64,000 nucleotides of DNA from a virus (taxonomy: Duplodnaviria > Heunggongvirae > Uroviricota > Caudoviricetes): IMG/VR virus record IMGVR_UViG_3300037418_003161, positions 32,001-96,000 of that record, one strand, 5' to 3'. Positions within the stretch are counted from its first letter, which is position 1; every line of letters starts with the position of its first letter. The translations under genes and the position numbers were made by a program. Positions 1-64,000 of this stretch are shown in pieces. A model generated the notes under the pieces. That model worked only from the letters and a program-made list of their open reading frames with translations, made no database searches and was not told the DNA's origin.

Positions 1-133
1 CATTGTGGGGCTTAATGCCTTTTATGTTGGTGGAATTCCGACTTTTCGGGACATATTGCTCACCGATTTTGGCGTATCTCCACCCAAGGTCTTTGTTCAG
101 GCGGTAGCCATAAGTGGGGGATTTTCTTTTCAT
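1..133 (-). CDS. Hypothetical protein, 5' part only (runs off window edge)
   Basis: ATG at 133 opens MKRKSPTYGYRLNKDLGWRYAKIGEQYVPKS... with no stop to position 1; a Bacteroidota-type promoter lies 22 nt upstream. Confidence 0.6.
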   Translation of the reverse strand, partial: MKRKSPTYGYRLNKDLGWRYAKIGEQYVPKSRNSTNIKGIKPHN

Positions 134-154
134 ATTGATGTTTGTTTCTTAAAA

Positions 155-187
155 CAAAGATAAAACAACTTTTTTCAATCCTCCAAA
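155..187 (-). promoter_or_regulatory. Bacteroidota sigma-A type promoter (TTTG-N21-TATCTTTG)
   Basis: Minus strand TTTG (187-184), 21-nt spacer, TATCTTTG (162-155); matches the -33/-7 consensus TTTG/TAnnTTTG. Confidence 0.65.
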
Positions 188-206
188 ATATTTTTTTTCT
201 TTGTTT

Positions 207-237
207 TAAAAAAAGACCTCTGTAGAAACAGAGGTCG
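207..237 (-). terminator. Intrinsic terminator
   Basis: GACCTCTGT-loop-ACAGAGGTC stem followed on the minus strand by a T run. Confidence 0.7.
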
Positions 238-279
238 TAAACCCAATAGGTCAAATGACCATAAAATCATTTAACAGAA

Positions 280-310
280 CAAAGATAAAGTAAATTTCTT
301 ATACCTCAAA
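280..310 (-). promoter_or_regulatory. Bacteroidota sigma-A type promoter (TTTG-N19-TATCTTTG)
   Basis: Minus strand TTTG (310-307), 19-nt spacer, TATCTTTG (287-280). Confidence 0.6.
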
Positions 311-342
311 ACCAAAATCAAACCATGTTTCCCTATAAATAT

Positions 343-377
343 AAAAATCCCGGAAGCCGTCAGACTTTCCGGGATTT
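343..377 (-). terminator. Intrinsic terminator ending the ruvC/GIY-YIG transcript
   Basis: 11-bp inverted repeat AAATCCCGGAA / TTCCGGGATTT with a T run on the minus strand. Confidence 0.65.
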
Positions 378-397
378 ACCAACCTAAACCAGTGTTT

Positions 398-526
398 TTA
401 AGGTGTGTCTAAAAGTTCTTCCAGTTTTAAAATAACCTTATCTCGTAAACTTGTATTTCCATTGGCCGAAGCCACTGTCAACAATTGAGTTAGGACTGTA
501 ATGGTGTTTAATTGTTCTTGTGTCAT
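398..526 (-). CDS. Small hypothetical protein (42 aa)
   Basis: Translated by hand: MTQEQLNTITVLTQLLTVASANGNTSLRDKVILKLEELLDTP; preceded by AAGGAGG; fills the gap before the terminator. Confidence 0.55.
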   Translation of the reverse strand: MTQEQLNTITVLTQLLTVASANGNTSLRDKVILKLEELLDTP

Positions 527-541
527 TTTTCCTCCTTTATT

Positions 542-859
542 TTATTCATATAGCCGTAAACGCACGTTGCGGTTGGTTTTATCCAACCATTCTTGTTCTT
601 TTTCAATCAGTAACTTCACCAACTCCGGTTTAGGTAGGGTATCATCAACTTCTTCTTTAACTTCGAATGAAAAGTTTTCAATACCATATTTTTTAATTGC
701 GTTACGTAATAATAAACTCCCTTTACCGTATCTATGTTGATTCCATCTACGTTCAATATCAATTGATTGCCCAACATATCTTTTTCCATTAACATTGTTA
801 GTGACAATGTAAATCCCACTTATCGGTGTTTTTCGCAATCGTCTTACAACTTTATCCAT
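542..859 (-). CDS. GIY-YIG endonuclease domain protein, apparently C-terminally truncated
   Basis: GIY...YVG motif, RW..H, 'LRNAIKKYGIENFSFEV', E..W; only 105 aa, with no GYN motif or DNA-binding tail. Confidence 0.8.
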   Translation of the reverse strand: MDKVVRRLRKTPISGIYIVTNNVNGKRYVGQSIDIERRWNQHRYGKGSLLLRNAIKKYGIENFSFEVKEEVDDTLPKPELVKLLIEKEQEWLDKTNRNVRLRLYE

Positions 860-907
860 GCTTATAAATATACCATTTGTGAGAAAATACCATTACACTT
901 GTGAACA

Positions 908-1519
908 TCATTTATCATCATGCAATTTATTATACCAACCTATTCCGGCAGCATACGCATCAGACATATCGAAATTTTCTTTTTTTAATGTTCCAGTTTT
1001 GGTGTAAAACCATTCCACTTGAGGTTCTTTGGCGGCTACCAGTTCCCACACAATTTGCTTCTTATCAACACCTTTTTCGTAAGCACCAAACAAAACCTTT
1101 GTCCCTTTGGGATTGGGTTGAACCAGTTCCGGGAATGCATATTTTCGGGAATTATAAGTGGAAATGAAATTGGGAACGATTCCAAAGACTTCCCACACTG
1201 CTTTCGTTATAAGAGTATTATAACGGAGAAGAGTTCCGACAGTATAAACGTTATTGGAATTTAAGAGGGGTTCTTCAATAATAACCTTAACAATACCGAA
1301 ATTTTGATAATCCAAGAGGGTTTTTTTAAAGGCTTCTGCCTTTTTAATCAGTTCTTCAATTTTATCTTCCGGTTGTGGCTTAATCTTGGGTGAGAAATGT
1401 TTGAGTTCTAACAACTTCATATCCTTCATTTCAAACAGGGCAAATCCAATGGTTTTTGTGGACACGTCCAAACCCAAAATTTTTGGTGAGTTTTTTAATT
1501 TAGCAATATTGTTATCCAT
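908..1519 (-). CDS. ruvC: RuvC-like Holliday junction resolvase
   Basis: ILGLDVS (D), IIEEP (E) and DMSDA (DxxD) acidic catalytic pattern of the RNase H/RuvC fold. Confidence 0.8.
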   Translation of the reverse strand: MDNNIAKLKNSPKILGLDVSTKTIGFALFEMKDMKLLELKHFSPKIKPQPEDKIEELIKKAEAFKKTLLDYQNFGIVKVIIEEPLLNSNNVYTVGTLLRYNTLITKAVWEVFGIVPNFISTYNSRKYAFPELVQPNPKGTKVLFGAYEKGVDKKQIVWELVAAKEPQVEWFYTKTGTLKKENFDMSDAYAAGIGWYNKLHDDK

Positions 1520-1585
1520 TTGTTTTCATAGGATTTAAAATCCTTTCAAAACTTATTGGAAAACAACATATTTGTAAAGACTATA

Positions 1586-2011
1586 TTATTTATTCTTATA
1601 AATTTTTATATTGATTTTGCTTTGGGGGTGTAGCCCCAACCCAAACTTTTCCATTTCATCCTCGAATATTTGTATGAGTTTTGTGGAGACCCACTTGAAC
1701 CATGCCTGTGATGGAGGTTTATTTCGAAACCTATCATCTAAACTAATGTTTTCATCAAACACTTTGTCGTATATTTCTGATGTGGGGAGAATATATGCGG
1801 TAGCTTGAACAATCACTAAATCCCAATTGGGATTATGTGCCCAATCTTGGGTAAGTTTGGGGTCAGTGAAAATTACATGTAATTCATAATCATAGCGACT
1901 TACATCCGTCATGCTTATCATATGAGGATGACCTATCAGAGTTGATTCACAATATTTCTTGAATTTGTTGAATTTAAGACCGCTAATTGATTCTTGGATT
2001 AACCTTCTCAT
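1586..2011 (-). CDS. Hypothetical protein with N-terminal (L/I)xE leader
   Basis: 141-aa ORF starting MRRLIQE; overlaps the upstream gene's stop. Confidence 0.75.
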   Translation of the reverse strand: MRRLIQESISGLKFNKFKKYCESTLIGHPHMISMTDVSRYDYELHVIFTDPKLTQDWAHNPNWDLVIVQATAYILPTSEIYDKVFDENISLDDRFRNKPPSQAWFKWVSTKLIQIFEDEMEKFGLGLHPQSKINIKIYKNK

Positions 2012-2448
2012 AGTTTTATTCCTCCATAATCAATGTCGATACGAACGCCAAACATTTTTAGTCCATAATTATCACAATAGTCAGTAAGTTTAGAATTTAA
2101 ATCTTTTGTTATACCCTCCCTTACCCGGTTATTTTTTGTACCCCAAAGTAATTCAACATAGTAATCAATCGAAAACCAATCATATTCATCTGCTGCGTAT
2201 TCTTCACCATCTTCATTTTCTGCCCATACCTCCATAAATAATGAAGAGTCTTCACTTACACTAACCTCAATTGAGATATAAAGCAACCTATCGTTCACAT
2301 TAAACTCAAAGTCCGTAACACTATATAAAATTTCATAATCTTCCTCCTCAAACGCAGTTTGTTCCTGACCCACCAATTCTTTTCGAACCCTTTGCTCCCA
2401 ATGGTCAACCACTTTATCAAAAACAGCTTCTTTAATTATTTTCTTCAT
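2008..2448 (-). CDS. Acidic hypothetical protein with N-terminal IxE leader
   Basis: 146-aa ORF starting MKKIIKE; similar layout to its neighbours (L[IV]G..., C-terminal I.I.I). Confidence 0.75.
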   Translation of the reverse strand: MKKIIKEAVFDKVVDHWEQRVRKELVGQEQTAFEEEDYEILYSVTDFEFNVNDRLLYISIEVSVSEDSSLFMEVWAENEDGEEYAADEYDWFSIDYYVELLWGTKNNRVREGITKDLNSKLTDYCDNYGLKMFGVRIDIDYGGIKL

Positions 2449-2845
2449 CTGTAAATTCGATTCTTATATCAATATATATTGCTATCACTTCTGCGATATC
2501 ATTAATGGTATCTTTACAATATCTTTTGATTTCCATTCCAAACCAAGTTTCACTTATTTTAGTTCTTTCAGAAAATATTTCAAAATAAGTTTTTAGATTA
2601 ACCACTTCAGAACCGTATTCATCAGAAAGCGAAATTGTGCTTTCAGGATTCACATCAACGTTTAGAATTATTATGAATAAATCTTTACCAAGTTTAGACC
2701 TTCGAAAATCAATACTTAAAATTTTGAACATGATATTATCATATTCGTCATGAATATGATGTTCCCCAACAAGTCTTCGTTGAAACAAGGCTTCAATTTT
2801 TTTGAACTTTATATCATCAATTGCTTCTTTAATTTGTTGTCTCAT
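2432..2845 (-). CDS. Hypothetical protein with N-terminal IxE leader
   Basis: 137-aa ORF starting MRQQIKE; coupled to the upstream gene via TAATG. Confidence 0.75.
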   Translation of the reverse strand: MRQQIKEAIDDIKFKKIEALFQRRLVGEHHIHDEYDNIMFKILSIDFRRSKLGKDLFIIILNVDVNPESTISLSDEYGSEVVNLKTYFEIFSERTKISETWFGMEIKRYCKDTINDIAEVIAIYIDIRIEFTDEENN

Positions 2846-4377
2846 TAAAAGTCGATTTTAACCGCAAACTGTTGGAAGCCGATTCTTTCCACCGGGTGGG
2901 TGGCTTTGGCAATCACCAGTAATTCTTTGGCCTCATTATATAAACCCACATCGGTTATTCTTGCATTCACCCCCGGAATTTTGGTAGGGTTTTGTGAAGT
3001 TACGAATTGGGTTGCCGGAAGGTTTACAATGAAATTCATCTCATGAATGTTGGTGGCTCTTGTGGCTTTTACAGACCCCGGAAGGGTGGTTTCTCCACCA
3101 AACTGCTGCGTACCTGTCCATTCGTAAACCGTACCATTTTCATACATCGCCTTGGTCAGAATGATTTGATACCCGGTGATGTTGGACGGTGTTAAGTTGC
3201 CGGATACACCGGGCAGTTGGGAAGTCACATCCACTTCAATCCAGCCATCCGATACTGGCAAATCCCCATGGTCAACTACTTGCACCAATAGACTCAGGGC
3301 AGTGGCCGTGAAATCCAAGTTCAGAGATTGTAGTTCATTACCAAATTTTACCGACACATTGGTTTCTCCGGCAATACCCGGCAATTTACAATAGTAGTTG
3401 CAGGGCAGCGAACCATCATCAAATTTATAGGTTATCCATACATCCTTGGTTGTTCCAGAAAGCAAACAAGTACTACCCGAATCCGGGGAGCAGGGAAGGT
3501 CAGGGGGAACATAATTTAACCGGGGAGCAGGAAGTGTCCACGTCCTTGTTGTTCCGCTACTTAACGCCGCACCGATTTCTTGGTCGTCAATTGCAATAAC
3601 TCTTTTACCCACAAAAATCTTCCCCACCTTATGGCCTCCGGCATCAACAAGGTACATGAACTTTTCTCCAAGACTTGCTGACTCGTTGACGGCTGATTTA
3701 ACATATCCTCCTTTACTGGACATATAAAACTTAGCCCCAATGGTTGCTCCACTGCTTCTGTGGTAGGAAAGTGTGGCAAGGTTCAGTTCAAAATAACTTT
3801 GGGCTTCTGCATCATGGGCTAACCAATCTTCATAATCATCATAGTTTTCCCCCGAATAGTGGATGAGTGCCAATGTGTGTTGTTCGTTGGGGGGAACAAT
3901 GATTTCATCCCCCAACGAATTTACATATGAGGTTTGGGTGTTGTTTGTTTGACCACTTAGGGATGTATACCCAAAATATTCCTTGGCTGAAGCATAGGCA
4001 TTGGAGGGGTAGGAGGTCAACCCACTTGTTGAATCATCCAACCCTGCGGGTTTTTGCGTCCATACCACGTTTAGCTTCCAAGGTTTATCCGGGTCACACA
4101 CGAAATCTTCCGTAAGCGTGGTGGTGCTGTGGTCAGCCGTTAATGTACCGTAATCCAGTTTGGTAACGGTATCCAAAAGTAGAGGATATTTTAAATCCAA
4201 GTCCAGTTCAGCCGGATGCATTACGTACTCATCCAAGGTGGCAAAATTGTAATCATACTCCGAGTCTCCCACCTTGAAATAGAGTAGGGAAAAATTTCCC
4301 TCAGAGATTCTTTTTCTACCCAAGTCCGTAACCTTGGCAGATAAACATTCGATTATATTCTTATCTAAAAACGACAT
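2845..4377 (-). CDS. Virion structural protein, tail-collar/fibre-attachment-like
   Basis: N-terminal 'VTDLGRKRI...YFKVGD' and C-terminal 'ITDVGLYNEAKELLVIAK' resemble the two halves of tail-collar fibre domains; many SGxT motifs. Confidence 0.55.
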   Translation of the reverse strand: MSFLDKNIIECLSAKVTDLGRKRISEGNFSLLYFKVGDSEYDYNFATLDEYVMHPAELDLDLKYPLLLDTVTKLDYGTLTADHSTTTLTEDFVCDPDKPWKLNVVWTQKPAGLDDSTSGLTSYPSNAYASAKEYFGYTSLSGQTNNTQTSYVNSLGDEIIVPPNEQHTLALIHYSGENYDDYEDWLAHDAEAQSYFELNLATLSYHRSSGATIGAKFYMSSKGGYVKSAVNESASLGEKFMYLVDAGGHKVGKIFVGKRVIAIDDQEIGAALSSGTTRTWTLPAPRLNYVPPDLPCSPDSGSTCLLSGTTKDVWITYKFDDGSLPCNYYCKLPGIAGETNVSVKFGNELQSLNLDFTATALSLLVQVVDHGDLPVSDGWIEVDVTSQLPGVSGNLTPSNITGYQIILTKAMYENGTVYEWTGTQQFGGETTLPGSVKATRATNIHEMNFIVNLPATQFVTSQNPTKIPGVNARITDVGLYNEAKELLVIAKATHPVERIGFQQFAVKIDF

Positions 4378-4389
4378 AACAATTTTTTA

Positions 4390-6492
4390 TTAAGCAGTAG
4401 GGAGGGCCTTGTTATGGGTGAGCAAGCCGTTGGCGTAGTATACATCCAAGTCTTCCACATCCAAAAGATAGGTGGTGAATAACCCATCTTCAATGGTAAT
4501 ATTGTTTACCAGTATAAAACCTCCTTGTTCATAAAGAAGGTAATCCCCGGTTTTTATGGCATCAGCCCTTTCAAAATAATACTGGTCGCCCCTGCGAATA
4601 AAGTGTCGGTGTTCTCCACTTGCAACCAATACACCGTTTATTTTATAAACCCTTCTGTTTAAAACTTCTTTAACTGACCGAACAGTGGTGGTGGAAGGAA
4701 CAGCAGAAAGTGTGGTAGACGACCAATCCACATATGCCACATCATCGTCATTTAAACCATTGATGTATAAGCTCATTAAAACATCTCCCACTACCACGTC
4801 TTCAATAAGTTTATACGAGCCGTCTGCAAGGGTGATGCGTGTGCCTTTGATTAAACAACCCCCGCTTGTACAACCTTTATCAACTGTTACACCCCCATCA
4901 TATAAAAATCCTGTGGGTAATGTACCACTCAACACAATTGTACCTGTTGAATTAAAGGTGATGCCAAGTGTAAATTGGGCAAGCGTTCCCCTTTGAATCA
5001 TGGTAATACTTGCCGTTCTTGTGGTACATGGCCTACACGTTGCTGAACCAATAGAAAAGGCCGGGGTAATGCCTCCTACACCGTAGGTTCCTCCGTTCAA
5101 GCCTACAACCTCAAGACTAATACTGTCCGTACCAGTTGAAACATATAGAGATTGAACCGTGGCTTCAATTGCATAAATAATACACCCGGAAGCAGCAGCA
5201 GCCGAAGCCGAAGGTGTTACCGAAGGAGTGGGAATGGGGGACTTGGTTGGAGTCACGGACGGAGATGGGGTAGGTGTAGGGTCAACCGAACCCACCGGAC
5301 ACAGTGTAGGGTTTAGGGTGTCGGGAAAATATGGCCCAAGACCACCAGTAGGTGTGTTTTCTTCCTGATAACCATCCGGTACACCGTTGGCCAATCTTCG
5401 TCTACCTACGCAATGTATATAACCTGTATTGACCTTGGTAGGGTCAATCTCGATTCTTCGCTTGCACACAGGAACATTTCCACTGGTGTCTAAACTATAG
5501 CCCACATTACAACTATAGCCGTAGGTGGCACTCACCGTAATGGGTTTACAAAAAAAGTTTTGGGTGGAAAATAGAATTTTTAAATCGCTTTCTTTGGTGG
5601 CTGCAATAAGTTCCGCTTCTGTATTGTCGTATATCTCACCACCGAATGATGCACCGAAGCCGTAGTTTCGTCCCGATACCTCAATGTAGTTATCCCCATC
5701 TTGTAGGATGACCGGGTAGATATGCCAGAACCTTGAGTTGGATTCATCAAAAATATTGGTTTGTTCCACCACCTTATAACCGTTGATAACCAACCGAACT
5801 GTATTGTCCCCGGCGATACCAATATAATAGATTTTGGATGTGGCTATGGTAATGGTAGCGGAAACCCCAATCCATTCGTTGATGGAGTTTTGAAATGTGT
5901 TGTTGGTACAATTGTCCACACCCCAAATCCCTACTTTATTTAATCTACCATCGGAGAGGTTTTCAAGGCCATTACCCCAAAGTGGTCGGGTAGCAACCGT
6001 AGTGGTTACATAGCCGGATTGAACTGCACCATCAGTGGTATACCCCCCCAATTTGTAAATCTTTGCACCGTAGCTTGAATAAATTTGATTTTTGGAGTTA
6101 TTGACCAATAGGGTTGTGCCGTGAGTGGGCGTTTGTTGGTCGTAGCCATAACAATAATATCCATCGCTGCTAAGCGTATAACCTTCAGGACACGCCAGCT
6201 TGGTTTCACAATTACATTCGGTAGCTTCCCATGTGATGACAATTGGTTTGGAGGGTGTAATAGAAGGGGTGGGAGTGGGGGTGGGAGTTATGGTAAATTG
6301 AAACGTTTTGGTTAAATCATCACATCCTACTTTTACAATTCGCACCGTATAATATACCACATCATCCGTGATGCCAGTGAGGGTGTAGGTTGTACCTGTC
6401 CAACCACTCACAATGAGGGTTGAACCTGTCATACCTGATGCGCCGTATATATCAACAGGGGGGTCAAGTTGGTTGATGATAATTGATTTCAT
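4390..6492 (-). CDS. Putative virion fibre protein with T/P linkers, PA14-like domain and C-terminal Hint domain
   Basis: 'YYIGIAGDNTVRLVING' PA14-like strand; C-terminal CLIKGT...SGEHRHF...YYANGLLTHN Hint blocks. Confidence 0.75.
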   Translation of the reverse strand: MKSIIINQLDPPVDIYGASGMTGSTLIVSGWTGTTYTLTGITDDVVYYTVRIVKVGCDDLTKTFQFTITPTPTPTPSITPSKPIVITWEATECNCETKLACPEGYTLSSDGYYCYGYDQQTPTHGTTLLVNNSKNQIYSSYGAKIYKLGGYTTDGAVQSGYVTTTVATRPLWGNGLENLSDGRLNKVGIWGVDNCTNNTFQNSINEWIGVSATITIATSKIYYIGIAGDNTVRLVINGYKVVEQTNIFDESNSRFWHIYPVILQDGDNYIEVSGRNYGFGASFGGEIYDNTEAELIAATKESDLKILFSTQNFFCKPITVSATYGYSCNVGYSLDTSGNVPVCKRRIEIDPTKVNTGYIHCVGRRRLANGVPDGYQEENTPTGGLGPYFPDTLNPTLCPVGSVDPTPTPSPSVTPTKSPIPTPSVTPSASAAAASGCIIYAIEATVQSLYVSTGTDSISLEVVGLNGGTYGVGGITPAFSIGSATCRPCTTRTASITMIQRGTLAQFTLGITFNSTGTIVLSGTLPTGFLYDGGVTVDKGCTSGGCLIKGTRITLADGSYKLIEDVVVGDVLMSLYINGLNDDDVAYVDWSSTTLSAVPSTTTVRSVKEVLNRRVYKINGVLVASGEHRHFIRRGDQYYFERADAIKTGDYLLYEQGGFILVNNITIEDGLFTTYLLDVEDLDVYYANGLLTHNKALPTA
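4411..4857 (-). other. Hint (intein-like) auto-processing domain
   Basis: Block A CLIKGTRITLADG, block B SGEH, block F/G YLLDVEDLDVYYANGLLTHN; the +1 residue is Lys, followed by only 5 more aa. Confidence 0.85.
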
Positions 6493-6534
6493 TATACATA
6501 AATACTAACCAAAATGATATTGTAAGTAAATGTA

Positions 6535-8340
6535 TTAAGTACCGCAATTCTGATAACTTACCAGTTGACAGTAGGGTGATTCATCACACATAACCAACGA
6601 CCATCCAGCGGGACACGTATACCCTACACCCAAATTTCCCAAGGTAACTGGCTGACCCACTTGACTTGCTGAGGTAAAGAACAGGTTTAAGGTGCTATAG
6701 CTTGTTGCCCCCGTTATTTCAGCCGCAGTATTGTTGTAAATTTCTACCCCTACGGCTGCGGCACTACTTTCATTGTGTCCTATCACTTCCAAAACGTGTT
6801 TTCCCGCTTGCATTGTTACAGGGTAAATAAACCAATATTTAAACGTTACTTGGGCATCCGTACCAAATTGTGTCATCAATGCATTCACATCTTGTGATAC
6901 CACTACCTGTCCGTCCAGTTTTACAATACAATAATTATCTGCCGCCATGCCGATATAAAAGGTTTGCTGTTGCGCCACATTAAAACAGCTTGAAAAACCA
7001 ATTTCCTGTGCATTGGCAGTTCTACTTCCCCACACCGCACAACGATTGAGCGGCCCATCAGTAGTCGTGGTATTGGGGTTTGACCAAAAACTGGTGGTTA
7101 AAAAAGTGGGTGTATCAATATATGTTCCGTTGGAGTTATATGTAGAAAACAAAACTGTACCGAAGTTTCCATAGGAAAGAAGACTTTTGGCTACCAAGGT
7201 ATCTCCTGTGGTGGGTGAGGTTGCCCCGGTAGTTGAATACTGTACGCAACGTGAACCATCAATGGTAGGGGTATACCCGGAAGGACAGTTACAGTTTACA
7301 CTAGCAGGAGTGGATGGAGAGGGTGTGGGTGTATGTGTGGGTGTAATGGACGGTGTTGTAGTAAGAGTTGGTGTGTTGCTCTGCGTAGGGGTTGGTGATT
7401 GAGTTGAATTTGGCGTAATGGTAGGTGTCACCGAAGCTGTAATACTTGGTGTAACACTTGGAGTTACAGAATTGGTGGGGGTGTGAGAAGCCGTTAAGCT
7501 CACCGAATTGGTGGGAGTAGGCGTTACGTTACCACTTTTGGAAATTGAAGGTGTGGGTGTGATGGAAGAAGTGGGAGTGGGTGTCACCGAGTGACATGTT
7601 CCCAATTTATCCACACTATAGTCTGAACCGACTCCTGTGATTGAACCCTCGGTCACACACTCAAGTTCAAGGGGTGTACCGTAGTGGACATCCACCGTTT
7701 GATAGGTTCTTGAATCACAATCAAAATATCTTATGGTGGTAACACCAAAGACTTCCAGTACGTTGATTTGAAACTTATAACACACTTCGCTCACAGATGG
7801 GGTCAAGGAGGTGGTCACAGAAACCGATGGAGTCACTGAAGGTGTGGGGGTTTCATAAGGCGTATTGGAAATGGTTGGAGTGGGGGTAGGTGTCGCTCCC
7901 GGTGTTTTGGAAGCTGTCACCGATGGCGTCATTGATTTGGTCACTGATACGGTTGGAGTGGTTGTGGGTGATTCACTTGGGGTAATAGAAGGGGTAGGTG
8001 TGGCCGTTGGCGACCCTGATGGTAACGGTGTTTTTGTGGGTGTTCGAGTCGGAGTAATACTTTTGGTTGGTGTTCGGGTGAGTGTTGGTGTTAATGAAAT
8101 TGACGGAGTTATAGTTGGTGTAGGTGTAGGAACATTATGACCATAAGAGAGCATTTGCACCTCACAGTCTTGGGTCTTAAAAAATACATATACTTGGGTT
8201 ACATCGAACTCTCCAAGGATAACCGGGTAGGTGGTTACGTTGGTAAGCACAAGAGTTGCATCCGCAAAGGTGGTGGTTGTACCCGTATAGATATCGTAGG
8301 GGGTAGATGCGCCTGAGTAAGTAACAATGAGATTATACAT
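6535..8340 (-). CDS. T/P-rich putative virion fibre protein with YxDC module and C-terminal PA14-like domain
   Basis: Start moved to ATG 8340 (MYNLIV), which follows the TATTTATA motif and avoids overlap; 'FYIGMAADNYCIVKLDG' parallels the domain in 4390..6492. Confidence 0.75.
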   Translation of the reverse strand: MYNLIVTYSGASTPYDIYTGTTTTFADATLVLTNVTTYPVILGEFDVTQVYVFFKTQDCEVQMLSYGHNVPTPTPTITPSISLTPTLTRTPTKSITPTRTPTKTPLPSGSPTATPTPSITPSESPTTTPTVSVTKSMTPSVTASKTPGATPTPTPTISNTPYETPTPSVTPSVSVTTSLTPSVSEVCYKFQINVLEVFGVTTIRYFDCDSRTYQTVDVHYGTPLELECVTEGSITGVGSDYSVDKLGTCHSVTPTPTSSITPTPSISKSGNVTPTPTNSVSLTASHTPTNSVTPSVTPSITASVTPTITPNSTQSPTPTQSNTPTLTTTPSITPTHTPTPSPSTPASVNCNCPSGYTPTIDGSRCVQYSTTGATSPTTGDTLVAKSLLSYGNFGTVLFSTYNSNGTYIDTPTFLTTSFWSNPNTTTTDGPLNRCAVWGSRTANAQEIGFSSCFNVAQQQTFYIGMAADNYCIVKLDGQVVVSQDVNALMTQFGTDAQVTFKYWFIYPVTMQAGKHVLEVIGHNESSAAAVGVEIYNNTAAEITGATSYSTLNLFFTSASQVGQPVTLGNLGVGYTCPAGWSLVMCDESPYCQLVSYQNCGT

Positions 8341-8354
8341 GTAGTTTATAAATA

Positions 8355-9056
8355 TTAAGAGCCACAGTAGGAAACACGGTTTATGGTAACGTACTGTGCG
8401 TACCCTTGTGGGATGGAATAGATGGGTATACCATTTTGTTCCACCATACATACATTGAGCGATGAACCATTGTCAATGAACAGGGTTTTGTATGCACCTG
8501 TATCGCAATCCAAGTAGGTAAATTCCAACAAATCTAACAAAGCCACATTAAAAGTAAAGTCGTAGGCAAACGAAACTTCATAATACCCACAATTAATTGT
8601 TACGCTTGGCGTGGGTGTTGGGGTTGGCGTTGCAGCCGGGGTCTTACTCAACGACACCGTAGGGGTTATGGTGGGTGTTGGTGACAAGGCCACTTTCATT
8701 GTAGGACTCGGTGTGAGCGAGACGCTGATGGAAGGGGTCAATGAGATGGTTGGTGTAACGGAGGGGGTAATGGAAGGTGTTGGGGTGATGGGATAGGTGA
8801 CATCCAGAAAGAACGTTCCATAACACGTATCACCACAATAAGCCGAAGCCGTTCGTACATATTTGGTGGTTCTGAAATTGGTAATAGTATCTTCCAACAC
8901 CACATACATCGTGTAGTTGTTGGGTAGATTATACAGTGTAATGTAGGAAGTGTTGGCAGGATAAGTATTGTAATACACCGTATTGAACGGCGTAGTGCCA
9001 GTGTATACCCTGAATATATTAACTTGCGTAATCCCTGTTACTACATAATCTGTCAT
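8355..9056 (-). CDS. T/P-rich putative virion protein
   Basis: 233 aa with a TPTPS tract and a C-terminal YLDC Cys module; TATTTATA upstream. Confidence 0.8.
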
Positions 9057-9068
9057 TTCTTATAAATA

Positions 9069-10400
9069 TTAAATTCCTACTTCTATATAGATTCCACCTA
9101 TATTTGTATTGACTCCATCTGCGTTTAATGCTTGACAAGCAGCACAACTTTGTACAACATTACTATTACCATCGATTATTGAAATTGGCGCATCGCTTCT
9201 ATTCCATGGTGTTACTACAACTTCCACACTGTAAGCGGTGTTTTTCTGTAATACCCCATCAAAGGAACAACTGTCGTTACCACTTGGACAATGATATGCA
9301 ACCCCATTAATATATACCATCACATCGTCTCCACTGACATCTTTAGCAACACTAAGATTGGCAGTATTCGCATCTCCACAAATTCCCAAGAACGTAAACA
9401 CCAATCCACCTCCGCTATTACCTTCAAGATTCGATTCGTTTGAACAGAATTGCGCTGTTTGAAAACTATTGATGGAGGCTTCTTGGATTACACCACTACA
9501 ATCTGTATAAGAATAGGTTTGTGTAATGTTTAAATTGTTATATACTTCATAGCTAAAACAACCATTCCCTACAATTGGTGTAGGACTTTGCGTGGGTGTC
9601 ACCGTTGGGGTTGCAGTGGGAGTAAGGGTAGGTGTTGAGGAGACCCCGGCTGTTTTCGAAACAGAAACACTAATAGATGGTGTAGGCGTAAATGGTATAC
9701 TATTGCTAATGGTCGGAGTAAGTGTTGGAGTTGGGGTGGGTGTAGCGGTAGCTGCGGCTGTAAGCGATGGTGTTGGAGTGGGTGTGGGTGTGGGTGGAAC
9801 ATAGTGTTGGATGTAGTTGTCCACCGAGGCTACCACCAAATCACTTATCCCGTTGTACAACGCAATCCGCTTACTGGTTCTTTCCTTGACTTGGATGTTC
9901 CAGTACAACCTATCGGTACAAATATCAAACTGTGTTGTGGTTACGTTTACCGCACTTCCGTTAATATCCAACAGCTTGTCGTTAAGGGTAATTTCATACG
10001 CCTTTTTCCACTTGTATTCCGTAGTTGCATCCACAAATACATCCTGTGTGGGAATGAAGGTATATTCTCCGTTTACCACAATCGCCTTATTGGAGTACAG
10101 ACAACTAACTTCCTTTACCGTGAAGAACTTATAAACCCAATTGCTAGTGGTAACATCATCGTTACAGAAGTTGACAATCGTACTTCCATCACCCTCTGCC
10201 CCCAAAATCAAATCATCTTCAACCAAGGTGCTTGGGTGTACAAATACGTAGTCTACTCCTTCTGTAAAGGAGCTAAAGTTTCCGGCATGAAGCGTGTTTT
10301 CTAATGCAGGATTGAGAATCTTTGCCACATAGGAATTCGCTTCAAACCCCAAATCATAAACCGATAAAACTTCTTGGATTGGATAACAGTAGCTTGCCAT
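9069..10400 (-). CDS. T/P-rich putative virion protein
   Basis: 443 aa with a central TP tract and a YTDC module; TATTTATA upstream. Confidence 0.8.
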   Translation of the reverse strand: MASYCYPIQEVLSVYDLGFEANSYVAKILNPALENTLHAGNFSSFTEGVDYVFVHPSTLVEDDLILGAEGDGSTIVNFCNDDVTTSNWVYKFFTVKEVSCLYSNKAIVVNGEYTFIPTQDVFVDATTEYKWKKAYEITLNDKLLDINGSAVNVTTTQFDICTDRLYWNIQVKERTSKRIALYNGISDLVVASVDNYIQHYVPPTPTPTPTPSLTAAATATPTPTPTLTPTISNSIPFTPTPSISVSVSKTAGVSSTPTLTPTATPTVTPTQSPTPIVGNGCFSYEVYNNLNITQTYSYTDCSGVIQEASINSFQTAQFCSNESNLEGNSGGGLVFTFLGICGDANTANLSVAKDVSGDDVMVYINGVAYHCPSGNDSCSFDGVLQKNTAYSVEVVVTPWNRSDAPISIIDGNSNVVQSCAACQALNADGVNTNIGGIYIEVGI

Positions 10401-10412
10401 ATTCTATAAATA

Positions 10413-13400
10413 TTAACGCTTGTGAAGTAGCATCCATTCATAGATACTCAAGCCGACCTGATTATTTGCGTTGTTCTTCCACGATGGGTCATACGCCGTG
10501 TTCCAAACCAATGAGGAGTGACCCACATTTGGTATTCCGGTAAGAATAGCGGGTTCGGTTGGTGCGGGGAACGCATTGTTGATGGTGTTGACCAAGTATT
10601 GTGAATGCACATACCATCCATCCAGTGTTCCCTGAATGGCCCATGTGCCCACATGGTACGTGCCACCAATGAGGTAAACATTGTCTTTTTCTTGTTGTGT
10701 GTTGTACCCTGACAAGGACATTGGCACAATAGCTGCAATCTGCTCGGCAAAGCTTTCGGTGTTGGTCACAGAACTTACAGAGCCTTGTGCGCCCGAAGAC
10801 AGACCTGTTACATAAACTCTTGAAGCATCCACCCGGTATTTGGATTTGATATCGTTGAGGATGTATTCCAGTTCGGGATAGCCATACGAGAACCATGGGT
10901 GTTGCGGAGAACATACAATAAATTTAAAGGTTGTTCCGCTAACCGGGTGTGCGGCCTCCACATCAAAACCATTGGCAATCAACATGGGCAGACCTGTGTT
11001 GTTAAGAATTGACGCATCGCCATTTTCCTGTGATTCCTCCATACCATGCAAGAAGATGATGAGGGGATATGAGGAACTTGGCCCATCGGTATCATACGAA
11101 GTGGGCAACCATGTTAGGCCCGGTGCTGTTCCACCTACTCCATCCACCGCAAAGGTGTCAATTTTTTGTCTACCCGCAAATTGGGTAGCTCCCGCAGAAG
11201 GCGTCACACTTGGTGTAATAGAGATGGTTGGTGTATTGGTTGGGGTCGGTGTAGGGGTTGAACCCGTAAAGGTAGCTGTCGGAGTCGGCGTATTGGTCTT
11301 GGTAATTGATGGCGTTGGCGTTGGCGTTGGGGTAGTATTGCCGTAGGAAAGCACTTGGACAATGACAGGTTTGGCACTATAGGGGATGGACAAGTAACCG
11401 TTGGTCACACCAGTAAAGTCGGAACTCATAAAGCTGCTACCATCCACAAACTGCCGGATGCTCACCTGTGTCCCGTTGTTTAAATACAGGTTATATGTTC
11501 CAGTATTTTCGGTAAAGGTAGGACGTGCCCCGGCATTGGGGGTGATGGTTTCTACGGCCCAAATCGCATACATATCGTTCGTGCCATCCGAAAATTTCAA
11601 CACCCTTGGGTTTTCATTGTTGATGCGCTCCACAAACTTGTAGTCTCCAAATTCCCCACCAAGCTGTGCCCAATAATCACCCACAATTCGCCTTTGTATG
11701 TTGGTTGTAGTGACTTCTTTCAACAGGGACATAGACGCAAACTGTGTGGGGTCGTTGTCGCCATTGGCATCGGTAAACAGTCTGAACCACTGCGACCTGT
11801 CTAGGCCGTGGGCTGCAAATTCCAAAATGGTACGCATCGCCCAATTACCCCGGCATTGTTCTGCGCTGTAGGTGCTGTAGGCCGGAGCGTTCATTGGTGA
11901 ATCCGGGTTGATGTCGATGCCCCATTCTCCAACCCACACTTCTTTTCCGGCTGCATACTTGTTGGAATAGTGCAACATATCGGTAATGGCACTCATCATA
12001 TTGGAAGCTTCAGGTGGTAGACCCGCATTTGTTCCTCCTGCATATTGGTTGCTTCCACCCGTATAGGAATAGTTGTGGTATTGGATGATATCAAAGGGCA
12101 AATCCACTGTACCGTCCGGGTTAAGACCCCGGTTTCTTCTGGCCCATTCATAACAACCCCTTAACAGGTCGGTTTCTGTAGTAGCAAGACCTGAAATAGA
12201 CATTTTGAAATTCGGGTCAGCATTCTTTACACCACAGTTGGGGTATAATCCTTTGTGACCATCGTACATCATTGACCATGCGGCTGCTAAGTACTGGCCC
12301 TTTAAGAAATCATCTATTCCAGCCCAATAAGCATTGGGTTCGTTCATGCCTTCAAACAGGTCAGCCGTATTGGTGGCAATAAGTGGTTCGTTTCTTGGTA
12401 TCCACCATTGTCCATAATCGGCATGAGACCATGTAGCGTAGGATGGGGCGTTCGGGTTTGTACCCTTTCTGGAAGCAAAGACAAACGCCGCTTTACCCAA
12501 CTCTTGGTAGGTGGACACTTGGTCTCTTTGGTTGTTGTCGTCCCAATAGATGTTCAGTTGTGACGCTTGAGACTTGGAAACCTTGACGTGTTGACCTACG
12601 ATGTAAGGTAGGTTGCCAGCCACGGCAAAGCCCATGGAAGCCGGATGCGTTGTGGGAATGGTATTGTAAGAATCCGACCTTGTTGTATATTCACTCAGCG
12701 TGTGTCCACTTTGCGGAGCGTCCTCCAAGGTGATAATCCAGTGAGAATAGCTACCGCCCCCTACATTGGAGGTGGTGGTAATGTTCAATGCGCCCCAAGA
12801 ACCGTAGTTGGTGTAGTTTGTTACCGTACCATAAACCACATTTCCTTCATCGGCCACATCCCAAGAGGCTTTTACATGGTCAAACTGACCTTGCAGTACT
12901 GACCAGTAGATGATGCCGTGATTTTTAAAATAAGAGGCTGCATCTTCTTCATACCATCCTTGGCGAACCGGGTTGAAGGCCCATTGGTCAATCAAGGGTT
13001 GGTATTCGGCGGCGTTACCATAGTTTCTAATCGAGGTGATACCCAAGTCCAAAACAGCATCCAGCACCTCTTGGCGCAACCGTACATCCCCGGTGTTGTA
13101 AGAGAAGTTCCACCAGTGGGCGTTTACCCCCAAGAAGTTTTTAAGTGGTTTAAGTGGTCTTGAATAAGTGGGTTCGGTGTAGGGCAGATAGTCGGCAATA
13201 ATTTGTAGCTCCGTCCCGTAGCTTTGGTCAGATGGGCCACGTAAAATCAGCTTGTCGGCAATAAAGAAATCAGACGGTGTATATTCCACCCATGTTTCCC
13301 ACCCATTGCCAGTAAACGTTCCAATCTCAAGTTCTGCTCCACTATCTTTACGAACCAAAATAACTTTGGTGTCTTGGTTGTTTGGCCCTTGCCTGTCGTA

Positions 13401-16400
13401 AATTCTTACCTTTCGAACAATAGCGTTGTAGTCCTTCAAGTCCACCGACACCTCATGTGGTTCATAAATCAGCGTCCAAGCCGGAAGGAAGGGTTCGGTC
13501 AAGTCCCCATCGATAAGGGTAATGGGACTATTGGTTTCGCTGTTGTCCTGATAAAAGTTGTCCAACACCAACGGCACTTGGCTGTTGAAGGTTGGGGCAG
13601 TTGCTTCCGATGGGTCGGGAGCAAGGGTTTGTTTTTTAAACAGGTTGATTAACTTATTGGTTGTGCTGCTTGTGGCCGAATCGTGTCCTGAACCACTGAT
13701 AATGTAATTGTTAACGGTAACATCAGAAGTCACCTTTATGGTGATGTCCCGGAATCTGTTGTTCACCGGAACATTGGAATAATCAAGGTTGATAAACATT
13801 TGATTGCCTACCACATTGTAGGTCATCACCAAATGCTTTTTCATTTCAAAGTATTCCAACATCTCCTGAAGGGTCGTTACCCAAATTTTGTCGTTACCGA
13901 CTGTGCCAATATGGTCGATAAAGGATTTAAACGCACTCCAATCTGTGCTAACATCGTGTGTTCCTACCCTATAAAGTCTGTGACGAGTAGCATTGGAGGT
14001 GTTGGCAAGGGTGGTGATTTTACTTTTCAAATCATCCACCGTAGTTGTGTCATTCCACTGGTCGGTAAAGTCCCTTAAAAACACACTGTAGTCGGCTGTA
14101 ACCCCCGACAAATCTGCAATGTGGTCGGTAAACATGTTGGGAGGGAAGGAGGTATAGCCATCGGTCACACTTTGAGACGTAGAGGCCAAATACCCTAACT
14201 GCTCAACCAAGGGGTTGTAACCTGTGTCGTTGTTGGGGGTAATCCAAACCCTTGACAAAAACCCGGTCAAATCCCAAATGTATTTGGTGTTTTCGTTGAT
14301 GTTATCATATTGGGTAAATCCATTGGTTGTATAATACCCATCCATATTGTGGTAGTAGCCATGGTTTTCCAACATAAAATCAACGGAAAGAAGTGATTGT
14401 AAATTGGCGGTGGTCAAATGACTTGGGTCGTTTAATTCCCCATCGTTAAAATTACTGTGGGCATTCACGGCAACGGCGGCTCGGTATTTCACAGCGTTCC
14501 CTGCACCATCGGTAAAGGTCTTACCACCATAATTCTGTCCATCAATTGGTGCAACGCCTCCGTTTAAATAGGCTAAGATGTTTAAGAAATTGGCCTGACG
14601 GTCATCCATCTCCAAGTTAAATACACCGTCCTTGTCGTATTTCAAATCAGCAAAACTAGCTTCTGCGGAAGTTGGATTACCATCAAAAGTCACAATGATT
14701 TGTGAAGTTTGTCCCGCTTCGGGTGCAGCCGAAGGGGTAATAGATGGTGTCAGTGATTTAGTGGGTGTCACCGAGGGCGTGGGTGTAGCACTTGCTCCGG
14801 GTGAGGCTGAAATAGAAATGGACGGAGTGGGTGTGTTAGAACCAGTAACCGTTCTTGTAGGCGTAATACTTTTAGTGGGTGTAACGGAAGGAGTGGAACT
14901 CACCACTGGTGTCACCGAGGCCGTCATTGTATTGGTCGGGGTTACACTATTGGTAGGTGTATGAGAAGAAGTCACTGTTTGGGTCGGGGTATGGCTAGGG
15001 GTTTTCGTAGGCGTTAAGGTATTAGTTGGGGTTAGGCTTGCTGTTGGCGATGGTGTATTGGTGGGAGTAACCGTTGGCGAAACAGAGTTGGTTGGTGTAT
15101 TGGTCGGGGTCGCATTTGGTGTTCTTGTTTGTGTAACGCTTTTACTTGGCGTATTGGTAACGGTTGTAGTAGGCGTAAGTGTTGGTGTGGAAGAAGATGT
15201 AACTGCCGGAGTTGGGGAAGCGGTCTTGGTTGGGGTCAAAGTACGGGTTGGCGTAGGTGTGGGGTGTACCGTACAATCGGTTTCCATTCCCAAGAACCGC
15301 AATTTGGTTTGACAATTGGCCGCATCGCCAATGAGCATTTCCCACGACACGTTGGGGTCAACCTGATAGAGTACAAATTCATCACAATTCCCCGTTGTAC
15401 CATAGGTAAATCCACTGTAATTGGCAATATCATCACAGTTTACATACAATCGGTATGGGTCGCCAGTTTCAAATGGCGTACCATTATAAATTCTTAAAAG
15501 CAAGTCTTGTGGAACGGAACAGTCCGTCATGGGCGTTGCCCCGGAAAGAACCGCAAAAAGGTTGCAATCATGGCAAGCAGTATCCTTGTGGACAACAAAT
15601 CCCAAAGCCACATCGGAGGCCGAACAATCGGTATAACCATACTTGTATGTTTTAAAACGAATCTTGGTTACACCGCTTACAGAATAAATCTCGTAATCCA
15701 ACTTCTTTTTTTGTTGTACCGACCTTGGGTCAACGCACAAAGTAACCCCCGATAGGGTTGAACCCGTAGTCCCGAATTCAACGGTATTGAACAACAAGGT
15801 ATTTTCAATATAGGTTGTCCCTGTAAAGCCGCACCCCGGAACAGTTTCTTCGGTGTTGATTTTGTTAATCAACGCCTCAATTTCATTCAACCACCCGCTT
15901 TCAAACGTGCTGTCATCAAAAGACATGTAGGTGGTGTAATTACAATACAGGGGCAATCCAGAGCCATAGCTTGGTAAAAAACCACAGGCATCGGGCTTGG
16001 TATAGCCGGAAAACAAATTCAATGTTGCCCCGCTCCCCAAATATTCACTCGTTCCCAAATCCAATAAGGGCTGAACGGTCAGACCGGAAAGAATACACAA
16101 TCCCCTTGGGTGTTCTTTTATGGTAAGGGCCACCTCGTCTTCAACCACGCTTGCAAAGGTTTCGGGGAACAAGTTTTGTATAAATTCTTTCACCTTACAG
16201 GTATCCTTGTAGCGAAACTTGTTGCGATGGAAGATAGAGTTTTCGGTACGGTTGCCTCCTGACCACAAAGTGGTGGCCGGGATGAACTGCTCTACAAGCC
16301 GAATCCAAAACGGGGAAATGGATTTGATGTAGCCTTCCAGTTTTTGATAGGTATAGGCACTGGTCTCCCCCACATAGCTCACATATTGCTTGTAAATGTT

Positions 16401-18494
16401 GTACAAGTCCAAATACTTTTTTATGTATTTGATTTTGTTGATGTCCCGGATGCCTTCACTAATAACTTGGTTGGCAAATTCAGCAAAGGTAATTCCACTG
16501 GTGGTGGTTAAATTTCCAAAACCAACATTGTGAATGTTGGACTGCCGCCATACATCAAAGGCGATGGCTTTGGCTGACGACAGGTATAGGTCAATGTTTT
16601 TTACATTCAGCGTCAACTTGGCATCTTCCCAATCCTCAATGGTGGTGGATTTTTTATTGTCCACCTTCTTGTTCAAGTCAAAACCAAAGTTCAATAAAGG
16701 AAACCTTCTCAGTCTATCCAGATAGGGTTGACCGTAGGTGAATTCCTTGAGGCGTGTTTTAATTACTTTGGTTGAGCCTGTCAATACCGATTTGGTCAGG
16801 TCAAGCACTTCTTCGCCTTTGTGTTCGGTGGTGCGCTCAAACCAACCCGCTCCTTTTTGGAAATAATACTCCGAATTAAAGGTAGCCTTGGTGGGATAAC
16901 CTTGCTCGTCGATGGGAAAATCTTCTCGCTCGTAACTATGGGCCACTTGCTTTTGGGTCACGTTGTATAACCCGTTACTGAATGCTACGGTGGTTTGGGT
17001 GTAGGTGCTGTCTTTTAAGACTTCATCTAGGCGTTGGTTGACATATTCCATATTCAACGGGGCAGTCACCATATAAACGTGTTCGTTGAATTCATAAAGA
17101 CTTTCGGGTGCGCCAATGAACTTCATTAAAAATTCAATGGGTTTGCGTGTTCCCTTGGCTTTAAACAAATGAGCCACATTAACCAAGAGTCGGCGGTAGA
17201 GTTCCACATCGGCTTCGGCAATGGATTTCGCCTTGGCTTCCCCGGCTAGGGAGGAATCCTTGGTCTTATAAAGCAATTTATTAAGTTCTTCTTCGGTGTA
17301 GTGAGTGATGCTTTCCAATCCAAGGGTGTCACAAAGATTTTTGAGCAAAAGGTCGGGAACATTGTTGATTTTGTCATAGGTCACGTTCCGCATGTAGGCA
17401 ATGTTGTCAATAAAATTTTTGATATTGTCAAACTCATGCCCATAGACCTTTAAAATGCTGTCCACCTTGAACTCCGGGGTATCAAACTCCTGTAAGGAAG
17501 AGGTAATTAAAAACCGGGTAATTAAATTGGATTTGTATTCATCAATGGCCTCTGCAATTTCATTAATCTTGTTAATGTAGGTGGTATACTGGCTTGTCTT
17601 AATATCCAAGTTATACCCATCCACCACATTCCATGTGGCTGTTTCAATTTCAAAGAACGTCCCGGTTTCCATCTCCTTTGGTACTTTAAAGGAAGTTTGG
17701 TAAATGGGGTGTGCTTCCCGGTTCAAAAGAATGTTTTCCACCACATCAAGGTTGAAGAAATAATCCTCAATTAATTGGTATTGGGGTTTGATTAAAAAGT
17801 TTTGGCTTGAGCCGGAAATAAAGGGCCGTCCCTCTACGGTCAGGACGAGGGGTGCGGTAGCTGTAGTGGGGGGTGTATAATTTAAAATATTATAAGATAC
17901 GCCGGACACTTCCACAGCATAGCGAGAATAGGTTTTGGTGAAGTTGCGCAGTTCTGAAAACGCCTCATCGGTGGGTAGGATTGCACCCATGCTGCTGTAT
18001 TCAATATCAAAGTCATTTTTTAAGGCTGACTGTGGCACAGAAAACCGGGTGCGTTTCAGGGTGGCATCATACGTTACCCCGGAAGCGGTAATCCCACTCA
18101 AGTTGGAGGCAATGTCCTTGGATACCACCATTGCTGCCGGAAAGGTTTTGATAATATGTTCAATACCCACCCGCAAACGTTCCTTGAGTGAGCCAAACAG
18201 AGAAACATAGGAAGCATCGCTTTTATCCTTATTAAAGGTAACAAGTGACGCATTCCTTTTTTGTTGGACTTCCTGTACTTTGATAGGGTCAAGGTCGTCT
18301 AAGGAAATGGGTTTGGAGAAATCGGTGGTGATGAAATGTCTGTCGTCCTTTTCCGGGGTTACACTATTGAACAAGAAATTTTCTTGTGTCATTTGTGGAG
18401 ACCCGGTGGTTATCTGATTACCAACTAAATTGTCTGAGAACGTCCCTGTACCGCTACCCGGTGTAGGAGGACATTTTATCTTCTTTTTCGCCAT
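10413..18494 (-). CDS. Giant baseplate-wedge-like protein fused to deacetylase-like, discoidin-like, GH-A glycosidase and alpha/beta-hydrolase domains
   Basis: 'LFKAKGTRKPIEFLMKFIG' (P2 gpI/wedge-like); FNLEMDD + NHGYYH + WVTT (NodB/CE4-like); MNEPN + YHNY + VWVGEWG (clan GH-A); FLHG + GLSSG + GH (serine esterase). Confidence 0.8.
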   Translation of the reverse strand: MAKKKIKCPPTPGSGTGTFSDNLVGNQITTGSPQMTQENFLFNSVTPEKDDRHFITTDFSKPISLDDLDPIKVQEVQQKRNASLVTFNKDKSDASYVSLFGSLKERLRVGIEHIIKTFPAAMVVSKDIASNLSGITASGVTYDATLKRTRFSVPQSALKNDFDIEYSSMGAILPTDEAFSELRNFTKTYSRYAVEVSGVSYNILNYTPPTTATAPLVLTVEGRPFISGSSQNFLIKPQYQLIEDYFFNLDVVENILLNREAHPIYQTSFKVPKEMETGTFFEIETATWNVVDGYNLDIKTSQYTTYINKINEIAEAIDEYKSNLITRFLITSSLQEFDTPEFKVDSILKVYGHEFDNIKNFIDNIAYMRNVTYDKINNVPDLLLKNLCDTLGLESITHYTEEELNKLLYKTKDSSLAGEAKAKSIAEADVELYRRLLVNVAHLFKAKGTRKPIEFLMKFIGAPESLYEFNEHVYMVTAPLNMEYVNQRLDEVLKDSTYTQTTVAFSNGLYNVTQKQVAHSYEREDFPIDEQGYPTKATFNSEYYFQKGAGWFERTTEHKGEEVLDLTKSVLTGSTKVIKTRLKEFTYGQPYLDRLRRFPLLNFGFDLNKKVDNKKSTTIEDWEDAKLTLNVKNIDLYLSSAKAIAFDVWRQSNIHNVGFGNLTTTSGITFAEFANQVISEGIRDINKIKYIKKYLDLYNIYKQYVSYVGETSAYTYQKLEGYIKSISPFWIRLVEQFIPATTLWSGGNRTENSIFHRNKFRYKDTCKVKEFIQNLFPETFASVVEDEVALTIKEHPRGLCILSGLTVQPLLDLGTSEYLGSGATLNLFSGYTKPDACGFLPSYGSGLPLYCNYTTYMSFDDSTFESGWLNEIEALINKINTEETVPGCGFTGTTYIENTLLFNTVEFGTTGSTLSGVTLCVDPRSVQQKKKLDYEIYSVSGVTKIRFKTYKYGYTDCSASDVALGFVVHKDTACHDCNLFAVLSGATPMTDCSVPQDLLLRIYNGTPFETGDPYRLYVNCDDIANYSGFTYGTTGNCDEFVLYQVDPNVSWEMLIGDAANCQTKLRFLGMETDCTVHPTPTPTRTLTPTKTASPTPAVTSSSTPTLTPTTTVTNTPSKSVTQTRTPNATPTNTPTNSVSPTVTPTNTPSPTASLTPTNTLTPTKTPSHTPTQTVTSSHTPTNSVTPTNTMTASVTPVVSSTPSVTPTKSITPTRTVTGSNTPTPSISISASPGASATPTPSVTPTKSLTPSITPSAAPEAGQTSQIIVTFDGNPTSAEASFADLKYDKDGVFNLEMDDRQANFLNILAYLNGGVAPIDGQNYGGKTFTDGAGNAVKYRAAVAVNAHSNFNDGELNDPSHLTTANLQSLLSVDFMLENHGYYHNMDGYYTTNGFTQYDNINENTKYIWDLTGFLSRVWITPNNDTGYNPLVEQLGYLASTSQSVTDGYTSFPPNMFTDHIADLSGVTADYSVFLRDFTDQWNDTTTVDDLKSKITTLANTSNATRHRLYRVGTHDVSTDWSAFKSFIDHIGTVGNDKIWVTTLQEMLEYFEMKKHLVMTYNVVGNQMFINLDYSNVPVNNRFRDITIKVTSDVTVNNYIISGSGHDSATSSTTNKLINLFKKQTLAPDPSEATAPTFNSQVPLVLDNFYQDNSETNSPITLIDGDLTEPFLPAWTLIYEPHEVSVDLKDYNAIVRKVRIYDRQGPNNQDTKVILVRKDSGAELEIGTFTGNGWETWVEYTPSDFFIADKLILRGPSDQSYGTELQIIADYLPYTEPTYSRPLKPLKNFLGVNAHWWNFSYNTGDVRLRQEVLDAVLDLGITSIRNYGNAAEYQPLIDQWAFNPVRQGWYEEDAASYFKNHGIIYWSVLQGQFDHVKASWDVADEGNVVYGTVTNYTNYGSWGALNITTTSNVGGGSYSHWIITLEDAPQSGHTLSEYTTRSDSYNTIPTTHPASMGFAVAGNLPYIVGQHVKVSKSQASQLNIYWDDNNQRDQVSTYQELGKAAFVFASRKGTNPNAPSYATWSHADYGQWWIPRNEPLIATNTADLFEGMNEPNAYWAGIDDFLKGQYLAAAWSMMYDGHKGLYPNCGVKNADPNFKMSISGLATTETDLLRGCYEWARRNRGLNPDGTVDLPFDIIQYHNYSYTGGSNQYAGGTNAGLPPEASNMMSAITDMLHYSNKYAAGKEVWVGEWGIDINPDSPMNAPAYSTYSAEQCRGNWAMRTILEFAAHGLDRSQWFRLFTDANGDNDPTQFASMSLLKEVTTTNIQRRIVGDYWAQLGGEFGDYKFVERINNENPRVLKFSDGTNDMYAIWAVETITPNAGARPTFTENTGTYNLYLNNGTQVSIRQFVDGSSFMSSDFTGVTNGYLSIPYSAKPVIVQVLSYGNTTPTPTPTPSITKTNTPTPTATFTGSTPTPTPTNTPTISITPSVTPSAGATQFAGRQKIDTFAVDGVGGTAPGLTWLPTSYDTDGPSSSYPLIIFLHGMEESQENGDASILNNTGLPMLIANGFDVEAAHPVSGTTFKFIVCSPQHPWFSYGYPELEYILNDIKSKYRVDASRVYVTGLSSGAQGSVSSVTNTESFAEQIAAIVPMSLSGYNTQQEKDNVYLIGGTYHVGTWAIQGTLDGWYVHSQYLVNTINNAFPAPTEPAILTGIPNVGHSSLVWNTAYDPSWKNNANNQVGLSIYEWMLLHKR

Positions 18495-19402
18495 TATGTA
18501 GAAATAATATCATCAAATCCTTTTGAAGTGTCAATGTTATCACCTCGGTCTTCCCGTACTTCAAAGAGTTTATTATTAATCTCGTCTTTAATTTCAAAGA
18601 GGTTGAACTGTTTATAAATATTTTTATCCTTGTCATAAATGGTGTAAATACCGTCTTCCATGGATTTTGTTTGGTTGCCGTACAAAGCGTAGGCAAGTGT
18701 TTGAAAGTCGTGTTCAACCATCTCTACTTCAATCACCACTGGATTGAAAAACGTATTGGATACAATGATGTTTTGATTGGGCTGTCCAATAAAGGGAATG
18801 GCGTTGGGTTTATTGGAGGGAGCAGAAGAGGGGGTCAGCGTACAAAACACCAAGTTGGATTGGGATTCCACATAGCGGTAACGAATGGCTTTTTGGTTCG
18901 TATTGGTCAAATTGGATACCACTGGTTCACAATAAAAGCAGGAGGTGATGATACGAAACAGGTTGGGTATTTTTGACCCATCGTTGTTTAAATACTCTAC
19001 CCGGTAGCCTACAAGTCCGTTATTGATAAAATTGTTGCGGTATTTGGAAGGTACGTTGGAAATGTCAATGACCACCCCCCGGATGGACGGTAGGGAGGCC
19101 AGTACACCACAATCCGCAATAGAAGTACGGATTTGGGTAGGACGTAGGTAAAGGGTGTATAAGCCCATGGCCGAAAACTCAGAGGAATCCAATTTTAAAT
19201 TGTATAGCCCTCCTAAAAGTTCCACGTTTTCATTTCCACCCGTTTGCGCATTGTGATACAGGGGTGTAATAATATCGGTGGAAACCAATTTTTTCATTGT
19301 CACTTGTTCATTAGCATCCCTCGATTTGACATAATGCATGATGATTTCCACGTCTTCAGGAGAAACATCCGCAGCCCTTTTTATTCCATACGACCCAATC
19401 AT
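18494..19402 (-). CDS. Hypothetical protein of the structural module
   Basis: 302-aa ORF whose stop overlaps the start of the 2693-aa gene (TAATG). Confidence 0.8.
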   Translation of the reverse strand: MIGSYGIKRAADVSPEDVEIIMHYVKSRDANEQVTMKKLVSTDIITPLYHNAQTGGNENVELLGGLYNLKLDSSEFSAMGLYTLYLRPTQIRTSIADCGVLASLPSIRGVVIDISNVPSKYRNNFINNGLVGYRVEYLNNDGSKIPNLFRIITSCFYCEPVVSNLTNTNQKAIRYRYVESQSNLVFCTLTPSSAPSNKPNAIPFIGQPNQNIIVSNTFFNPVVIEVEMVEHDFQTLAYALYGNQTKSMEDGIYTIYDKDKNIYKQFNLFEIKDEINNKLFEVREDRGDNIDTSKGFDDIIST

Positions 19403-19425
19403 TTTCTAGTTTTTAAATAAATAGT

Positions 19426-20340
19426 TTATACTGTCCTTTTAACATTGAAATATTTGTTACCATATACTTCTATCTCACCTACTGAATCCACCTCGCAAAG
19501 TCGTAGGTTGTGTTCAAAGACCGAAATTGTTCCCCGCTCCACGTACACATCTGATTGAACGGTAATGTCTTCCACCACCCCCATGAGGCCATCGTCCTTG
19601 GTAATGAGTTGGAAAAGCAGTTGCAGGGGGTTGTCCCCCACGTTGTTGTGGAAATAGGTTAGTCCATCGGGAAAATCGGTATAAAAGATGTTATCAATAG
19701 TATATGCCGTATAACCATCTGTAATACCACCCACCAACACACCGTTACCGTTGGAATCCAGCCCTTCCACCACCTTTTTCTGACCATACTTGAGTAGTTC
19801 GGAAAGTCTAGTTTTGGTAAAGCCTGAGACGAATACATCATCCTGTTCCAGTTGTTCTTCTACGGCATCGTGGAGGGAAATAAAATCTTGTTCAAAGGTG
19901 GCGTCCGAATAGGGAACTTTTATACTAAGCGTTCCAAATGGATTGGTGATGGTAGCGTCACCACCAACTTCAATTGTTTTTTTGACACTATCCGTCCATG
20001 GGGTTTCCAGCTTCAGGGTAAGTTCATACTTCCCGGTGGTGGAATAAGTGTGGCTAATGCTCTGTTCAATGGCTACCAGTTCTGAGCTACCGTCTCCCCA
20101 ATAAATTTTATAGATTACGTCTTTTAGCTCCACGAAAGAGTTCTTGTCACTTGAATTAAAAAGGGTGACGACCTTCCCGGAAGCAGTATAGGTGAAATTA
20201 CATTTGTTCTTCTCTTGTAAGATATCACCGTCTGTTACGGTATAAAAACCGATATCATCAAAGTCCTTTTCCAAATACACCACGAAGTTGAGGGTGGTGG
20301 CTGAAGCCGGAGTGTTTTCAGGTGATATGATGTAATTCAT
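19426..20340 (-). CDS. Structural-module protein with PKD-like domain
   Basis: 'IYWGDG...SHTYSTTGKYELTL' PKD signature; ATG 20340 lies just after TATTTAT (20346 is an alternative start). Confidence 0.7.
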   Translation of the reverse strand: MNYIISPENTPASATTLNFVVYLEKDFDDIGFYTVTDGDILQEKNKCNFTYTASGKVVTLFNSSDKNSFVELKDVIYKIYWGDGSSELVAIEQSISHTYSTTGKYELTLKLETPWTDSVKKTIEVGGDATITNPFGTLSIKVPYSDATFEQDFISLHDAVEEQLEQDDVFVSGFTKTRLSELLKYGQKKVVEGLDSNGNGVLVGGITDGYTAYTIDNIFYTDFPDGLTYFHNNVGDNPLQLLFQLITKDDGLMGVVEDITVQSDVYVERGTISVFEHNLRLCEVDSVGEIEVYGNKYFNVKRTV

Positions 20341-20386
20341 ATTCATAAATATGCACGTTACAATTCAATAAAGAAAGAGTTGGGAA

Positions 20387-23300
20387 TTATTGGTATGTGA
20401 CGGTAACTGTCACCCAATCGTATCTAAGGGTAACATTGGCTGATGAGCTATTTCCAGTTTTGGGGGCAGCATAAATTCTAAGCTGAATTGTTTGATTGCT
20501 GTTGTGAGTTACAGAAACAGCCGAACCATTCACGGTGGCCCATGAGGTGGTGGAACTAAAGGTTGCAGAGTTGCTAAACGTACCACTTAGACTTGTACCC
20601 GCACCTGTCCAAAGTTCAGCCTGTCCCCTAGTGGATGTGTTGTTACCAGTGTTGTAAGTGGAACACATCCAATCATAGTCAAGGTCAACCCGGATGATTT
20701 TTGAACCCGCAGTCAAACCAAGGTCTTCGTATGTTCCCTGCCATACCCAATAACCACCAGTGTTGGTGTTGTTTCTGCCCGACATAACCGATTGAAGCGT
20801 ACCGTCCCCGGAGTTGGTATCGTTGGTGGAGTCTGACCCGGAGGTAGTGTCCCTCGATGCAGTGATGGCGTTTGCACCTGTATTGGTAAATGTCCACGAC
20901 TCCGCACTGGTGTTGAAGGAGAAGTTTTTGGTAAATGTAAAGGTAGGCCCGGATTGGGTTGGTGTTACCGTATTGGTCGGCGTATTGGTTGGAGTTGCGG
21001 TAACGGTAGCACTTGCAGATAGTGTAGGGGTTGGGGTAGGAGACTGTGGAATCAAGGTAGGTGAATACGTTAATTTGTACCCTGCGCTTACTGCTCCTGC
21101 TGAATTCAACGCATACTGCATATAGTTATATAAACCATTTTGAATACCAATAGTAGCAGAAGAGCTATCAACATTTGGCCCATATATAAAATCAAATGTG
21201 CCGTCTTCGTGCAGTGCTACCTGAAAATTCATTATAGGTGTTTGTGAAGGAGAAGGCGAGGCCCTCCATTCAATTATAAATTGTCGATTGGGTGCAGTTC
21301 CGATAGTATCAACAGAAATCGTAGTACCCGTAAATTCTGTAGTTAACTCATCCCAAAGCGGATATAATAGTCTGTGGGTAAGATTTATAGGAAGGGCTGA
21401 ATTCGCACCATCAAGTTGTATTCTACTATCAAAATCTATCAGACCATTGGGTGAGACGTTAACTGACGTGTACGTACCTTCATAATACTTAAATGAAAAC
21501 GGTAGCGGAATACTTCTAACCACAATGTCATAGTGGTGTTCATAATCCACCGTAGCATTTGTATATGTAACTCCTGTGGTAACGGTTAGGCTATAACCGT
21601 TTATTTGGCTACCGATTGACCTTGAAATGGTTGGTGTGACCGTTGGTGTAGGAGTGTAGGTTGGGGTAGCGGTGGGTGCAATTGGGCCTACCACTTCCCA
21701 TGTGATGACTGAACCTGAAGAAACTGCATTAGGGGTGTTGTATGAAAATTGTATTGAATCAAAAATATATGCAGAAGAAAAATTACTGCTCTGATTAACA
21801 ACACCATTTTGTAAACCAATGGTTGCAGAGTCCGTATTCACATCCATGTATACATATTCAATTTTATTTGACCCTTCGTAAAGACGAACTTCAAAGTGGG
21901 CCGGGCTGTTATCTACAAACCGCCTTGCCCTACACTCGATATTGTATACTCGGTTGGGGGCTGTTCCTGTGGTACTATAATATATTCCACACGGTGTTCC
22001 CGCAACACCATAAATGGTGGTTGTCCCATCGGTTCGCAAATCATCCCACAAGGGGTAAAGTTGGTCTCCATAATTGTTTAGGGGAAGCGGTTCATTTCTA
22101 GCCCATGGGTCAAATCCTCTAAAATAAATTACACAGTTTGAATCCATCGAATAGGCACTATATTCTTTTCCGTAATAATAAAAATTAAACGGAAGGTCAA
22201 TATCCGAAAATAACGTTTCATTTCCTGTGATGAAAAGGTTTGTTATACCACTGGTGATTGTTCCACCTGTTGCTACACTATAACTATAGGTATACATTTT
22301 CATACCCGTATCCTCACCCACGCTTGGAGAAAGCGTTGGAGTGCGGGTTGGTGATGCCCCAATTGTATGTGAAGGGGTGGTGGAAGGAGTAACAGAAGGA
22401 GTTGGGGTGGGTGTTGCCGGATTTAAGACACTATAGCTAATTGTTGTTCCGGTTGTTACAGCGTTTGGAGTATTAAAACATACTTTGTCAAAATCTATAA
22501 CCCTATCCAGTTGGGCGTCATAATTTTGTATACCAATGGTGGCTGAAGATGTGTCGTTCAAAATAGTATTTGAATAAACAAATTCAAATTGATTAGATGT
22601 TTCATGTAAACGTACCTCAAAATGTATCTTATTTCCACTATTTAAAAAAGTTCCCCTGTATTCAATATATACAACTCGATTCGGAGCAGTTCCGGTTGTA
22701 CCAGTATAAATTCCACAAGATGTAAGTGTGCCGCCAAAAGAATCATTACCACTAGTTGTAATGTCGTCCCATAAGGGTATCATGGCTGTCTTTGCAAGAG
22801 TGCTTGGTAAGTCTGAGTTGTTGTATACGGTATCTCCTCCATCAAATGTAAGTAAACCATTACTATTTGCATTTAAACTATTAAATGGTTTTCCATAAAA
22901 ATTAAATGTAAATGGAAGGAATATTATGGTATCTACTTCATCGCCTTGCGTATTTGTAAAATCTTTACCCGACACATTAATTGTCCCCCCGGAAGTTATT
23001 GTCCTGCTGTAACTATAAAAATTTGATACAGGCGGTGTAGAACTTGGGGTCGGCGTATTAGTGGGTGTCACACTATTAGTAGGGGTAAGCGTACTGGTAG
23101 GTGTAGTAGTTGGTGTGTTGGTTGGCGTAACACTTGTAGTTGGTGTATTGGTAGGTGTAGTAGTTGGTGTATTTGTTGGAGTGATAGTAGCGGTTTTGGT
23201 GGTGGTAGGTGTGTTACTCCTTGTCGGTGTATTTGTAGCTGTTGGAGTAAGCGTTTGAGTTGGTGTAATATTTGGATTTGGAACAATATATTTGTTGTAT

Positions 23301-26300
23301 AAATAATTCTCAACATTTTGTCTTTCTGTAGTGGTAAGTTGTCTTGTATAAGCAAGAATTTCATACATTTCTCCTGACAAAAAATTGGCAGTACTTGTAG
23401 AAGTTCCATTATATCCAACAGTCATTTTTATTTGTGAGGCTCTTAAAATATTATATGTGGTTGTACCGCTTCCTGAAAATATTCCATTTTCATATCCTAT
23501 ACCAACTTTATTAGCTGAATTCCATGTAAACGAAAACACAGAAGGCAGTGAAGACATGGCCGCACCTGTATACATAGCATTCCCGGCTTCACTTTGCCCA
23601 AGCGCATTACCCGTAGTAGTTGCAATAGAAAATGTTTTACTTGTTGGGCTGTTTAAGGCTAAATTCCATCCATTTATTGGTGAACCCGGATTTGGAAGTG
23701 TGTTATAATCTTCCCCATAACCCATTACGGAAGTACCAACGTAAAATATGGTTAAACTTGCTCCTGTATAAGAAGGGAAAATGTCAGTTGTGGCCCTCAG
23801 ACCTTGTGTACTAGAACTAACAAATTTTATATATGGATATCCATTAGTACCACCCGACGATACGTAAGTAGGTTGTGCGGATGTACCAGTTAGTGGAATG
23901 GCATTAGCCGTTTGGTCAACCCATTGTGTCACATTACTACCCGAAGTTGTAACCCCGGCATCACTCTTATACCAAGAACCTAAATTGGCAATGGACGTTG
24001 GGTCAAATCCATTAGTGGGTGTTACAGTTGGTGTCACTGTAGTTGTAGGTGTATTAGTTGGGGTGATGGATGTCGTTGGAGTATTGGTAGGTGTACTGGT
24101 AGATGTAGCCGTCTTGGTTGGTGTGACACTACTGGTAGGTGTAGAGGTGCTTGTATTGGTTGGTGTATTCGTTGGAGTGACTGTAGAAGTTGATGTTTGC
24201 GTAGGTGTATTCGTTGGGGTCAATGTAGGTGTTGGTGTGGAAGTTGATGTTGCAGTCTTTGTTGGTGTTATACTACTTGTTGGGGTAGCAGTGGGTGTTT
24301 GCGTAGGCGAGTTCGATTGTTGAATGTCAGGGGCAGGAGTTTGAGAGGGTGTAACAGTTGGTGTAGCTGTTGCTGTAGGAGTTTGGGTTAATTGAATACA
24401 ATTTACTTTAACTGTAAAAGTAAAGCCGCTATTAAGAATAGAACTTGGTGTGACCGTCTGAGTAGGGGTACTTGTTGGTGTCGAAGTCAATGTGTTTGTA
24501 GGGGTATTGGTTGGAGTTTTGGTTGGCGTTGCTGTATTTGTTGAAGTACTGGTTGGCGTATTAGTGGCCGTGGATGATGGGGTAACTGTGCTTGTCGATG
24601 TTCGAGTAGGTGTATTGGTTGGTGTCACAGTATTAGTCGGTGTTACTGTAGATGTTAATGTCGATGTAGGTGTATTGGTTGGTGTAGTTGAGGGTGTTAA
24701 AGTTTGAGTGGGCGTACTTGTAGGTGTGTTCGTGGGGGTTACGGAAGCGGTAGGTGTATTGGTAGGCGTTACTGTATTTGTAGGAGTATTAGTTGATGTA
24801 GCAGTCCGTGTTGGGGTCAAACTTGCTGTTGGTGTATTAGTGGGGGTGGAGGTACTTGTGGATGTGACTGTATTAGATGGGGTAATGCTTGGTGTAACCG
24901 TACTTGTTGGGGTATTGGTTGCTGTGGTCGTTTTTGTTGGTGTATTAGTTGTGGTGGGAGTATTACTTGGTGTTACGGTATTGGTTGGTGTGAGCGTAGA
25001 GGTTGGTGTATTCGTTGGTGTAGATGTCCTAGTGGGTGTATTGGTTGAAGTAGGTGTATTGGTTGGTGTGAGCGTAGAGGTTGGTGTATTCGTTGGAGTG
25101 TTTGTTTGAGTTGGAGTGGCTGTAGCGGTAGATGTGGCCGTCTTGGTCGGTGTGTTGGAAGGTGTCAATGTAGGTGTGGCTGTAGCAGTGGCAGTAGGTG
25201 TAGGTGAAGGAGCGATTTTAGTTGTATTGGACTGCTGAATAATCATAGCATTGATAGCACCTTGTGAACCTGACGTAACATTACAATATACAAAGATGTC
25301 ACCGTTACCATTGGGTTGAATATCATTCACCCATCTTAGAGCAGCATCGTCATAGGCATTTCCTGTATTATCCCCATAGTTGTTGCCCGATGTAACGCTT
25401 GATGTTGTTGTACCGTTGACAGTAAACGTCATTACCGTACCGTAGAAGCTTTGGTTATTGGATAAAAATCCGATTTGGTAATATTTGGATGTATTAAGCC
25501 CGGTTATCTTAAATGAGGAAGGGGTAGTGGCATCTGTTACCCATTCCTGTTGAACAATGATATCGGGGAAAACGCTTGTTCCATTTCCGCTTGAGGGGGA
25601 TGAACCATCAGCACCATCAAATGGGTTAAGGGTCTTAAATCCAATAGAAGTTGATGCATCATTAATATCCCTCAAGAAATTTCTTGTGTATCCACTTGCA
25701 GTTGTAATATCTGTACCATTAGATGGTAATCCTTGCCATCCAGAAGTATTGCCAGAACTGATGAACTGGTTGGTAAACGCCAATTGCCAAGTTTCTTCTA
25801 CCACATAACTTCCCGAACTCGGTGTGAGAGTCGGTGTCTGAGTGGATGTTCCGGTGTTTGTAGGTGTAACACTACTTGTAGGTGTATTGGTTGGTGTATT
25901 TGTGGAAGTGCTTGTAGCTGTTTTGGTAGGTGTGAGGGTACTTGTTGGCGTATTTGTGGCCGTGGCAGTATTGGTAGGTGTCAGGGTTGGAGTAACAGTA
26001 TTTGTGGGTGTATTGGTAGCGGTTGGAGTTTTGGTGGGGGTAACAGAACTGGTAGGAGTACTGGTTGGGGTATTGGTAGCGGTTTGGGATATGGTGGGAG
26101 TAATCGTTGGTGTGGCAGTTGTAGTGGGTGTAGGTGTGGGGGTAACAGCCGGGGTGGTGTCTTTTTGAACATTGGCCAAAATCCTTGAAGCGTAGATGTT
26201 AACGTTGTTGGTGGTGGCCTTTACATCCAAATTTTGGGCTGTGGGCATGGTCATTCCACTTGATACCACAACACTGCTTGTCATTGACAATTGTGAACCT

Positions 26301-27736
26301 GAAATTTGCGTTCCGCTTGCGGTATCCAATTCCACCACTGATGTTCCAATCACACTACATTCCGCTTGGTGTAAATAGGTATTGGTTACACCGCTCCATT
26401 CAGTATCATCCCATTTGGTAAGGAAGTTTTGCAACCCTGTTCCGCTTGGTATAAGAGTATTGGCAACCAAATATTGTTCTTGCAGTTTGGTAATTTCGAC
26501 TGGATTAATCCAATACATTACATCATTTGTTGAATTGGCATTCCAACCAGTATTAAAATAAGATTCATTACCACTTGTTACATCAGAACCATTTCTATAA
26601 ACATTAATAAAATTACTAGAATTTCCAACCACACAATCTAAAGCAATACAATAGTTTGTACCGTTTGTAAGAGTTGTACTTCCTGAAAAATTAAATACAT
26701 AAACTTTTGGGGTGGTAGAAATTGTTGAAACATCTATGCTTGTGGAAGCAATTATTAACGGTGAACCCGGAACTGATGATGTACCAAATGTACCACTATG
26801 TGGATATAATTTTGCTGTGATATTTCCAGTTGGTGTACCATTTCTGGACAACATAAAAGCAGCAGATGTAAGGGTTGCACCATTACCTGTAAAACTTTGT
26901 GCTAATCCTGTTTTACCACCTATAAACAAAGATTGTACAGTATTATCAGTTACAGCATTGAAATTGTCACCACTTAAAGTTTGGTCTACAATAATATTGG
27001 CACAGTAAATATCGTAGGTAAACATGTTGTTACCTATTAATGCTGCAATACGATAGGTTCTTCCATTGGTTGGTGTAAATCCAACCTTTACCTTTGTAGT
27101 TGAAGTGGCCACTCCCCCGGCTACAATGGTTACTTTGTCAGTCCAACTACTCAAACTACCGTTATCTTCCTGTAACGTAATGGTTACAGAAGTCATGTTA
27201 CTGGAAATAACATAAGCAACGGCAGCATAAAAGGTTGAACTCCCATCCCAAACGGAACTATCATATTTCCAATATTTAGGGTTATTAAGCGGTGCAGATG
27301 TGGTATTGGTTTTTCCCGTTTCCCGGTTTCCAATTTCAATTTGAGTCTCCGAAGCTGTTAATATATCAGTTCCGGTGTCTTGAATTATAATAAGCCTTGC
27401 CGCCTTAATACTTAATTGACCGTTAGATGTGGTAGTATCCAACATAAGTCGGTCATACACCTCAACAGTACTAGTTGTTACGGATTGTCTGAATAAAGTA
27501 TAGGTAGAAGTTCCGGCACTAATGATAACAGAATTCGTGGAATTCCCTACACCATCAGCAATATATACCTTTTTATTGGTTGAGTCTGAGTTGGTAGCAA
27601 GTACTTCCAAATAAACACTTATTGACCCTGAATACTTGCTGCTACTAAAACTATACAACTCTGTTGTACGTACATTAGAAGCGGAAAGACTACTGGTAGT
27701 ACCATTCAATAAGTTTATTTCATGTCTAAGAACCAT
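20387..27736 (-). CDS. Giant mucin-like virion fibre/adhesin (2449 aa) with LamG-like domain and three repeated beta-rich (nidogen-like) domains
   Basis: Long T/P/S/N tracts; 'WYKSDAGV...VTQWVDQ...[14 protein letters not shown]' LamG-like; three 'LPFxFxxYG...PLWDxL...GTAPNR' repeats. Confidence 0.75.
24010..26150 (-). repeat. Degenerate Thr/Pro coding repeat tracts
   Basis: Two TP tracts flank a globular domain; ~40-nt duplication near 24980 and 25058. Confidence 0.85.
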
Positions 27737-28146
27737 TATCCAATCCAGAGATTTTGATAGGCCGTCTTCACATTAGTTTTTTGTGTGGCCGTTAATGGTG
27801 TGGGATGCCATAGTTTAATTCTATTAACTATTCCAGAGCCAGTTGTTGCTTCCACGAAAAATATTCTTAAATCAGGTAATCCACATGCCGTTTTAAACCC
27901 TTCAAACTCTTCCCATAAATCACGTATTACTACTGTGACTCCCGAAGAGGGTGGGAATGTGGGATTGTCGGCCATAAGATTATCCAACTTTGTTTTTTCA
28001 GTAGTGGTTAATTCTCTATCAAACGTTAAACATGTTTGTTCTCCAATATCTCCGCTTCCTATGGGTTCAATCCCCACTTCCCATAAGCAGCGTTTGAGCA
28101 TATTCCAGCGATAACCCCCGGAAACTTTTGGATAATAATAGTCCAT
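27736..28146 (-). CDS. Hypothetical protein
   Basis: 136-aa ORF coupled to the downstream giant gene (TAATG). Confidence 0.75.
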   Translation of the reverse strand: MDYYYPKVSGGYRWNMLKRCLWEVGIEPIGSGDIGEQTCLTFDRELTTTEKTKLDNLMADNPTFPPSSGVTVVIRDLWEEFEGFKTACGLPDLRIFFVEATTGSGIVNRIKLWHPTPLTATQKTNVKTAYQNLWIG

Positions 28147-28216
28147 ATAATAAAATAGATTTTATGTCTAAATCATAAGAAAAAGACTGAGAATGTAAAC
28201 ATTCAACTATAAATAC

Positions 28217-31048
28217 TTAACATTGAGTTTGGGTTGCTTGAACCCGGATATATGAACCAACTGATGAATTGTATGTATAATCAATGGAAACTGGAATGAC
28301 ATCATTTACGTTGTAGTTTTTGATACAAACCGTTTGCAGTGTCGTGCCGCCATAGGAAAAAATCAACGTGGTTGAATAATTACCAAGTGCCTGAATGGTA
28401 ATATCCACACTGATTGTACCGCTACTTGTTCCAACGTTTACGTAATAATCTGTTGTATAGCCACCCTCAAATGCATTCATTGTTCTTGTTGTTCCACACT
28501 CATCATACACAATAGGTGTTGCCGTTGGAGTAAGAGTTGGAGTGGCTGTGGCAGTAATCGTGTTGGTTGGAGTTAAGGTTGGAGTACTTGTGACTGTAGA
28601 CGTTGATGTACGTGTAGGAGTATTAGTCGGCGTCAAAGTACTACTAGCAGTTACCGTACTGGTAGGTGTAACAGTAGATGTGGATGTGCATGTAGGAGTG
28701 TTTGTCGGAGTAGGAGTATTAGTCGGTGTCAAAGAACTGGTTGGTGTGTTCGTTGCAGTGGCCGTTCTTGTGGGTGTCACTGTCGTAGTGGGTGTATTAC
28801 TTGGGGTAACAGTATTTGTAGGTGTTACGGTGGATGTGGGTGTACCTGTACTGGTAGAAGTATTGGTTGGGGTATTTGATGCAGTAACCGTATTGGTTGG
28901 AGTCACGGTGCTTGTTGCTGTCCTTGTCGGAGTATTTGTTGCAGTGGGTGTATTTGATGCAGTAACCGTATTGGTTGGAGTCACTGTACTGGTAGGAGTC
29001 GTAGTGGGTGTACTGGTTTGAGTTGGGGTTACAGATGGTGTGGGTGTAAATGTTGGCGTGACGGTGGATGTGGGTGTATTAGTGGAAGTTGCGGTTCTCG
29101 TTGGAGACACACTCGATGTAGGTGTATTTGTAGGCGTTACGGTGTTGGTTGCCGTAACAGTACTAGTCGGTGTTACAGTTGTAGTAGATGATGGTGTAAC
29201 AGTGTTTGTTGGGGTCAGGGTATTTGTAGGGGTTACTGTACTTGTTGGTGTTACCGTAGCAGTGGGAGATACGGTCGGCGTATTGGTTGGTGTGTTCGTT
29301 GAGGTGGGTGTGTTGGATGCTGTGACCGTATTGGTTGGTGTTACTGTACTTGTTGGAGTTACCGTTGCTGTTGGGGTAACAGTTGGAGTATTTGATGCAG
29401 TTGGCGTATTAGTAGCCGTGGGTGTATTTGTCGATGTATTGCTTGGTGTTACGGTATTCGATGCTGTTACTGTGTTTGTTGGTGTTACCGTAGCTGTAAT
29501 AGATGCAGTAGGTGTATTTGTGGCAGTAGGTGTATTTGTAGGTGTGGTAGTGTTTGATGAAGTAACAGTATTGGTTGGCGTACTTGTTGATGTTGGAGTT
29601 TTTGTAGGTGTAACAGATGTAGTTGGTGTAGTAGTGGGTGTGGCCGTGTTCGTTGGAGTTACAGACGGTGTGGAACTAATAGAAGAGGTTGGAGTATTTG
29701 TTGGGGTTACTGTATTAGTCGGAGTAACAGTATTGCTTGGTGTTACGGTAAATGTAGGTGTGTTGGTAGGTGTGACCGTACTTGTCGGGGTAACAGAAGA
29801 TGTTGCAGTATTAGTTGGGGTAACAGTATTGGTAGGTGTGACCGTACTTGTCGGTGTTGCGGTAGATGTTGCAGTATTGGTAGGTGTAATGCTATTGGTG
29901 GGTGTATTAGTCGGTGTCAACGTGTTTGTCGGAGTAACGGTATTCGTTGGAGTTACAGACGGTGTGGATGTTACTGTTGATGTTGGGGTGGTAGTCGGGG
30001 TATTTGATGCAGTTGGGGTGTTAGACGCTGTTGTTGTGTTTGTGGGTGTTACTGTACTTGTTGGCGTATTTGTTGAAGTAGCGGTTTTTGTAGGTGTAAT
30101 AGATGCAGTCGGGGTAAAAGTCGGAGTAGCTGTATTAGTGGGTGTTACTGATGGTGTCGGCGTATTCGTTGAAGTTGGTGTATTGGTGGACGTAACGGTA
30201 CTTGTTGGGGTTACAGTAGAAGAAGAGGTAACTGTTGGCGTATTCGTTGAAGTTGGTGTGTTAGTAGGTGTTACGCTTGCTGTCGTCGTATTAGTAGGTG
30301 TAGCAGTACTTGTACTAGTTGGTGTATTAGTAGGCGTTACACTTGGTGTTACCGTATTGGTTGGAGTAGTAGTAGGTGTGGCACTCTGTGAAATAGAGGG
30401 TGTAACCGTTGCTGTAGGGGTAAAAGTCGGAGTAGCTGTATTGGTTGGGGTTACAGTATTGGTAGGGGTAACTGTGGCTGTTGGTGTGACCGTTGATGTT
30501 GCCGTGGTAGTCGGTGTATTCGTTGGTGTCACCGAATTGGTAGGTGTAACAGTTGGTGTGGGAGTATTACTTGCTGTGGCCGTATTTGACGGTGTAACCG
30601 TTGATGTTGGTGTTACTGTAGAAGTCGAAGTCCTTGTGGGAGTGTTGGTCGGTGTTACGGTGGATGTTGGCGTATTGGTAGCAGTAGGCGTATTACTTGC
30701 CGTTACACTCGCCGTGGGGGTGTTGGTAGGCGTAGCTGTACTTGTACTAGTTGGGGTACTTCCCGGTGTTCCTGTTGGTGTTGCGGTGTTGGATGCTGTA
30801 ACAGTATTACTTGGTGTTACTGTAGCTGTAGGGGTTAAGGTACTTGTAGCGGTGGCTGTAGGTGTTGGCGTTTGAGTGGCGCAAGGCGACACATCACTAA
30901 CAATACCATTTCCCCCGGTAACAGTGAAATAGTTTGTGCCGTTGGAATAATAGCCATCAGGCACAGGGGTTGATAAGGCATTGTCCGTAAACAACTGACA
31001 TCCTGTTGTTATTGTTTGACAAGTAGTGAAATAATAAGCATTCGCCAT
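28217..31048 (-). CDS. Mucin-like T/P-rich protein (943 aa)
   Basis: Short Cys-containing N-terminal module, ~780 aa almost only T/P/S/N/V/A, small C-terminal domain. Confidence 0.8.
28520..30880 (-). repeat. Degenerate Thr/Pro (TPTNT-like) coding repeat tract
   Basis: ACN/CCN-dominated codons; ~780 aa of T/P/S/N/V/A. Confidence 0.9.
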
Positions 31049-31080
31049 TAATTAATAAATAAACATTTTTATAAAAATTG

Positions 31081-32712
31081 TCAAGGACAACTATTTATGT
31101 CTGTTATCACACCATTTGAGAATGTAATTACCTGTGGGTTTGAGCTTAAATTATAGATATAGTTTCCAGTAATTGTTGATTTTTGACAACCCGCAAATTC
31201 ATACGCTTGCTGACCAACTTCTACGCTTGCAATAAATTTTGTTACTCCGTGAAAACTATAGCCAGTTACCCCATAGTACTGTGTATAACTACACGCCTCT
31301 TGGACTGTAGTTTGTGTTAAATCTATCGTGCCTCCGCTATATGTCATATCATACCATAACACAACAGAATTGGTTGGTTTGGGACACGTTGATGTCGGAG
31401 TAGGGGTATTCGTAGCAGTGACAGTAGGTGTAATGGTTGACGTTATTGTGGCTGTCGGTGTTGATGTAGCGGTATTTGATGGTGTTACCGTATTGGTTGG
31501 AGTATTGGTCGGGGTCGCAGTTGGCGCAACACACTGTTCTTGAAATGTTATCGTAACTCCTGAAGCAACTAAACCGCCTGAATTATTAAAGTAATATTGA
31601 TTGATGTTTACGATACCATTTTGTAAACCAACTGTACCATCATTTACTGTAGCATTGCTGTTTACACCTTCTCCATAACAAAATTCAATTTTTCCGGTTT
31701 GTTCATATAAACGTGCTTCATAGTCAAAGTTTATCCCTGTTTTTGTTGATGTATAATCATTAATTCTCCACTCTACAACAAAAATACGATTCGGGGCTGA
31801 CCCATAAGTTGCTGTAAAGATACCTCTACCTGTGTGGTCACTACGTTGGTCATCCCACCAAGGAAATATGGTTTTACCAAACCCTGATGCGGGTAGTGCT
31901 GAATTATTAAATTGCGTATTGGAGCTATCGAATTGTAAGTTACCGTTGGTGCTAATTGTAACACCCGTAAAATTTGTACCATAAAAACTAAAACTAAACG
32001 GTAGAGCAACTGCTTTTACGGCATCATCCGCATACAATCCAATATCATTTGTACCACCCATCATTGTAGTTCCTGTTGTGACCGTATATGTGTAACCAAC
32101 AAAACTACAAGGTGTTGTCGTTGGGGTCATTGTGGGGGTTGAGGTCATTGTGGGAGTTGGTGAAAGAGACACGCAACCATCATAACTATAACAAGCTACA
32201 TATGGGTCAGTTGCATCATAAGAAAGACATTGAGCATAAATAACAGGACTTGGGCTTGGTGTCAACGTGGGTGTATTGGTTGGAGTTGATGTTGGTGTGG
32301 CCGTTTTACTATTAGTGGGTGTATTGGTTGGAGTTGATGTGATTGTATTTGTCGGACTCACGGATGGGGTCAAACTGGATGTTGGTGTTGACGTGACGGT
32401 ACTTGTTTTAGTTGGCGTCACGGTAGTTGTGGGTGTATTGGTTGGAGTAATTGATGCCGTTACAGTCCTTGTTGGTGTATTAGTTGGGGTTACAGTAGTT
32501 GTTGGTGTAACTGTAGCAGTGGCGGTCGGGGTTGGTGTTTGCGATACACAGGGTGCAATACTAACAACCGAACCTGTACCATCTACCTGATAAGAATTTG
32601 TGCCATCTGAAAAATATGTGTTGGTAATAAGGTTAGTTAATGCCATATTGCTGTAGACTTTACAGCCTACAACGATGGTTGAGCATTGACTAAATATAAA
32701 TTGTGATGGCAT
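31081..32712 (-). CDS. T/P-rich putative virion protein with one nidogen-like domain
   Basis: N-terminal module similar to that of 28217..31048; 'LPFSFSFYG...FPWWDD...GSAPNR' domain. Confidence 0.8.
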
Positions 32713-32749
32713 TTTAAATAATAACTATTTCCTTTCAGATTTTAAACGG

Positions 32750-35700
32750 TTATGGGTAAATCACTGTTCCTCCCGAAATTTCATATAACAAAATATAATT
32801 CGCAGAATTACTAATTAGATTACCCGCAGCATCGACGATTCTATAAACTTGAAAGTTGTTTATGGGGTCAGCCGAATTAGTAATCACCACCCTTTCGGCT
32901 ACAGTGTACACACTATGCCGTGTACCCGTTACGCCTCCCAAGTCAACAAGTCGCCAACCCCCAAGTGCCACCGGGTCACAAACTTGTGACATCGGTTGGA
33001 TGGATGGTTCATAGGTGAAGTTCTTAGTTGTTTCAGTAGTAGTAGACTGTCCTAACCAGTGCCCACCTATGGAAGCCCAAGTAAGGGTATCTTGTCCCCT
33101 TCTTACTTTGGTTCTAAATGAATAATTGGATTCGTTTATTGAAGTGTTTATAGTATTTATATTGCTTTGTACTGCACTGTAGGTATCATTACAGGACAAG
33201 CCACTATAGGCTGTCATACCATTATTGGGTGCAACCATTACATAGGTCATTGTCTTTGTGCCATCATCAAACGATGGTGGACTTGAAATATGGGTTGAGT
33301 AACTCCTTGTAAAAGTGGCGGCATCCCCGCAACTGTCGGCCTGAATGACTCCCAAATCATAATAGACATAATGTTGTATACTTGTCTCATCGGTTGAATA
33401 GGTTACAAAAAATTGGGTTCTACCTGAAGCCGTTGCAAATTGATTTTTCATCACATTGTAATCCCCTATATCATCATAAACAATTGTAATAGTATTACCC
33501 GATTTGCTCACAGTGCTTCCTGATATTTGTTGTGTACAAAAGGCAGTCACAAATGAACTTACAGTATTTGTAGTAGTAGTCTTACCACTGAATAATTGAA
33601 GAGTCACCTGAGTATTGTTGGGTTCACCATTTAGCAATCCATTTGTTCCAAATGCAACGTAATTATCATATAAAAAGAAGTTATTGTTGGTTGTCGTTGC
33701 TGTGGTTGGATACAATCGATTGTATTTTAATTCATACGCACACGCAGATTGGTTATATGACATAGTATAACTTGAGGTATCTACCATTCGAACTGTAGCC
33801 CCGCTATAGATTGCTTCACACTGAGGACTAGTAAGACACTTTGTACTCAACGACCAATCGGTATTGGTATTTCCACTATTAGGGGTTATATCCATACGGA
33901 GGTAATCCCCGGAACTATAGGGTATGTCATTAAACCCTGTTATTCTTTTTATGGCTGCGGCTGAATAGGTTTGGGGTGAACCTGTCATGCTTGAGAATCC
34001 AATGTCTTGACCAACACGCCAGTACGCTAATTCAGTTGTAGTGCCGCTTGTTGGGCTTACGTAACTAATTTTTATAGTATCGCTTACCACATTACCCTGA
34101 AAATTCCACGCAAGATATCTGTGGTCTGCATCTATATCAAATCTAATACTTCTTGCCGCAAGGGTCGAACTGTTTGTGGCATTACTATAAACTATTGAGT
34201 TGGGATATTGGGCGGTTTGGTTGCCAGTTGAACAGTTTAGAGAAGTTACACTAAAAGAAGAAATACAGGTCATTAAATCAGGGCTGTAAGACGCACTATA
34301 ATCTACGGCTGCGGTATATTTGACTCCATTTAAATAAACAAACCGAATCACCGGATACCAAGTTCCTCCTTGTGCGGGTTCACTATTAAAAGGATGGGTC
34401 ACGGTCACGCTTACATCTGCCCCCGCTCTATTGCCAGATGTAAACTGAGGTGTGCCTGTTCGACTTCCCAAATACCAATCCACTACATAATCACCCACCG
34501 TACAACCCGACCTTGATGTAAGGGTGGAAGCGGCAATACTGGAAGTAAGGCCAGTAACACCCATGTTTAATCCACAGTCAACACACTCTGTGTAAATTGG
34601 CACAGGTGTTTCTGTTGGGGTTAGAGTATTGGTTGGCGTAATCGTTGGGGTAGCCGTATTAGTGGTAGTAACCGTTGGTGTCGGTGTCACACAACCATCA
34701 TAACTATAACAGGCCACATATGGGTCGGGGTCAACGAACACACAAAATGAATATACTACAGGTGATGGGGTAGGTGTTTGTGTAGCAGTATTCGTTGGAG
34801 TGATGGTTGAAGTAGCAGTCCTTGTAGGTGTGATAGATGCAGTAGGTGTAAATGTTGGTGTAGAGGTGTTAGTTGGTGTTATTGTATTTGTTGGAGTAAC
34901 CGTTGGTGTTGTTGTCCTTGTAGGTGTGTTTGTTTGTGTTGGTGTGTTCGATGGAGTTACCGTACTGGTTGGTGTTAATGTGTTGGTCGGTGTAACCGTT
35001 GGTGTTGTTGTCCTTGTAGGTGTGTTTGTGGCTGTTACTGTATTTGTTGGAGTAACCGTTGAAGTTGGTGTAACTGTTGACGTAGCAGTTCTTGTTGGTG
35101 TGTTTGAGGCCGTAACTGTATTTGTTGGTGTTACAGTATTTGTTGGTGTTACTGTTGACGTAGATGTTTGCGTTGGTGTAACAGTATTAGTTGGGGTTGC
35201 AGTCGATGTGGGTGTATTTGTTGGGGTTACGGAACTTGACGGAGTTACAGTTGATGTTGGAGTTAAAGTGGCAGTAGATGTAACGGTAGGGGTGTTTGAG
35301 GCTGTTACAGTATTAGTTGGTGTAACTGTAGAAGTTGGAGTTAGCGTTGATGTGGCCGTCTGAGTTGGGGTGTTTGAGGCCGTAACCGTATTCGTTGGGG
35401 TTACAGTATTTGTTGGTGTTGGTGTGTTTGTTGAAGTTTTTGTAGGTGTATTAGACGGTGTGGCCGTATTCGTTGGCGTTACGGTTGGTGTTGGCGTGTT
35501 TGTAGTAGTTGGTGTAGCTGTAGAAGTAGGTGTCAAAGTCGATGTAGCAGATTGAGTTGGTGTATTTGTGCTTGTAGCCGTATTTGTTGGTGTTACCGTA
35601 TTGGTGGATGTAACGGTTGGTGTGGGCGTATTTGTGCTTGTAGCCGTATTTGTTGGTGTTACCGTATTGGTTGGAGTATTGGTAGGTGTCTCAGTATTTG

Positions 35701-37582
35701 TTGCGGTCACAGATGGCGTTACTGAAGCCGTTACAGTTGGTGTTTTTGTAGTTGTTGGCGTTCGTGTAGGAGTAATAGTTGGCGTCTCACTGATGGTTGG
35801 TGTTATCGTACTTGTTGGGGTCGGTGTAGAGGTTAACGTATTCGTAGGTGTTACGGTATTTGTAGGAGTAACCGTATTAGTGGGTGTTAACGTATTCGTA
35901 GGTGTTACGGTATTTGTAGGAGTAACCGTTGATGTTGGTGTTGCAGTCGATGTAGATGTTTGTGTTGGGGTGACTGTACTGGTTGGAGTTGTTGTAGTGG
36001 TTGGCGTTACTGTACTTGTTGGTGTTACAGATGGAGTGACGGTCTCAGTAGGAGATGGAGTGACAGTCGAAGTTGGTGTTGCAGTCGATGTAGGTGTTTG
36101 CGTTGGTGTTTGCGTAGGGCTTTCTGTTGGTGATGGTGTTACTGTTGAGGTAGAAGTTGGGGTGTACGTAGGTGTGACCGTATTGGTGGGCGTAACCGTT
36201 GGTGTGGCAGTTGGTGTGGGGGTTGGCGTAGCACAAGGGCCTAAATTGTGAGCATCGTATTCCAGAGTGTCGTATACCAATAGTGAACCGCTTGCCACAC
36301 ACTCAAGCAGTTTTGGCGAACCATTATCCACAATAATATCCATCCATTCTTGTAACACACAATCATAATAGCGCACTTTGGCATTTGCACCATCCAACAC
36401 GGTAATCATCCACGCATTACAAGTGGAAGAAATGGTGGCTGTAGGTGTGACTCCTACTTGCGTTCCCGATAGAGAGGGGGAAACCGTAGGGGTAATACTG
36501 TTCGTGGGTGTGGCGGTTGGGGTTCGAGTCGTAAAGGGCGTATGTGATAAGGAGGGTGACAAACTCACACTTGGTGTAACTGTATGGGTTGGAGTTTGTG
36601 AAGGCGTTTTGGTTTGGGTTGGCGTATGGGTTGGTGTGGCTGTTGGGGTGGTTGTATTGGTGGGTGTAACAACGGGAGTACTACTAAGTGAAGGTGTTGT
36701 TGAAATGGTTGGTGTGATATAGATGTACTGTGACTGTGACGGTGTAAGAGTGATGGTTGGTGTGGGGGTTGGTGTGGGCTTAACCGCTGAGTCGATATAT
36801 GCGATTTGAGAAAAAAAAACACAGTTATCAGGACTGTCTCCTATTCGCATTCCCTTTGCTCCATCGTAGACATAATACGCATACGTGTTGGCGATTTTGT
36901 CAATTTCCAACAAATAGTACCTGTCCTCCATTTGGTTAAAATTGGTGGCTACATTTTCTTTTCCTTTATTGAGGAAGGGGACAACCCTACCATTTTCTGC
37001 ATTATAAAAGTTAGCCGTTACATAGAACGTTGTTCCGGTGTATTGAGGGTTGTTTTGAAACCAAAACAAAAAGAAATTTTCTGTTCCTTCCATTAGATTT
37101 CCATGAAAGGATGGGATATAAACCGATTCTCCAATATCATCATTGTAGACCTTATTCCCAAAAGGAACAGGATAGATTTTGGTGAATAGCAATTTTTGGG
37201 TTTCCGGGTTGGGTGAATCGTAATAATCTAACTTAAAGAAGGACTGAGCGTTCTCCTTGGTAATGGTAATGTTCTTGGTTTTCCCAAGTCCGGTAGGGGC
37301 ATAGTCGTTAACCCAATCCTGTTGGGTTTCATCAAAAAAGTAAAAACAAAGATAAAGGTCGTTTTTGGTGTAGCTGCGGAGGCCGTCTGAATAGGTATAG
37401 GGTTTGTGATTAAGACGAATGGTTTCGTAATCCCGTATGGGGTTTAGTATTTGCTTCAACGTCTCCCGGTCAATTCTTTGCAGCGCATCTTCTCTTCCCA
37501 AGGTGGGGGAGAACCCATGCTCGTTAAAAAATAACAGGTTTTGCGTTATATCTTTTTTTCTAAACCTTCTGTTAGCAGCCAT
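32750..37582 (-). CDS. Large structural protein with globular N-terminus, long T/P stalk and Cys-containing C-terminal region
   Basis: 1610 aa; N-terminal ~265 aa globular, very long TP tracts, YYDC module. Confidence 0.8.
34600..36790 (-). repeat. Degenerate Thr/Pro coding repeat tracts
   Basis: TPTxT repeats with local near-exact duplications (about 35561-35610 vs 35627-35670; 35833-35878 vs 35887-35929). Confidence 0.85.
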
Positions 37583-39284
37583 TACGATACTTGTTGTTTG
37601 TAAACGGAGTAATCACTTTATCCTTTTTTGAAAAATGGTATTCACTCCGTATGTAAAACGGTATGTGAAATTTAATATAATGCACACCATTTATAAAGGG
37701 ATAATCCACACCAATTTTATTATCATCGATAAAACCATGGGTATAGAGTTCTCTCCATCGCCAAACCTTATCCTTTAGGAAATAAATAGCATTTTTAGGA
37801 AAATTGTCAATGTCACTGGTAGTACTTTCTTCGATATATGAAGAATATTCCTTTAGTTTGATTCTAAAATGTGGTTTATAGAAATATCCAAACATATTAT
37901 CACTTGAAGAATTGTGATAAACATCCTCATCATCCTGTTTGTGGTCGAAATACTCCTTAACAAAAGAAAACCGATGAGAAGCCTCTGAGATAATTCTTTC
38001 TTTTAGTTCATATTTGTTGTATTCAACGAATGCGCCGTCTAAGGTTGTTCCCGTTGTCAATTCGTTACCCGTATAAAACGTTTGTCCGTTGATGAATTTT
38101 TGGGTGTAGGTAAATCCGGTTTCCAAAGATGTTCCCCCGGAAAAATGGAGGTCAGCATAAGAATTATGAAAATTAAAGTCATACCCCACCTTGGGTTGGG
38201 TAAAATACCCCATGGCGTTACGGTTAACCGTGGTGATATATATTTCATTAACGGCAACGTTGTAGTTGTTTGTGTAATTGAGTCGTTCTACCACTTTTTT
38301 GTAATGTAACAATAAGGTCTCTCCACGCTCTTTTTCTTTTAAGACCTCCTTTTCTCCGTCCGGGTTTTCAAATTCCAGCTTGGCTTGGTCTTCGAAAATG
38401 GAATTTTCAAATCCACACTTGTCCACGATAAAATCACTCATGGGAGAAATGATTTTATGTTTGTGGATATAATATTTTGATGTGGATTCCGACAGATTAT
38501 TGGGGTCAATCACCCGCTTAAAGGTATGAATGCCGGGCGTGATGGATGAACCGCTAATTTGGGAAAGCTGTATATTAAATATCCGTTTTTCTGAACCGTA
38601 GGTCTCATCCCCAAGTGAATCAATTTTGAGCAGCTTACCTTTGATTAAAACATACTCATTTTCTTGAAGTCCGTGGTCAACTGGTGATTCGCACACACAG
38701 ATGCGTTGTCGGGTATTAAATAATACCTTGACCGGGATGCCGTCACTTGCCGTGAATTCCAAGACAGTATCATCATCACTGGTGTATTTGAGCTTCTTGT
38801 TTTCATCTTTGTCAAAGACATAGGACAAATAGGTGTTCCAGTTAAACGTATGGGCGTTGATGGGGAAGACTTCAATGTGTTTGTTACCCACCACCTCGAT
38901 TGTGGTGTTCCCACTTACTGGTTTGTCTCTTGTTACGTCATTTCGGATAAAAGCAAATTCATTGTAGGGTGGATACCCCCCATAGTTGCTGCTGTTGCTA
39001 ATGAATGGCGAGGAGGTTAACCACAGGGAATTTAAAAGTGGCTCATATTCGGTTGTTCCTGTGTAAGAATTGGAAAACATGGGAACAAGCTTCCCGTACA
39101 AGCGGTACTTTTCCGAAGCCTGTCGTTCTGTATTGAACAATTCGGCCAAATCTACCCGGATGTTTCTGTCAGCATCCACAAAATCCTTCCTGTCGGATTC
39201 AAAGAAAACCCGCTCGTTTTGGTCGGAACTGCTTGCACCAACATATTTTTTCTCCGGTACAATAATTTTGATTTCTTTATCCAT
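37572..39284 (-). CDS. Hypothetical structural-module protein
   Basis: Likely start ATG 39284 (MDKEIK), overlapping the upstream stop; 570 aa. Confidence 0.75.
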   Translation of the reverse strand: MDKEIKIIVPEKKYVGASSSDQNERVFFESDRKDFVDADRNIRVDLAELFNTERQASEKYRLYGKLVPMFSNSYTGTTEYEPLLNSLWLTSSPFISNSSNYGGYPPYNEFAFIRNDVTRDKPVSGNTTIEVVGNKHIEVFPINAHTFNWNTYLSYVFDKDENKKLKYTSDDDTVLEFTASDGIPVKVLFNTRQRICVCESPVDHGLQENEYVLIKGKLLKIDSLGDETYGSEKRIFNIQLSQISGSSITPGIHTFKRVIDPNNLSESTSKYYIHKHKIISPMSDFIVDKCGFENSIFEDQAKLEFENPDGEKEVLKEKERGETLLLHYKKVVERLNYTNNYNVAVNEIYITTVNRNAMGYFTQPKVGYDFNFHNSYADLHFSGGTSLETGFTYTQKFINGQTFYTGNELTTGTTLDGAFVEYNKYELKERIISEASHRFSFVKEYFDHKQDDEDVYHNSSSDNMFGYFYKPHFRIKLKEYSSYIEESTTSDIDNFPKNAIYFLKDKVWRWRELYTHGFIDDNKIGVDYPFINGVHYIKFHIPFYIRSEYHFSKKDKVITPFTNNKYRNGC

Positions 39285-42200
39285 TGTCTTTAAAAGCACC
39301 TTTATAACCAAAAGCCGTTATGAATCTATCAAAGGCCGTCTTGCCGGGTCTGATTCCAAAGTAATACAGGAAAGGAGTAGAAAGTACCTGTAGATTCCCT
39401 CTATAATTATTGGCAGTTGGAGAAATAAAGACATCGCTTTCGTTGCGGCTGTAATCATAGGGGCCTGCCCACGCATTATTCTTCATGATGTACATCTTCC
39501 CGGTTAGTGGGTTGTCTACCGTATTATTGGCATTGGCCGGGGTAACGTATAGAAATATCGTTCCTTCCGGGGCGTTCATGTTGTTGAACCTGTCGTTGGG
39601 ATTGGTGGAAACAAAGTCAAATCGCTCCATGGCATCCACACCATTGATACGGAAATCCAACAGTTCGTGTTCCTTGGTCATTGGGTAGAGAATGTATTCT
39701 TCCGTTCCGTCCGGGAACAGGTAGTTGGTTTGTCTTTGGTACAAGCCTTTGTCTTGCCAAGAGTAGTTGTCTCCTTCAAATATCTGCCCGGAAAGTGGGT
39801 TGTTGTATGAACCACTGGACAAAACCAAAATTCTTCTTCCGTACAACGGGGTGTATTTGACTAAATCATTAATGTTGGCGATGATGTAATCAAACTGAAA
39901 GTTAATGGAGTAGATGCGCTGAAGCTTTTCGGCTACAATCAAATCTTTTTTGAATTCTTGGTCATCAGAATTTTTGGCTGTACCAAAGCCTTCACCTTTT
40001 TTGTCCCACAAATAGAAAGGAACAACCTGAGAGGTTTCCCCCAAGAAATCCGGGTGGTTCAAACAGAGTCTTACCCTGCGTCCATTGTCGTCTAATTTAA
40101 AATCAATAGGGGTGGGGCCATAGTTTAACTTGGTTGTACCTGTGGTGGTCATGTCCTTGAAATAGGCTGACGTATTGGGGTCATCCGGGTCAAGTAATTC
40201 ACCTGAGTACATAAAATACTTGGGGCTGTCCAAATCAAATTCTTCCACTCCGGCTTCACAATTGATGGATTCCAGTTGGATGATGTCTCCATCAAAAATT
40301 TTAACGCCACCGATTTGTCTATCAAAGAAGTCTTTGAGTTTAAGTTTAGAGTTGGTAATGTCCATCCGATAGTTGATGGCAAATTCAATAATTTCTTCAA
40401 TATTTTGATAGGATGTTTGTCCAATGTCCCGGATGACAGAACAATTGGGGTCAACCCGTTTGTCTGTACAGATTTCTTCAATAAATTCATCCCTTGGCCC
40501 AAGGTCGGCAATGGTCGTTGGTCTGAGGATTTCTTTATATGACCGTCCGGCGTAGGTATTGTGTTGCCCAACAAAAGAATTGGTCTTTTTATCAAACGGT
40601 GTGGAACGGTAATAAAACGACCCGGTAGGCGCATCATAATAGACCAGTTCATTTGGGTACTTAAAACTTCTGCCATTGATGATGGCATCAATAAAGTTAC
40701 TCGCCCCTTTGCGGAACTTGAATTTAAAGGCATACAGCACCCCGGTTAGCCAGTTGTCTATAAAAGAGTGATTGACCACTCCCCCGCAAAAAGCGGTGGA
40801 AATCAGGTTGCGGTGATACCATTCTTTTAAAATGGAGATGTTGTTACTCTTGCCCCGGATGGTGGGTACAATAATAACCACCCCATTACGGATTTCCGTA
40901 TACCCGCTCTTGGTTTTCCGGGCATAGGTCTTTGTACCAATTTTAGAATAGTTAACCACATCGGGTAATCCAATGGCACTACTGGTTGCACCTACGGCAG
41001 CAATGATAGAATAATCGTTGACCGTGTAGGGTGCGGTGGCAATTACTCCTTGGCGATTGGTAGTGGCATCATAATCCCGTAGGGTGGAATTAAAGATTTT
41101 CTGGAATTGGGAGATGATGTCATTGGTGGCCACGTTCATTGAATAGGATAACACCACACCTACTCCTGTTGGTTGACCCAAGGTGTCCATCAGGTTGAAC
41201 ATCTCCACGTTGTTTTGTTGACCCAAGCCTACATTGAAATCATTCCATGTGGGGTCGTTGTAAGGGTCGATACCACCATAAAAGTTGATATTGATAACCC
41301 CACTTCCCACCCCCGGCGTATTTCTGGTGATGGTCATCCCGTTGATGTAGTTGTATGCTTGCGTTACCAACTGTTTGTCAAGGTTGATGGTTATCTTGTC
41401 CCCGATGGGTTGAATGGCAGTGAAAATGGCAGCGTTGGTGAGGTTGTTGGAGGTGGCGAGGGTAATGGATTGCCCCCCAATGGTGTAAACGGTGGCTTCG
41501 GTTGAGCCAGTGGCGGTTATTTTTTTACTACCCACCAATTTGATGTTATAATTTGCTGAAGGGTCAAGACCGCTAATTTCTATATAACGTTGGGTGTCAG
41601 AATAGGACACATACCGCATAACTTCGGGTGGGTAAATGCCCCCACCATATGCAGACCCTGTTGAAACCACACTGTTATTTTGTACCTCAAGGCTCACTTG
41701 GGGAGAACCATAATCCGAGTCTTTTGTTGCCCACCAGTACCCATAATTGGGATGCAGGAGGTCTTCGTTATAAAACTTATCATAACGGTCACATCCTTCT
41801 TCAATGGTGAATTCTGGAATCACAGGCATGTCATTGGTGAAGGAGCCTTGTAGGTCGTAGATTTCAAATTTAAATGTCTCTGCTGCAATTCCAATACCCT
41901 GTGTGTCTTCATACCTTGTTGAGAATTGGGGGTCAATTTCTGACCCTATTTCAACTGCGGTTTCAACATCGGGGAATTGGATATTCCACCTGTTATCATA
42001 AAAAGTAAAATAATTGCCGGGGTTGGATATTATTAGTACCGAAGAACTATCGACTGTCCCGGTCAGCGGCATTATTGCTATGGCATACCTGTTGGTCGGC
42101 CCTTCGTCCGGGATAAAATTCAAAAATTGATTTTCCAGACCCCCAAGTTGCTGATAGGATAAAGGAGCGGCACTTGGACAGGTGGTGGAGTCGGGTGTTA

Positions 42201-44109
42201 CCGTTCTAAAATTGCCACTTTCGAACCTAAGTTCCTTAATCCCCCCAAATCGCCAAACAACCAAAGAGGTGATGCCACTTGCAACCACACACCCATTTAG
42301 GTCATCGGCAGTAACATCTTGGTTAGTGGCTTCAATTTTATCCTGTCCACATTCTTCGCAAATGGGATAGACAGTAAGCGGTAATTCTACCTGTGAGGCT
42401 TCCTGCCATTTAGTGGCGGCATGTCGGAGTTGTTGGGAGAGTTTTTTAAGTGGCCAGAAATTAATGGCGTTTCCAATTGACCAAAGTGTGCCACCAACAA
42501 TTTCCACAATTTTAATGTGAACCATCTTCACGATAAACTTAAAGAACAACAATACGGTAGCTAAAATCAATTGAAAGTTGATGCGGTTGCGGTAGCCAAA
42601 ATTAACGGGTAGTTTGTTGGCTGAGGTATCGCAGTCTTGGTCGTCGTTTGGTAGGATTTCTTTTATACCAATAAAGGCATCACGGTGATGACCCTCAAAG
42701 TGCGTTCCATGAAAAGAAGACACACCATATACTTTGTTGTAGGTGAATTTGAAAAAATAATCTTCCGGGATGCCACTGTTGCCCTTTCCCAAAATTAAGT
42801 CCCGGATTTGGTCGTTTTGGTGCAACACCGTACCCTTTTCATTTTTGTAGCGGAAGTAGTCATCAAAATCGTCTGAAAACACATAAGAGAGTTGGGTGTC
42901 TTTGTCGGCCTCATTTAATTTACCATCGCTTCGGTTGTTAAATTCCCGGATATTGGGGACGAGGTAATACCCGACTTCCATTTTGGGATTATCAAAGTCA
43001 AAACCTATTCGAAAGCGATAGATGGCCGAAGTAGCTACCCCCCGGTTGGGGTCGTTGGTAAACTCTTCGTCTCCAAACTCGTTGGTGATAACATATTCCA
43101 TATTCATTGGAATGGTACACATCCACGTTCCGTTTTCATCAATCCTGTCCAATACGACCTTTTCCAGTTCCGGGTAATAGTTCCCATCGTGGTCTTTATA
43201 TTTTCGTCCGGTAAACCGTATGGCTTCCACATCTCCTTCATAGGTTTCCAGTTTACACTTAAAACCTTGTCTTTTTTTAGGTTTGCCGTTTTTGTTAACC
43301 GCTAATTTCCCGGCATCTGTTACCAGTGAACCTACAAACAGGGCTGAAGGTTGGAGGGAGATACCCAACTCCGAAAAATCAAAATCGGTTCTTGTAATTC
43401 CAATCTGGCAGAGGTCTTCGTTACCCCAAAACGGTACAACTTCAATGGATTTGTCAAACTTGATAATCTGTGGCAACGAATCCATATCAATTGCTGATTT
43501 GTATTTAAACCCGTTTTCAAATTGCCCCTTTTGTGCAACTCCTTGCTGCATAAGGTCATAGGGTCTTACGGAAAAACAACCAATATCGCTCAAATCCACA
43601 TCTACGTGGATGGTATGTGTACCGACAGGCACACCCCATATCATAAAATCTCCGGCAGCGTTGGTCTTTGCAGTATACTTGTAATATTTTTCATAAATCT
43701 CCAAAACCTCTTCCCGGTACAGTACGTCCTGTTTGTCGGGAAACGTACCAGTTGGAGCATGGCCGGAGTGGGATTTTCGATAGGGAAGTAAGTTGTAGCG
43801 ATAACCGTCTTCGTTTCTATCCACCGTACTTTTATAAGGATATAAAGTGGAAATAATTGGGTCATCGACATCCTCATCGGCAAGCGGCACAAAGATGGAT
43901 ACCCTTGCATTGGGAATCCCAAAACCGTGATTACTGCTCACACGTCCAACAACCACACCGTAGTCGGCACACATTCTTGTGTATACTTCAGCCTGAGAAA
44001 ATTTAAGAGAAAGAATTTCGAGCAAGTCAACGTCCTGCTCCAATTTTACAGTAATATTGTTGCTCTCACCTCCAACGGTTGTTCTGATACGATAGCTTCT
44101 TGAAGACAT
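39277..44109 (-). CDS. Large structural-module protein (1610 aa) with inserted beta-sandwich-like domain
   Basis: N-terminal 'GVVVGRV...GIPNARVSIFVP...TNAAGDFMIWGVPVGTHTI' transthyretin-like/carboxypeptidase-regulatory-like pattern; TATTTAT upstream. Confidence 0.7.
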   Translation of the reverse strand: MSSRSYRIRTTVGGESNNITVKLEQDVDLLEILSLKFSQAEVYTRMCADYGVVVGRVSSNHGFGIPNARVSIFVPLADEDVDDPIISTLYPYKSTVDRNEDGYRYNLLPYRKSHSGHAPTGTFPDKQDVLYREEVLEIYEKYYKYTAKTNAAGDFMIWGVPVGTHTIHVDVDLSDIGCFSVRPYDLMQQGVAQKGQFENGFKYKSAIDMDSLPQIIKFDKSIEVVPFWGNEDLCQIGITRTDFDFSELGISLQPSALFVGSLVTDAGKLAVNKNGKPKKRQGFKCKLETYEGDVEAIRFTGRKYKDHDGNYYPELEKVVLDRIDENGTWMCTIPMNMEYVITNEFGDEEFTNDPNRGVATSAIYRFRIGFDFDNPKMEVGYYLVPNIREFNNRSDGKLNEADKDTQLSYVFSDDFDDYFRYKNEKGTVLHQNDQIRDLILGKGNSGIPEDYFFKFTYNKVYGVSSFHGTHFEGHHRDAFIGIKEILPNDDQDCDTSANKLPVNFGYRNRINFQLILATVLLFFKFIVKMVHIKIVEIVGGTLWSIGNAINFWPLKKLSQQLRHAATKWQEASQVELPLTVYPICEECGQDKIEATNQDVTADDLNGCVVASGITSLVVWRFGGIKELRFESGNFRTVTPDSTTCPSAAPLSYQQLGGLENQFLNFIPDEGPTNRYAIAIMPLTGTVDSSSVLIISNPGNYFTFYDNRWNIQFPDVETAVEIGSEIDPQFSTRYEDTQGIGIAAETFKFEIYDLQGSFTNDMPVIPEFTIEEGCDRYDKFYNEDLLHPNYGYWWATKDSDYGSPQVSLEVQNNSVVSTGSAYGGGIYPPEVMRYVSYSDTQRYIEISGLDPSANYNIKLVGSKKITATGSTEATVYTIGGQSITLATSNNLTNAAIFTAIQPIGDKITINLDKQLVTQAYNYINGMTITRNTPGVGSGVININFYGGIDPYNDPTWNDFNVGLGQQNNVEMFNLMDTLGQPTGVGVVLSYSMNVATNDIISQFQKIFNSTLRDYDATTNRQGVIATAPYTVNDYSIIAAVGATSSAIGLPDVVNYSKIGTKTYARKTKSGYTEIRNGVVIIVPTIRGKSNNISILKEWYHRNLISTAFCGGVVNHSFIDNWLTGVLYAFKFKFRKGASNFIDAIINGRSFKYPNELVYYDAPTGSFYYRSTPFDKKTNSFVGQHNTYAGRSYKEILRPTTIADLGPRDEFIEEICTDKRVDPNCSVIRDIGQTSYQNIEEIIEFAINYRMDITNSKLKLKDFFDRQIGGVKIFDGDIIQLESINCEAGVEEFDLDSPKYFMYSGELLDPDDPNTSAYFKDMTTTGTTKLNYGPTPIDFKLDDNGRRVRLCLNHPDFLGETSQVVPFYLWDKKGEGFGTAKNSDDQEFKKDLIVAEKLQRIYSINFQFDYIIANINDLVKYTPLYGRRILVLSSGSYNNPLSGQIFEGDNYSWQDKGLYQRQTNYLFPDGTEEYILYPMTKEHELLDFRINGVDAMERFDFVSTNPNDRFNNMNAPEGTIFLYVTPANANNTVDNPLTGKMYIMKNNAWAGPYDYSRNESDVFISPTANNYRGNLQVLSTPFLYYFGIRPGKTAFDRFITAFGYKGAFKDNG

Positions 44110-44164
44110 ATTGATAAATACTTATCCTCCCAAAACGTAAATGAAAACCGGGGAAGAGTAAAGC

Positions 44165-44548
44165 CTATTGTAAGGTTGTGAGGTCTACTTTCCAATCTAC
44201 TGTTTTAAACAATATAATAATGTTTTTCTCCACCCCTAAATAATCAATTATCTGAGACCTGATTATATTAGACACTTTATCTTTTACATTATTTGCATCC
44301 AAGTGTACAAGTTGAATTGGTATTTCATATACGTCTGAACACTTTATTAAGCCTTTGAAGTATCCTTCTAAAATAATCCTACCGTATTTTGCCTCTACAT
44401 TGGTAATAATGATTTCCCATAATACATTATTACCTTCTTCTCCATAGTTAGGAAATTCCCCTTTCTGTATCTCTCCAACATACAACTTGGTTAGAGGTCT
44501 TATATACCTCTCAAGATTGGTGTCTTCAAATAATGGTAAAAGCTTCAT
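44165..44548 (-). CDS. Hypothetical protein with MKL.PLFE leader
   Basis: 127 aa; same leader as its neighbour; both contain 'DY[LF]G' near the C-terminus. Confidence 0.75.
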   Translation of the reverse strand: MKLLPLFEDTNLERYIRPLTKLYVGEIQKGEFPNYGEEGNNVLWEIIITNVEAKYGRIILEGYFKGLIKCSDVYEIPIQLVHLDANNVKDKVSNIIRSQIIDYLGVEKNIIILFKTVDWKVDLTTLQ

Positions 44549-44551
44549 AGT

Positions 44552-44944
44552 TTATATAATATTAAGATTGATGATTAAACCGTATTTCTTTTTACCCAAC
44601 CCAAAATAGTCGTAGAGAATGTCTCTTATTTCTTCTTTAATATCATAATCTGCATTGCGATTGAAATATATATAATCGTTTGGGCTGTCCTTTATTGATT
44701 TCTTCTTAGATTCTGAATAACCACTAATATTTACATTAACTTTCATTTTATCTGTTGTAAAATCCACATCCACAATAATTGCTTCATAAGCTACGTGACC
44801 GAGTGTTTTGTGATTACCAAAATAAATAGAACCTCTAAATTGCTTACCAACAAGTAATTTTCGAATGTGTTTTTCTAATTTCAAAAAATCAACTGGTTCG
44901 AAATCTGCTGATTTTATGTTTTCAAACAACGGATAAAGCTTCAT
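44552..44944 (-). CDS. Hypothetical protein with MKL.PLFE leader
   Basis: 130 aa; TAATG-coupled to the gp6-like gene. Confidence 0.75.
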   Translation of the reverse strand: MKLYPLFENIKSADFEPVDFLKLEKHIRKLLVGKQFRGSIYFGNHKTLGHVAYEAIIVDVDFTTDKMKVNVNISGYSESKKKSIKDSPNDYIYFNRNADYDIKEEIRDILYDYFGLGKKKYGLIINLNII

Positions 44945-46779
44945 TATTCAAAATTCACTTTAGAAATCGTCTTAGTCCTTACTCTTATATCCTTATTGGG
45001 GAAATGGATTTGATATATTTGATTGGGACGCATATAAATTGTCCCATCAATGATTTGAATTTCATTTGTTGTTACATCCTTATAGGGTTGTGCAACTTGG
45101 GCTTCAGAATAGTCGCCCCCGACTTTGTTGTAAACCCGCAAATCCACCACGTTCACCACGCCCCCGATTTGTCCAATTTCCTTTTGTAGCTCACCTATAT
45201 AAAGGGGGTCGCCCATCTCACGTTTATCATCGGCAAAATAATCGGTTATGGTGGTGATAATTTCTTTAATCACCAGTGAAGAATTTTCCTTTTTATCCAA
45301 GACCACATCTACTTCTACACCAAGGTCGATGACCTCTGCACTTTCAATCTCCACATAATCATTGAGCATTCTGAATTTGCTTAAATAATCAGCAATATTT
45401 TGGCGTAGCGTATTGGAAATGGCGTTGGTCAATTTCCCATCCGGGGTATATGATAATAATTTAACCACCACTTTATTTTCTTCTTCGAAGACCCCCACCT
45501 TTGCGGGTGCGCCATATGTGGACGGCATGGTTTTTATCTTGGATTTGTAGTCGTTCAATGTAACAGCCCTGTCTTGTGCGGCAAAATTGAAAGAAATCAT
45601 ATTTCTTACTTCTTCCACTGTGGGGATGTCATCACCTCCCACCGCAGCCGTAATGTTTGTAACCCGCAGGGAATCTTTCACCCCTTGGTTGATAGAAGCC
45701 TGTGGGCCATCGACTTCAAATTCAGCATTCTCCACTTGGTTGATAACCCCTACACCAAGATTGGAGACCTTCCCTCCACCGATTCGATATTTGATGAACA
45801 GGGTGTTTCCGGCCTTGGGAATAATACCCAAGGAGGTGTTGTTTAAAAAATCAGAAAGGTCAACCTGTGTTCCATTTAACACAAAGCCGTCCAATTGGTC
45901 TTGCAGGGAAGAGCGACCTGAACCAAATTGTACAGAAAAGAATCCTTCCGGCGTGTATTCCGTAATAAACCGCCTGTCTGTTTTAATGTATTTGCCAGAT
46001 TTGAAATTATCGGCATCGGAGATTTGGGTGGGGTCTTCCACAAAAACCTTATCCTCAATGAGTGCGTTGACTTCATACCACTTGTTGGTTGATTGAATAA
46101 ACTCAGAATCGGTGGGAAGAGTAGAAAAATCCGTTCCCTCTTTGTCGATGATGCTCAATACACCCAACACGTTTTTTTCCGGTAAAAAAATTTGCAGAAA
46201 CGGTTTTTGGTCAAAATCGGTAATCACCTTTTTATAAACCTTGCTCACACCATTGACCACCACTTCCCGCTTGGTCATGGTGTAAGAAATCAAATTGTTG
46301 TTGGCATCAAAGTTGGGAATTTTAAGACGATTGGGATTTCCTTGGGAATTATAGGGGGAAAGAAAATCAATATCTTCCAATGTTTCGAAAATCTGTCCTG
46401 CACCATTTACCTGAGTTCCGGCTTTTAAAACACCCAAATACCGTTCATCTTCCTTGTCTCCGGCCACTGGCACGTTGATGGAAAAATCACACAGAGCCAT
46501 GGAGGGACGGTTGCCGGGAATACGCAAACCATACGTTCTTGCAATTGCATAAACCGATGTACGCTGTTGGGCGTACTGAAGCACCGTTTCTTGAAACATC
46601 CTATCCAAATGGTGGTGGAGGTTATCCCCAATACCCGCATTTAAGTCCAAAAAGACAGAAAAAATAGATGCATCATTGGCATTCTTAATCAGGTCGGGAT
46701 AATAGTCCTTGACAAGTTTGTACAGTTCATTGCGCAAACCGAGGAAGTCCCGGTTGGTATAGGATATCTTTTTACTCAT
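44944..46779 (-). CDS. Baseplate wedge subunit (T4 gp6 / baseplate J-like)
   Basis: 'YTNRDF', 'YRIGGG..SN', 'AAVGG.D', 'AQDRAVTLNDY' motifs. Confidence 0.85.
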   Translation of the reverse strand: MSKKISYTNRDFLGLRNELYKLVKDYYPDLIKNANDASIFSVFLDLNAGIGDNLHHHLDRMFQETVLQYAQQRTSVYAIARTYGLRIPGNRPSMALCDFSINVPVAGDKEDERYLGVLKAGTQVNGAGQIFETLEDIDFLSPYNSQGNPNRLKIPNFDANNNLISYTMTKREVVVNGVSKVYKKVITDFDQKPFLQIFLPEKNVLGVLSIIDKEGTDFSTLPTDSEFIQSTNKWYEVNALIEDKVFVEDPTQISDADNFKSGKYIKTDRRFITEYTPEGFFSVQFGSGRSSLQDQLDGFVLNGTQVDLSDFLNNTSLGIIPKAGNTLFIKYRIGGGKVSNLGVGVINQVENAEFEVDGPQASINQGVKDSLRVTNITAAVGGDDIPTVEEVRNMISFNFAAQDRAVTLNDYKSKIKTMPSTYGAPAKVGVFEEENKVVVKLLSYTPDGKLTNAISNTLRQNIADYLSKFRMLNDYVEIESAEVIDLGVEVDVVLDKKENSSLVIKEIITTITDYFADDKREMGDPLYIGELQKEIGQIGGVVNVVDLRVYNKVGGDYSEAQVAQPYKDVTTNEIQIIDGTIYMRPNQIYQIHFPNKDIRVRTKTISKVNFE

Positions 46780-46790
46780 ACAGATAAATA

Positions 46791-47141
46791 CTATGGATAT
46801 ACCAAAACCTGTATGGGCATATTGGTCAACCTTGAATCCATTTGGGTGTTGTTAACACCATAAATTGAAAGAATGTAAATATCGTTGACACTGGATGGCA
46901 CAGCCACAATGTGGTCAAAACTTGAATTACCGCAAAACACCACCGTTTTCCCTACGGTGAATACGCCCGGACAAGTCATAAAATATTCCCCCACATCGGT
47001 ACGGCTGAAGGTAGGTATTGCTCCTAGTGTATTTTCAACGATAGTGGCTGTCGGTGCATTTGTTCCGGTTTGGTTTAAAAAGGCTACATATTTTTTTATT
47101 GCGGTGGTAAGACCTAATATTTCTCCTGTTTCGTAACTCAT
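46791..47141 (-). CDS. Small hypothetical protein
   Basis: 116-aa ORF between the gp25-like and gp6-like genes; TATTTATA upstream. Confidence 0.7.
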   Translation of the reverse strand: MSYETGEILGLTTAIKKYVAFLNQTGTNAPTATIVENTLGAIPTFSRTDVGEYFMTCPGVFTVGKTVVFCGNSSFDHIVAVPSSVNDIYILSIYGVNNTQMDSRLTNMPIQVLVYP

Positions 47142-47162
47142 AATATTTTATTCTATAAATAT

Positions 47163-47621
47163 TTAGATGTTTATGATTACAAAGTCTTTGGTATCAAACA
47201 CGGAACTGTTTTTAATGGTATAGTCAATTCTAATTTGGGCGGTATGTTGAAGTGAATCAGAAGTCCCCAAACGAAACAAACGGTTGTCCAGTTCCGGGTT
47301 GGTATTTTTTAGACTTTGGTCTTCATTTTCATCAGCCGCTTGGATGGTAATGGATTGAATGTCCAAGTTGGGGATATATTTTTTACATGATTCCCGGATT
47401 TCTTCTTCAATAGAGGAAAAGGTTTGTCCGTCCATGGGTTCAAAAATGAAATCGTAAAGCCGGGTTCCAAAGTCCGGCAGGAAGAAACGACTTCCTTTTC
47501 TTGTTAAAATCAAATGAATCAGGTTGGAGCGGATTTCCTGTTGAGCGGTTTCTGTCATCCTGATAAAATCTCCTTTACTTGAATCTTGGAAGGGAAAACT
47601 TATCCCATAATAATTCCTCAT
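47163..47621 (-). CDS. Baseplate wedge protein gp25-like
   Basis: 'GISFPF', 'NLIHLILTRKGSRFFLPDFGTRLYDFIFEP' GPW/gp25 signature. Confidence 0.9.
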   Translation of the reverse strand: MRNYYGISFPFQDSSKGDFIRMTETAQQEIRSNLIHLILTRKGSRFFLPDFGTRLYDFIFEPMDGQTFSSIEEEIRESCKKYIPNLDIQSITIQAADENEDQSLKNTNPELDNRLFRLGTSDSLQHTAQIRIDYTIKNSSVFDTKDFVIINI

Positions 47622-47658
47622 GTTAATAAATATATAAAGCGGGATTCTTGGTATACTG

Positions 47659-47690
47659 TTTGATTTAACTTTGTTTTTGTATTATCTTTG
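47659..47690 (+). promoter_or_regulatory. Bacteroidota sigma-A type promoter (TTTG-N20-TATCTTTG)
   Basis: TTTG 47659-47662 and TATCTTTG 47683-47690, 20 nt before ATG 47711. Confidence 0.7.
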
Positions 47691-47710
47691 TTTTTCAATT
47701 TGTAGCCTAA

Positions 47711-48379
47711 ATGAAGAAATTTTTAATCTGCGCCATGTGGCTCTGTGGCTGTAGTAAAAACCATATTGAGCCTACCAGTGTGTCTATCACCCTTACTCCC
47801 CCGGAAAATTCAAACTTCGTAATTCTGCTTGATTTTGATGGAGCGTCCACAAATGGAACACATTGGGGAGATTATACCCTTACTCCATCTTCTATAGAAG
47901 GAGATGCGGTTCGGACAGTTGCGCAGGGGGTGTACGATGCTTTTGCCCCTTTTGGTGTGGTGGTCACAACGGATGAATCGCTTTATCACCAATTTCCGAT
48001 TTCCAAAAGAATAAGGGCCGTTTTTACAAATACCATCATTACAAAGCAAGAACTTGGTGGGATTTCTATCCTAAATTCTGTATCTTTTAATGATGATACG
48101 CCAGTGATAATATATAGTAGTGTTTTGAACAACTACCTTCCATTGGTTATAAGAGCGACCATTCATGAAATTGGTCATGGTTTTGGTCTCAGACACCAAT
48201 CAGATTATGACGACAAGTGCGTTAGGGTAAATGAGTATTCTGAAGGGTCGGGCCAAACAGTTCCATTTATGGGTGATATATACCGAGGTACGACAGGGGT
48301 TTGGCGAAAAGGCCCTTCCCAACTTGGTTGTAGTATAATACAAGACGACACTGCGATTATCAGGAAGGTGATATTCTAA
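47711..48379 (+). CDS. Putative lipoprotein zinc metallopeptidase (metzincin-like)
   Basis: MKK + hydrophobic stretch + LCGC lipobox; HEIGHGFGLRH (HExxHxxGxxH); downstream PFMG Met-turn. Confidence 0.8.
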   Translation: MKKFLICAMWLCGCSKNHIEPTSVSITLTPPENSNFVILLDFDGASTNGTHWGDYTLTPSSIEGDAVRTVAQGVYDAFAPFGVVVTTDESLYHQFPISKRIRAVFTNTIITKQELGGISILNSVSFNDDTPVIIYSSVLNNYLPLVIRATIHEIGHGFGLRHQSDYDDKCVRVNEYSEGSGQTVPFMGDIYRGTTGVWRKGPSQLGCSIIQDDTAIIRKVIF

Positions 48380-48389
48380 AAAAATATTT

Positions 48390-48419
48390 TTTGTTTTTCA
48401 AAAAGTTGTTTTATCTTTG
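48390..48419 (+). promoter_or_regulatory. Bacteroidota sigma-A type promoter
   Basis: TTTG 48390-48393, 18-nt spacer, TATCTTTG 48412-48419, upstream of ATG 48443. Confidence 0.6.
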
Positions 48420-48442
48420 TTTTAGAAACAAACAACAACATC

Positions 48443-50050
48443 ATGGAAGCAATTTCTTACAAACATCTCCTGTCTGAATACAAGGAGGAAATTGAAAAAC
48501 AACTCATTGCGCTTTGCAAGGTCGCCAAGCGGGTAGGCGTTCCCGAACCAACTTGGAAATTCAGTGAAGAATATGAATTTGAGTTTTCCGCTCAGGTTGG
48601 TTTCACGCAGGAAGCCGATGCCAACGGTTCGTGGGTTGAACCCGAACACGAAACCTTTATTGAGAAGGTTTTCGACATTGAAATCGACTTAGCCCAAACA
48701 ATCAAAATGGAGGGTGGTTGGAGCATTGTAGCCGCCATTTCTCACCGGGAAGGCGTTATCATCCAAATCGATGAGAATGTTGAACTTCCTGCCCGGTTTA
48801 AACCCCAAATCGACACCTGTGAGCATTGTGGTCGTTCTTTCCCAAGGGTTAAGTCTTTTGTGGTGGTTAACGAGCAGGGGGAATTCAAACAGTTGGGTAA
48901 GACCTGTATGAAGCAGTTCTTGGGTGTCAATCCCATCAGTTACATTTCCATGTTTGAAGCTGTTTCCAAATTCAGCAACTTTATTCTGACAACCGGGTAC
49001 TCCAAAAACGGTGGTGGTCGTTTGGATAACTTGGCCTACAATGTGGATGAACTGCTGCGTTATACCATTGGCACAGTTCAGCGTGAAGGTAAGTTCGTTA
49101 AGGCTGAATGGGAAGAAAGAGTTATTGATACAAATCGGTGGGGTCAAGAAATCACTAAAAACTTCCGCACCAACTTGGGTTATGCCACCATCGACAAGGT
49201 GAAAGAAATCCTGAGTGCCAAAATTTACTTCCGTTACAACGAAAACAAGCTGGCCGAGGCTCAGGCAATCACCCAAGAGCAGTTGGATAAAATTAAGCTG
49301 AGGGCTGCAAATTACTATGCTCATTATCAAAAATGGGCCAAACTGTTCGAAGCCGAGAACACCGAAGACTATAAAACAGCCGCTAATGAGGCTTATTATC
49401 AATATTCCACAAGAAAGGAAGTTATTGATTTGTATGACACCTATCAGACCTATTTAAAGGGGTTAACCGACCTGTTTTCCTACAGCGAGGAAGTGGAGAA
49501 GATAAAGAAGTGGGCGGCAGATATCACCATAAGAATGAAGAAAGAGGTAGATGAGGAAGATGGGGAGATTAAGGAAGTTGTGGCTTCCAATTTTGAAAAC
49601 TTCAAAATTGGTGTTAGGGAAAGCTTCCAAAAAGAGCGTATTCTGCAAAGCAATTTAAAATACATCTGCACCGGGTACAACCTGTACCTGAAAGATTTGG
49701 AATACAAAGCCACGAATGCTGACCGTTTGGCAAAAGCCGCAGCATCTACCCATGTGGGTGTGGTTGGCGAGAAGTCTCATTTGGTATTAAAAGTAACAAA
49801 CTACAAAACCGGGTTTGGTACTTTTGGGACATGGCATCTGTGGACATTAGAGGATGCACAAGGCAACCAGTTTAAAAAATTTGGTACGTTGGATGAAAAA
49901 CATATCATCCAAAAGGCCGAAAATGGTGAATTGGTTGGCAGCACCTTGGAAGCCCTGTTTGAAATCAAACAACACGAAGACTTTCAGGGGTGCAAAATCA
50001 CCCAATTGGGTCGGGGTAGCAAGGTTAAAAACGCCAAGTATGTCAAATGA
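48443..50050 (+). CDS. Phage hypothetical protein with CxxC...C zinc motif and probable C-terminal OB-like domain
   Basis: CEHCG...QLGKTC; C-terminal 'HVGVVGEK...FGTW...DAQGN...IKQHEDFQGCKITQLGR'. Confidence 0.7.
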   Translation: MEAISYKHLLSEYKEEIEKQLIALCKVAKRVGVPEPTWKFSEEYEFEFSAQVGFTQEADANGSWVEPEHETFIEKVFDIEIDLAQTIKMEGGWSIVAAISHREGVIIQIDENVELPARFKPQIDTCEHCGRSFPRVKSFVVVNEQGEFKQLGKTCMKQFLGVNPISYISMFEAVSKFSNFILTTGYSKNGGGRLDNLAYNVDELLRYTIGTVQREGKFVKAEWEERVIDTNRWGQEITKNFRTNLGYATIDKVKEILSAKIYFRYNENKLAEAQAITQEQLDKIKLRAANYYAHYQKWAKLFEAENTEDYKTAANEAYYQYSTRKEVIDLYDTYQTYLKGLTDLFSYSEEVEKIKKWAADITIRMKKEVDEEDGEIKEVVASNFENFKIGVRESFQKERILQSNLKYICTGYNLYLKDLEYKATNADRLAKAAASTHVGVVGEKSHLVLKVTNYKTGFGTFGTWHLWTLEDAQGNQFKKFGTLDEKHIIQKAENGELVGSTLEALFEIKQHEDFQGCKITQLGRGSKVKNAKYVK

Positions 50051-50294
50051 TTCCCTTATTATTGAATTATTAAAGAAGCGTTATGTGGGTGAGTATGAAA
50101 GATTTACCATACTCAGCTTTTACAAACACTATTTTTTGGATAATACCTATTGGATGGTGGTCATATGGAATATGGATGAAGACTCTACCATAAAGTCTAC
50201 CATACAGGAGCGAATGAAAGCACATAAAGCCGTAACTAATATTCTCAATGAAATCAGAACCTATTATGGTATCACCATTGATTGGACAGCATGA
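50040..50294 (+). CDS. Hypothetical protein (84 aa)
   Basis: MSNDSLIIELLKKRY...; its ATG overlaps the end of the previous gene (3' part of track ORF 49854..50294). Confidence 0.65.
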   Translation: MSNDSLIIELLKKRYVGEYERFTILSFYKHYFLDNTYWMVVIWNMDEDSTIKSTIQERMKAHKAVTNILNEIRTYYGITIDWTA

Positions 50295-50425
50295 AACTAG
50301 TAAAATTAATATATAGTCATTCCAAGCCCGGTACGCAGCCGTGAGGCGGTTGCGTAAAACTACTCGATTTTTAAAATAAAGTTAAAAAGATTTGCATTTT
50401 TAAAAAACCCATACAATCTTTGATT

Positions 50426-50480
50426 GGTTTTTCATAGGATATTGGATTAAACGAGGCTGGATTTCTATCCGGCCTTTTTT
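50426..50480 (+). ncRNA. Candidate trans-acting small RNA
   Basis: Near-consensus promoter TTTG(50391)-N20-AATCTTTG(50415-50422), seed TTTTTCATAGGAT, then a terminator; no ORF on this strand. Confidence 0.4.
50454..50480 (+). terminator. Intrinsic terminator
   Basis: AGGCTGGAT-TTCT-ATCCGGCCT followed by TTTTT. Confidence 0.75.
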
Positions 50481-50485
50481 ATATT

Positions 50486-50516
50486 AAAAACAACCCCCGG
50501 ATTTTTCCGGGGGTTG
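50486..50516 (-). terminator. Intrinsic terminator after the RNR gene
   Basis: CAACCCCCGG / CCGGGGGTTG perfect 10-bp stem with a T run on the minus strand. Confidence 0.8.
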
Positions 50517-50556
50517 GCGCAGCAGTCCTTTGAAATTTATTTCAAGGTAAAGATAA

Positions 50557-53094
50557 TTAACTACAACGTGACATGCCACAGGATTTGCACTTTTGGCAAC
50601 CTTCCTGCAAAATCATTCCTTCAGGGTCGCCACATTCATCACACTTCCGGTCAGTCTCAGACACCTCAGTTAAATATTTCTTCAGCGTCCTTGCAATGGC
50701 CTTGGAAAAAGACAGGATATTACCATTAGATTTTTGTAGTTGGTTATAGATATGTTTAATATCCGAACCATGACGCAAGCTATTGGAAATCATCCGGGTC
50801 AGGGCTTCTTGCTCATCGGTTTCAAATAATTCTCCAATGTTTTCCAACTGCACGTCACCGTCCCCAATAGTAAGGTCATAATGGCCGGACTTAATTCTTG
50901 TCAATTTTCCGTGTTTTATCTTATCAGAGAGGACAATACCCTTCTTTTTAAAGGCAAACACCTCATAAGGGTCTTTCCCATAGAGACCAACCAAAACCAA
51001 CCATTTTTCTCCTGCCACCGACACATTGTGGATGTCACAATTAAGCATTTTAGGCCGTTTAGGGGCATCATTTTTCCTGATGCCATCTCCATCCTCTTTT
51101 TTCTCTGTAGAGGAAAGAACGGTGGTCATAGTCCCTTCACGATAGGTTGTTGCTCCTTTAATAACCCCGGTTTTATAACATTCCATATAAAGGTGTTTAA
51201 AATCCTCATATGGATATTCTTTGGGTAGATTTACCGTCTTGCTCATAGCCGAATCAATATATTTTGCCATAACTGCCATAGTGTTCACATGCTCATCAAT
51301 GGCAAGTTGTGTGGTGGTTGCGGCCCATTCTGCTGTAGCATCCCACTCACCTCTCTCAGCCAAATAACGAACGGCATAGTCTTGAACAACGGTTTCACGG
51401 AGCAGACCCCTTGATTTATCCACTTTATAGACATACCCACCAAATTCCGTTTTTAAGAGGTTTTCGTCCCCTTCCTTTATCCACACCCATTCAGTTGTAG
51501 AATCGAAGGTTTTACTGTCCCAATTGATGTTTTTGGGTCTATCTAAACCTTCCGGTGCATACGGCATAATAGCAGTACGTATATATTCCGGCAAGAATAC
51601 TGGCTCAAGGCCACCCGATACGTTGTTGGCAAAAACAGACGAGTTCCCGGTTGGTTGAATTGAGAGCAGATGTGAATTGCGAACCCCATATTCAGCAATC
51701 ATATCCCTTGTTTCTTGCGAAAGAACTTTTACAAAATTACCGGACAGATATTTGTGTTTATCAAATAAAGGAAATGCGCCCTTTTCTTTTGCCAACGTTG
51801 CCGAAGCCTGATATGCGGTATTGGCAATAAATTCATAAAGCTTCTCAGTAATTTCAAGGGCTTTTTTCGAACCATAACGAAGCTTCATCATCATAAGGGC
51901 AGAACCATATCCCATAATACCAAGACCGATTCTTCTCTTATTTTTTAAATTTTCTTTTTGTGATTCCAATGGAACATATGTAACATCATTTACATTGTCC
52001 ATGAAACGAACAGCAATTGGAATAACCTTTTTTAACCCTTCATAATCCCAATCTCTTTTTTTGAAATTAACAAATTGGGTTAGGTTGATAGAACCTAAAA
52101 GGCAAACACCTCCAATCGGAAGGATTTGTTCCCCACATGGATTTGTCGCAGAGATATATTCTGAATAGTATAAGTTGTTCAGACGGTTCATTGTGTCAAC
52201 GAACAAAACCCCCGGCTCATTTCTGTTGTAGGTGGACTTCATAATTGTTTCCCACAACTCATTCGCATTTTCATAAGTTTTGTATATAACCGTTTCATAC
52301 CCACGGCCCTTCCATTCTTTCAAATTACCGTTCCAGTATTTCTTATACTCTTCTTTGTGTAACTCATAATTTGGAAATTCCAAACTCCATGGTTTGTTGT
52401 TTTCAACTGCATCCATGAATTCATCGGTTGCCAGTACCGACATATTAAATTTGGTAAGACGGCCTGAAGTTAGTTTGGCTGTTATGAATTCTTCGATATC
52501 AGGATGCCACACGCTCATTGTAACCATTTGTGCGCCTTTCCTGATTTTAACTTTAGCCTCTTTTTTCTTTGATTTTTTTCCCGAACCTTCTGTAATAACT
52601 GCGGATTGTGTATCCCACATATCCAACATTCTTACTGCACCGGGTGATTCATTAGCAATTCCTTGAATGAAAGCACCTCTTGGTCTCATTACATCTGCAC
52701 ATACACCGTAACCTCCTTCTGATTTTAATATCATTGCTTGACGTTGAAGAGATTGGAGAATACCTACCATACTGTCTTGGTCTTCGCCCATAAACCCATC
52801 AACAAAACAATTAATATAAGTTGTTCCCTTAAGACCCGTTCCTGCATTTGATGTGATACGGCCACCGGGAACGAATCTGAAATTTTCCTGTAACCACAAA
52901 AATTGTTGTGTCCAATAATCTTTGTCTTCTTCTACTTTTGCTAAATCCTTTGCAACACGAAGCTGCGTGGTGTTTATGTTTTCTTCTCCATATCGGTAAG
53001 TCTGTTCATATATCTCCTTACTGAAATCATCGGTAAAAACCGTATTAATAGAAAAGTCTACCTCTTGGGCTTTTTGCTTAATTGTTTGTTCCAT
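50557..53094 (-). CDS. nrdJ: Class II (adenosylcobalamin-dependent) ribonucleotide reductase
   Basis: PGGR, NCFV, TNPCGEQ, CLLGSINL, IQPTG, MSKTVNLP, YREG; C-terminal TSCPD-like domain and CxxC...CxxC ribbon; no adjacent beta-subunit gene. Confidence 0.85.
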   Translation of the reverse strand: MEQTIKQKAQEVDFSINTVFTDDFSKEIYEQTYRYGEENINTTQLRVAKDLAKVEEDKDYWTQQFLWLQENFRFVPGGRITSNAGTGLKGTTYINCFVDGFMGEDQDSMVGILQSLQRQAMILKSEGGYGVCADVMRPRGAFIQGIANESPGAVRMLDMWDTQSAVITEGSGKKSKKKEAKVKIRKGAQMVTMSVWHPDIEEFITAKLTSGRLTKFNMSVLATDEFMDAVENNKPWSLEFPNYELHKEEYKKYWNGNLKEWKGRGYETVIYKTYENANELWETIMKSTYNRNEPGVLFVDTMNRLNNLYYSEYISATNPCGEQILPIGGVCLLGSINLTQFVNFKKRDWDYEGLKKVIPIAVRFMDNVNDVTYVPLESQKENLKNKRRIGLGIMGYGSALMMMKLRYGSKKALEITEKLYEFIANTAYQASATLAKEKGAFPLFDKHKYLSGNFVKVLSQETRDMIAEYGVRNSHLLSIQPTGNSSVFANNVSGGLEPVFLPEYIRTAIMPYAPEGLDRPKNINWDSKTFDSTTEWVWIKEGDENLLKTEFGGYVYKVDKSRGLLRETVVQDYAVRYLAERGEWDATAEWAATTTQLAIDEHVNTMAVMAKYIDSAMSKTVNLPKEYPYEDFKHLYMECYKTGVIKGATTYREGTMTTVLSSTEKKEDGDGIRKNDAPKRPKMLNCDIHNVSVAGEKWLVLVGLYGKDPYEVFAFKKKGIVLSDKIKHGKLTRIKSGHYDLTIGDGDVQLENIGELFETDEQEALTRMISNSLRHGSDIKHIYNQLQKSNGNILSFSKAIARTLKKYLTEVSETDRKCDECGDPEGMILQEGCQKCKSCGMSRCS

Positions 53095-53115
53095 TTTTTT
53101 TATTCCGAAAACTGT

Positions 53116-54507
53116 TTATTTTTTATTTTGATTTTGCTGTTCGTTAAATAAAGCGGCTTCCCTTATGCGGCTTTGTCTGCGCTTCATTTCTTGCGCTTCT
53201 TTATCCACTTCAAAACCAAGGAAAGTGCTGCACGACTCGGTGTCTATTCTTAAGTACTCGTTATCGAACGTACAATTGTTAAACACCAACCCATCTGGCC
53301 CTATGCGGGATTTGGTGATTGCCATGGTTGCCAGTTTGTTTTCTTTTTGGTTGAGGGTCTTGGCAATGGTGATGATAACGTGGCCCACTTGTGCTTTTTT
53401 AATTGAACCTCCCATTTGGTCGGTTGTGACCACATCCGATGCAATGGAACTGCGGTTTCCTTGGGTAGCGACCCATGTAGCTACATCCAATTCATGACCC
53501 ATCGCTTCAATTTGGCGCATCAGTGTACCCTCGTTCACCCAATCTTCTCCACCTGAAATAATACAGTCAACATAGTCAATAATGATAAGGTCGATTTTAC
53601 CTACTTCAGCAATTACTTTTAGGATACGGCTTTTTAAATCCGCAAACGTGTAGGTCTCAGAGGGGTATTTACGCAAAATGAGCTTACCAGTACACTTGGC
53701 TTTGAACTCTTCAAGTATGGCTTTTATTCGCTCTACCTGATTGCCTTGGTCATTAGGAGAAATACCTGTAATTCCGCATATATGTTTACGTTGGATTTGT
53801 TTCTTTTTATCCTCAAAAAAGATATGCAGTACATTGTACCCCAACTTGTATGCAGTATTGGCAAACTTGGTAGTAATGGTTGATTTTCCCACACCAGTTG
53901 GCGCAAGGATAACACCTAATTCTCCTTTACCCAATCCCCCACTGAGTGGGTCATCCAAACCTTTTATGCCTGTGGGTATAGGGTGTCTGAAATCCGGGCT
54001 GAGAACTTCATCCAAATCATCAAAAACGTCCTTGGTGTCCTCATCATCCTGAACACCCACTTGCAGGGCCTCCCGGATGAGTTCTTCTGCCTTGTCGTAG
54101 TTTTCAAAGTCACCCTTCTTAATCATGGTGTCCACCTTTTTGATGGCTTTGTGCAACTCCTGTTGTTTACAGAATTTAAGGGCTTTTTCTTTGATGAAGG
54201 AGCTTTCCCCGGCTTCAATTTCAAGGGCTTTAACCTCCTTTAAAACGTCCATTACGTATTGACGTGCCATGTCGGATTTGATGTCGCTCACCACCAACAT
54301 ATCCAACGAATCGAAAGTGGGAATGGAGTCGTATTTTTCAGCGAATTCTTTAATCAGTTGAACGATGAGGCGGTAGTAATCGTTGTCGAAATACTTAGAA
54401 TTTATGGTGTGTATTATCGAGTGTGAAAACTTCTTGTCGGTAATCAGTAAGTAGAGTAGAGAAATTTGAAATTTGTGTCCTAGATATCCAAAATTTTTGT
54501 CACTCAT
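53116..54507 (-). CDS. dnaB: Replicative helicase (DnaB / T4 gp41-like)
   Basis: Walker A APTGVGKS, IIIDY Walker B, ATQGNR, KSRIG. Confidence 0.9.
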   Translation of the reverse strand: MSDKNFGYLGHKFQISLLYLLITDKKFSHSIIHTINSKYFDNDYYRLIVQLIKEFAEKYDSIPTFDSLDMLVVSDIKSDMARQYVMDVLKEVKALEIEAGESSFIKEKALKFCKQQELHKAIKKVDTMIKKGDFENYDKAEELIREALQVGVQDDEDTKDVFDDLDEVLSPDFRHPIPTGIKGLDDPLSGGLGKGELGVILAPTGVGKSTITTKFANTAYKLGYNVLHIFFEDKKKQIQRKHICGITGISPNDQGNQVERIKAILEEFKAKCTGKLILRKYPSETYTFADLKSRILKVIAEVGKIDLIIIDYVDCIISGGEDWVNEGTLMRQIEAMGHELDVATWVATQGNRSSIASDVVTTDQMGGSIKKAQVGHVIITIAKTLNQKENKLATMAITKSRIGPDGLVFNNCTFDNEYLRIDTESCSTFLGFEVDKEAQEMKRRQSRIREAALFNEQQNQNKK

Positions 54508-54553
54508 TTTTTCATAGGGATTAAATGTAAAAAATAAATATGCTCAATGGGGC

Positions 54554-54994
54554 TTAAAGTGCCACCCCATTGAACTCAGTTTCATAGACATCCTGCGACA
54601 ATGTGTCAGAAATTTTGGTTAGAATATTTCTAATTTCAGGACGTACATCTACCGTGTATCGTACCTTGGGAGGATAAATGCTTGCCGGGAATTGTCTAGC
54701 GATAATCACGTCATCGCCCAACCGAACTTGCATTGTGAAGTACTCCGAAGTGGGAACTGTAGTTTGGTCAGGTGAGTTGCCCAAAAATTTTTCATTTTCA
54801 AATAAAAACTCACTGGATTTTTTCTTCAAATCAGCCTGAATATCATTGGCTATATCTTGAATGGTTTCATACAAATCAAGCGACCTTCTTACTTTGGGAT
54901 TGTATCCTTTCACGTTAAAAAACCGTTGGCACACAATGTTGTTTTCCAGAGTAATTAAAAATTCAAACTTGGTTGTTGCATCTGCTTTTTTCAT
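54554..54994 (-). CDS. Hypothetical protein in the replication block
   Basis: Likely start ATG 54994 (MKKADATTKFEF), which avoids a long overlap; 146 aa. Confidence 0.7.
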   Translation of the reverse strand: MKKADATTKFEFLITLENNIVCQRFFNVKGYNPKVRRSLDLYETIQDIANDIQADLKKKSSEFLFENEKFLGNSPDQTTVPTSEYFTMQVRLGDDVIIARQFPASIYPPKVRYTVDVRPEIRNILTKISDTLSQDVYETEFNGVAL

Positions 54995-55005
54995 AGGGTA
55001 ATTGA

Positions 55006-56013
55006 TTAATTGTTGTTTTTGTAAAATTGTTTTTCTTTCCGAGCCAGTTGCAGCAGCGGAGCCAAATAGTCTATCCAACCATCATTGATGCGGGGTAAAT
55101 AGTTGAACAGCCCATCTTCCTTCATCATGCGCAACAGGTTCTTCCATCCCCGGTCTTCGGGGTCGAGTGGTACGGTAATAATTTGAACTATGTCTGATTT
55201 TGCTTGTTCGGTCAAGTGGGGATTCGATAAATCCACCAATTTTTTATTTATATCAAAGAAAGATTCTCCCAACACACCATGTTTGGTGACACCATTTACT
55301 AAATGAACTATGGTTTTGCTTGGCTTTGAACTACAAGCCAAACTTTCGGCTATCGGCCAAATGTCTTGGAGGGTGGTGGGATTCTCCCCAATTAAAGGAA
55401 AGTGTTTTATAAGCGTTTTTAGACCCATTCCTTTGATTCCTGCCACGTTATCGCTTTCATCGCCGCAAATCGTTTTTACAAGGCTCACATTACACGGTGG
55501 AATGGTTATTCCATCTATGTTCACCTTATCGTTGTGGGTGATAAACTGAGATTGGCGGGGTAGGTAGACCTTCACCCTTTCATTGATAAGTTGGGTTACA
55601 TCGATGTCCCCGGAAAACACGGTGATGTATTCTTCTGCTGCATTGGCGCAATAAAACGCAATGCAATCGTCCGATTCTACGTTTTCATATTCACCCTGCC
55701 GGACGAAGAGTTCTTCCAAGTATTGTTTTATGCGTAGTTTTTGATAGGCACTTGACGCTTCGTCTTCTTCAGATTTGTATCTATCCCGCCTATTTTCTTT
55801 ATAGGTAGGATAGATAGCTCTTCTGAGGGAATCGTTGTTTTCTCCATCCCAAAACACAACAATTTTATCATATTGAAATTCTTCCAAATGCTTTTTGAGG
55901 GTATGGATGAAATGGAACAATCCACCGATATGTTGTCCTTGGTAATAATAGTCTTTAACCCCAAACAATCCAATCTTGAATAGATTGTCTCCATCAATAA
56001 TCAAAGTTTTCAT
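55006..56013 (-). CDS. 5'-3' exonuclease / flap endonuclease (PolA N-terminal, T4 RNase H-like)
   Basis: LIIDG, VFWDG, YK.NR, ESDD, SGD.D, GDESDNVAGIKGMG helix-hairpin-helix. Confidence 0.9.
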   Translation of the reverse strand: MKTLIIDGDNLFKIGLFGVKDYYYQGQHIGGLFHFIHTLKKHLEEFQYDKIVVFWDGENNDSLRRAIYPTYKENRRDRYKSEEDEASSAYQKLRIKQYLEELFVRQGEYENVESDDCIAFYCANAAEEYITVFSGDIDVTQLINERVKVYLPRQSQFITHNDKVNIDGITIPPCNVSLVKTICGDESDNVAGIKGMGLKTLIKHFPLIGENPTTLQDIWPIAESLACSSKPSKTIVHLVNGVTKHGVLGESFFDINKKLVDLSNPHLTEQAKSDIVQIITVPLDPEDRGWKNLLRMMKEDGLFNYLPRINDGWIDYLAPLLQLARKEKQFYKNNN

Positions 56014-56051
56014 AGCATACACATGATTGTTTTATGGAGAACAACCAAACC

Positions 56052-57107
56052 TTAGTCCATGTCTTCTGTTTCGATATCTGTTACAATGTCTTCTTCTGCA
56101 AATTCTACCTCATCTCCCAAGAGGGCTTCATCGTCACCACCAATTCGCATGATGTCAGCCCAATATTCCGCATACTGGCTTTTGTATGATTTAATTGCTT
56201 CAGGATTATCATCAATAAAACCGTGTGGAACGGCTATGATGCTACTATCCGCATATCCCAAACCGTGAACGTGATTTTTAACCACCGTCACTTTTGTTCT
56301 GATACCGAAGTTGACCTTACGCCCCTTGTGAACCAAGGAAATTTGGGATGTTCCGGCATGGGCCTGATTGCCGCAACGAATTACCAAGTTGGCCGACAAA
56401 TAAATGGCCTGTCCACCCTTGGGCTGCATTGTGCCTTGTCCCATAACCGGGTTGTCGGGTAATCTGAACCATGGTTGGTTGATGATGATGGCCGTATTGC
56501 GGTACGGATAAGAAGCTTTGTTGGAAGCTTGGATTTTTTGTGCAATACTTTCACCCCATCTTTCTTTGATAACCCTTGCCGTATGCATTGTACCGCCTTT
56601 ACCGTCATACGACATTTTACACGGTACAGTACCCACAGAATCCCACAGGAATAACAAGTCATAGGGAATGTTTCCGGCTGCTTGTTCGTCCAAGAGTTCT
56701 TTGATGTAGTCAAAGATTTGTTCGATGTATTCAAACCCTAATTTATAGAGCATGAAGCCACCCCAATATTCCGACCCATCTTCTCTTATTTTCAATTCGC
56801 AATCCAACCCCATGTCTTTTGCGTGTTGGAAGGAGAACTTTTGTTCTGTGAAAAGAAATACTGGTAGGATGCCTCTTTTTTGGGCCGCTACTGCGGCAAG
56901 GCTTAAAATGGTGGTCTTACCAGTGTTTGACCAACCAAGGATTTGTGTGATGCCACCCAAGGGAATTTGTACCCCGGAGGCTTTATAAAACGATTCACCG
57001 ATGCTCAGCCATTCTTGGTCTTTGTATCTGTCGTTGCTTGAAAATTTTTCTTGTAATGCTTCGAAATTAAATTCTTTCTTTTTTGTTGCTTTTTTCTCTT
57101 TAGCCAT
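56052..57107 (-). CDS. recA: RecA/UvsX-like recombinase
   Basis: GWSNTGKT Walker A, WDSVG, IINQ, PKGG, VVKNHV. Confidence 0.85.
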   Translation of the reverse strand: MAKEKKATKKKEFNFEALQEKFSSNDRYKDQEWLSIGESFYKASGVQIPLGGITQILGWSNTGKTTILSLAAVAAQKRGILPVFLFTEQKFSFQHAKDMGLDCELKIREDGSEYWGGFMLYKLGFEYIEQIFDYIKELLDEQAAGNIPYDLLFLWDSVGTVPCKMSYDGKGGTMHTARVIKERWGESIAQKIQASNKASYPYRNTAIIINQPWFRLPDNPVMGQGTMQPKGGQAIYLSANLVIRCGNQAHAGTSQISLVHKGRKVNFGIRTKVTVVKNHVHGLGYADSSIIAVPHGFIDDNPEAIKSYKSQYAEYWADIMRIGGDDEALLGDEVEFAEEDIVTDIETEDMD

Positions 57108-57130
57108 AAAATTTTTACCGAAATGGGATT

Positions 57131-57161
57131 AAAAAACGGATAAGTGATTTATCCGTTTTTT
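57131..57161. terminator. Bidirectional intrinsic terminator between the SSB-like and recA-like genes
   Basis: AAAAAACGGATAA / TTATCCGTTTTTT inverted repeat. Confidence 0.7.
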
Positions 57162-57178
57162 ATGTGCTTATATTCTTA

Positions 57179-58060
57179 TTAGAATGGGAGGTCATCACTA
57201 TCAGCATCGTAGGTTTCTGCCCCTACTTCCTCTTCATCTTCCTGTAAGAATTTTTGTGCGCTTGAGGTAGAAGAAAGTTCTAATGCTTCTTCTTCTTGAT
57301 TGCCCCACACATACTTTTTCAGTTGGGTAGACCATTTTGGCTCGAAGCCATCGGCGACACCTTGCAAATAATCCAAGGGTTTTTTGCTGTACACGTCTTC
57401 CCAAGTGGATTCATCAGCCAACCATTCTTGCATGATTTCTGCATCAGCGTGTAGCGGAGAGGGGTCTTCGGGTAAGATGCTGCTAACAGCAGTGTAAGAA
57501 GACTTCTTATTAGGGGTTTCGGTTTTTACAAGGTTCAAAACCAAGTCCCGGCCAGTTTGTGCATCGGCAATATCACCCTTCTTTCTGTAGATAGGGATGA
57601 TTTTATCCATCACACCATCACCCTTCCATGCTTCTTTAAAGCGATAGAATTTGGGGCCGTGGGCTTCATTGGCTCGGTCAATCAATTTAACAATATAGAA
57701 CTTTTTGGGTTTATATTGTTTGGCCAGTTCCTTATCCCCTTTTGCTAATAAATTTGCATGTGTTTCGTTTAGGGGTGAGGGTTTGCCTTCGTTCATTCCG
57801 GGGTCATACAACTTTACGTATTTACCACCCAAGTATACTTCATGAAAATACACTTCTACAAAGGGTGAGCCGTCTTTTACTGGAAGGATTCGAACAGTGG
57901 CTTCGGCTGTTGTACCAACCGGGGCTTTTTTGTCGATTTGAGGAGAGAAGTAGCGTTTGAGTCTTTCTTCTTCGGTTAACTTTGGTGTTTGTTTCGGACG
58001 TGTTGCTTCTTGCTTGTTCTTCTCATACTGAGCAAGAACAGCTTCTAAACTGTTACTCAT
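57179..58060 (-). CDS. Single-stranded DNA-binding protein (T4 gp32-like)
   Basis: 'VRILP', 'YFH', 'TGRDL.L'; acidic C-terminal tail ending DDLPF; adjacent to recA. Confidence 0.75.
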   Translation of the reverse strand: MSNSLEAVLAQYEKNKQEATRPKQTPKLTEEERLKRYFSPQIDKKAPVGTTAEATVRILPVKDGSPFVEVYFHEVYLGGKYVKLYDPGMNEGKPSPLNETHANLLAKGDKELAKQYKPKKFYIVKLIDRANEAHGPKFYRFKEAWKGDGVMDKIIPIYRKKGDIADAQTGRDLVLNLVKTETPNKKSSYTAVSSILPEDPSPLHADAEIMQEWLADESTWEDVYSKKPLDYLQGVADGFEPKWSTQLKKYVWGNQEEEALELSSTSSAQKFLQEDEEEVGAETYDADSDDLPF

Positions 58061-58106
58061 AGGATAGCGATTAAAAAATAATAATTAAAAAAAATACTTA
58101 GAACAA

Positions 58107-58135
58107 ATAATACAAAAAATTATTGATAATGTCAA
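58107..58135 (-). promoter_or_regulatory. Sigma70-like promoter TTGACA-N17-TATTAT
   Basis: Minus strand TTGACA (58135-58130), 17 nt, TATTAT (58112-58107), upstream of the SSB gene. Confidence 0.5.
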
Positions 58136-58237
58136 GTCATTTACTGTATATATAAATATCTTTTGGGTGTTCTTCGAGTCAGCTTTCAAGGGCTTTTTTT
58201 GCCTTATTTTTCTCTGAAACTGATACAAAATAATACG

Positions 58238-58270
58238 AAAAAAAAAGGGTGAAGTCAATAGCTTCACCCC
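58238..58270 (-). terminator. Intrinsic terminator
   Basis: GGGTGAAG-loop-CTTCACCC followed by a long T run on the minus strand. Confidence 0.75.
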
Positions 58271-58295
58271 GATTTTATCCATTTATTATTCTTTT

Positions 58296-58973
58296 TTAAA
58301 TCTCATCAAAAGACTTTGCGATGTCGTCGTTCATGTAGTTGTTCGCATCGTCTTGGGTTAATACGTAATTGTTCTTACGTGTCATTTCCATTTCCGGCTT
58401 TTTATCCTGAAAGAAATCAGTTAGCTTTTGAGAAAAGGGATAGGAATCATACGAGCGCAGATTGAGTTTTTCTTCAGGGGTTAACGGCTTAATTTCCGTT
58501 ACCTTTTTTTCCAAATCATCAATCTTGGCAATCACCGAATCCATTTGAGAAAGCTGATTGGCAAGGTCATCCAGTTTGGAAAAAATACTATCCATTTTAT
58601 GTACTGCATCCTGATTTTTCCCGGCTTCTTGGTCAATCTTTGTTTTGAGTTCCTTGGTCATATTTACAAGGTCGGTCACATCGATTTTTTCTTCACCACC
58701 CGTTGTTGGCGTGGGGTCTTCAGCCATTGGTGCGGGAGAAGCCGACTCACCGGGCGGTGGAGGTGTTCCACTATCGGGTGTGGTGGTAGCTCCATCCGGG
58801 GGTGTTGTACCGGAATCAGCCGGAGGTGGAGGTGTTCCACCATCACCATTGGGGGCAGCACCCGGAGCAGATGCGTCATCGGATGCGGTAGGAGGAGGAG
58901 CGGCCTGTTCGCTGATGTATCGGTTAATAGTTTTATACCTATTAACAACTTCGGTTAATTTCTTTTCTAACAT
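58296..58973 (-). CDS. Pro-rich / coiled-coil hypothetical protein (possible head scaffold/core)
   Basis: 225 aa; LTE/ISE motifs near the N-terminus, a Pro/Ala/Gly acidic linker, then a heptad-like segment. Confidence 0.65.
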   Translation of the reverse strand: MLEKKLTEVVNRYKTINRYISEQAAPPPTASDDASAPGAAPNGDGGTPPPPADSGTTPPDGATTTPDSGTPPPPGESASPAPMAEDPTPTTGGEEKIDVTDLVNMTKELKTKIDQEAGKNQDAVHKMDSIFSKLDDLANQLSQMDSVIAKIDDLEKKVTEIKPLTPEEKLNLRSYDSYPFSQKLTDFFQDKKPEMEMTRKNNYVLTQDDANNYMNDDIAKSFDEI

Positions 58974-59149
58974 TAGTCTCTTAATAAGATTTTACCACTT
59001 TCGGTTATGTATGTTTTATCAATACGCTCTATCAAACCATCTTTGGCTTTGAGGGTTTCCGTAGATGAATCGTTTTGTGTTTGGTTGGTTGTTGGGGTCT
59101 CATTTTTGTTGAGAAATTTATCCAACGCATTGTTGATATCTTTTTTCAT
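58973..59149 (-). CDS. Small hypothetical protein (58 aa)
   Basis: Translated by hand: MKKDINNALDKFLNKNETP...KDGLIERIDKTYITESGKILLRD; TATTTATA upstream; TAATG coupling. Confidence 0.7.
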   Translation of the reverse strand: MKKDINNALDKFLNKNETPTTNQTQNDSSTETLKAKDGLIERIDKTYITESGKILLRD

Positions 59150-59186
59150 AAAGCTTTTCTTATAAATATTGTCGAAACTTCAAAAC

Positions 59187-62100
59187 TTATTTGGACTGAT
59201 AGGATTTCGCCCGGTTCAACAGTCGTTGATAAATGATTTTGTTGGTTGATATCATCACTTCGTCTAATTCAGGTAAATCAAACTTGGAGATGCGTGACCC
59301 TGTAAACGTGGTTACAACTTGGTTGTTGCGAATCTCATGGCGCACCTCATAAATCAAATACGCCCCGGCAAACATGGGTACGTTGCGGAGTTGGAAATAC
59401 ATGGTGGGCTGAATCATCACATTCCCCAACATGGTCACTTCACAGGTGTAGCTGCGGTTTTTATAAACCGAAAAAAGCTCCGTTCCAACATGAGCAAGAT
59501 TGCTATTGGCCAGTTCCTCCAAGATGCGGAAGGATTCAGCCGTGTCCTTAAAGTTGGCTTGGTCAAGCGAAATGTCCTTAAAAATACCTTGGGCTTGGTC
59601 GCCAAAATTGACTTCAAAACACACAACCCGGTTTGATTTGTCAAACCTTGCGGTTTTGGAGGTTTCCAATTTTCCAGCTACCGGGTTTTCCACTATATTG
59701 CTCATATCAAAAGAATCATTGGAGAACTTATAGTCTTTGCTTACTCCATTCATGTTCAGGTGGGAAGACGAGAGACCCACATACTGACATAAAAATTTGG
59801 GGGAGGTATTTAAGTAATCCACCTCAAGGAATGTTCCAAACAAATCGGTGGCTATCTGAGATGAACTATAGCGGGGTCGGCCTGTATCTCCCACCTCCGT
59901 TATACCATAGAAATTTACATACGCCGGAAGAGGAATGAAATTAAACCCGGTGTCTTTTAACAACTCCCCGATTAATCCGTCAAGGCGCATGTTACCATTG
60001 TTGTCGTTTAAAATATTTTGCAACCGGAACAGGTTGACAAATGTTTTCTGACCGATATCCCGGTTAGCTCTGTCCAAGAACAAAAAGTCGTTCATTAGGG
60101 TTTTATCAGCAATGATGTTACCCCCCACCCAACGGTCATTAAATGTTTTAAAGGTGTTGTAAAGCTCCAACTTGATTGTTTGGTTATCGTTGAAACCCTG
60201 TAGTGACAGTGGTAAATCCCGCACTTGGGTCAGGTTGATTTTGTTTAAATCCTCAAAAGCGGTGGTGACAAATTCATTAAGTTTGTTTTGGTAGGAGTTG
60301 GCAAGCGTCCTGACTGATGTAACAAATGATGCATCGCTAATTCCCCGCTCTTTGAGACCTCCGTAGTATCGAACCAACATCCGAAACTTAGTAAAATTGT
60401 CCTTATCAAAGGACAGGTTGTAGGTTTGGAAAAACTTCAGGTAGTGACCATCAAAGTCTTCACCGATAATGTTTTTCAAATCCTCGTTCGTGGTGCTGTC
60501 AACCTGTGTGGGGTTAAAGTGTGGTAAATGAAACGCCTCACTGTGTTCAATAAAGTTGTTCAGTGTTTTGAGGTTGATTTCCTTGGGGTTGGCAATCTTT
60601 AGGTGATAGTATTGTTCAATGAGTTTTTTTGAAAGGTCTTCACAAACCTGTTCCTGTACCGTCTTAAAACCAATCAAGGGGTCGGAGAAGGTGGTGGTTA
60701 GGGTGCAAAGACTTTTTAATATGCTTTGCATGGTAAGGTCGCCCTTCGTCCCACAGAACTCCAAAAAGACTTCTTCAAAAAGGTCAAGGATTTGCGGCTT
60801 AAAGGTTGCCAACAGGTCAAGGGCCTTATAGTAGTTGGCATCAAAGGAAAAATCATCCCTTGAAGAACTTCTGAAATATTCATTTTGCTTGGGAGCGGTG
60901 AACCCATCGAAACTCAATTCAGCAACATTCACTTCATCCAGATAAATCCGGGTGGTTAGGTTTTGGTAGTTCTTAATAGAATTAAACTTGTCTAAGTGCA
61001 GCCCGGCACTTGAAGGGAATAGGAAATAGGTATCCCCGGTCAATCGTGCGTAGGCTGTGAAATAATCAATTTGCGGTGAATTGGTCTTGGGGGTGTAGAG
61101 TGTAAGTTTGTTGTGGTTCAGCCGATTTTGAATCACACTTTCATATTCCTGTGTGGTCGCCCCGGTCATTCCAAAAAAAAGTTGACCGTTGTTTAACCCA
61201 CCGTAAAACATATCAAAATACTTGGGGTAGAACCCAACGTTGTTGTCCAGCCCCGCCACGCTTTTTGTTGCTCCGTCAATTGACAGATTAAGGGTCAGTC
61301 CGGCACTGCCGTCAAAGAGTTCTTCCACATCGTTGTTGTGGAATACATCCAAATAATCGGTTTTTTGTTTGTAGCGATTCCATACGCTTCCCATCTTCAA
61401 GACAAACAAATAGGGAAGTTTGTGTACTGCGGCATATTGGTTAAATCCTGCGAATACGTACTTGTCGCTTCCGGCAAATAAATTGTAGAGGTTAACAATC
61501 GGCAGCGAGTTTAAAAACAAATAAGCACTCCTCCTGTAATTTTTTTCAGGAATGTCTTTTTGGAGTGCGTTGGTAAAGAAGGGTGTGTTTAAAATATTAA
61601 TTGTTATGCCGGAATGATAAAAATTGGCGTCCTTGAAGATATTGTTTTTTTCTCCAAAATACCAGTTATCTATATCGGAATTGCTACTTAAAAGTCCATG
61701 GGTAATATCTACTTTTAGTACTTTGTTCACCGAAAAGTCGGTGTTGTTCAGGGTGGATTGGGCTTCCTTCCCCTGAAGCTGGCGGTAAAACAATTTATTG
61801 TTGATGGGGTAGAGGTTTTTTACCAGTAACCCGTTTTCGCCACTGATTTCATTATGCACTTCGCTGTAGTTGGCATACAAGGCCGAATCTACCTGAGTCT
61901 CTTCTGTAACAGGGAGCAAATCATAGTCCTGAAGTTGGGTGGGGAGGAGGTATTTGGTAGTGAAAATTTCATCTTTGGTATTTTCCCACCGTTTGAAGGG
62001 GGACAACTCAAAGAGTTCGGTTTTCAAAGTGGATAGGTTGCGGTTGGCTTTTAGCTTTTGTTCCACTTCCGCTACCCCGGCCACGTTGTCTTTGACGTTT

Positions 62101-64000
62101 TTGGCTTCGATATGGGCCAGTTGCTTGATGGCAGCAAAATTTTCCAAACCTGAATAAACCGAGGCAATGTAGGCCCGTTCATAAAATTCATAAAAGACAT
62201 TGATGGCCGTCTTACTCAGATACGGACTCACCTTATCGTATGTCCACGTACTAGTCTCTGCGTAGTTAAGGTTTTTACCATCGTCTTGTGGAAACACATC
62301 GGTCACATCGTTTAAGTGGGCTTCCTTGTGTACAAGAGCGTCTTGTAATTCGGCTGAGGCCCGGTAGTATTCTTCCACAAAGGACACCTCCGGCCACAAC
62401 CGTCCGTCATAAGAACGCAATTGGGAGCGCACCGAAATGTCACCGGGATAAACCAATACGTTTGGTTTGTCAGTGCCGTTTTTCATTACAATTTGCGGAA
62501 AGGGAAAGAGCTTTTCATTCACATCCGTTATCACATCAGCCCTTTCTTTGGCAACCCCGATGGCCTTTTCGTGTACCTCACTCATCAGGCGTAAAAACGC
62601 ATCCGCTCCGGCCAACACAATCGCAAAGATGTTGCGGGTAGTGGGTTCAAAGCCCAAACCGGATTTGGATTTTACCTGAATATTAATTTGTTCATTTAAC
62701 GCTGCTTCCACCGGGATGCGGTTTTTGATGTAGGCGTTTTTTATGGTGTTGATTTGGCTCAGGATGTTGTCAATGGAAATGTAGGTTACGTTGTTAACCT
62801 TTTCAGTGTAGTTGTTTTTGATGTTAACCGCAACGGTTTGGGGGATAATTTTTTTATTGGCTTTGGGTGGAGTGCGTTGTTCGCCAAAGGCATTGTTTTC
62901 ATTTAGTCGTGGAACATAGGTTGTAATGATTTTATCAATTGCAGCCAAGACTTCGGCCAACTTATTTTCAAACTGTTTGGCTAAGCGAAAATAGGTTTTT
63001 TTACTTTGCAGTTCCCCCGTTGGGGTGGTGTCCAAATAGCTGCGGGTGGCTTCTATGTGTTGTGAAAAATAATCCAAATCCGATTCAAAAGCGTCCATAT
63101 CCGACAGCACTTTGGCATCAATCACATCGGCAAAAAAATTATTTTCCAAAAGAGAGGTTATCTTTTCAGATTTAACCACCAGTTCATGTAGGGTCATATA
63201 GGGGAAATCCTTGGGGATAATTCCGTTGGTTTTGTATTCGTCGAACACCTGTTTTAAAATCTCCATACCCTTTGACGTATTGTAAACTTGGGTGGATGAT
63301 TTTACCGTGGTATCCGCAACGGTACGGGACTTGTCGGCAATGGTGTTTTGTTGTGGATACATGTGCGGAACAGACATAATGTATTGCACCTTGATGTCGC
63401 TTAATAGCGGGGTGATGGCCCCCAAAAAGTCACACACCACTTCGTAATTTCCCGATGAACTGTCAAACCTTGCGTTGAAGTTTTTCAAAGCCAGTTGGTA
63501 GCGCACCGCTTTACCATAAAACCCCTTCATGGTCAGATAAAAAATAGGATAGGGTAAGTGGAAAAACGCTTTGTAGGGAGAATTGTCCGGGGACTCAAAC
63601 AGGGTCTTTCCCCGCACATCAATGAACTTGATGGTGACTTGCGGAATCCCGGCAGCAGTCAGTTTAACCATAACACTTTCGATACCGAAAGTTTGGGAGG
63701 TGGCAGAATGGTACATCACACTTCCTTTGTCCAGCGCAGCACTTTGTATATCCGACCACGAAGTGTCAAATACATCAGCACCATCGGGCTTCATAAAATT
63801 GATGTTCCCCTTCCACAGTGATACAATGGAGGTTTTGGATAAATTGCTATCCCCGGCCAAATTCACACGACTTCTTGGTATGATTTCCGCTTCCAAGTTG
63901 ACGTACATAACCAGTTTTTCGTGTTGTACCAATCGTTGTTTAACCACCCCATCGTCAATGAGGCTGTTGGGGTCTAGGTACAAAACGTTTTGTTCATCCG
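59187..64000 (-). CDS. Large baseplate hub-like protein, 5' end outside the window
   Basis: Frame is open to the window edge; C-terminal 'YTCEVTMLGNVMIQP...GAYLIYEVRHEI...TTFTG' is typical of gp27/GPD-like hub C-termini. Confidence 0.6.
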   Translation of the reverse strand, partial: DEQNVLYLDPNSLIDDGVVKQRLVQHEKLVMYVNLEAEIIPRSRVNLAGDSNLSKTSIVSLWKGNINFMKPDGADVFDTSWSDIQSAALDKGSVMYHSATSQTFGIESVMVKLTAAGIPQVTIKFIDVRGKTLFESPDNSPYKAFFHLPYPIFYLTMKGFYGKAVRYQLALKNFNARFDSSSGNYEVVCDFLGAITPLLSDIKVQYIMSVPHMYPQQNTIADKSRTVADTTVKSSTQVYNTSKGMEILKQVFDEYKTNGIIPKDFPYMTLHELVVKSEKITSLLENNFFADVIDAKVLSDMDAFESDLDYFSQHIEATRSYLDTTPTGELQSKKTYFRLAKQFENKLAEVLAAIDKIITTYVPRLNENNAFGEQRTPPKANKKIIPQTVAVNIKNNYTEKVNNVTYISIDNILSQINTIKNAYIKNRIPVEAALNEQINIQVKSKSGLGFEPTTRNIFAIVLAGADAFLRLMSEVHEKAIGVAKERADVITDVNEKLFPFPQIVMKNGTDKPNVLVYPGDISVRSQLRSYDGRLWPEVSFVEEYYRASAELQDALVHKEAHLNDVTDVFPQDDGKNLNYAETSTWTYDKVSPYLSKTAINVFYEFYERAYIASVYSGLENFAAIKQLAHIEAKNVKDNVAGVAEVEQKLKANRNLSTLKTELFELSPFKRWENTKDEIFTTKYLLPTQLQDYDLLPVTEETQVDSALYANYSEVHNEISGENGLLVKNLYPINNKLFYRQLQGKEAQSTLNNTDFSVNKVLKVDITHGLLSSNSDIDNWYFGEKNNIFKDANFYHSGITINILNTPFFTNALQKDIPEKNYRRSAYLFLNSLPIVNLYNLFAGSDKYVFAGFNQYAAVHKLPYLFVLKMGSVWNRYKQKTDYLDVFHNNDVEELFDGSAGLTLNLSIDGATKSVAGLDNNVGFYPKYFDMFYGGLNNGQLFFGMTGATTQEYESVIQNRLNHNKLTLYTPKTNSPQIDYFTAYARLTGDTYFLFPSSAGLHLDKFNSIKNYQNLTTRIYLDEVNVAELSFDGFTAPKQNEYFRSSSRDDFSFDANYYKALDLLATFKPQILDLFEEVFLEFCGTKGDLTMQSILKSLCTLTTTFSDPLIGFKTVQEQVCEDLSKKLIEQYYHLKIANPKEINLKTLNNFIEHSEAFHLPHFNPTQVDSTTNEDLKNIIGEDFDGHYLKFFQTYNLSFDKDNFTKFRMLVRYYGGLKERGISDASFVTSVRTLANSYQNKLNEFVTTAFEDLNKINLTQVRDLPLSLQGFNDNQTIKLELYNTFKTFNDRWVGGNIIADKTLMNDFLFLDRANRDIGQKTFVNLFRLQNILNDNNGNMRLDGLIGELLKDTGFNFIPLPAYVNFYGITEVGDTGRPRYSSSQIATDLFGTFLEVDYLNTSPKFLCQYVGLSSSHLNMNGVSKDYKFSNDSFDMSNIVENPVAGKLETSKTARFDKSNRVVCFEVNFGDQAQGIFKDISLDQANFKDTAESFRILEELANSNLAHVGTELFSVYKNRSYTCEVTMLGNVMIQPTMYFQLRNVPMFAGAYLIYEVRHEIRNNQVVTTFTGSRISKFDLPELDEVMISTNKIIYQRLLNRAKSYQSK

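What the first reader, a model, noticed from the sequence alone, without database searches (positions are those of the whole stretch)
50391..50480. Candidate phage sRNA with a 5' seed complementary to start regions of five DNA-metabolism-block genes
Seen: an ORF-free plus-strand unit with a near-consensus Bacteroidota promoter (TTTG-N20-AATCTTTG), then TTTTTCATAGGATA (50428-50441), then a terminator. The same plus-strand word, i.e. the complement of minus-strand mRNA, occurs at the start regions of ruvC (TTTTCATAGGAT, 1523-1534, 12/12), dnaB (TTTTTCATAGG, 54508-54518), the 146-aa gene (TTTTTCATAGG, 54987-54997), the 5'-3' exonuclease (TTTTCATAGcAT, 56007-56018, 11/12) and SSB (TCATAGGATA, 58057-58066). 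I did not see it at structural gene starts. Inference: a ~55-nt trans-encoded antisense RNA could co-regulate translation of the replication/recombination genes. Caveats: the word is AT-rich and contains ATG, and the promoter's -7 box has one mismatch.
Basis: partly seen in the sequence, partly recalled or inferred. Interest (0 to 1): 0.85.

Follow-up and report, generated by a model that had tools for sequence, protein, structure and literature searches.

The report
Phage-borne copy of host sRNA
A large soil phage carries one copy of a small-RNA gene that Chitinophagaceae bacteria, its likely hosts, keep in several copies per genome; the RNA is predicted to block translation by pairing over start codons, possibly those of the phage's own DNA-replication genes.

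Summary
The unit is not a phage invention, though. Window 50426-50482 (+) is a full-length member of a multicopy sRNA family of Chitinophagaceae. My covariance model scores it 76.1 bits (E 1e-16), and it is the only copy in the 236-kb phage record. Five bacterial genomes hold 5-13 copies each. The exact 20-nt 5' word occurs in 134 of 201 sampled genomes of that family, and the reversed control occurs in none. In three soil or rhizosphere DNA runs, other contigs match only 50422/8-50480/4 and have unlike flanks.

The architecture matches Bacteroides FopS: a sigma-ABfr-type promoter, a single-stranded 5' seed and a terminator. The Rfam FopS model gives only 17.4 bits against a cut-off of 56, so it is FopS-like, not FopS.

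The target claim is only moderately supported:
- Phage start regions pair with the seed better than those of one Chitinophagaceae genome (13/260 vs 6/370 at or below -15 kcal/mol).
- Against this, antisense copies of ordinary start regions do as well in 7.5-12.5% of trials.
- At ruvC and dnaB the motif's AUG is an out-of-frame mini-uORF, not the start codon.

No expression data exist.

The parts
50392..50395 (+). -33 element TTTG of a sigma-ABfr-type (Bacteroidota) promoter
   Evidence: Read from the sequence. It lies 20 nt upstream of the -7 box. The upstream half of the promoter (TTTG plus A-rich spacer) ranks 16th of 472,742 genome positions on a PWM built from the phage's own promoter family.
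50416..50423 (+). -7 box AATCTTTG (consensus TAnnTTTG; 7 of 8)
   Evidence: The ATCTTTG core is identical to the phage's ~35-40 early promoters. The whole-promoter PWM rank is 106 of 472,742. 123 host family upstream regions carry t-A-T-n-T-T-t-(g/a) at -14..-7 before the seed; here the box sits 1 nt closer. Several host copies also lack T at box position 1, reading cATCTTTG.
50426..50482 (+). Predicted ~57-nt sRNA transcript; both ends are inferred, not mapped
   Evidence: CM R1 match at 50424-50491, 76.1 bits, E 4.6e-17. Unrelated contigs in three DNA runs match just 50422/8-50480/4. It matches up to 56 of 57 positions of host copies, median 52.
50426..50448 (+). Single-stranded 5' seed region GGUUUUUCAUAGGAUAUUGGAUU
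   Evidence: The 20-nt core was the search key. Outside the key, the flanking G at column 4 is invariant and G3 and T25 are at least 90% conserved in 122 sequences. The region is mostly unpaired in the MFE and centroid folds. It aligns to the 5' end of the Rfam FopS consensus.
50453..50482 (+). Rho-independent terminator: stem-loop 50453-50476 plus U-tract 50477-50482
   Evidence: Terminator scan. Fold of 50424-50484: -18.2 kcal/mol, z -3.07. In the family alignment 7 of 12 predicted pairs show compensatory changes.
1523..1534 (-). Predicted target site in the ruvC leader (AUCCUAUGAAAA, 12/12); its AUG opens a 5-codon out-of-frame uORF
   Evidence: Duplex -15.9 kcal/mol, rank 8 of 260.
54508..54525 (-). 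Predicted bipartite target site in the dnaB leader (UUUAAUC + CCUAUGAAAAA); its AUG opens the uORF MKK-stop, which overlaps the dnaB AUG
   Evidence: Duplex -15.1, rank 11 of 260. Box co-occurrence test.
54987..54997 (-). Predicted target site at the start codon of the 146-aa gene (CCUAUGAAAAA)
   Evidence: Duplex -15.0. No Pfam or PHROG family.
56007..56018 (-). Predicted target site at the start codon of the 5'-3' exonuclease gene (11/12)
   Evidence: Duplex -14.8, rank 14 of 260. phrog_107 exonuclease.
58057..58066 (-). Predicted target site at the start codon of the SSB gene (UAUCCUAUGA), with UUUAAUC 3 nt upstream
   Evidence: Duplex -18.0 with the 23-nt seed, rank 4 of 260; -21.6 with 27 nt, rank 1 of 282.

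Best explanation
Window 50426-50482 (+) is a gene for a ~57-nt small RNA of a multicopy sRNA family of Chitinophagaceae bacteria. It is predicted to be transcribed from its own sigma-ABfr-type promoter and to repress translation by pairing its single-stranded 5' end across start regions, likely including those of the phage's own polB, ssb, ruvC, dnaB and exonuclease mRNAs.

**Shown.** Family membership, the single copy in the phage, the promoter-like and terminator elements, and complementarity to these start regions.

**Inferred.** That the RNA is made during infection, that pairing occurs, and that pairing blocks initiation as shown for Bacteroides FopS. The phage would then add to, or substitute for, the host's own 5-13 copies. 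It would gain an RNA-based brake on replisome synthesis, comparable in logic to the T4 RegA protein. Readthrough from the upstream plus-strand operon would end at the same terminator and carry the same seed.
For: **Family membership.**
- The exact 20-nt 5' word is found in about 5200 stored stretches of GTDB genomes. Of the 120 loci fetched, I counted 92 labelled Chitinophagaceae/Chitinophagales or a genus of that family, 27 with broader Bacteroidota labels and 1 'uncultured bacterium' (genus-to-family assignment checked for two genera, the rest recalled).
- The word occurs in 134 of 201 genomes of one family, with 0 reversed-control hits.
- There are 5-13 CM hits per genome in 5 of 5 genomes, and a single 76.1-bit hit in the phage.
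- The terminator covaries in 7 of 12 pairs.
- A conserved -7 box lies at a fixed distance in 123 upstream regions.
- In DNA runs X1-X3, other contigs match only the unit. They carry host-type variants (TT inserted after 50446, A>G at 50454), and the assembly breaks at 50451-50480.

**Mechanism by analogy.** FopS sRNAs have a sigma-ABfr promoter, a single-stranded 5' seed and a terminator. They bind at start codons and block translation in vitro, with compensatory mutants (PMC11697453, passages read).

**Phage targets.**
- 13/260 phage TIRs vs 6/370 bacterial TIRs at or below -15 kcal/mol (Fisher 0.018; Mann-Whitney 9e-5).
- Contiguous matches of 11 nt or more: 4/260 vs 0/370. CTATGAAA among TATGAAA-bearing TIRs: 9/18 vs 2/37, p 2.8e-4.
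- The CTATGA core co-occurs with a TTAATC/TAAATC box, the complement of the sRNA's GGAUUAAA: 7/20 vs 9/240.
- 5 of 13 core replication/recombination genes are in the top 14 of 260. None of 11 structural genes is in the top 35.
- Matches extend into different parts of the sRNA in different genes, as expected for RNA pairing and not for a fixed protein site.
Against: - No transcript evidence of any kind.
- The -7 box has A instead of T at position 1 and lacks the T-rich flanks of the phage's strong promoters (whole-PWM rank 106).
- Reverse complements of 120 real phage start regions pair with other start regions as well as this RNA in 7.5% (top 5), 10% (top 15) and 12.5% (count at or below -15) of cases.
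Over all 13 genes the shift is not significant (Mann-Whitney p 0.10), and with the wider PHROG category of 22 genes p is 0.58.
- UvsX, NrdA, primase, SbcC, SbcD, helicase and ligase have no site (ranks 117-256).
- Several top-ranked sites belong to unrelated genes: a 140-aa unknown, a glycosyltransferase and a PcfJ-like protein.
- The bacterial control (a Hanamia MAG) is not a known host.
- The box co-occurrence test was devised after seeing the motif.
- The only other viral contig with a family member (L184, 59 kb) has no CCTATGAAA besides the sRNA gene itself.
- Related phages could not be reached, so co-conservation is untested.
Confidence: 0.55

Rival explanations
1. Host-directed mimic. 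The phage copy acts on host mRNAs, the normal regulon of the bacterial family, to reprogram the infected cell (for example envelope or transporter synthesis). The matches at phage start regions would be by-products of a shared A/U-rich AUG-AAA start context.
For: - The seed is invariant across a bacterial family, so it must have conserved bacterial targets.
- FopS targets are host susC and PUL mRNAs (PMC11697453).
- The start-region-antisense null is not clearly beaten.
- The second viral contig with a copy shows no enrichment of the word.
Against: - No bacterial target was identified. 15 SusC start regions of one genome pair weakly (best -14.1, mean -10.0).
- CCTATGAAAA is not enriched in two bacterial genomes (15 vs 21 and 29 vs 31 reversed controls).
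- Exact 12-mers in five genomes are almost all the sRNA genes themselves.
- Phage start regions pair better than bacterial ones.
- This rival does not exclude the best explanation.
Confidence: 0.25
2. Passenger or terminator only. The unit is a recently captured piece of host DNA with no regulatory role. The phage keeps it at most as the intrinsic terminator of the plus-strand operon 47711-50294.
For: - It is the only canonical plus-strand terminator downstream of that operon.
- The promoter is weaker than the phage's strong promoters.
- The linker is 2-4 nt shorter than in most host copies.
- Carriage by viruses is rare: of 4 IMG/VR contigs with the 20-mer, 1 holds a real unit.
Against: - The whole unit is intact and matches up to 56 of 57 positions of host copies.
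- It keeps a -7 box at the family's distance, shifted by 1 nt, behind a phage-type -33 and spacer.
- The same sequence is seen in a second study's run with no differences over 50169-50480 (X2).
- Phage start regions are enriched for its complement.
Confidence: 0.12
3. Cis element. The (UUUAAUC)-CCUAUGAAAA words at phage start regions are a site for a protein (a RegA-like translational repressor) or part of a phage-sigma promoter or leaderless start context. Their complementarity to the sRNA would be coincidental.
For: - The phage is T4-like and encodes its own sigma factor.
- Many of its mRNAs look leaderless.
- In three genes the word sits upstream of the real AUG as a mini-uORF.
- The distance from the TTAAT box to the real AUG is roughly constant at 8-14 nt, read.
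Against: - No RegA (PF01818) match in the record. That search's control rang nowhere and the record is estimated 73% complete, so this is weak.
- In five genes the word's AUG is the start codon itself, which does not fit a promoter lying upstream of the transcription start.
- Flanking matches follow the sRNA sequence and differ between genes (polB, SSB, ruvC).
Confidence: 0.1

Closest known systems
FopS family of paralogous sRNAs of Bacteroides thetaiotaomicron (Rfam RF04319; PMC11697453)
   Same: - Multicopy paralogs per genome: 14 in B. theta, 5-13 here in Chitinophagaceae.
- Canonical sigma-ABfr promoter.
- Length of about 55-70 nt, with a single-stranded 5' seed directly at the 5' end, then only a Rho-independent terminator.
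- The 5' end shares UG-UUUUUCAU-G--UAUU-GAU with the FopS consensus.
- The FopS seed pairs at start codons and blocks translation.
- The FopS paper also notes the sequence in one Caudovirales phage.
   Different: - The Rfam model gives 17.4 bits against a cut-off of 56 for the phage copy. It is over the cut-off in 0 of 5 Chitinophagaceae genomes and only in the B. theta control.
- My model finds matches in only 6 of 151 sampled Bacteroidota genomes.
- The host class differs: Chitinophagia from soil, not gut Bacteroidaceae.
- SusC start regions are not clearly targeted.
- Here the best complementary sites lie in a phage's own replication genes.
GibS sRNA of Bacteroides (PMC7366714)
   Same: It shares the R1 seed with FopS and binds translation initiation regions. 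The bacterial genomes here also hold a second, longer sRNA type with the same 5' word, recalling the GibS/FopS pair.
   Different: GibS is about 145 nt, has a second seed (R2) and a non-canonical promoter, and is reported as conserved within the genus Bacteroides (passages read).
T4 RegA translational repressor (recalled knowledge; Pfam PF01818)
   Same: It is a functional analogy only. In a T4-like phage, a single factor is proposed to repress translation of several replication genes by occupying their start regions.
   Different: RegA is a protein. No PF01818 match was found in this record (weak, because the control was silent and the record is incomplete).
Prophage- and phage-encoded trans-acting sRNAs such as DicF (recalled knowledge, no call)
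   Same: A small RNA encoded on phage DNA that pairs with start regions.
   Different: As I recall, those are phage-lineage RNAs acting on host mRNAs. This one is a near-identical copy of a host multicopy family, and its best sites are in phage genes.

Membership tests
Chitinophagaceae multicopy sRNA family (defined here; alignment A2, model R1) | Full-length match to the family covariance model | tested here: met
   76.1 bits, E 1.3e-16, model positions 1-71 of 71. Bacterial copies score 72-91 bits. The window sequence was row 1 of the 122 used to build the model, so the score leans slightly towards it.
Chitinophagaceae multicopy sRNA family (defined here; alignment A2, model R1) | Invariant 5' end GGUUUUUCAUAGGAUAUUGGAUU | tested here: met
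   Identical in the phage. The 20-nt core was the search key, so its invariance is by construction. The flanking G4 (invariant) and G3 and T25 (at least 90%) are not.
Chitinophagaceae multicopy sRNA family (defined here; alignment A2, model R1) | Terminator hairpin with U/C-rich tetraloop region and U-tract, with covarying stem | tested here: met
   The phage stem is identical to the stems of L002, L106 and L107. 7 of 12 predicted pairs show compensatory changes.
Chitinophagaceae multicopy sRNA family (defined here; alignment A2, model R1) | Own -7 promoter box (TAnnTTTG-like) at a fixed distance from the 5' GG | tested here: met
   The host box spans -14..-7 in 123 upstream regions. The phage box AATCTTTG spans -13..-6, a 1-nt shift and a 7 of 8 match.
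Rfam RF04319 BTncRNA_FopS | Score at or above the gathering threshold (56 bits) | tested here: not met
   17.4 bits, E 0.73 on 96 nt. 0 of 5 Chitinophagaceae genomes are over the cut-off; the B. thetaiotaomicron control is.
Rfam RF04319 BTncRNA_FopS | Architecture: sigma-ABfr promoter, single-stranded 5' seed, single terminator hairpin, about 65-70 nt | tested here: met
   The phage RNA is shorter, about 57 nt.
Rfam RF04319 BTncRNA_FopS | R1/R1' seed sequence | tested here: inconclusive
   The cmscan alignment shares UG-UUUUUCAU-G--UAUU-GAU, with a 2-nt insertion in the phage RNA. No statistical support.
Rfam RF04319 BTncRNA_FopS | Represses susC/PUL mRNAs at the start codon | tested here: inconclusive
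   15 SusC start regions of one Chitinophagaceae genome: best -14.1, mean -10.0 kcal/mol against -8.1 for shuffled seeds. No strong site was found. Function cannot be tested with these tools.
Rfam RF04319 BTncRNA_FopS | Bound and antagonised by the RRM protein RbpB | not testable with these tools
   RRM_1 proteins are present in 5 of 5 bacterial genomes, 1-9 each. None is in the phage record.
T4 RegA-type translational operator | A RegA (PF01818) gene in the same genome | tested here: not met
   0 matches. The control search rang in none of the 14 genomes and the record is estimated 73% complete, so this is weak.

The most novel reading that the evidence does not exclude
A T4-like jumbo phage of Chitinophagaceae has captured one gene of its host's multicopy start-codon-masking sRNA family. 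It has wired its own replisome and recombination genes (polB, ssb, dnaB, ruvC, 5'-3' exonuclease) to that seed. Phage DNA replication would then be throttled by an RNA equivalent of T4 RegA and would also be coupled to whatever stress signal drives the host's own copies.
Probability: 0.3. Interest if true: 0.85.

Novelty: new variant of a known kind. Interest (0 to 1): 0.68.

Why it matters
- **A large unfiled sRNA family.** The exact seed occurs in two thirds of sampled Chitinophagaceae genomes, several copies each. No Rfam family reaches threshold for it. Two full-text searches found no paper on an sRNA of Chitinophagaceae or on GibS/FopS conservation beyond Bacteroides. It would extend FopS-type start-codon masking from gut Bacteroidaceae to a different class of soil Bacteroidota.
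- **Regulatory RNA moving between host and phage.** A lytic-type T4-like jumbo phage carries a near-identical copy behind a phage-style promoter.
- **A possible new control circuit.** If the phage's replication genes really are targets, this would be an RNA-based counterpart of protein translational repressors of replication genes. It would also be a direct line from host sRNA regulons to phage development.
- **A host clue.** The sRNA gives an independent host assignment (Chitinophagaceae) for an uncultured 236-kb phage.

Tried and rejected
- **Rfam.** At gathering thresholds there were 0 matches in the window and in 16 bacterial loci. E-value scans gave only sub-threshold hits such as SorY, MicC and FopS.
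- **tRNA or tmRNA origin (attachment site).** 0 genes in the window. No integration-category PHROG hit appeared among the listed hits (up to five per protein) for the 260 ORFs.
- **Relatives of the phage.** None in IMG/VR with NrdA or the 535-aa neighbour, alone or as an alignment. None in metagenome contigs. GenBank phages gave only distant T4-like hits of 22-26% identity. Proteins about 50% identical exist on JGI contigs of 79-390 kb, but their DNA could not be fetched. Co-conservation of seed and targets therefore stays untested.
- **Sequencing runs.** No RNA holder was listed. Only three DNA runs could be laid.
- **Earlier findings.** The search of earlier findings returned nothing for this genome.
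- **RegA (PF01818).** No match, and the control was silent.
- **RRM protein in the phage.** None.
- **SusC start regions as bacterial targets.** Weak.
- **Exact seed-complement words in bacterial genomes.** Nearly all are the sRNA genes themselves, and CCTATGAAAA is not enriched.
- **The second viral record, L184.** No extra CCTATGAAA.
- **Model scan of 101 genomes of the 'order'.** It gave 5 hits, but only 49 of about 3000 candidates per genome were scored. I do not use it as a prevalence figure. The exact-word scan replaces it.
- **Rejected: the locus is just one more minus-strand start-like copy with an 11-codon ORF.** The plus-strand unit is conserved across thousands of bacterial loci.
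- **My first gene caller mis-set some starts** (genome 13008 and 196477). The later tests used a uniform first-ATG caller on both phage and bacterium.

Full report
**Setting.** The window is bases 32001-96000 of a 236,419-nt IMG/VR virus record, linear and estimated 73% complete. Its genes mark a T4-like jumbo myovirus:
- baseplate wedge and hub, tail sheath and tube, major head protein, portal and terminase
- NrdA, DnaB-like helicase, UvsX-like recombinase, SSB, family-B DNA polymerase, SbcCD-like nuclease and primase
- a phage sigma factor

Start regions are A/U-rich with almost no G upstream, so there is no Shine-Dalgarno sequence. That fits a Bacteroidota host. The finding lies in a 262-nt convergent gap. 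On one side is a short plus-strand operon (47711-50294). On the other is the minus-strand nrdA gene (50557-53094), which has its own terminator at 50516-50491.

- TTG-type -33 element: TTTG at 50392-50395.
- -7 box: AATCTTTG at 50416-50423.
- The 14-nt word at 50428-50441, and a plus-strand terminator (stem 50453-50476, then a T-run), are all there.
- RNA 50424-50484 folds to -18.2 kcal/mol (z -3.07). Nearly all of that energy is in the terminator, and the 5' 28 nt are essentially open.
- All five copies of the word are at the stated coordinates.

Two corrections are needed. First, at ruvC and dnaB the AUG inside the word is not the gene's start codon. It opens out-of-frame mini-ORFs of 5 and 3 codons that end on or just past the real AUG. 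A third case of this kind precedes an LRR-protein gene at genome 4314. Second, CCTATGAAAA also starts a lipoprotein-like ORF and an Hsp20 gene, so the word is not limited to DNA-metabolism genes.

**The promoter belongs to a phage family.** The phage has some 35-40 copies of a strong promoter, TTTG...AAAA..TTGTTTTATCTTTGTTTTA. Many sit 4-6 nt before an ATG, which suggests leaderless mRNAs. The candidate shares the ATCTTTG core, the TTTG and the A-rich spacer. Its upstream half ranks 16th of 472,742 positions. It lacks the T-rich flanks of the core, so the whole promoter ranks 106th.

**The decisive result came from other DNA.** I laid three soil or rhizosphere DNA runs on 47500-58500.
- One run may be the source of the record.
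- A second, from another study, reproduces 50169-50480 without a difference.
- In all three runs, several other contigs match only 50422/8-50480/4 at 85% or better and then run on into unrelated sequence.
- The assemblies break at 50451-50480, and depth doubles in that bin.
- The variants in these other copies are TT inserted after 50446 and A>G at 50454.

The roughly 55-nt unit is therefore a repeat shared with other genomes, and its edges are exactly those of the proposed RNA.

- By my count of the titles, 92 of 120 loci are labelled Chitinophagaceae/Chitinophagales or a genus of that family. 27 carry broader Bacteroidota labels and 1 reads 'uncultured bacterium'. The family assignment was checked for two genera and is recalled for the rest.
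- Almost every locus has the same anatomy: a TAnnTTTG-like box, 4 nt, GG, the invariant 5' stretch, a short U/A linker, a GC-rich hairpin and a U-tract.
- I dropped one locus (L075), which has the word but no hairpin, and the loci too short to span the unit. That left 121 distinct bacterial rows plus the window.
- In this alignment 7 of 12 predicted pairs show compensatory changes.
- A covariance model built from it finds exactly one strong match in the phage (82424-82491 of the record, 76.1 bits, E 1e-16).
- It finds 5, 11, 13, 6 and 5 matches (E at or below 1e-3) in five bacterial genomes.
- The exact word occurs in 134 of 201 sampled genomes of that family, up to 9 times per genome, with no hit for the reversed word.
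- In an even sample of the phylum the model hits 6 of 151 genomes.
- The phage unit matches bacterial units at up to 56 of 57 positions, median 52.
- Its stem is identical to that of three MAG copies, whose -7 box also lacks the first T.

**What it resembles.**
- The best-fitting named family in an E-value scan is Rfam's FopS. The alignment covers model positions 1-71 and window 50424-50483, and the two share the 5' UG-UUUUUCAU-G--UAUU-GAU and the terminator.
- From the passages I read of PMC11697453, FopS are 14 paralogous sRNAs of about 65-70 nt in B. thetaiotaomicron. They have canonical sigma-ABfr promoters and a single-stranded 5' seed followed by a terminator.
- They pair next to the start codon of susC mRNAs and block translation in vitro, and compensatory mutants restore the effect. 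The RRM protein RbpB counteracts them.
- The authors report the family as conserved within Bacteroidaceae and mention its sequence in one Caudovirales phage.
- Membership is not met here. The phage copy scores 17.4 bits against a cut-off of 56, and no match is over the cut-off in five Chitinophagaceae genomes, while the B. thetaiotaomicron control is.
- No Rfam family reaches threshold on 16 bacterial loci.

**Does it act on the phage's own genes?**

Evidence for:
- *Start regions compared.* I used one uniform gene caller (first ATG, 60 aa or more) and the 23-nt seed. Phage start regions pair better than those from 400 kb of a Chitinophagaceae genome. 13 of 260 against 6 of 370 reach -15 kcal/mol or lower (Fisher 0.018; Mann-Whitney 9e-5).
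- *Contiguous matches.* Matches of 10 nt or more: 9/260 vs 3/370. Matches of 11 nt or more: 4/260 vs 0/370.
- *The C before TATGAAA.* Among start regions holding TATGAAA, a C precedes it in 9 of 18 phage cases and 2 of 37 bacterial cases (p 2.8e-4).
- *A second complementary box.* The core co-occurs with TTAATC/TAAATC, which is complementary to the RNA's GGAUUAAA: 7 of 20 against 9 of 240. That test was devised after seeing the motif.
- *Gene class.* After PHROG annotation of all 260 ORFs, 5 of 13 core replication/recombination genes fall in the top 14: polB rank 2, SSB 4, RuvC 8, DnaB 11 and exonuclease 14. The hypergeometric p is 2e-4. None of 11 structural genes is in the top 35.
- *polB.* It lies far outside the window, and its start region matches the seed complement at 13 of 14 positions.

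Evidence against:
- The shift over all 13 genes is not significant (p 0.10), and the wider PHROG category of 22 genes shows none (p 0.58).
- Seven core genes have no site.
- Several top sites are in unrelated genes.
- Reverse complements of 120 ordinary phage start regions do as well as this RNA in 7.5-12.5% of cases, although 0 of 80 shuffled RNAs do.
- The second viral record with a family member has no extra site.

**Bacterial targets remain unknown.**
- Exact 12-mers complementary to the seed in five genomes are nearly all the sRNA genes themselves, plus a second, longer sRNA type with the same 5' word.
- CCTATGAAAA is not enriched in two genomes.
- SusC start regions pair only weakly.
- RRM-domain proteins, the class of the FopS partner RbpB, are present in 5 of 5 bacterial genomes and absent from the phage record.

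**Verdict.**
- The unit is almost certainly a genuine sRNA gene of a bacterial family, carried once by a T4-like jumbo phage whose host is therefore probably a Chitinophagaceae bacterium.
- Its mechanism, start-region masking, is inferred from architecture and from FopS.
- The idea that it throttles the phage's own replication genes is plausible and has some statistical backing, but it is not established.
- Action on host mRNAs is an equally natural reading and does not exclude the first.
- No expression data could be obtained, because no RNA holder was listed.
- No related phage could be reached.

Noticed in passing
window 155(-), 280(-), 47690(+), 48419(+); genome-wide about 35-40 copies: The phage has a highly repeated early-type promoter, TTTG..AAAA..TTGTTTTATCTTTGTTTTA. 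Many copies have an ATG 4-6 nt after TTTG, suggesting leaderless mRNAs. Seven copies have no ORF of 45 aa or more close downstream (record positions 9912-, 32280-, 151589-, 167152+, 180510+, 201785+, 208331+). These could drive small ORFs or further small RNAs.
   Followed up: partly
window 54507-54515 (-), 1514-1529 (-); record 4255-4326 (-): Mini-uORFs overlap real start codons: dnaB (AUG AAA AAA UGA, whose stop overlaps the dnaB AUG), ruvC (5 codons), and a 20-codon uORF before an LRR-protein gene.
   Followed up: partly
loci L137, L149, L153 (two Chitinophagaceae genomes): A second, longer sRNA-like unit has the same 5' UUUUCAUAGGAUA word, followed by AAGGUUUAAUGGUUAAUGGU and its own terminator. 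It is conserved between genomes and recalls the GibS/FopS pair (sub-threshold FopS hits).
   Followed up: partly
loci L005, L007, L024, L039, L048, L066, L073, L082: One subfamily of bacterial copies carries a cTATAGGA(t/a)a box about 40 nt upstream of the seed. The box resembles the seed itself and could be an operator or a relic of tandem duplication.
   Followed up: no
loci L009, L029, L036, L064, L120: Tandem pairs of the sRNA gene lie 135-215 nt apart in bacterial genomes.
   Followed up: no
record 13088-13927 (-), outside the window: The phage encodes an RNA polymerase sigma factor (phrog_351, E 5e-54). A second promoter class is therefore expected.
   Followed up: no
window 48443-50050 (+) and 49854-50294 (+): Two plus-strand ORFs overlap by 197 nt. 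The 535-aa one has homologs about 50% identical on contigs of 79-390 kb. The 146-aa one has no family hit.
   Followed up: partly
window 50332-50355 (+): An 11-bp hairpin lies just after the plus-strand operon. It has no adjacent U-run and was not called as a terminator.
   Followed up: no
window 32750-37582 (-) and 39277-44109 (-): Two ORFs of exactly 1610 aa lie close together with no PHROG hit. Several neighbouring large ORFs share phrog_15511.
   Followed up: no
window 542-859 (-); record 114402-114935, 118638-120248, 120998-122611, 171810-173477: There are at least five homing/HNH endonuclease genes, including two paralogs of about 537 aa flanking the tail-tube gene.
   Followed up: no
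locus L184 2458-2524 (-), IMG/VR contig of 59 kb: A second viral contig carries a family member (51.9 bits) with its own TATATTTG box, next to endolysin-like and metallophosphoesterase genes.
   Followed up: partly
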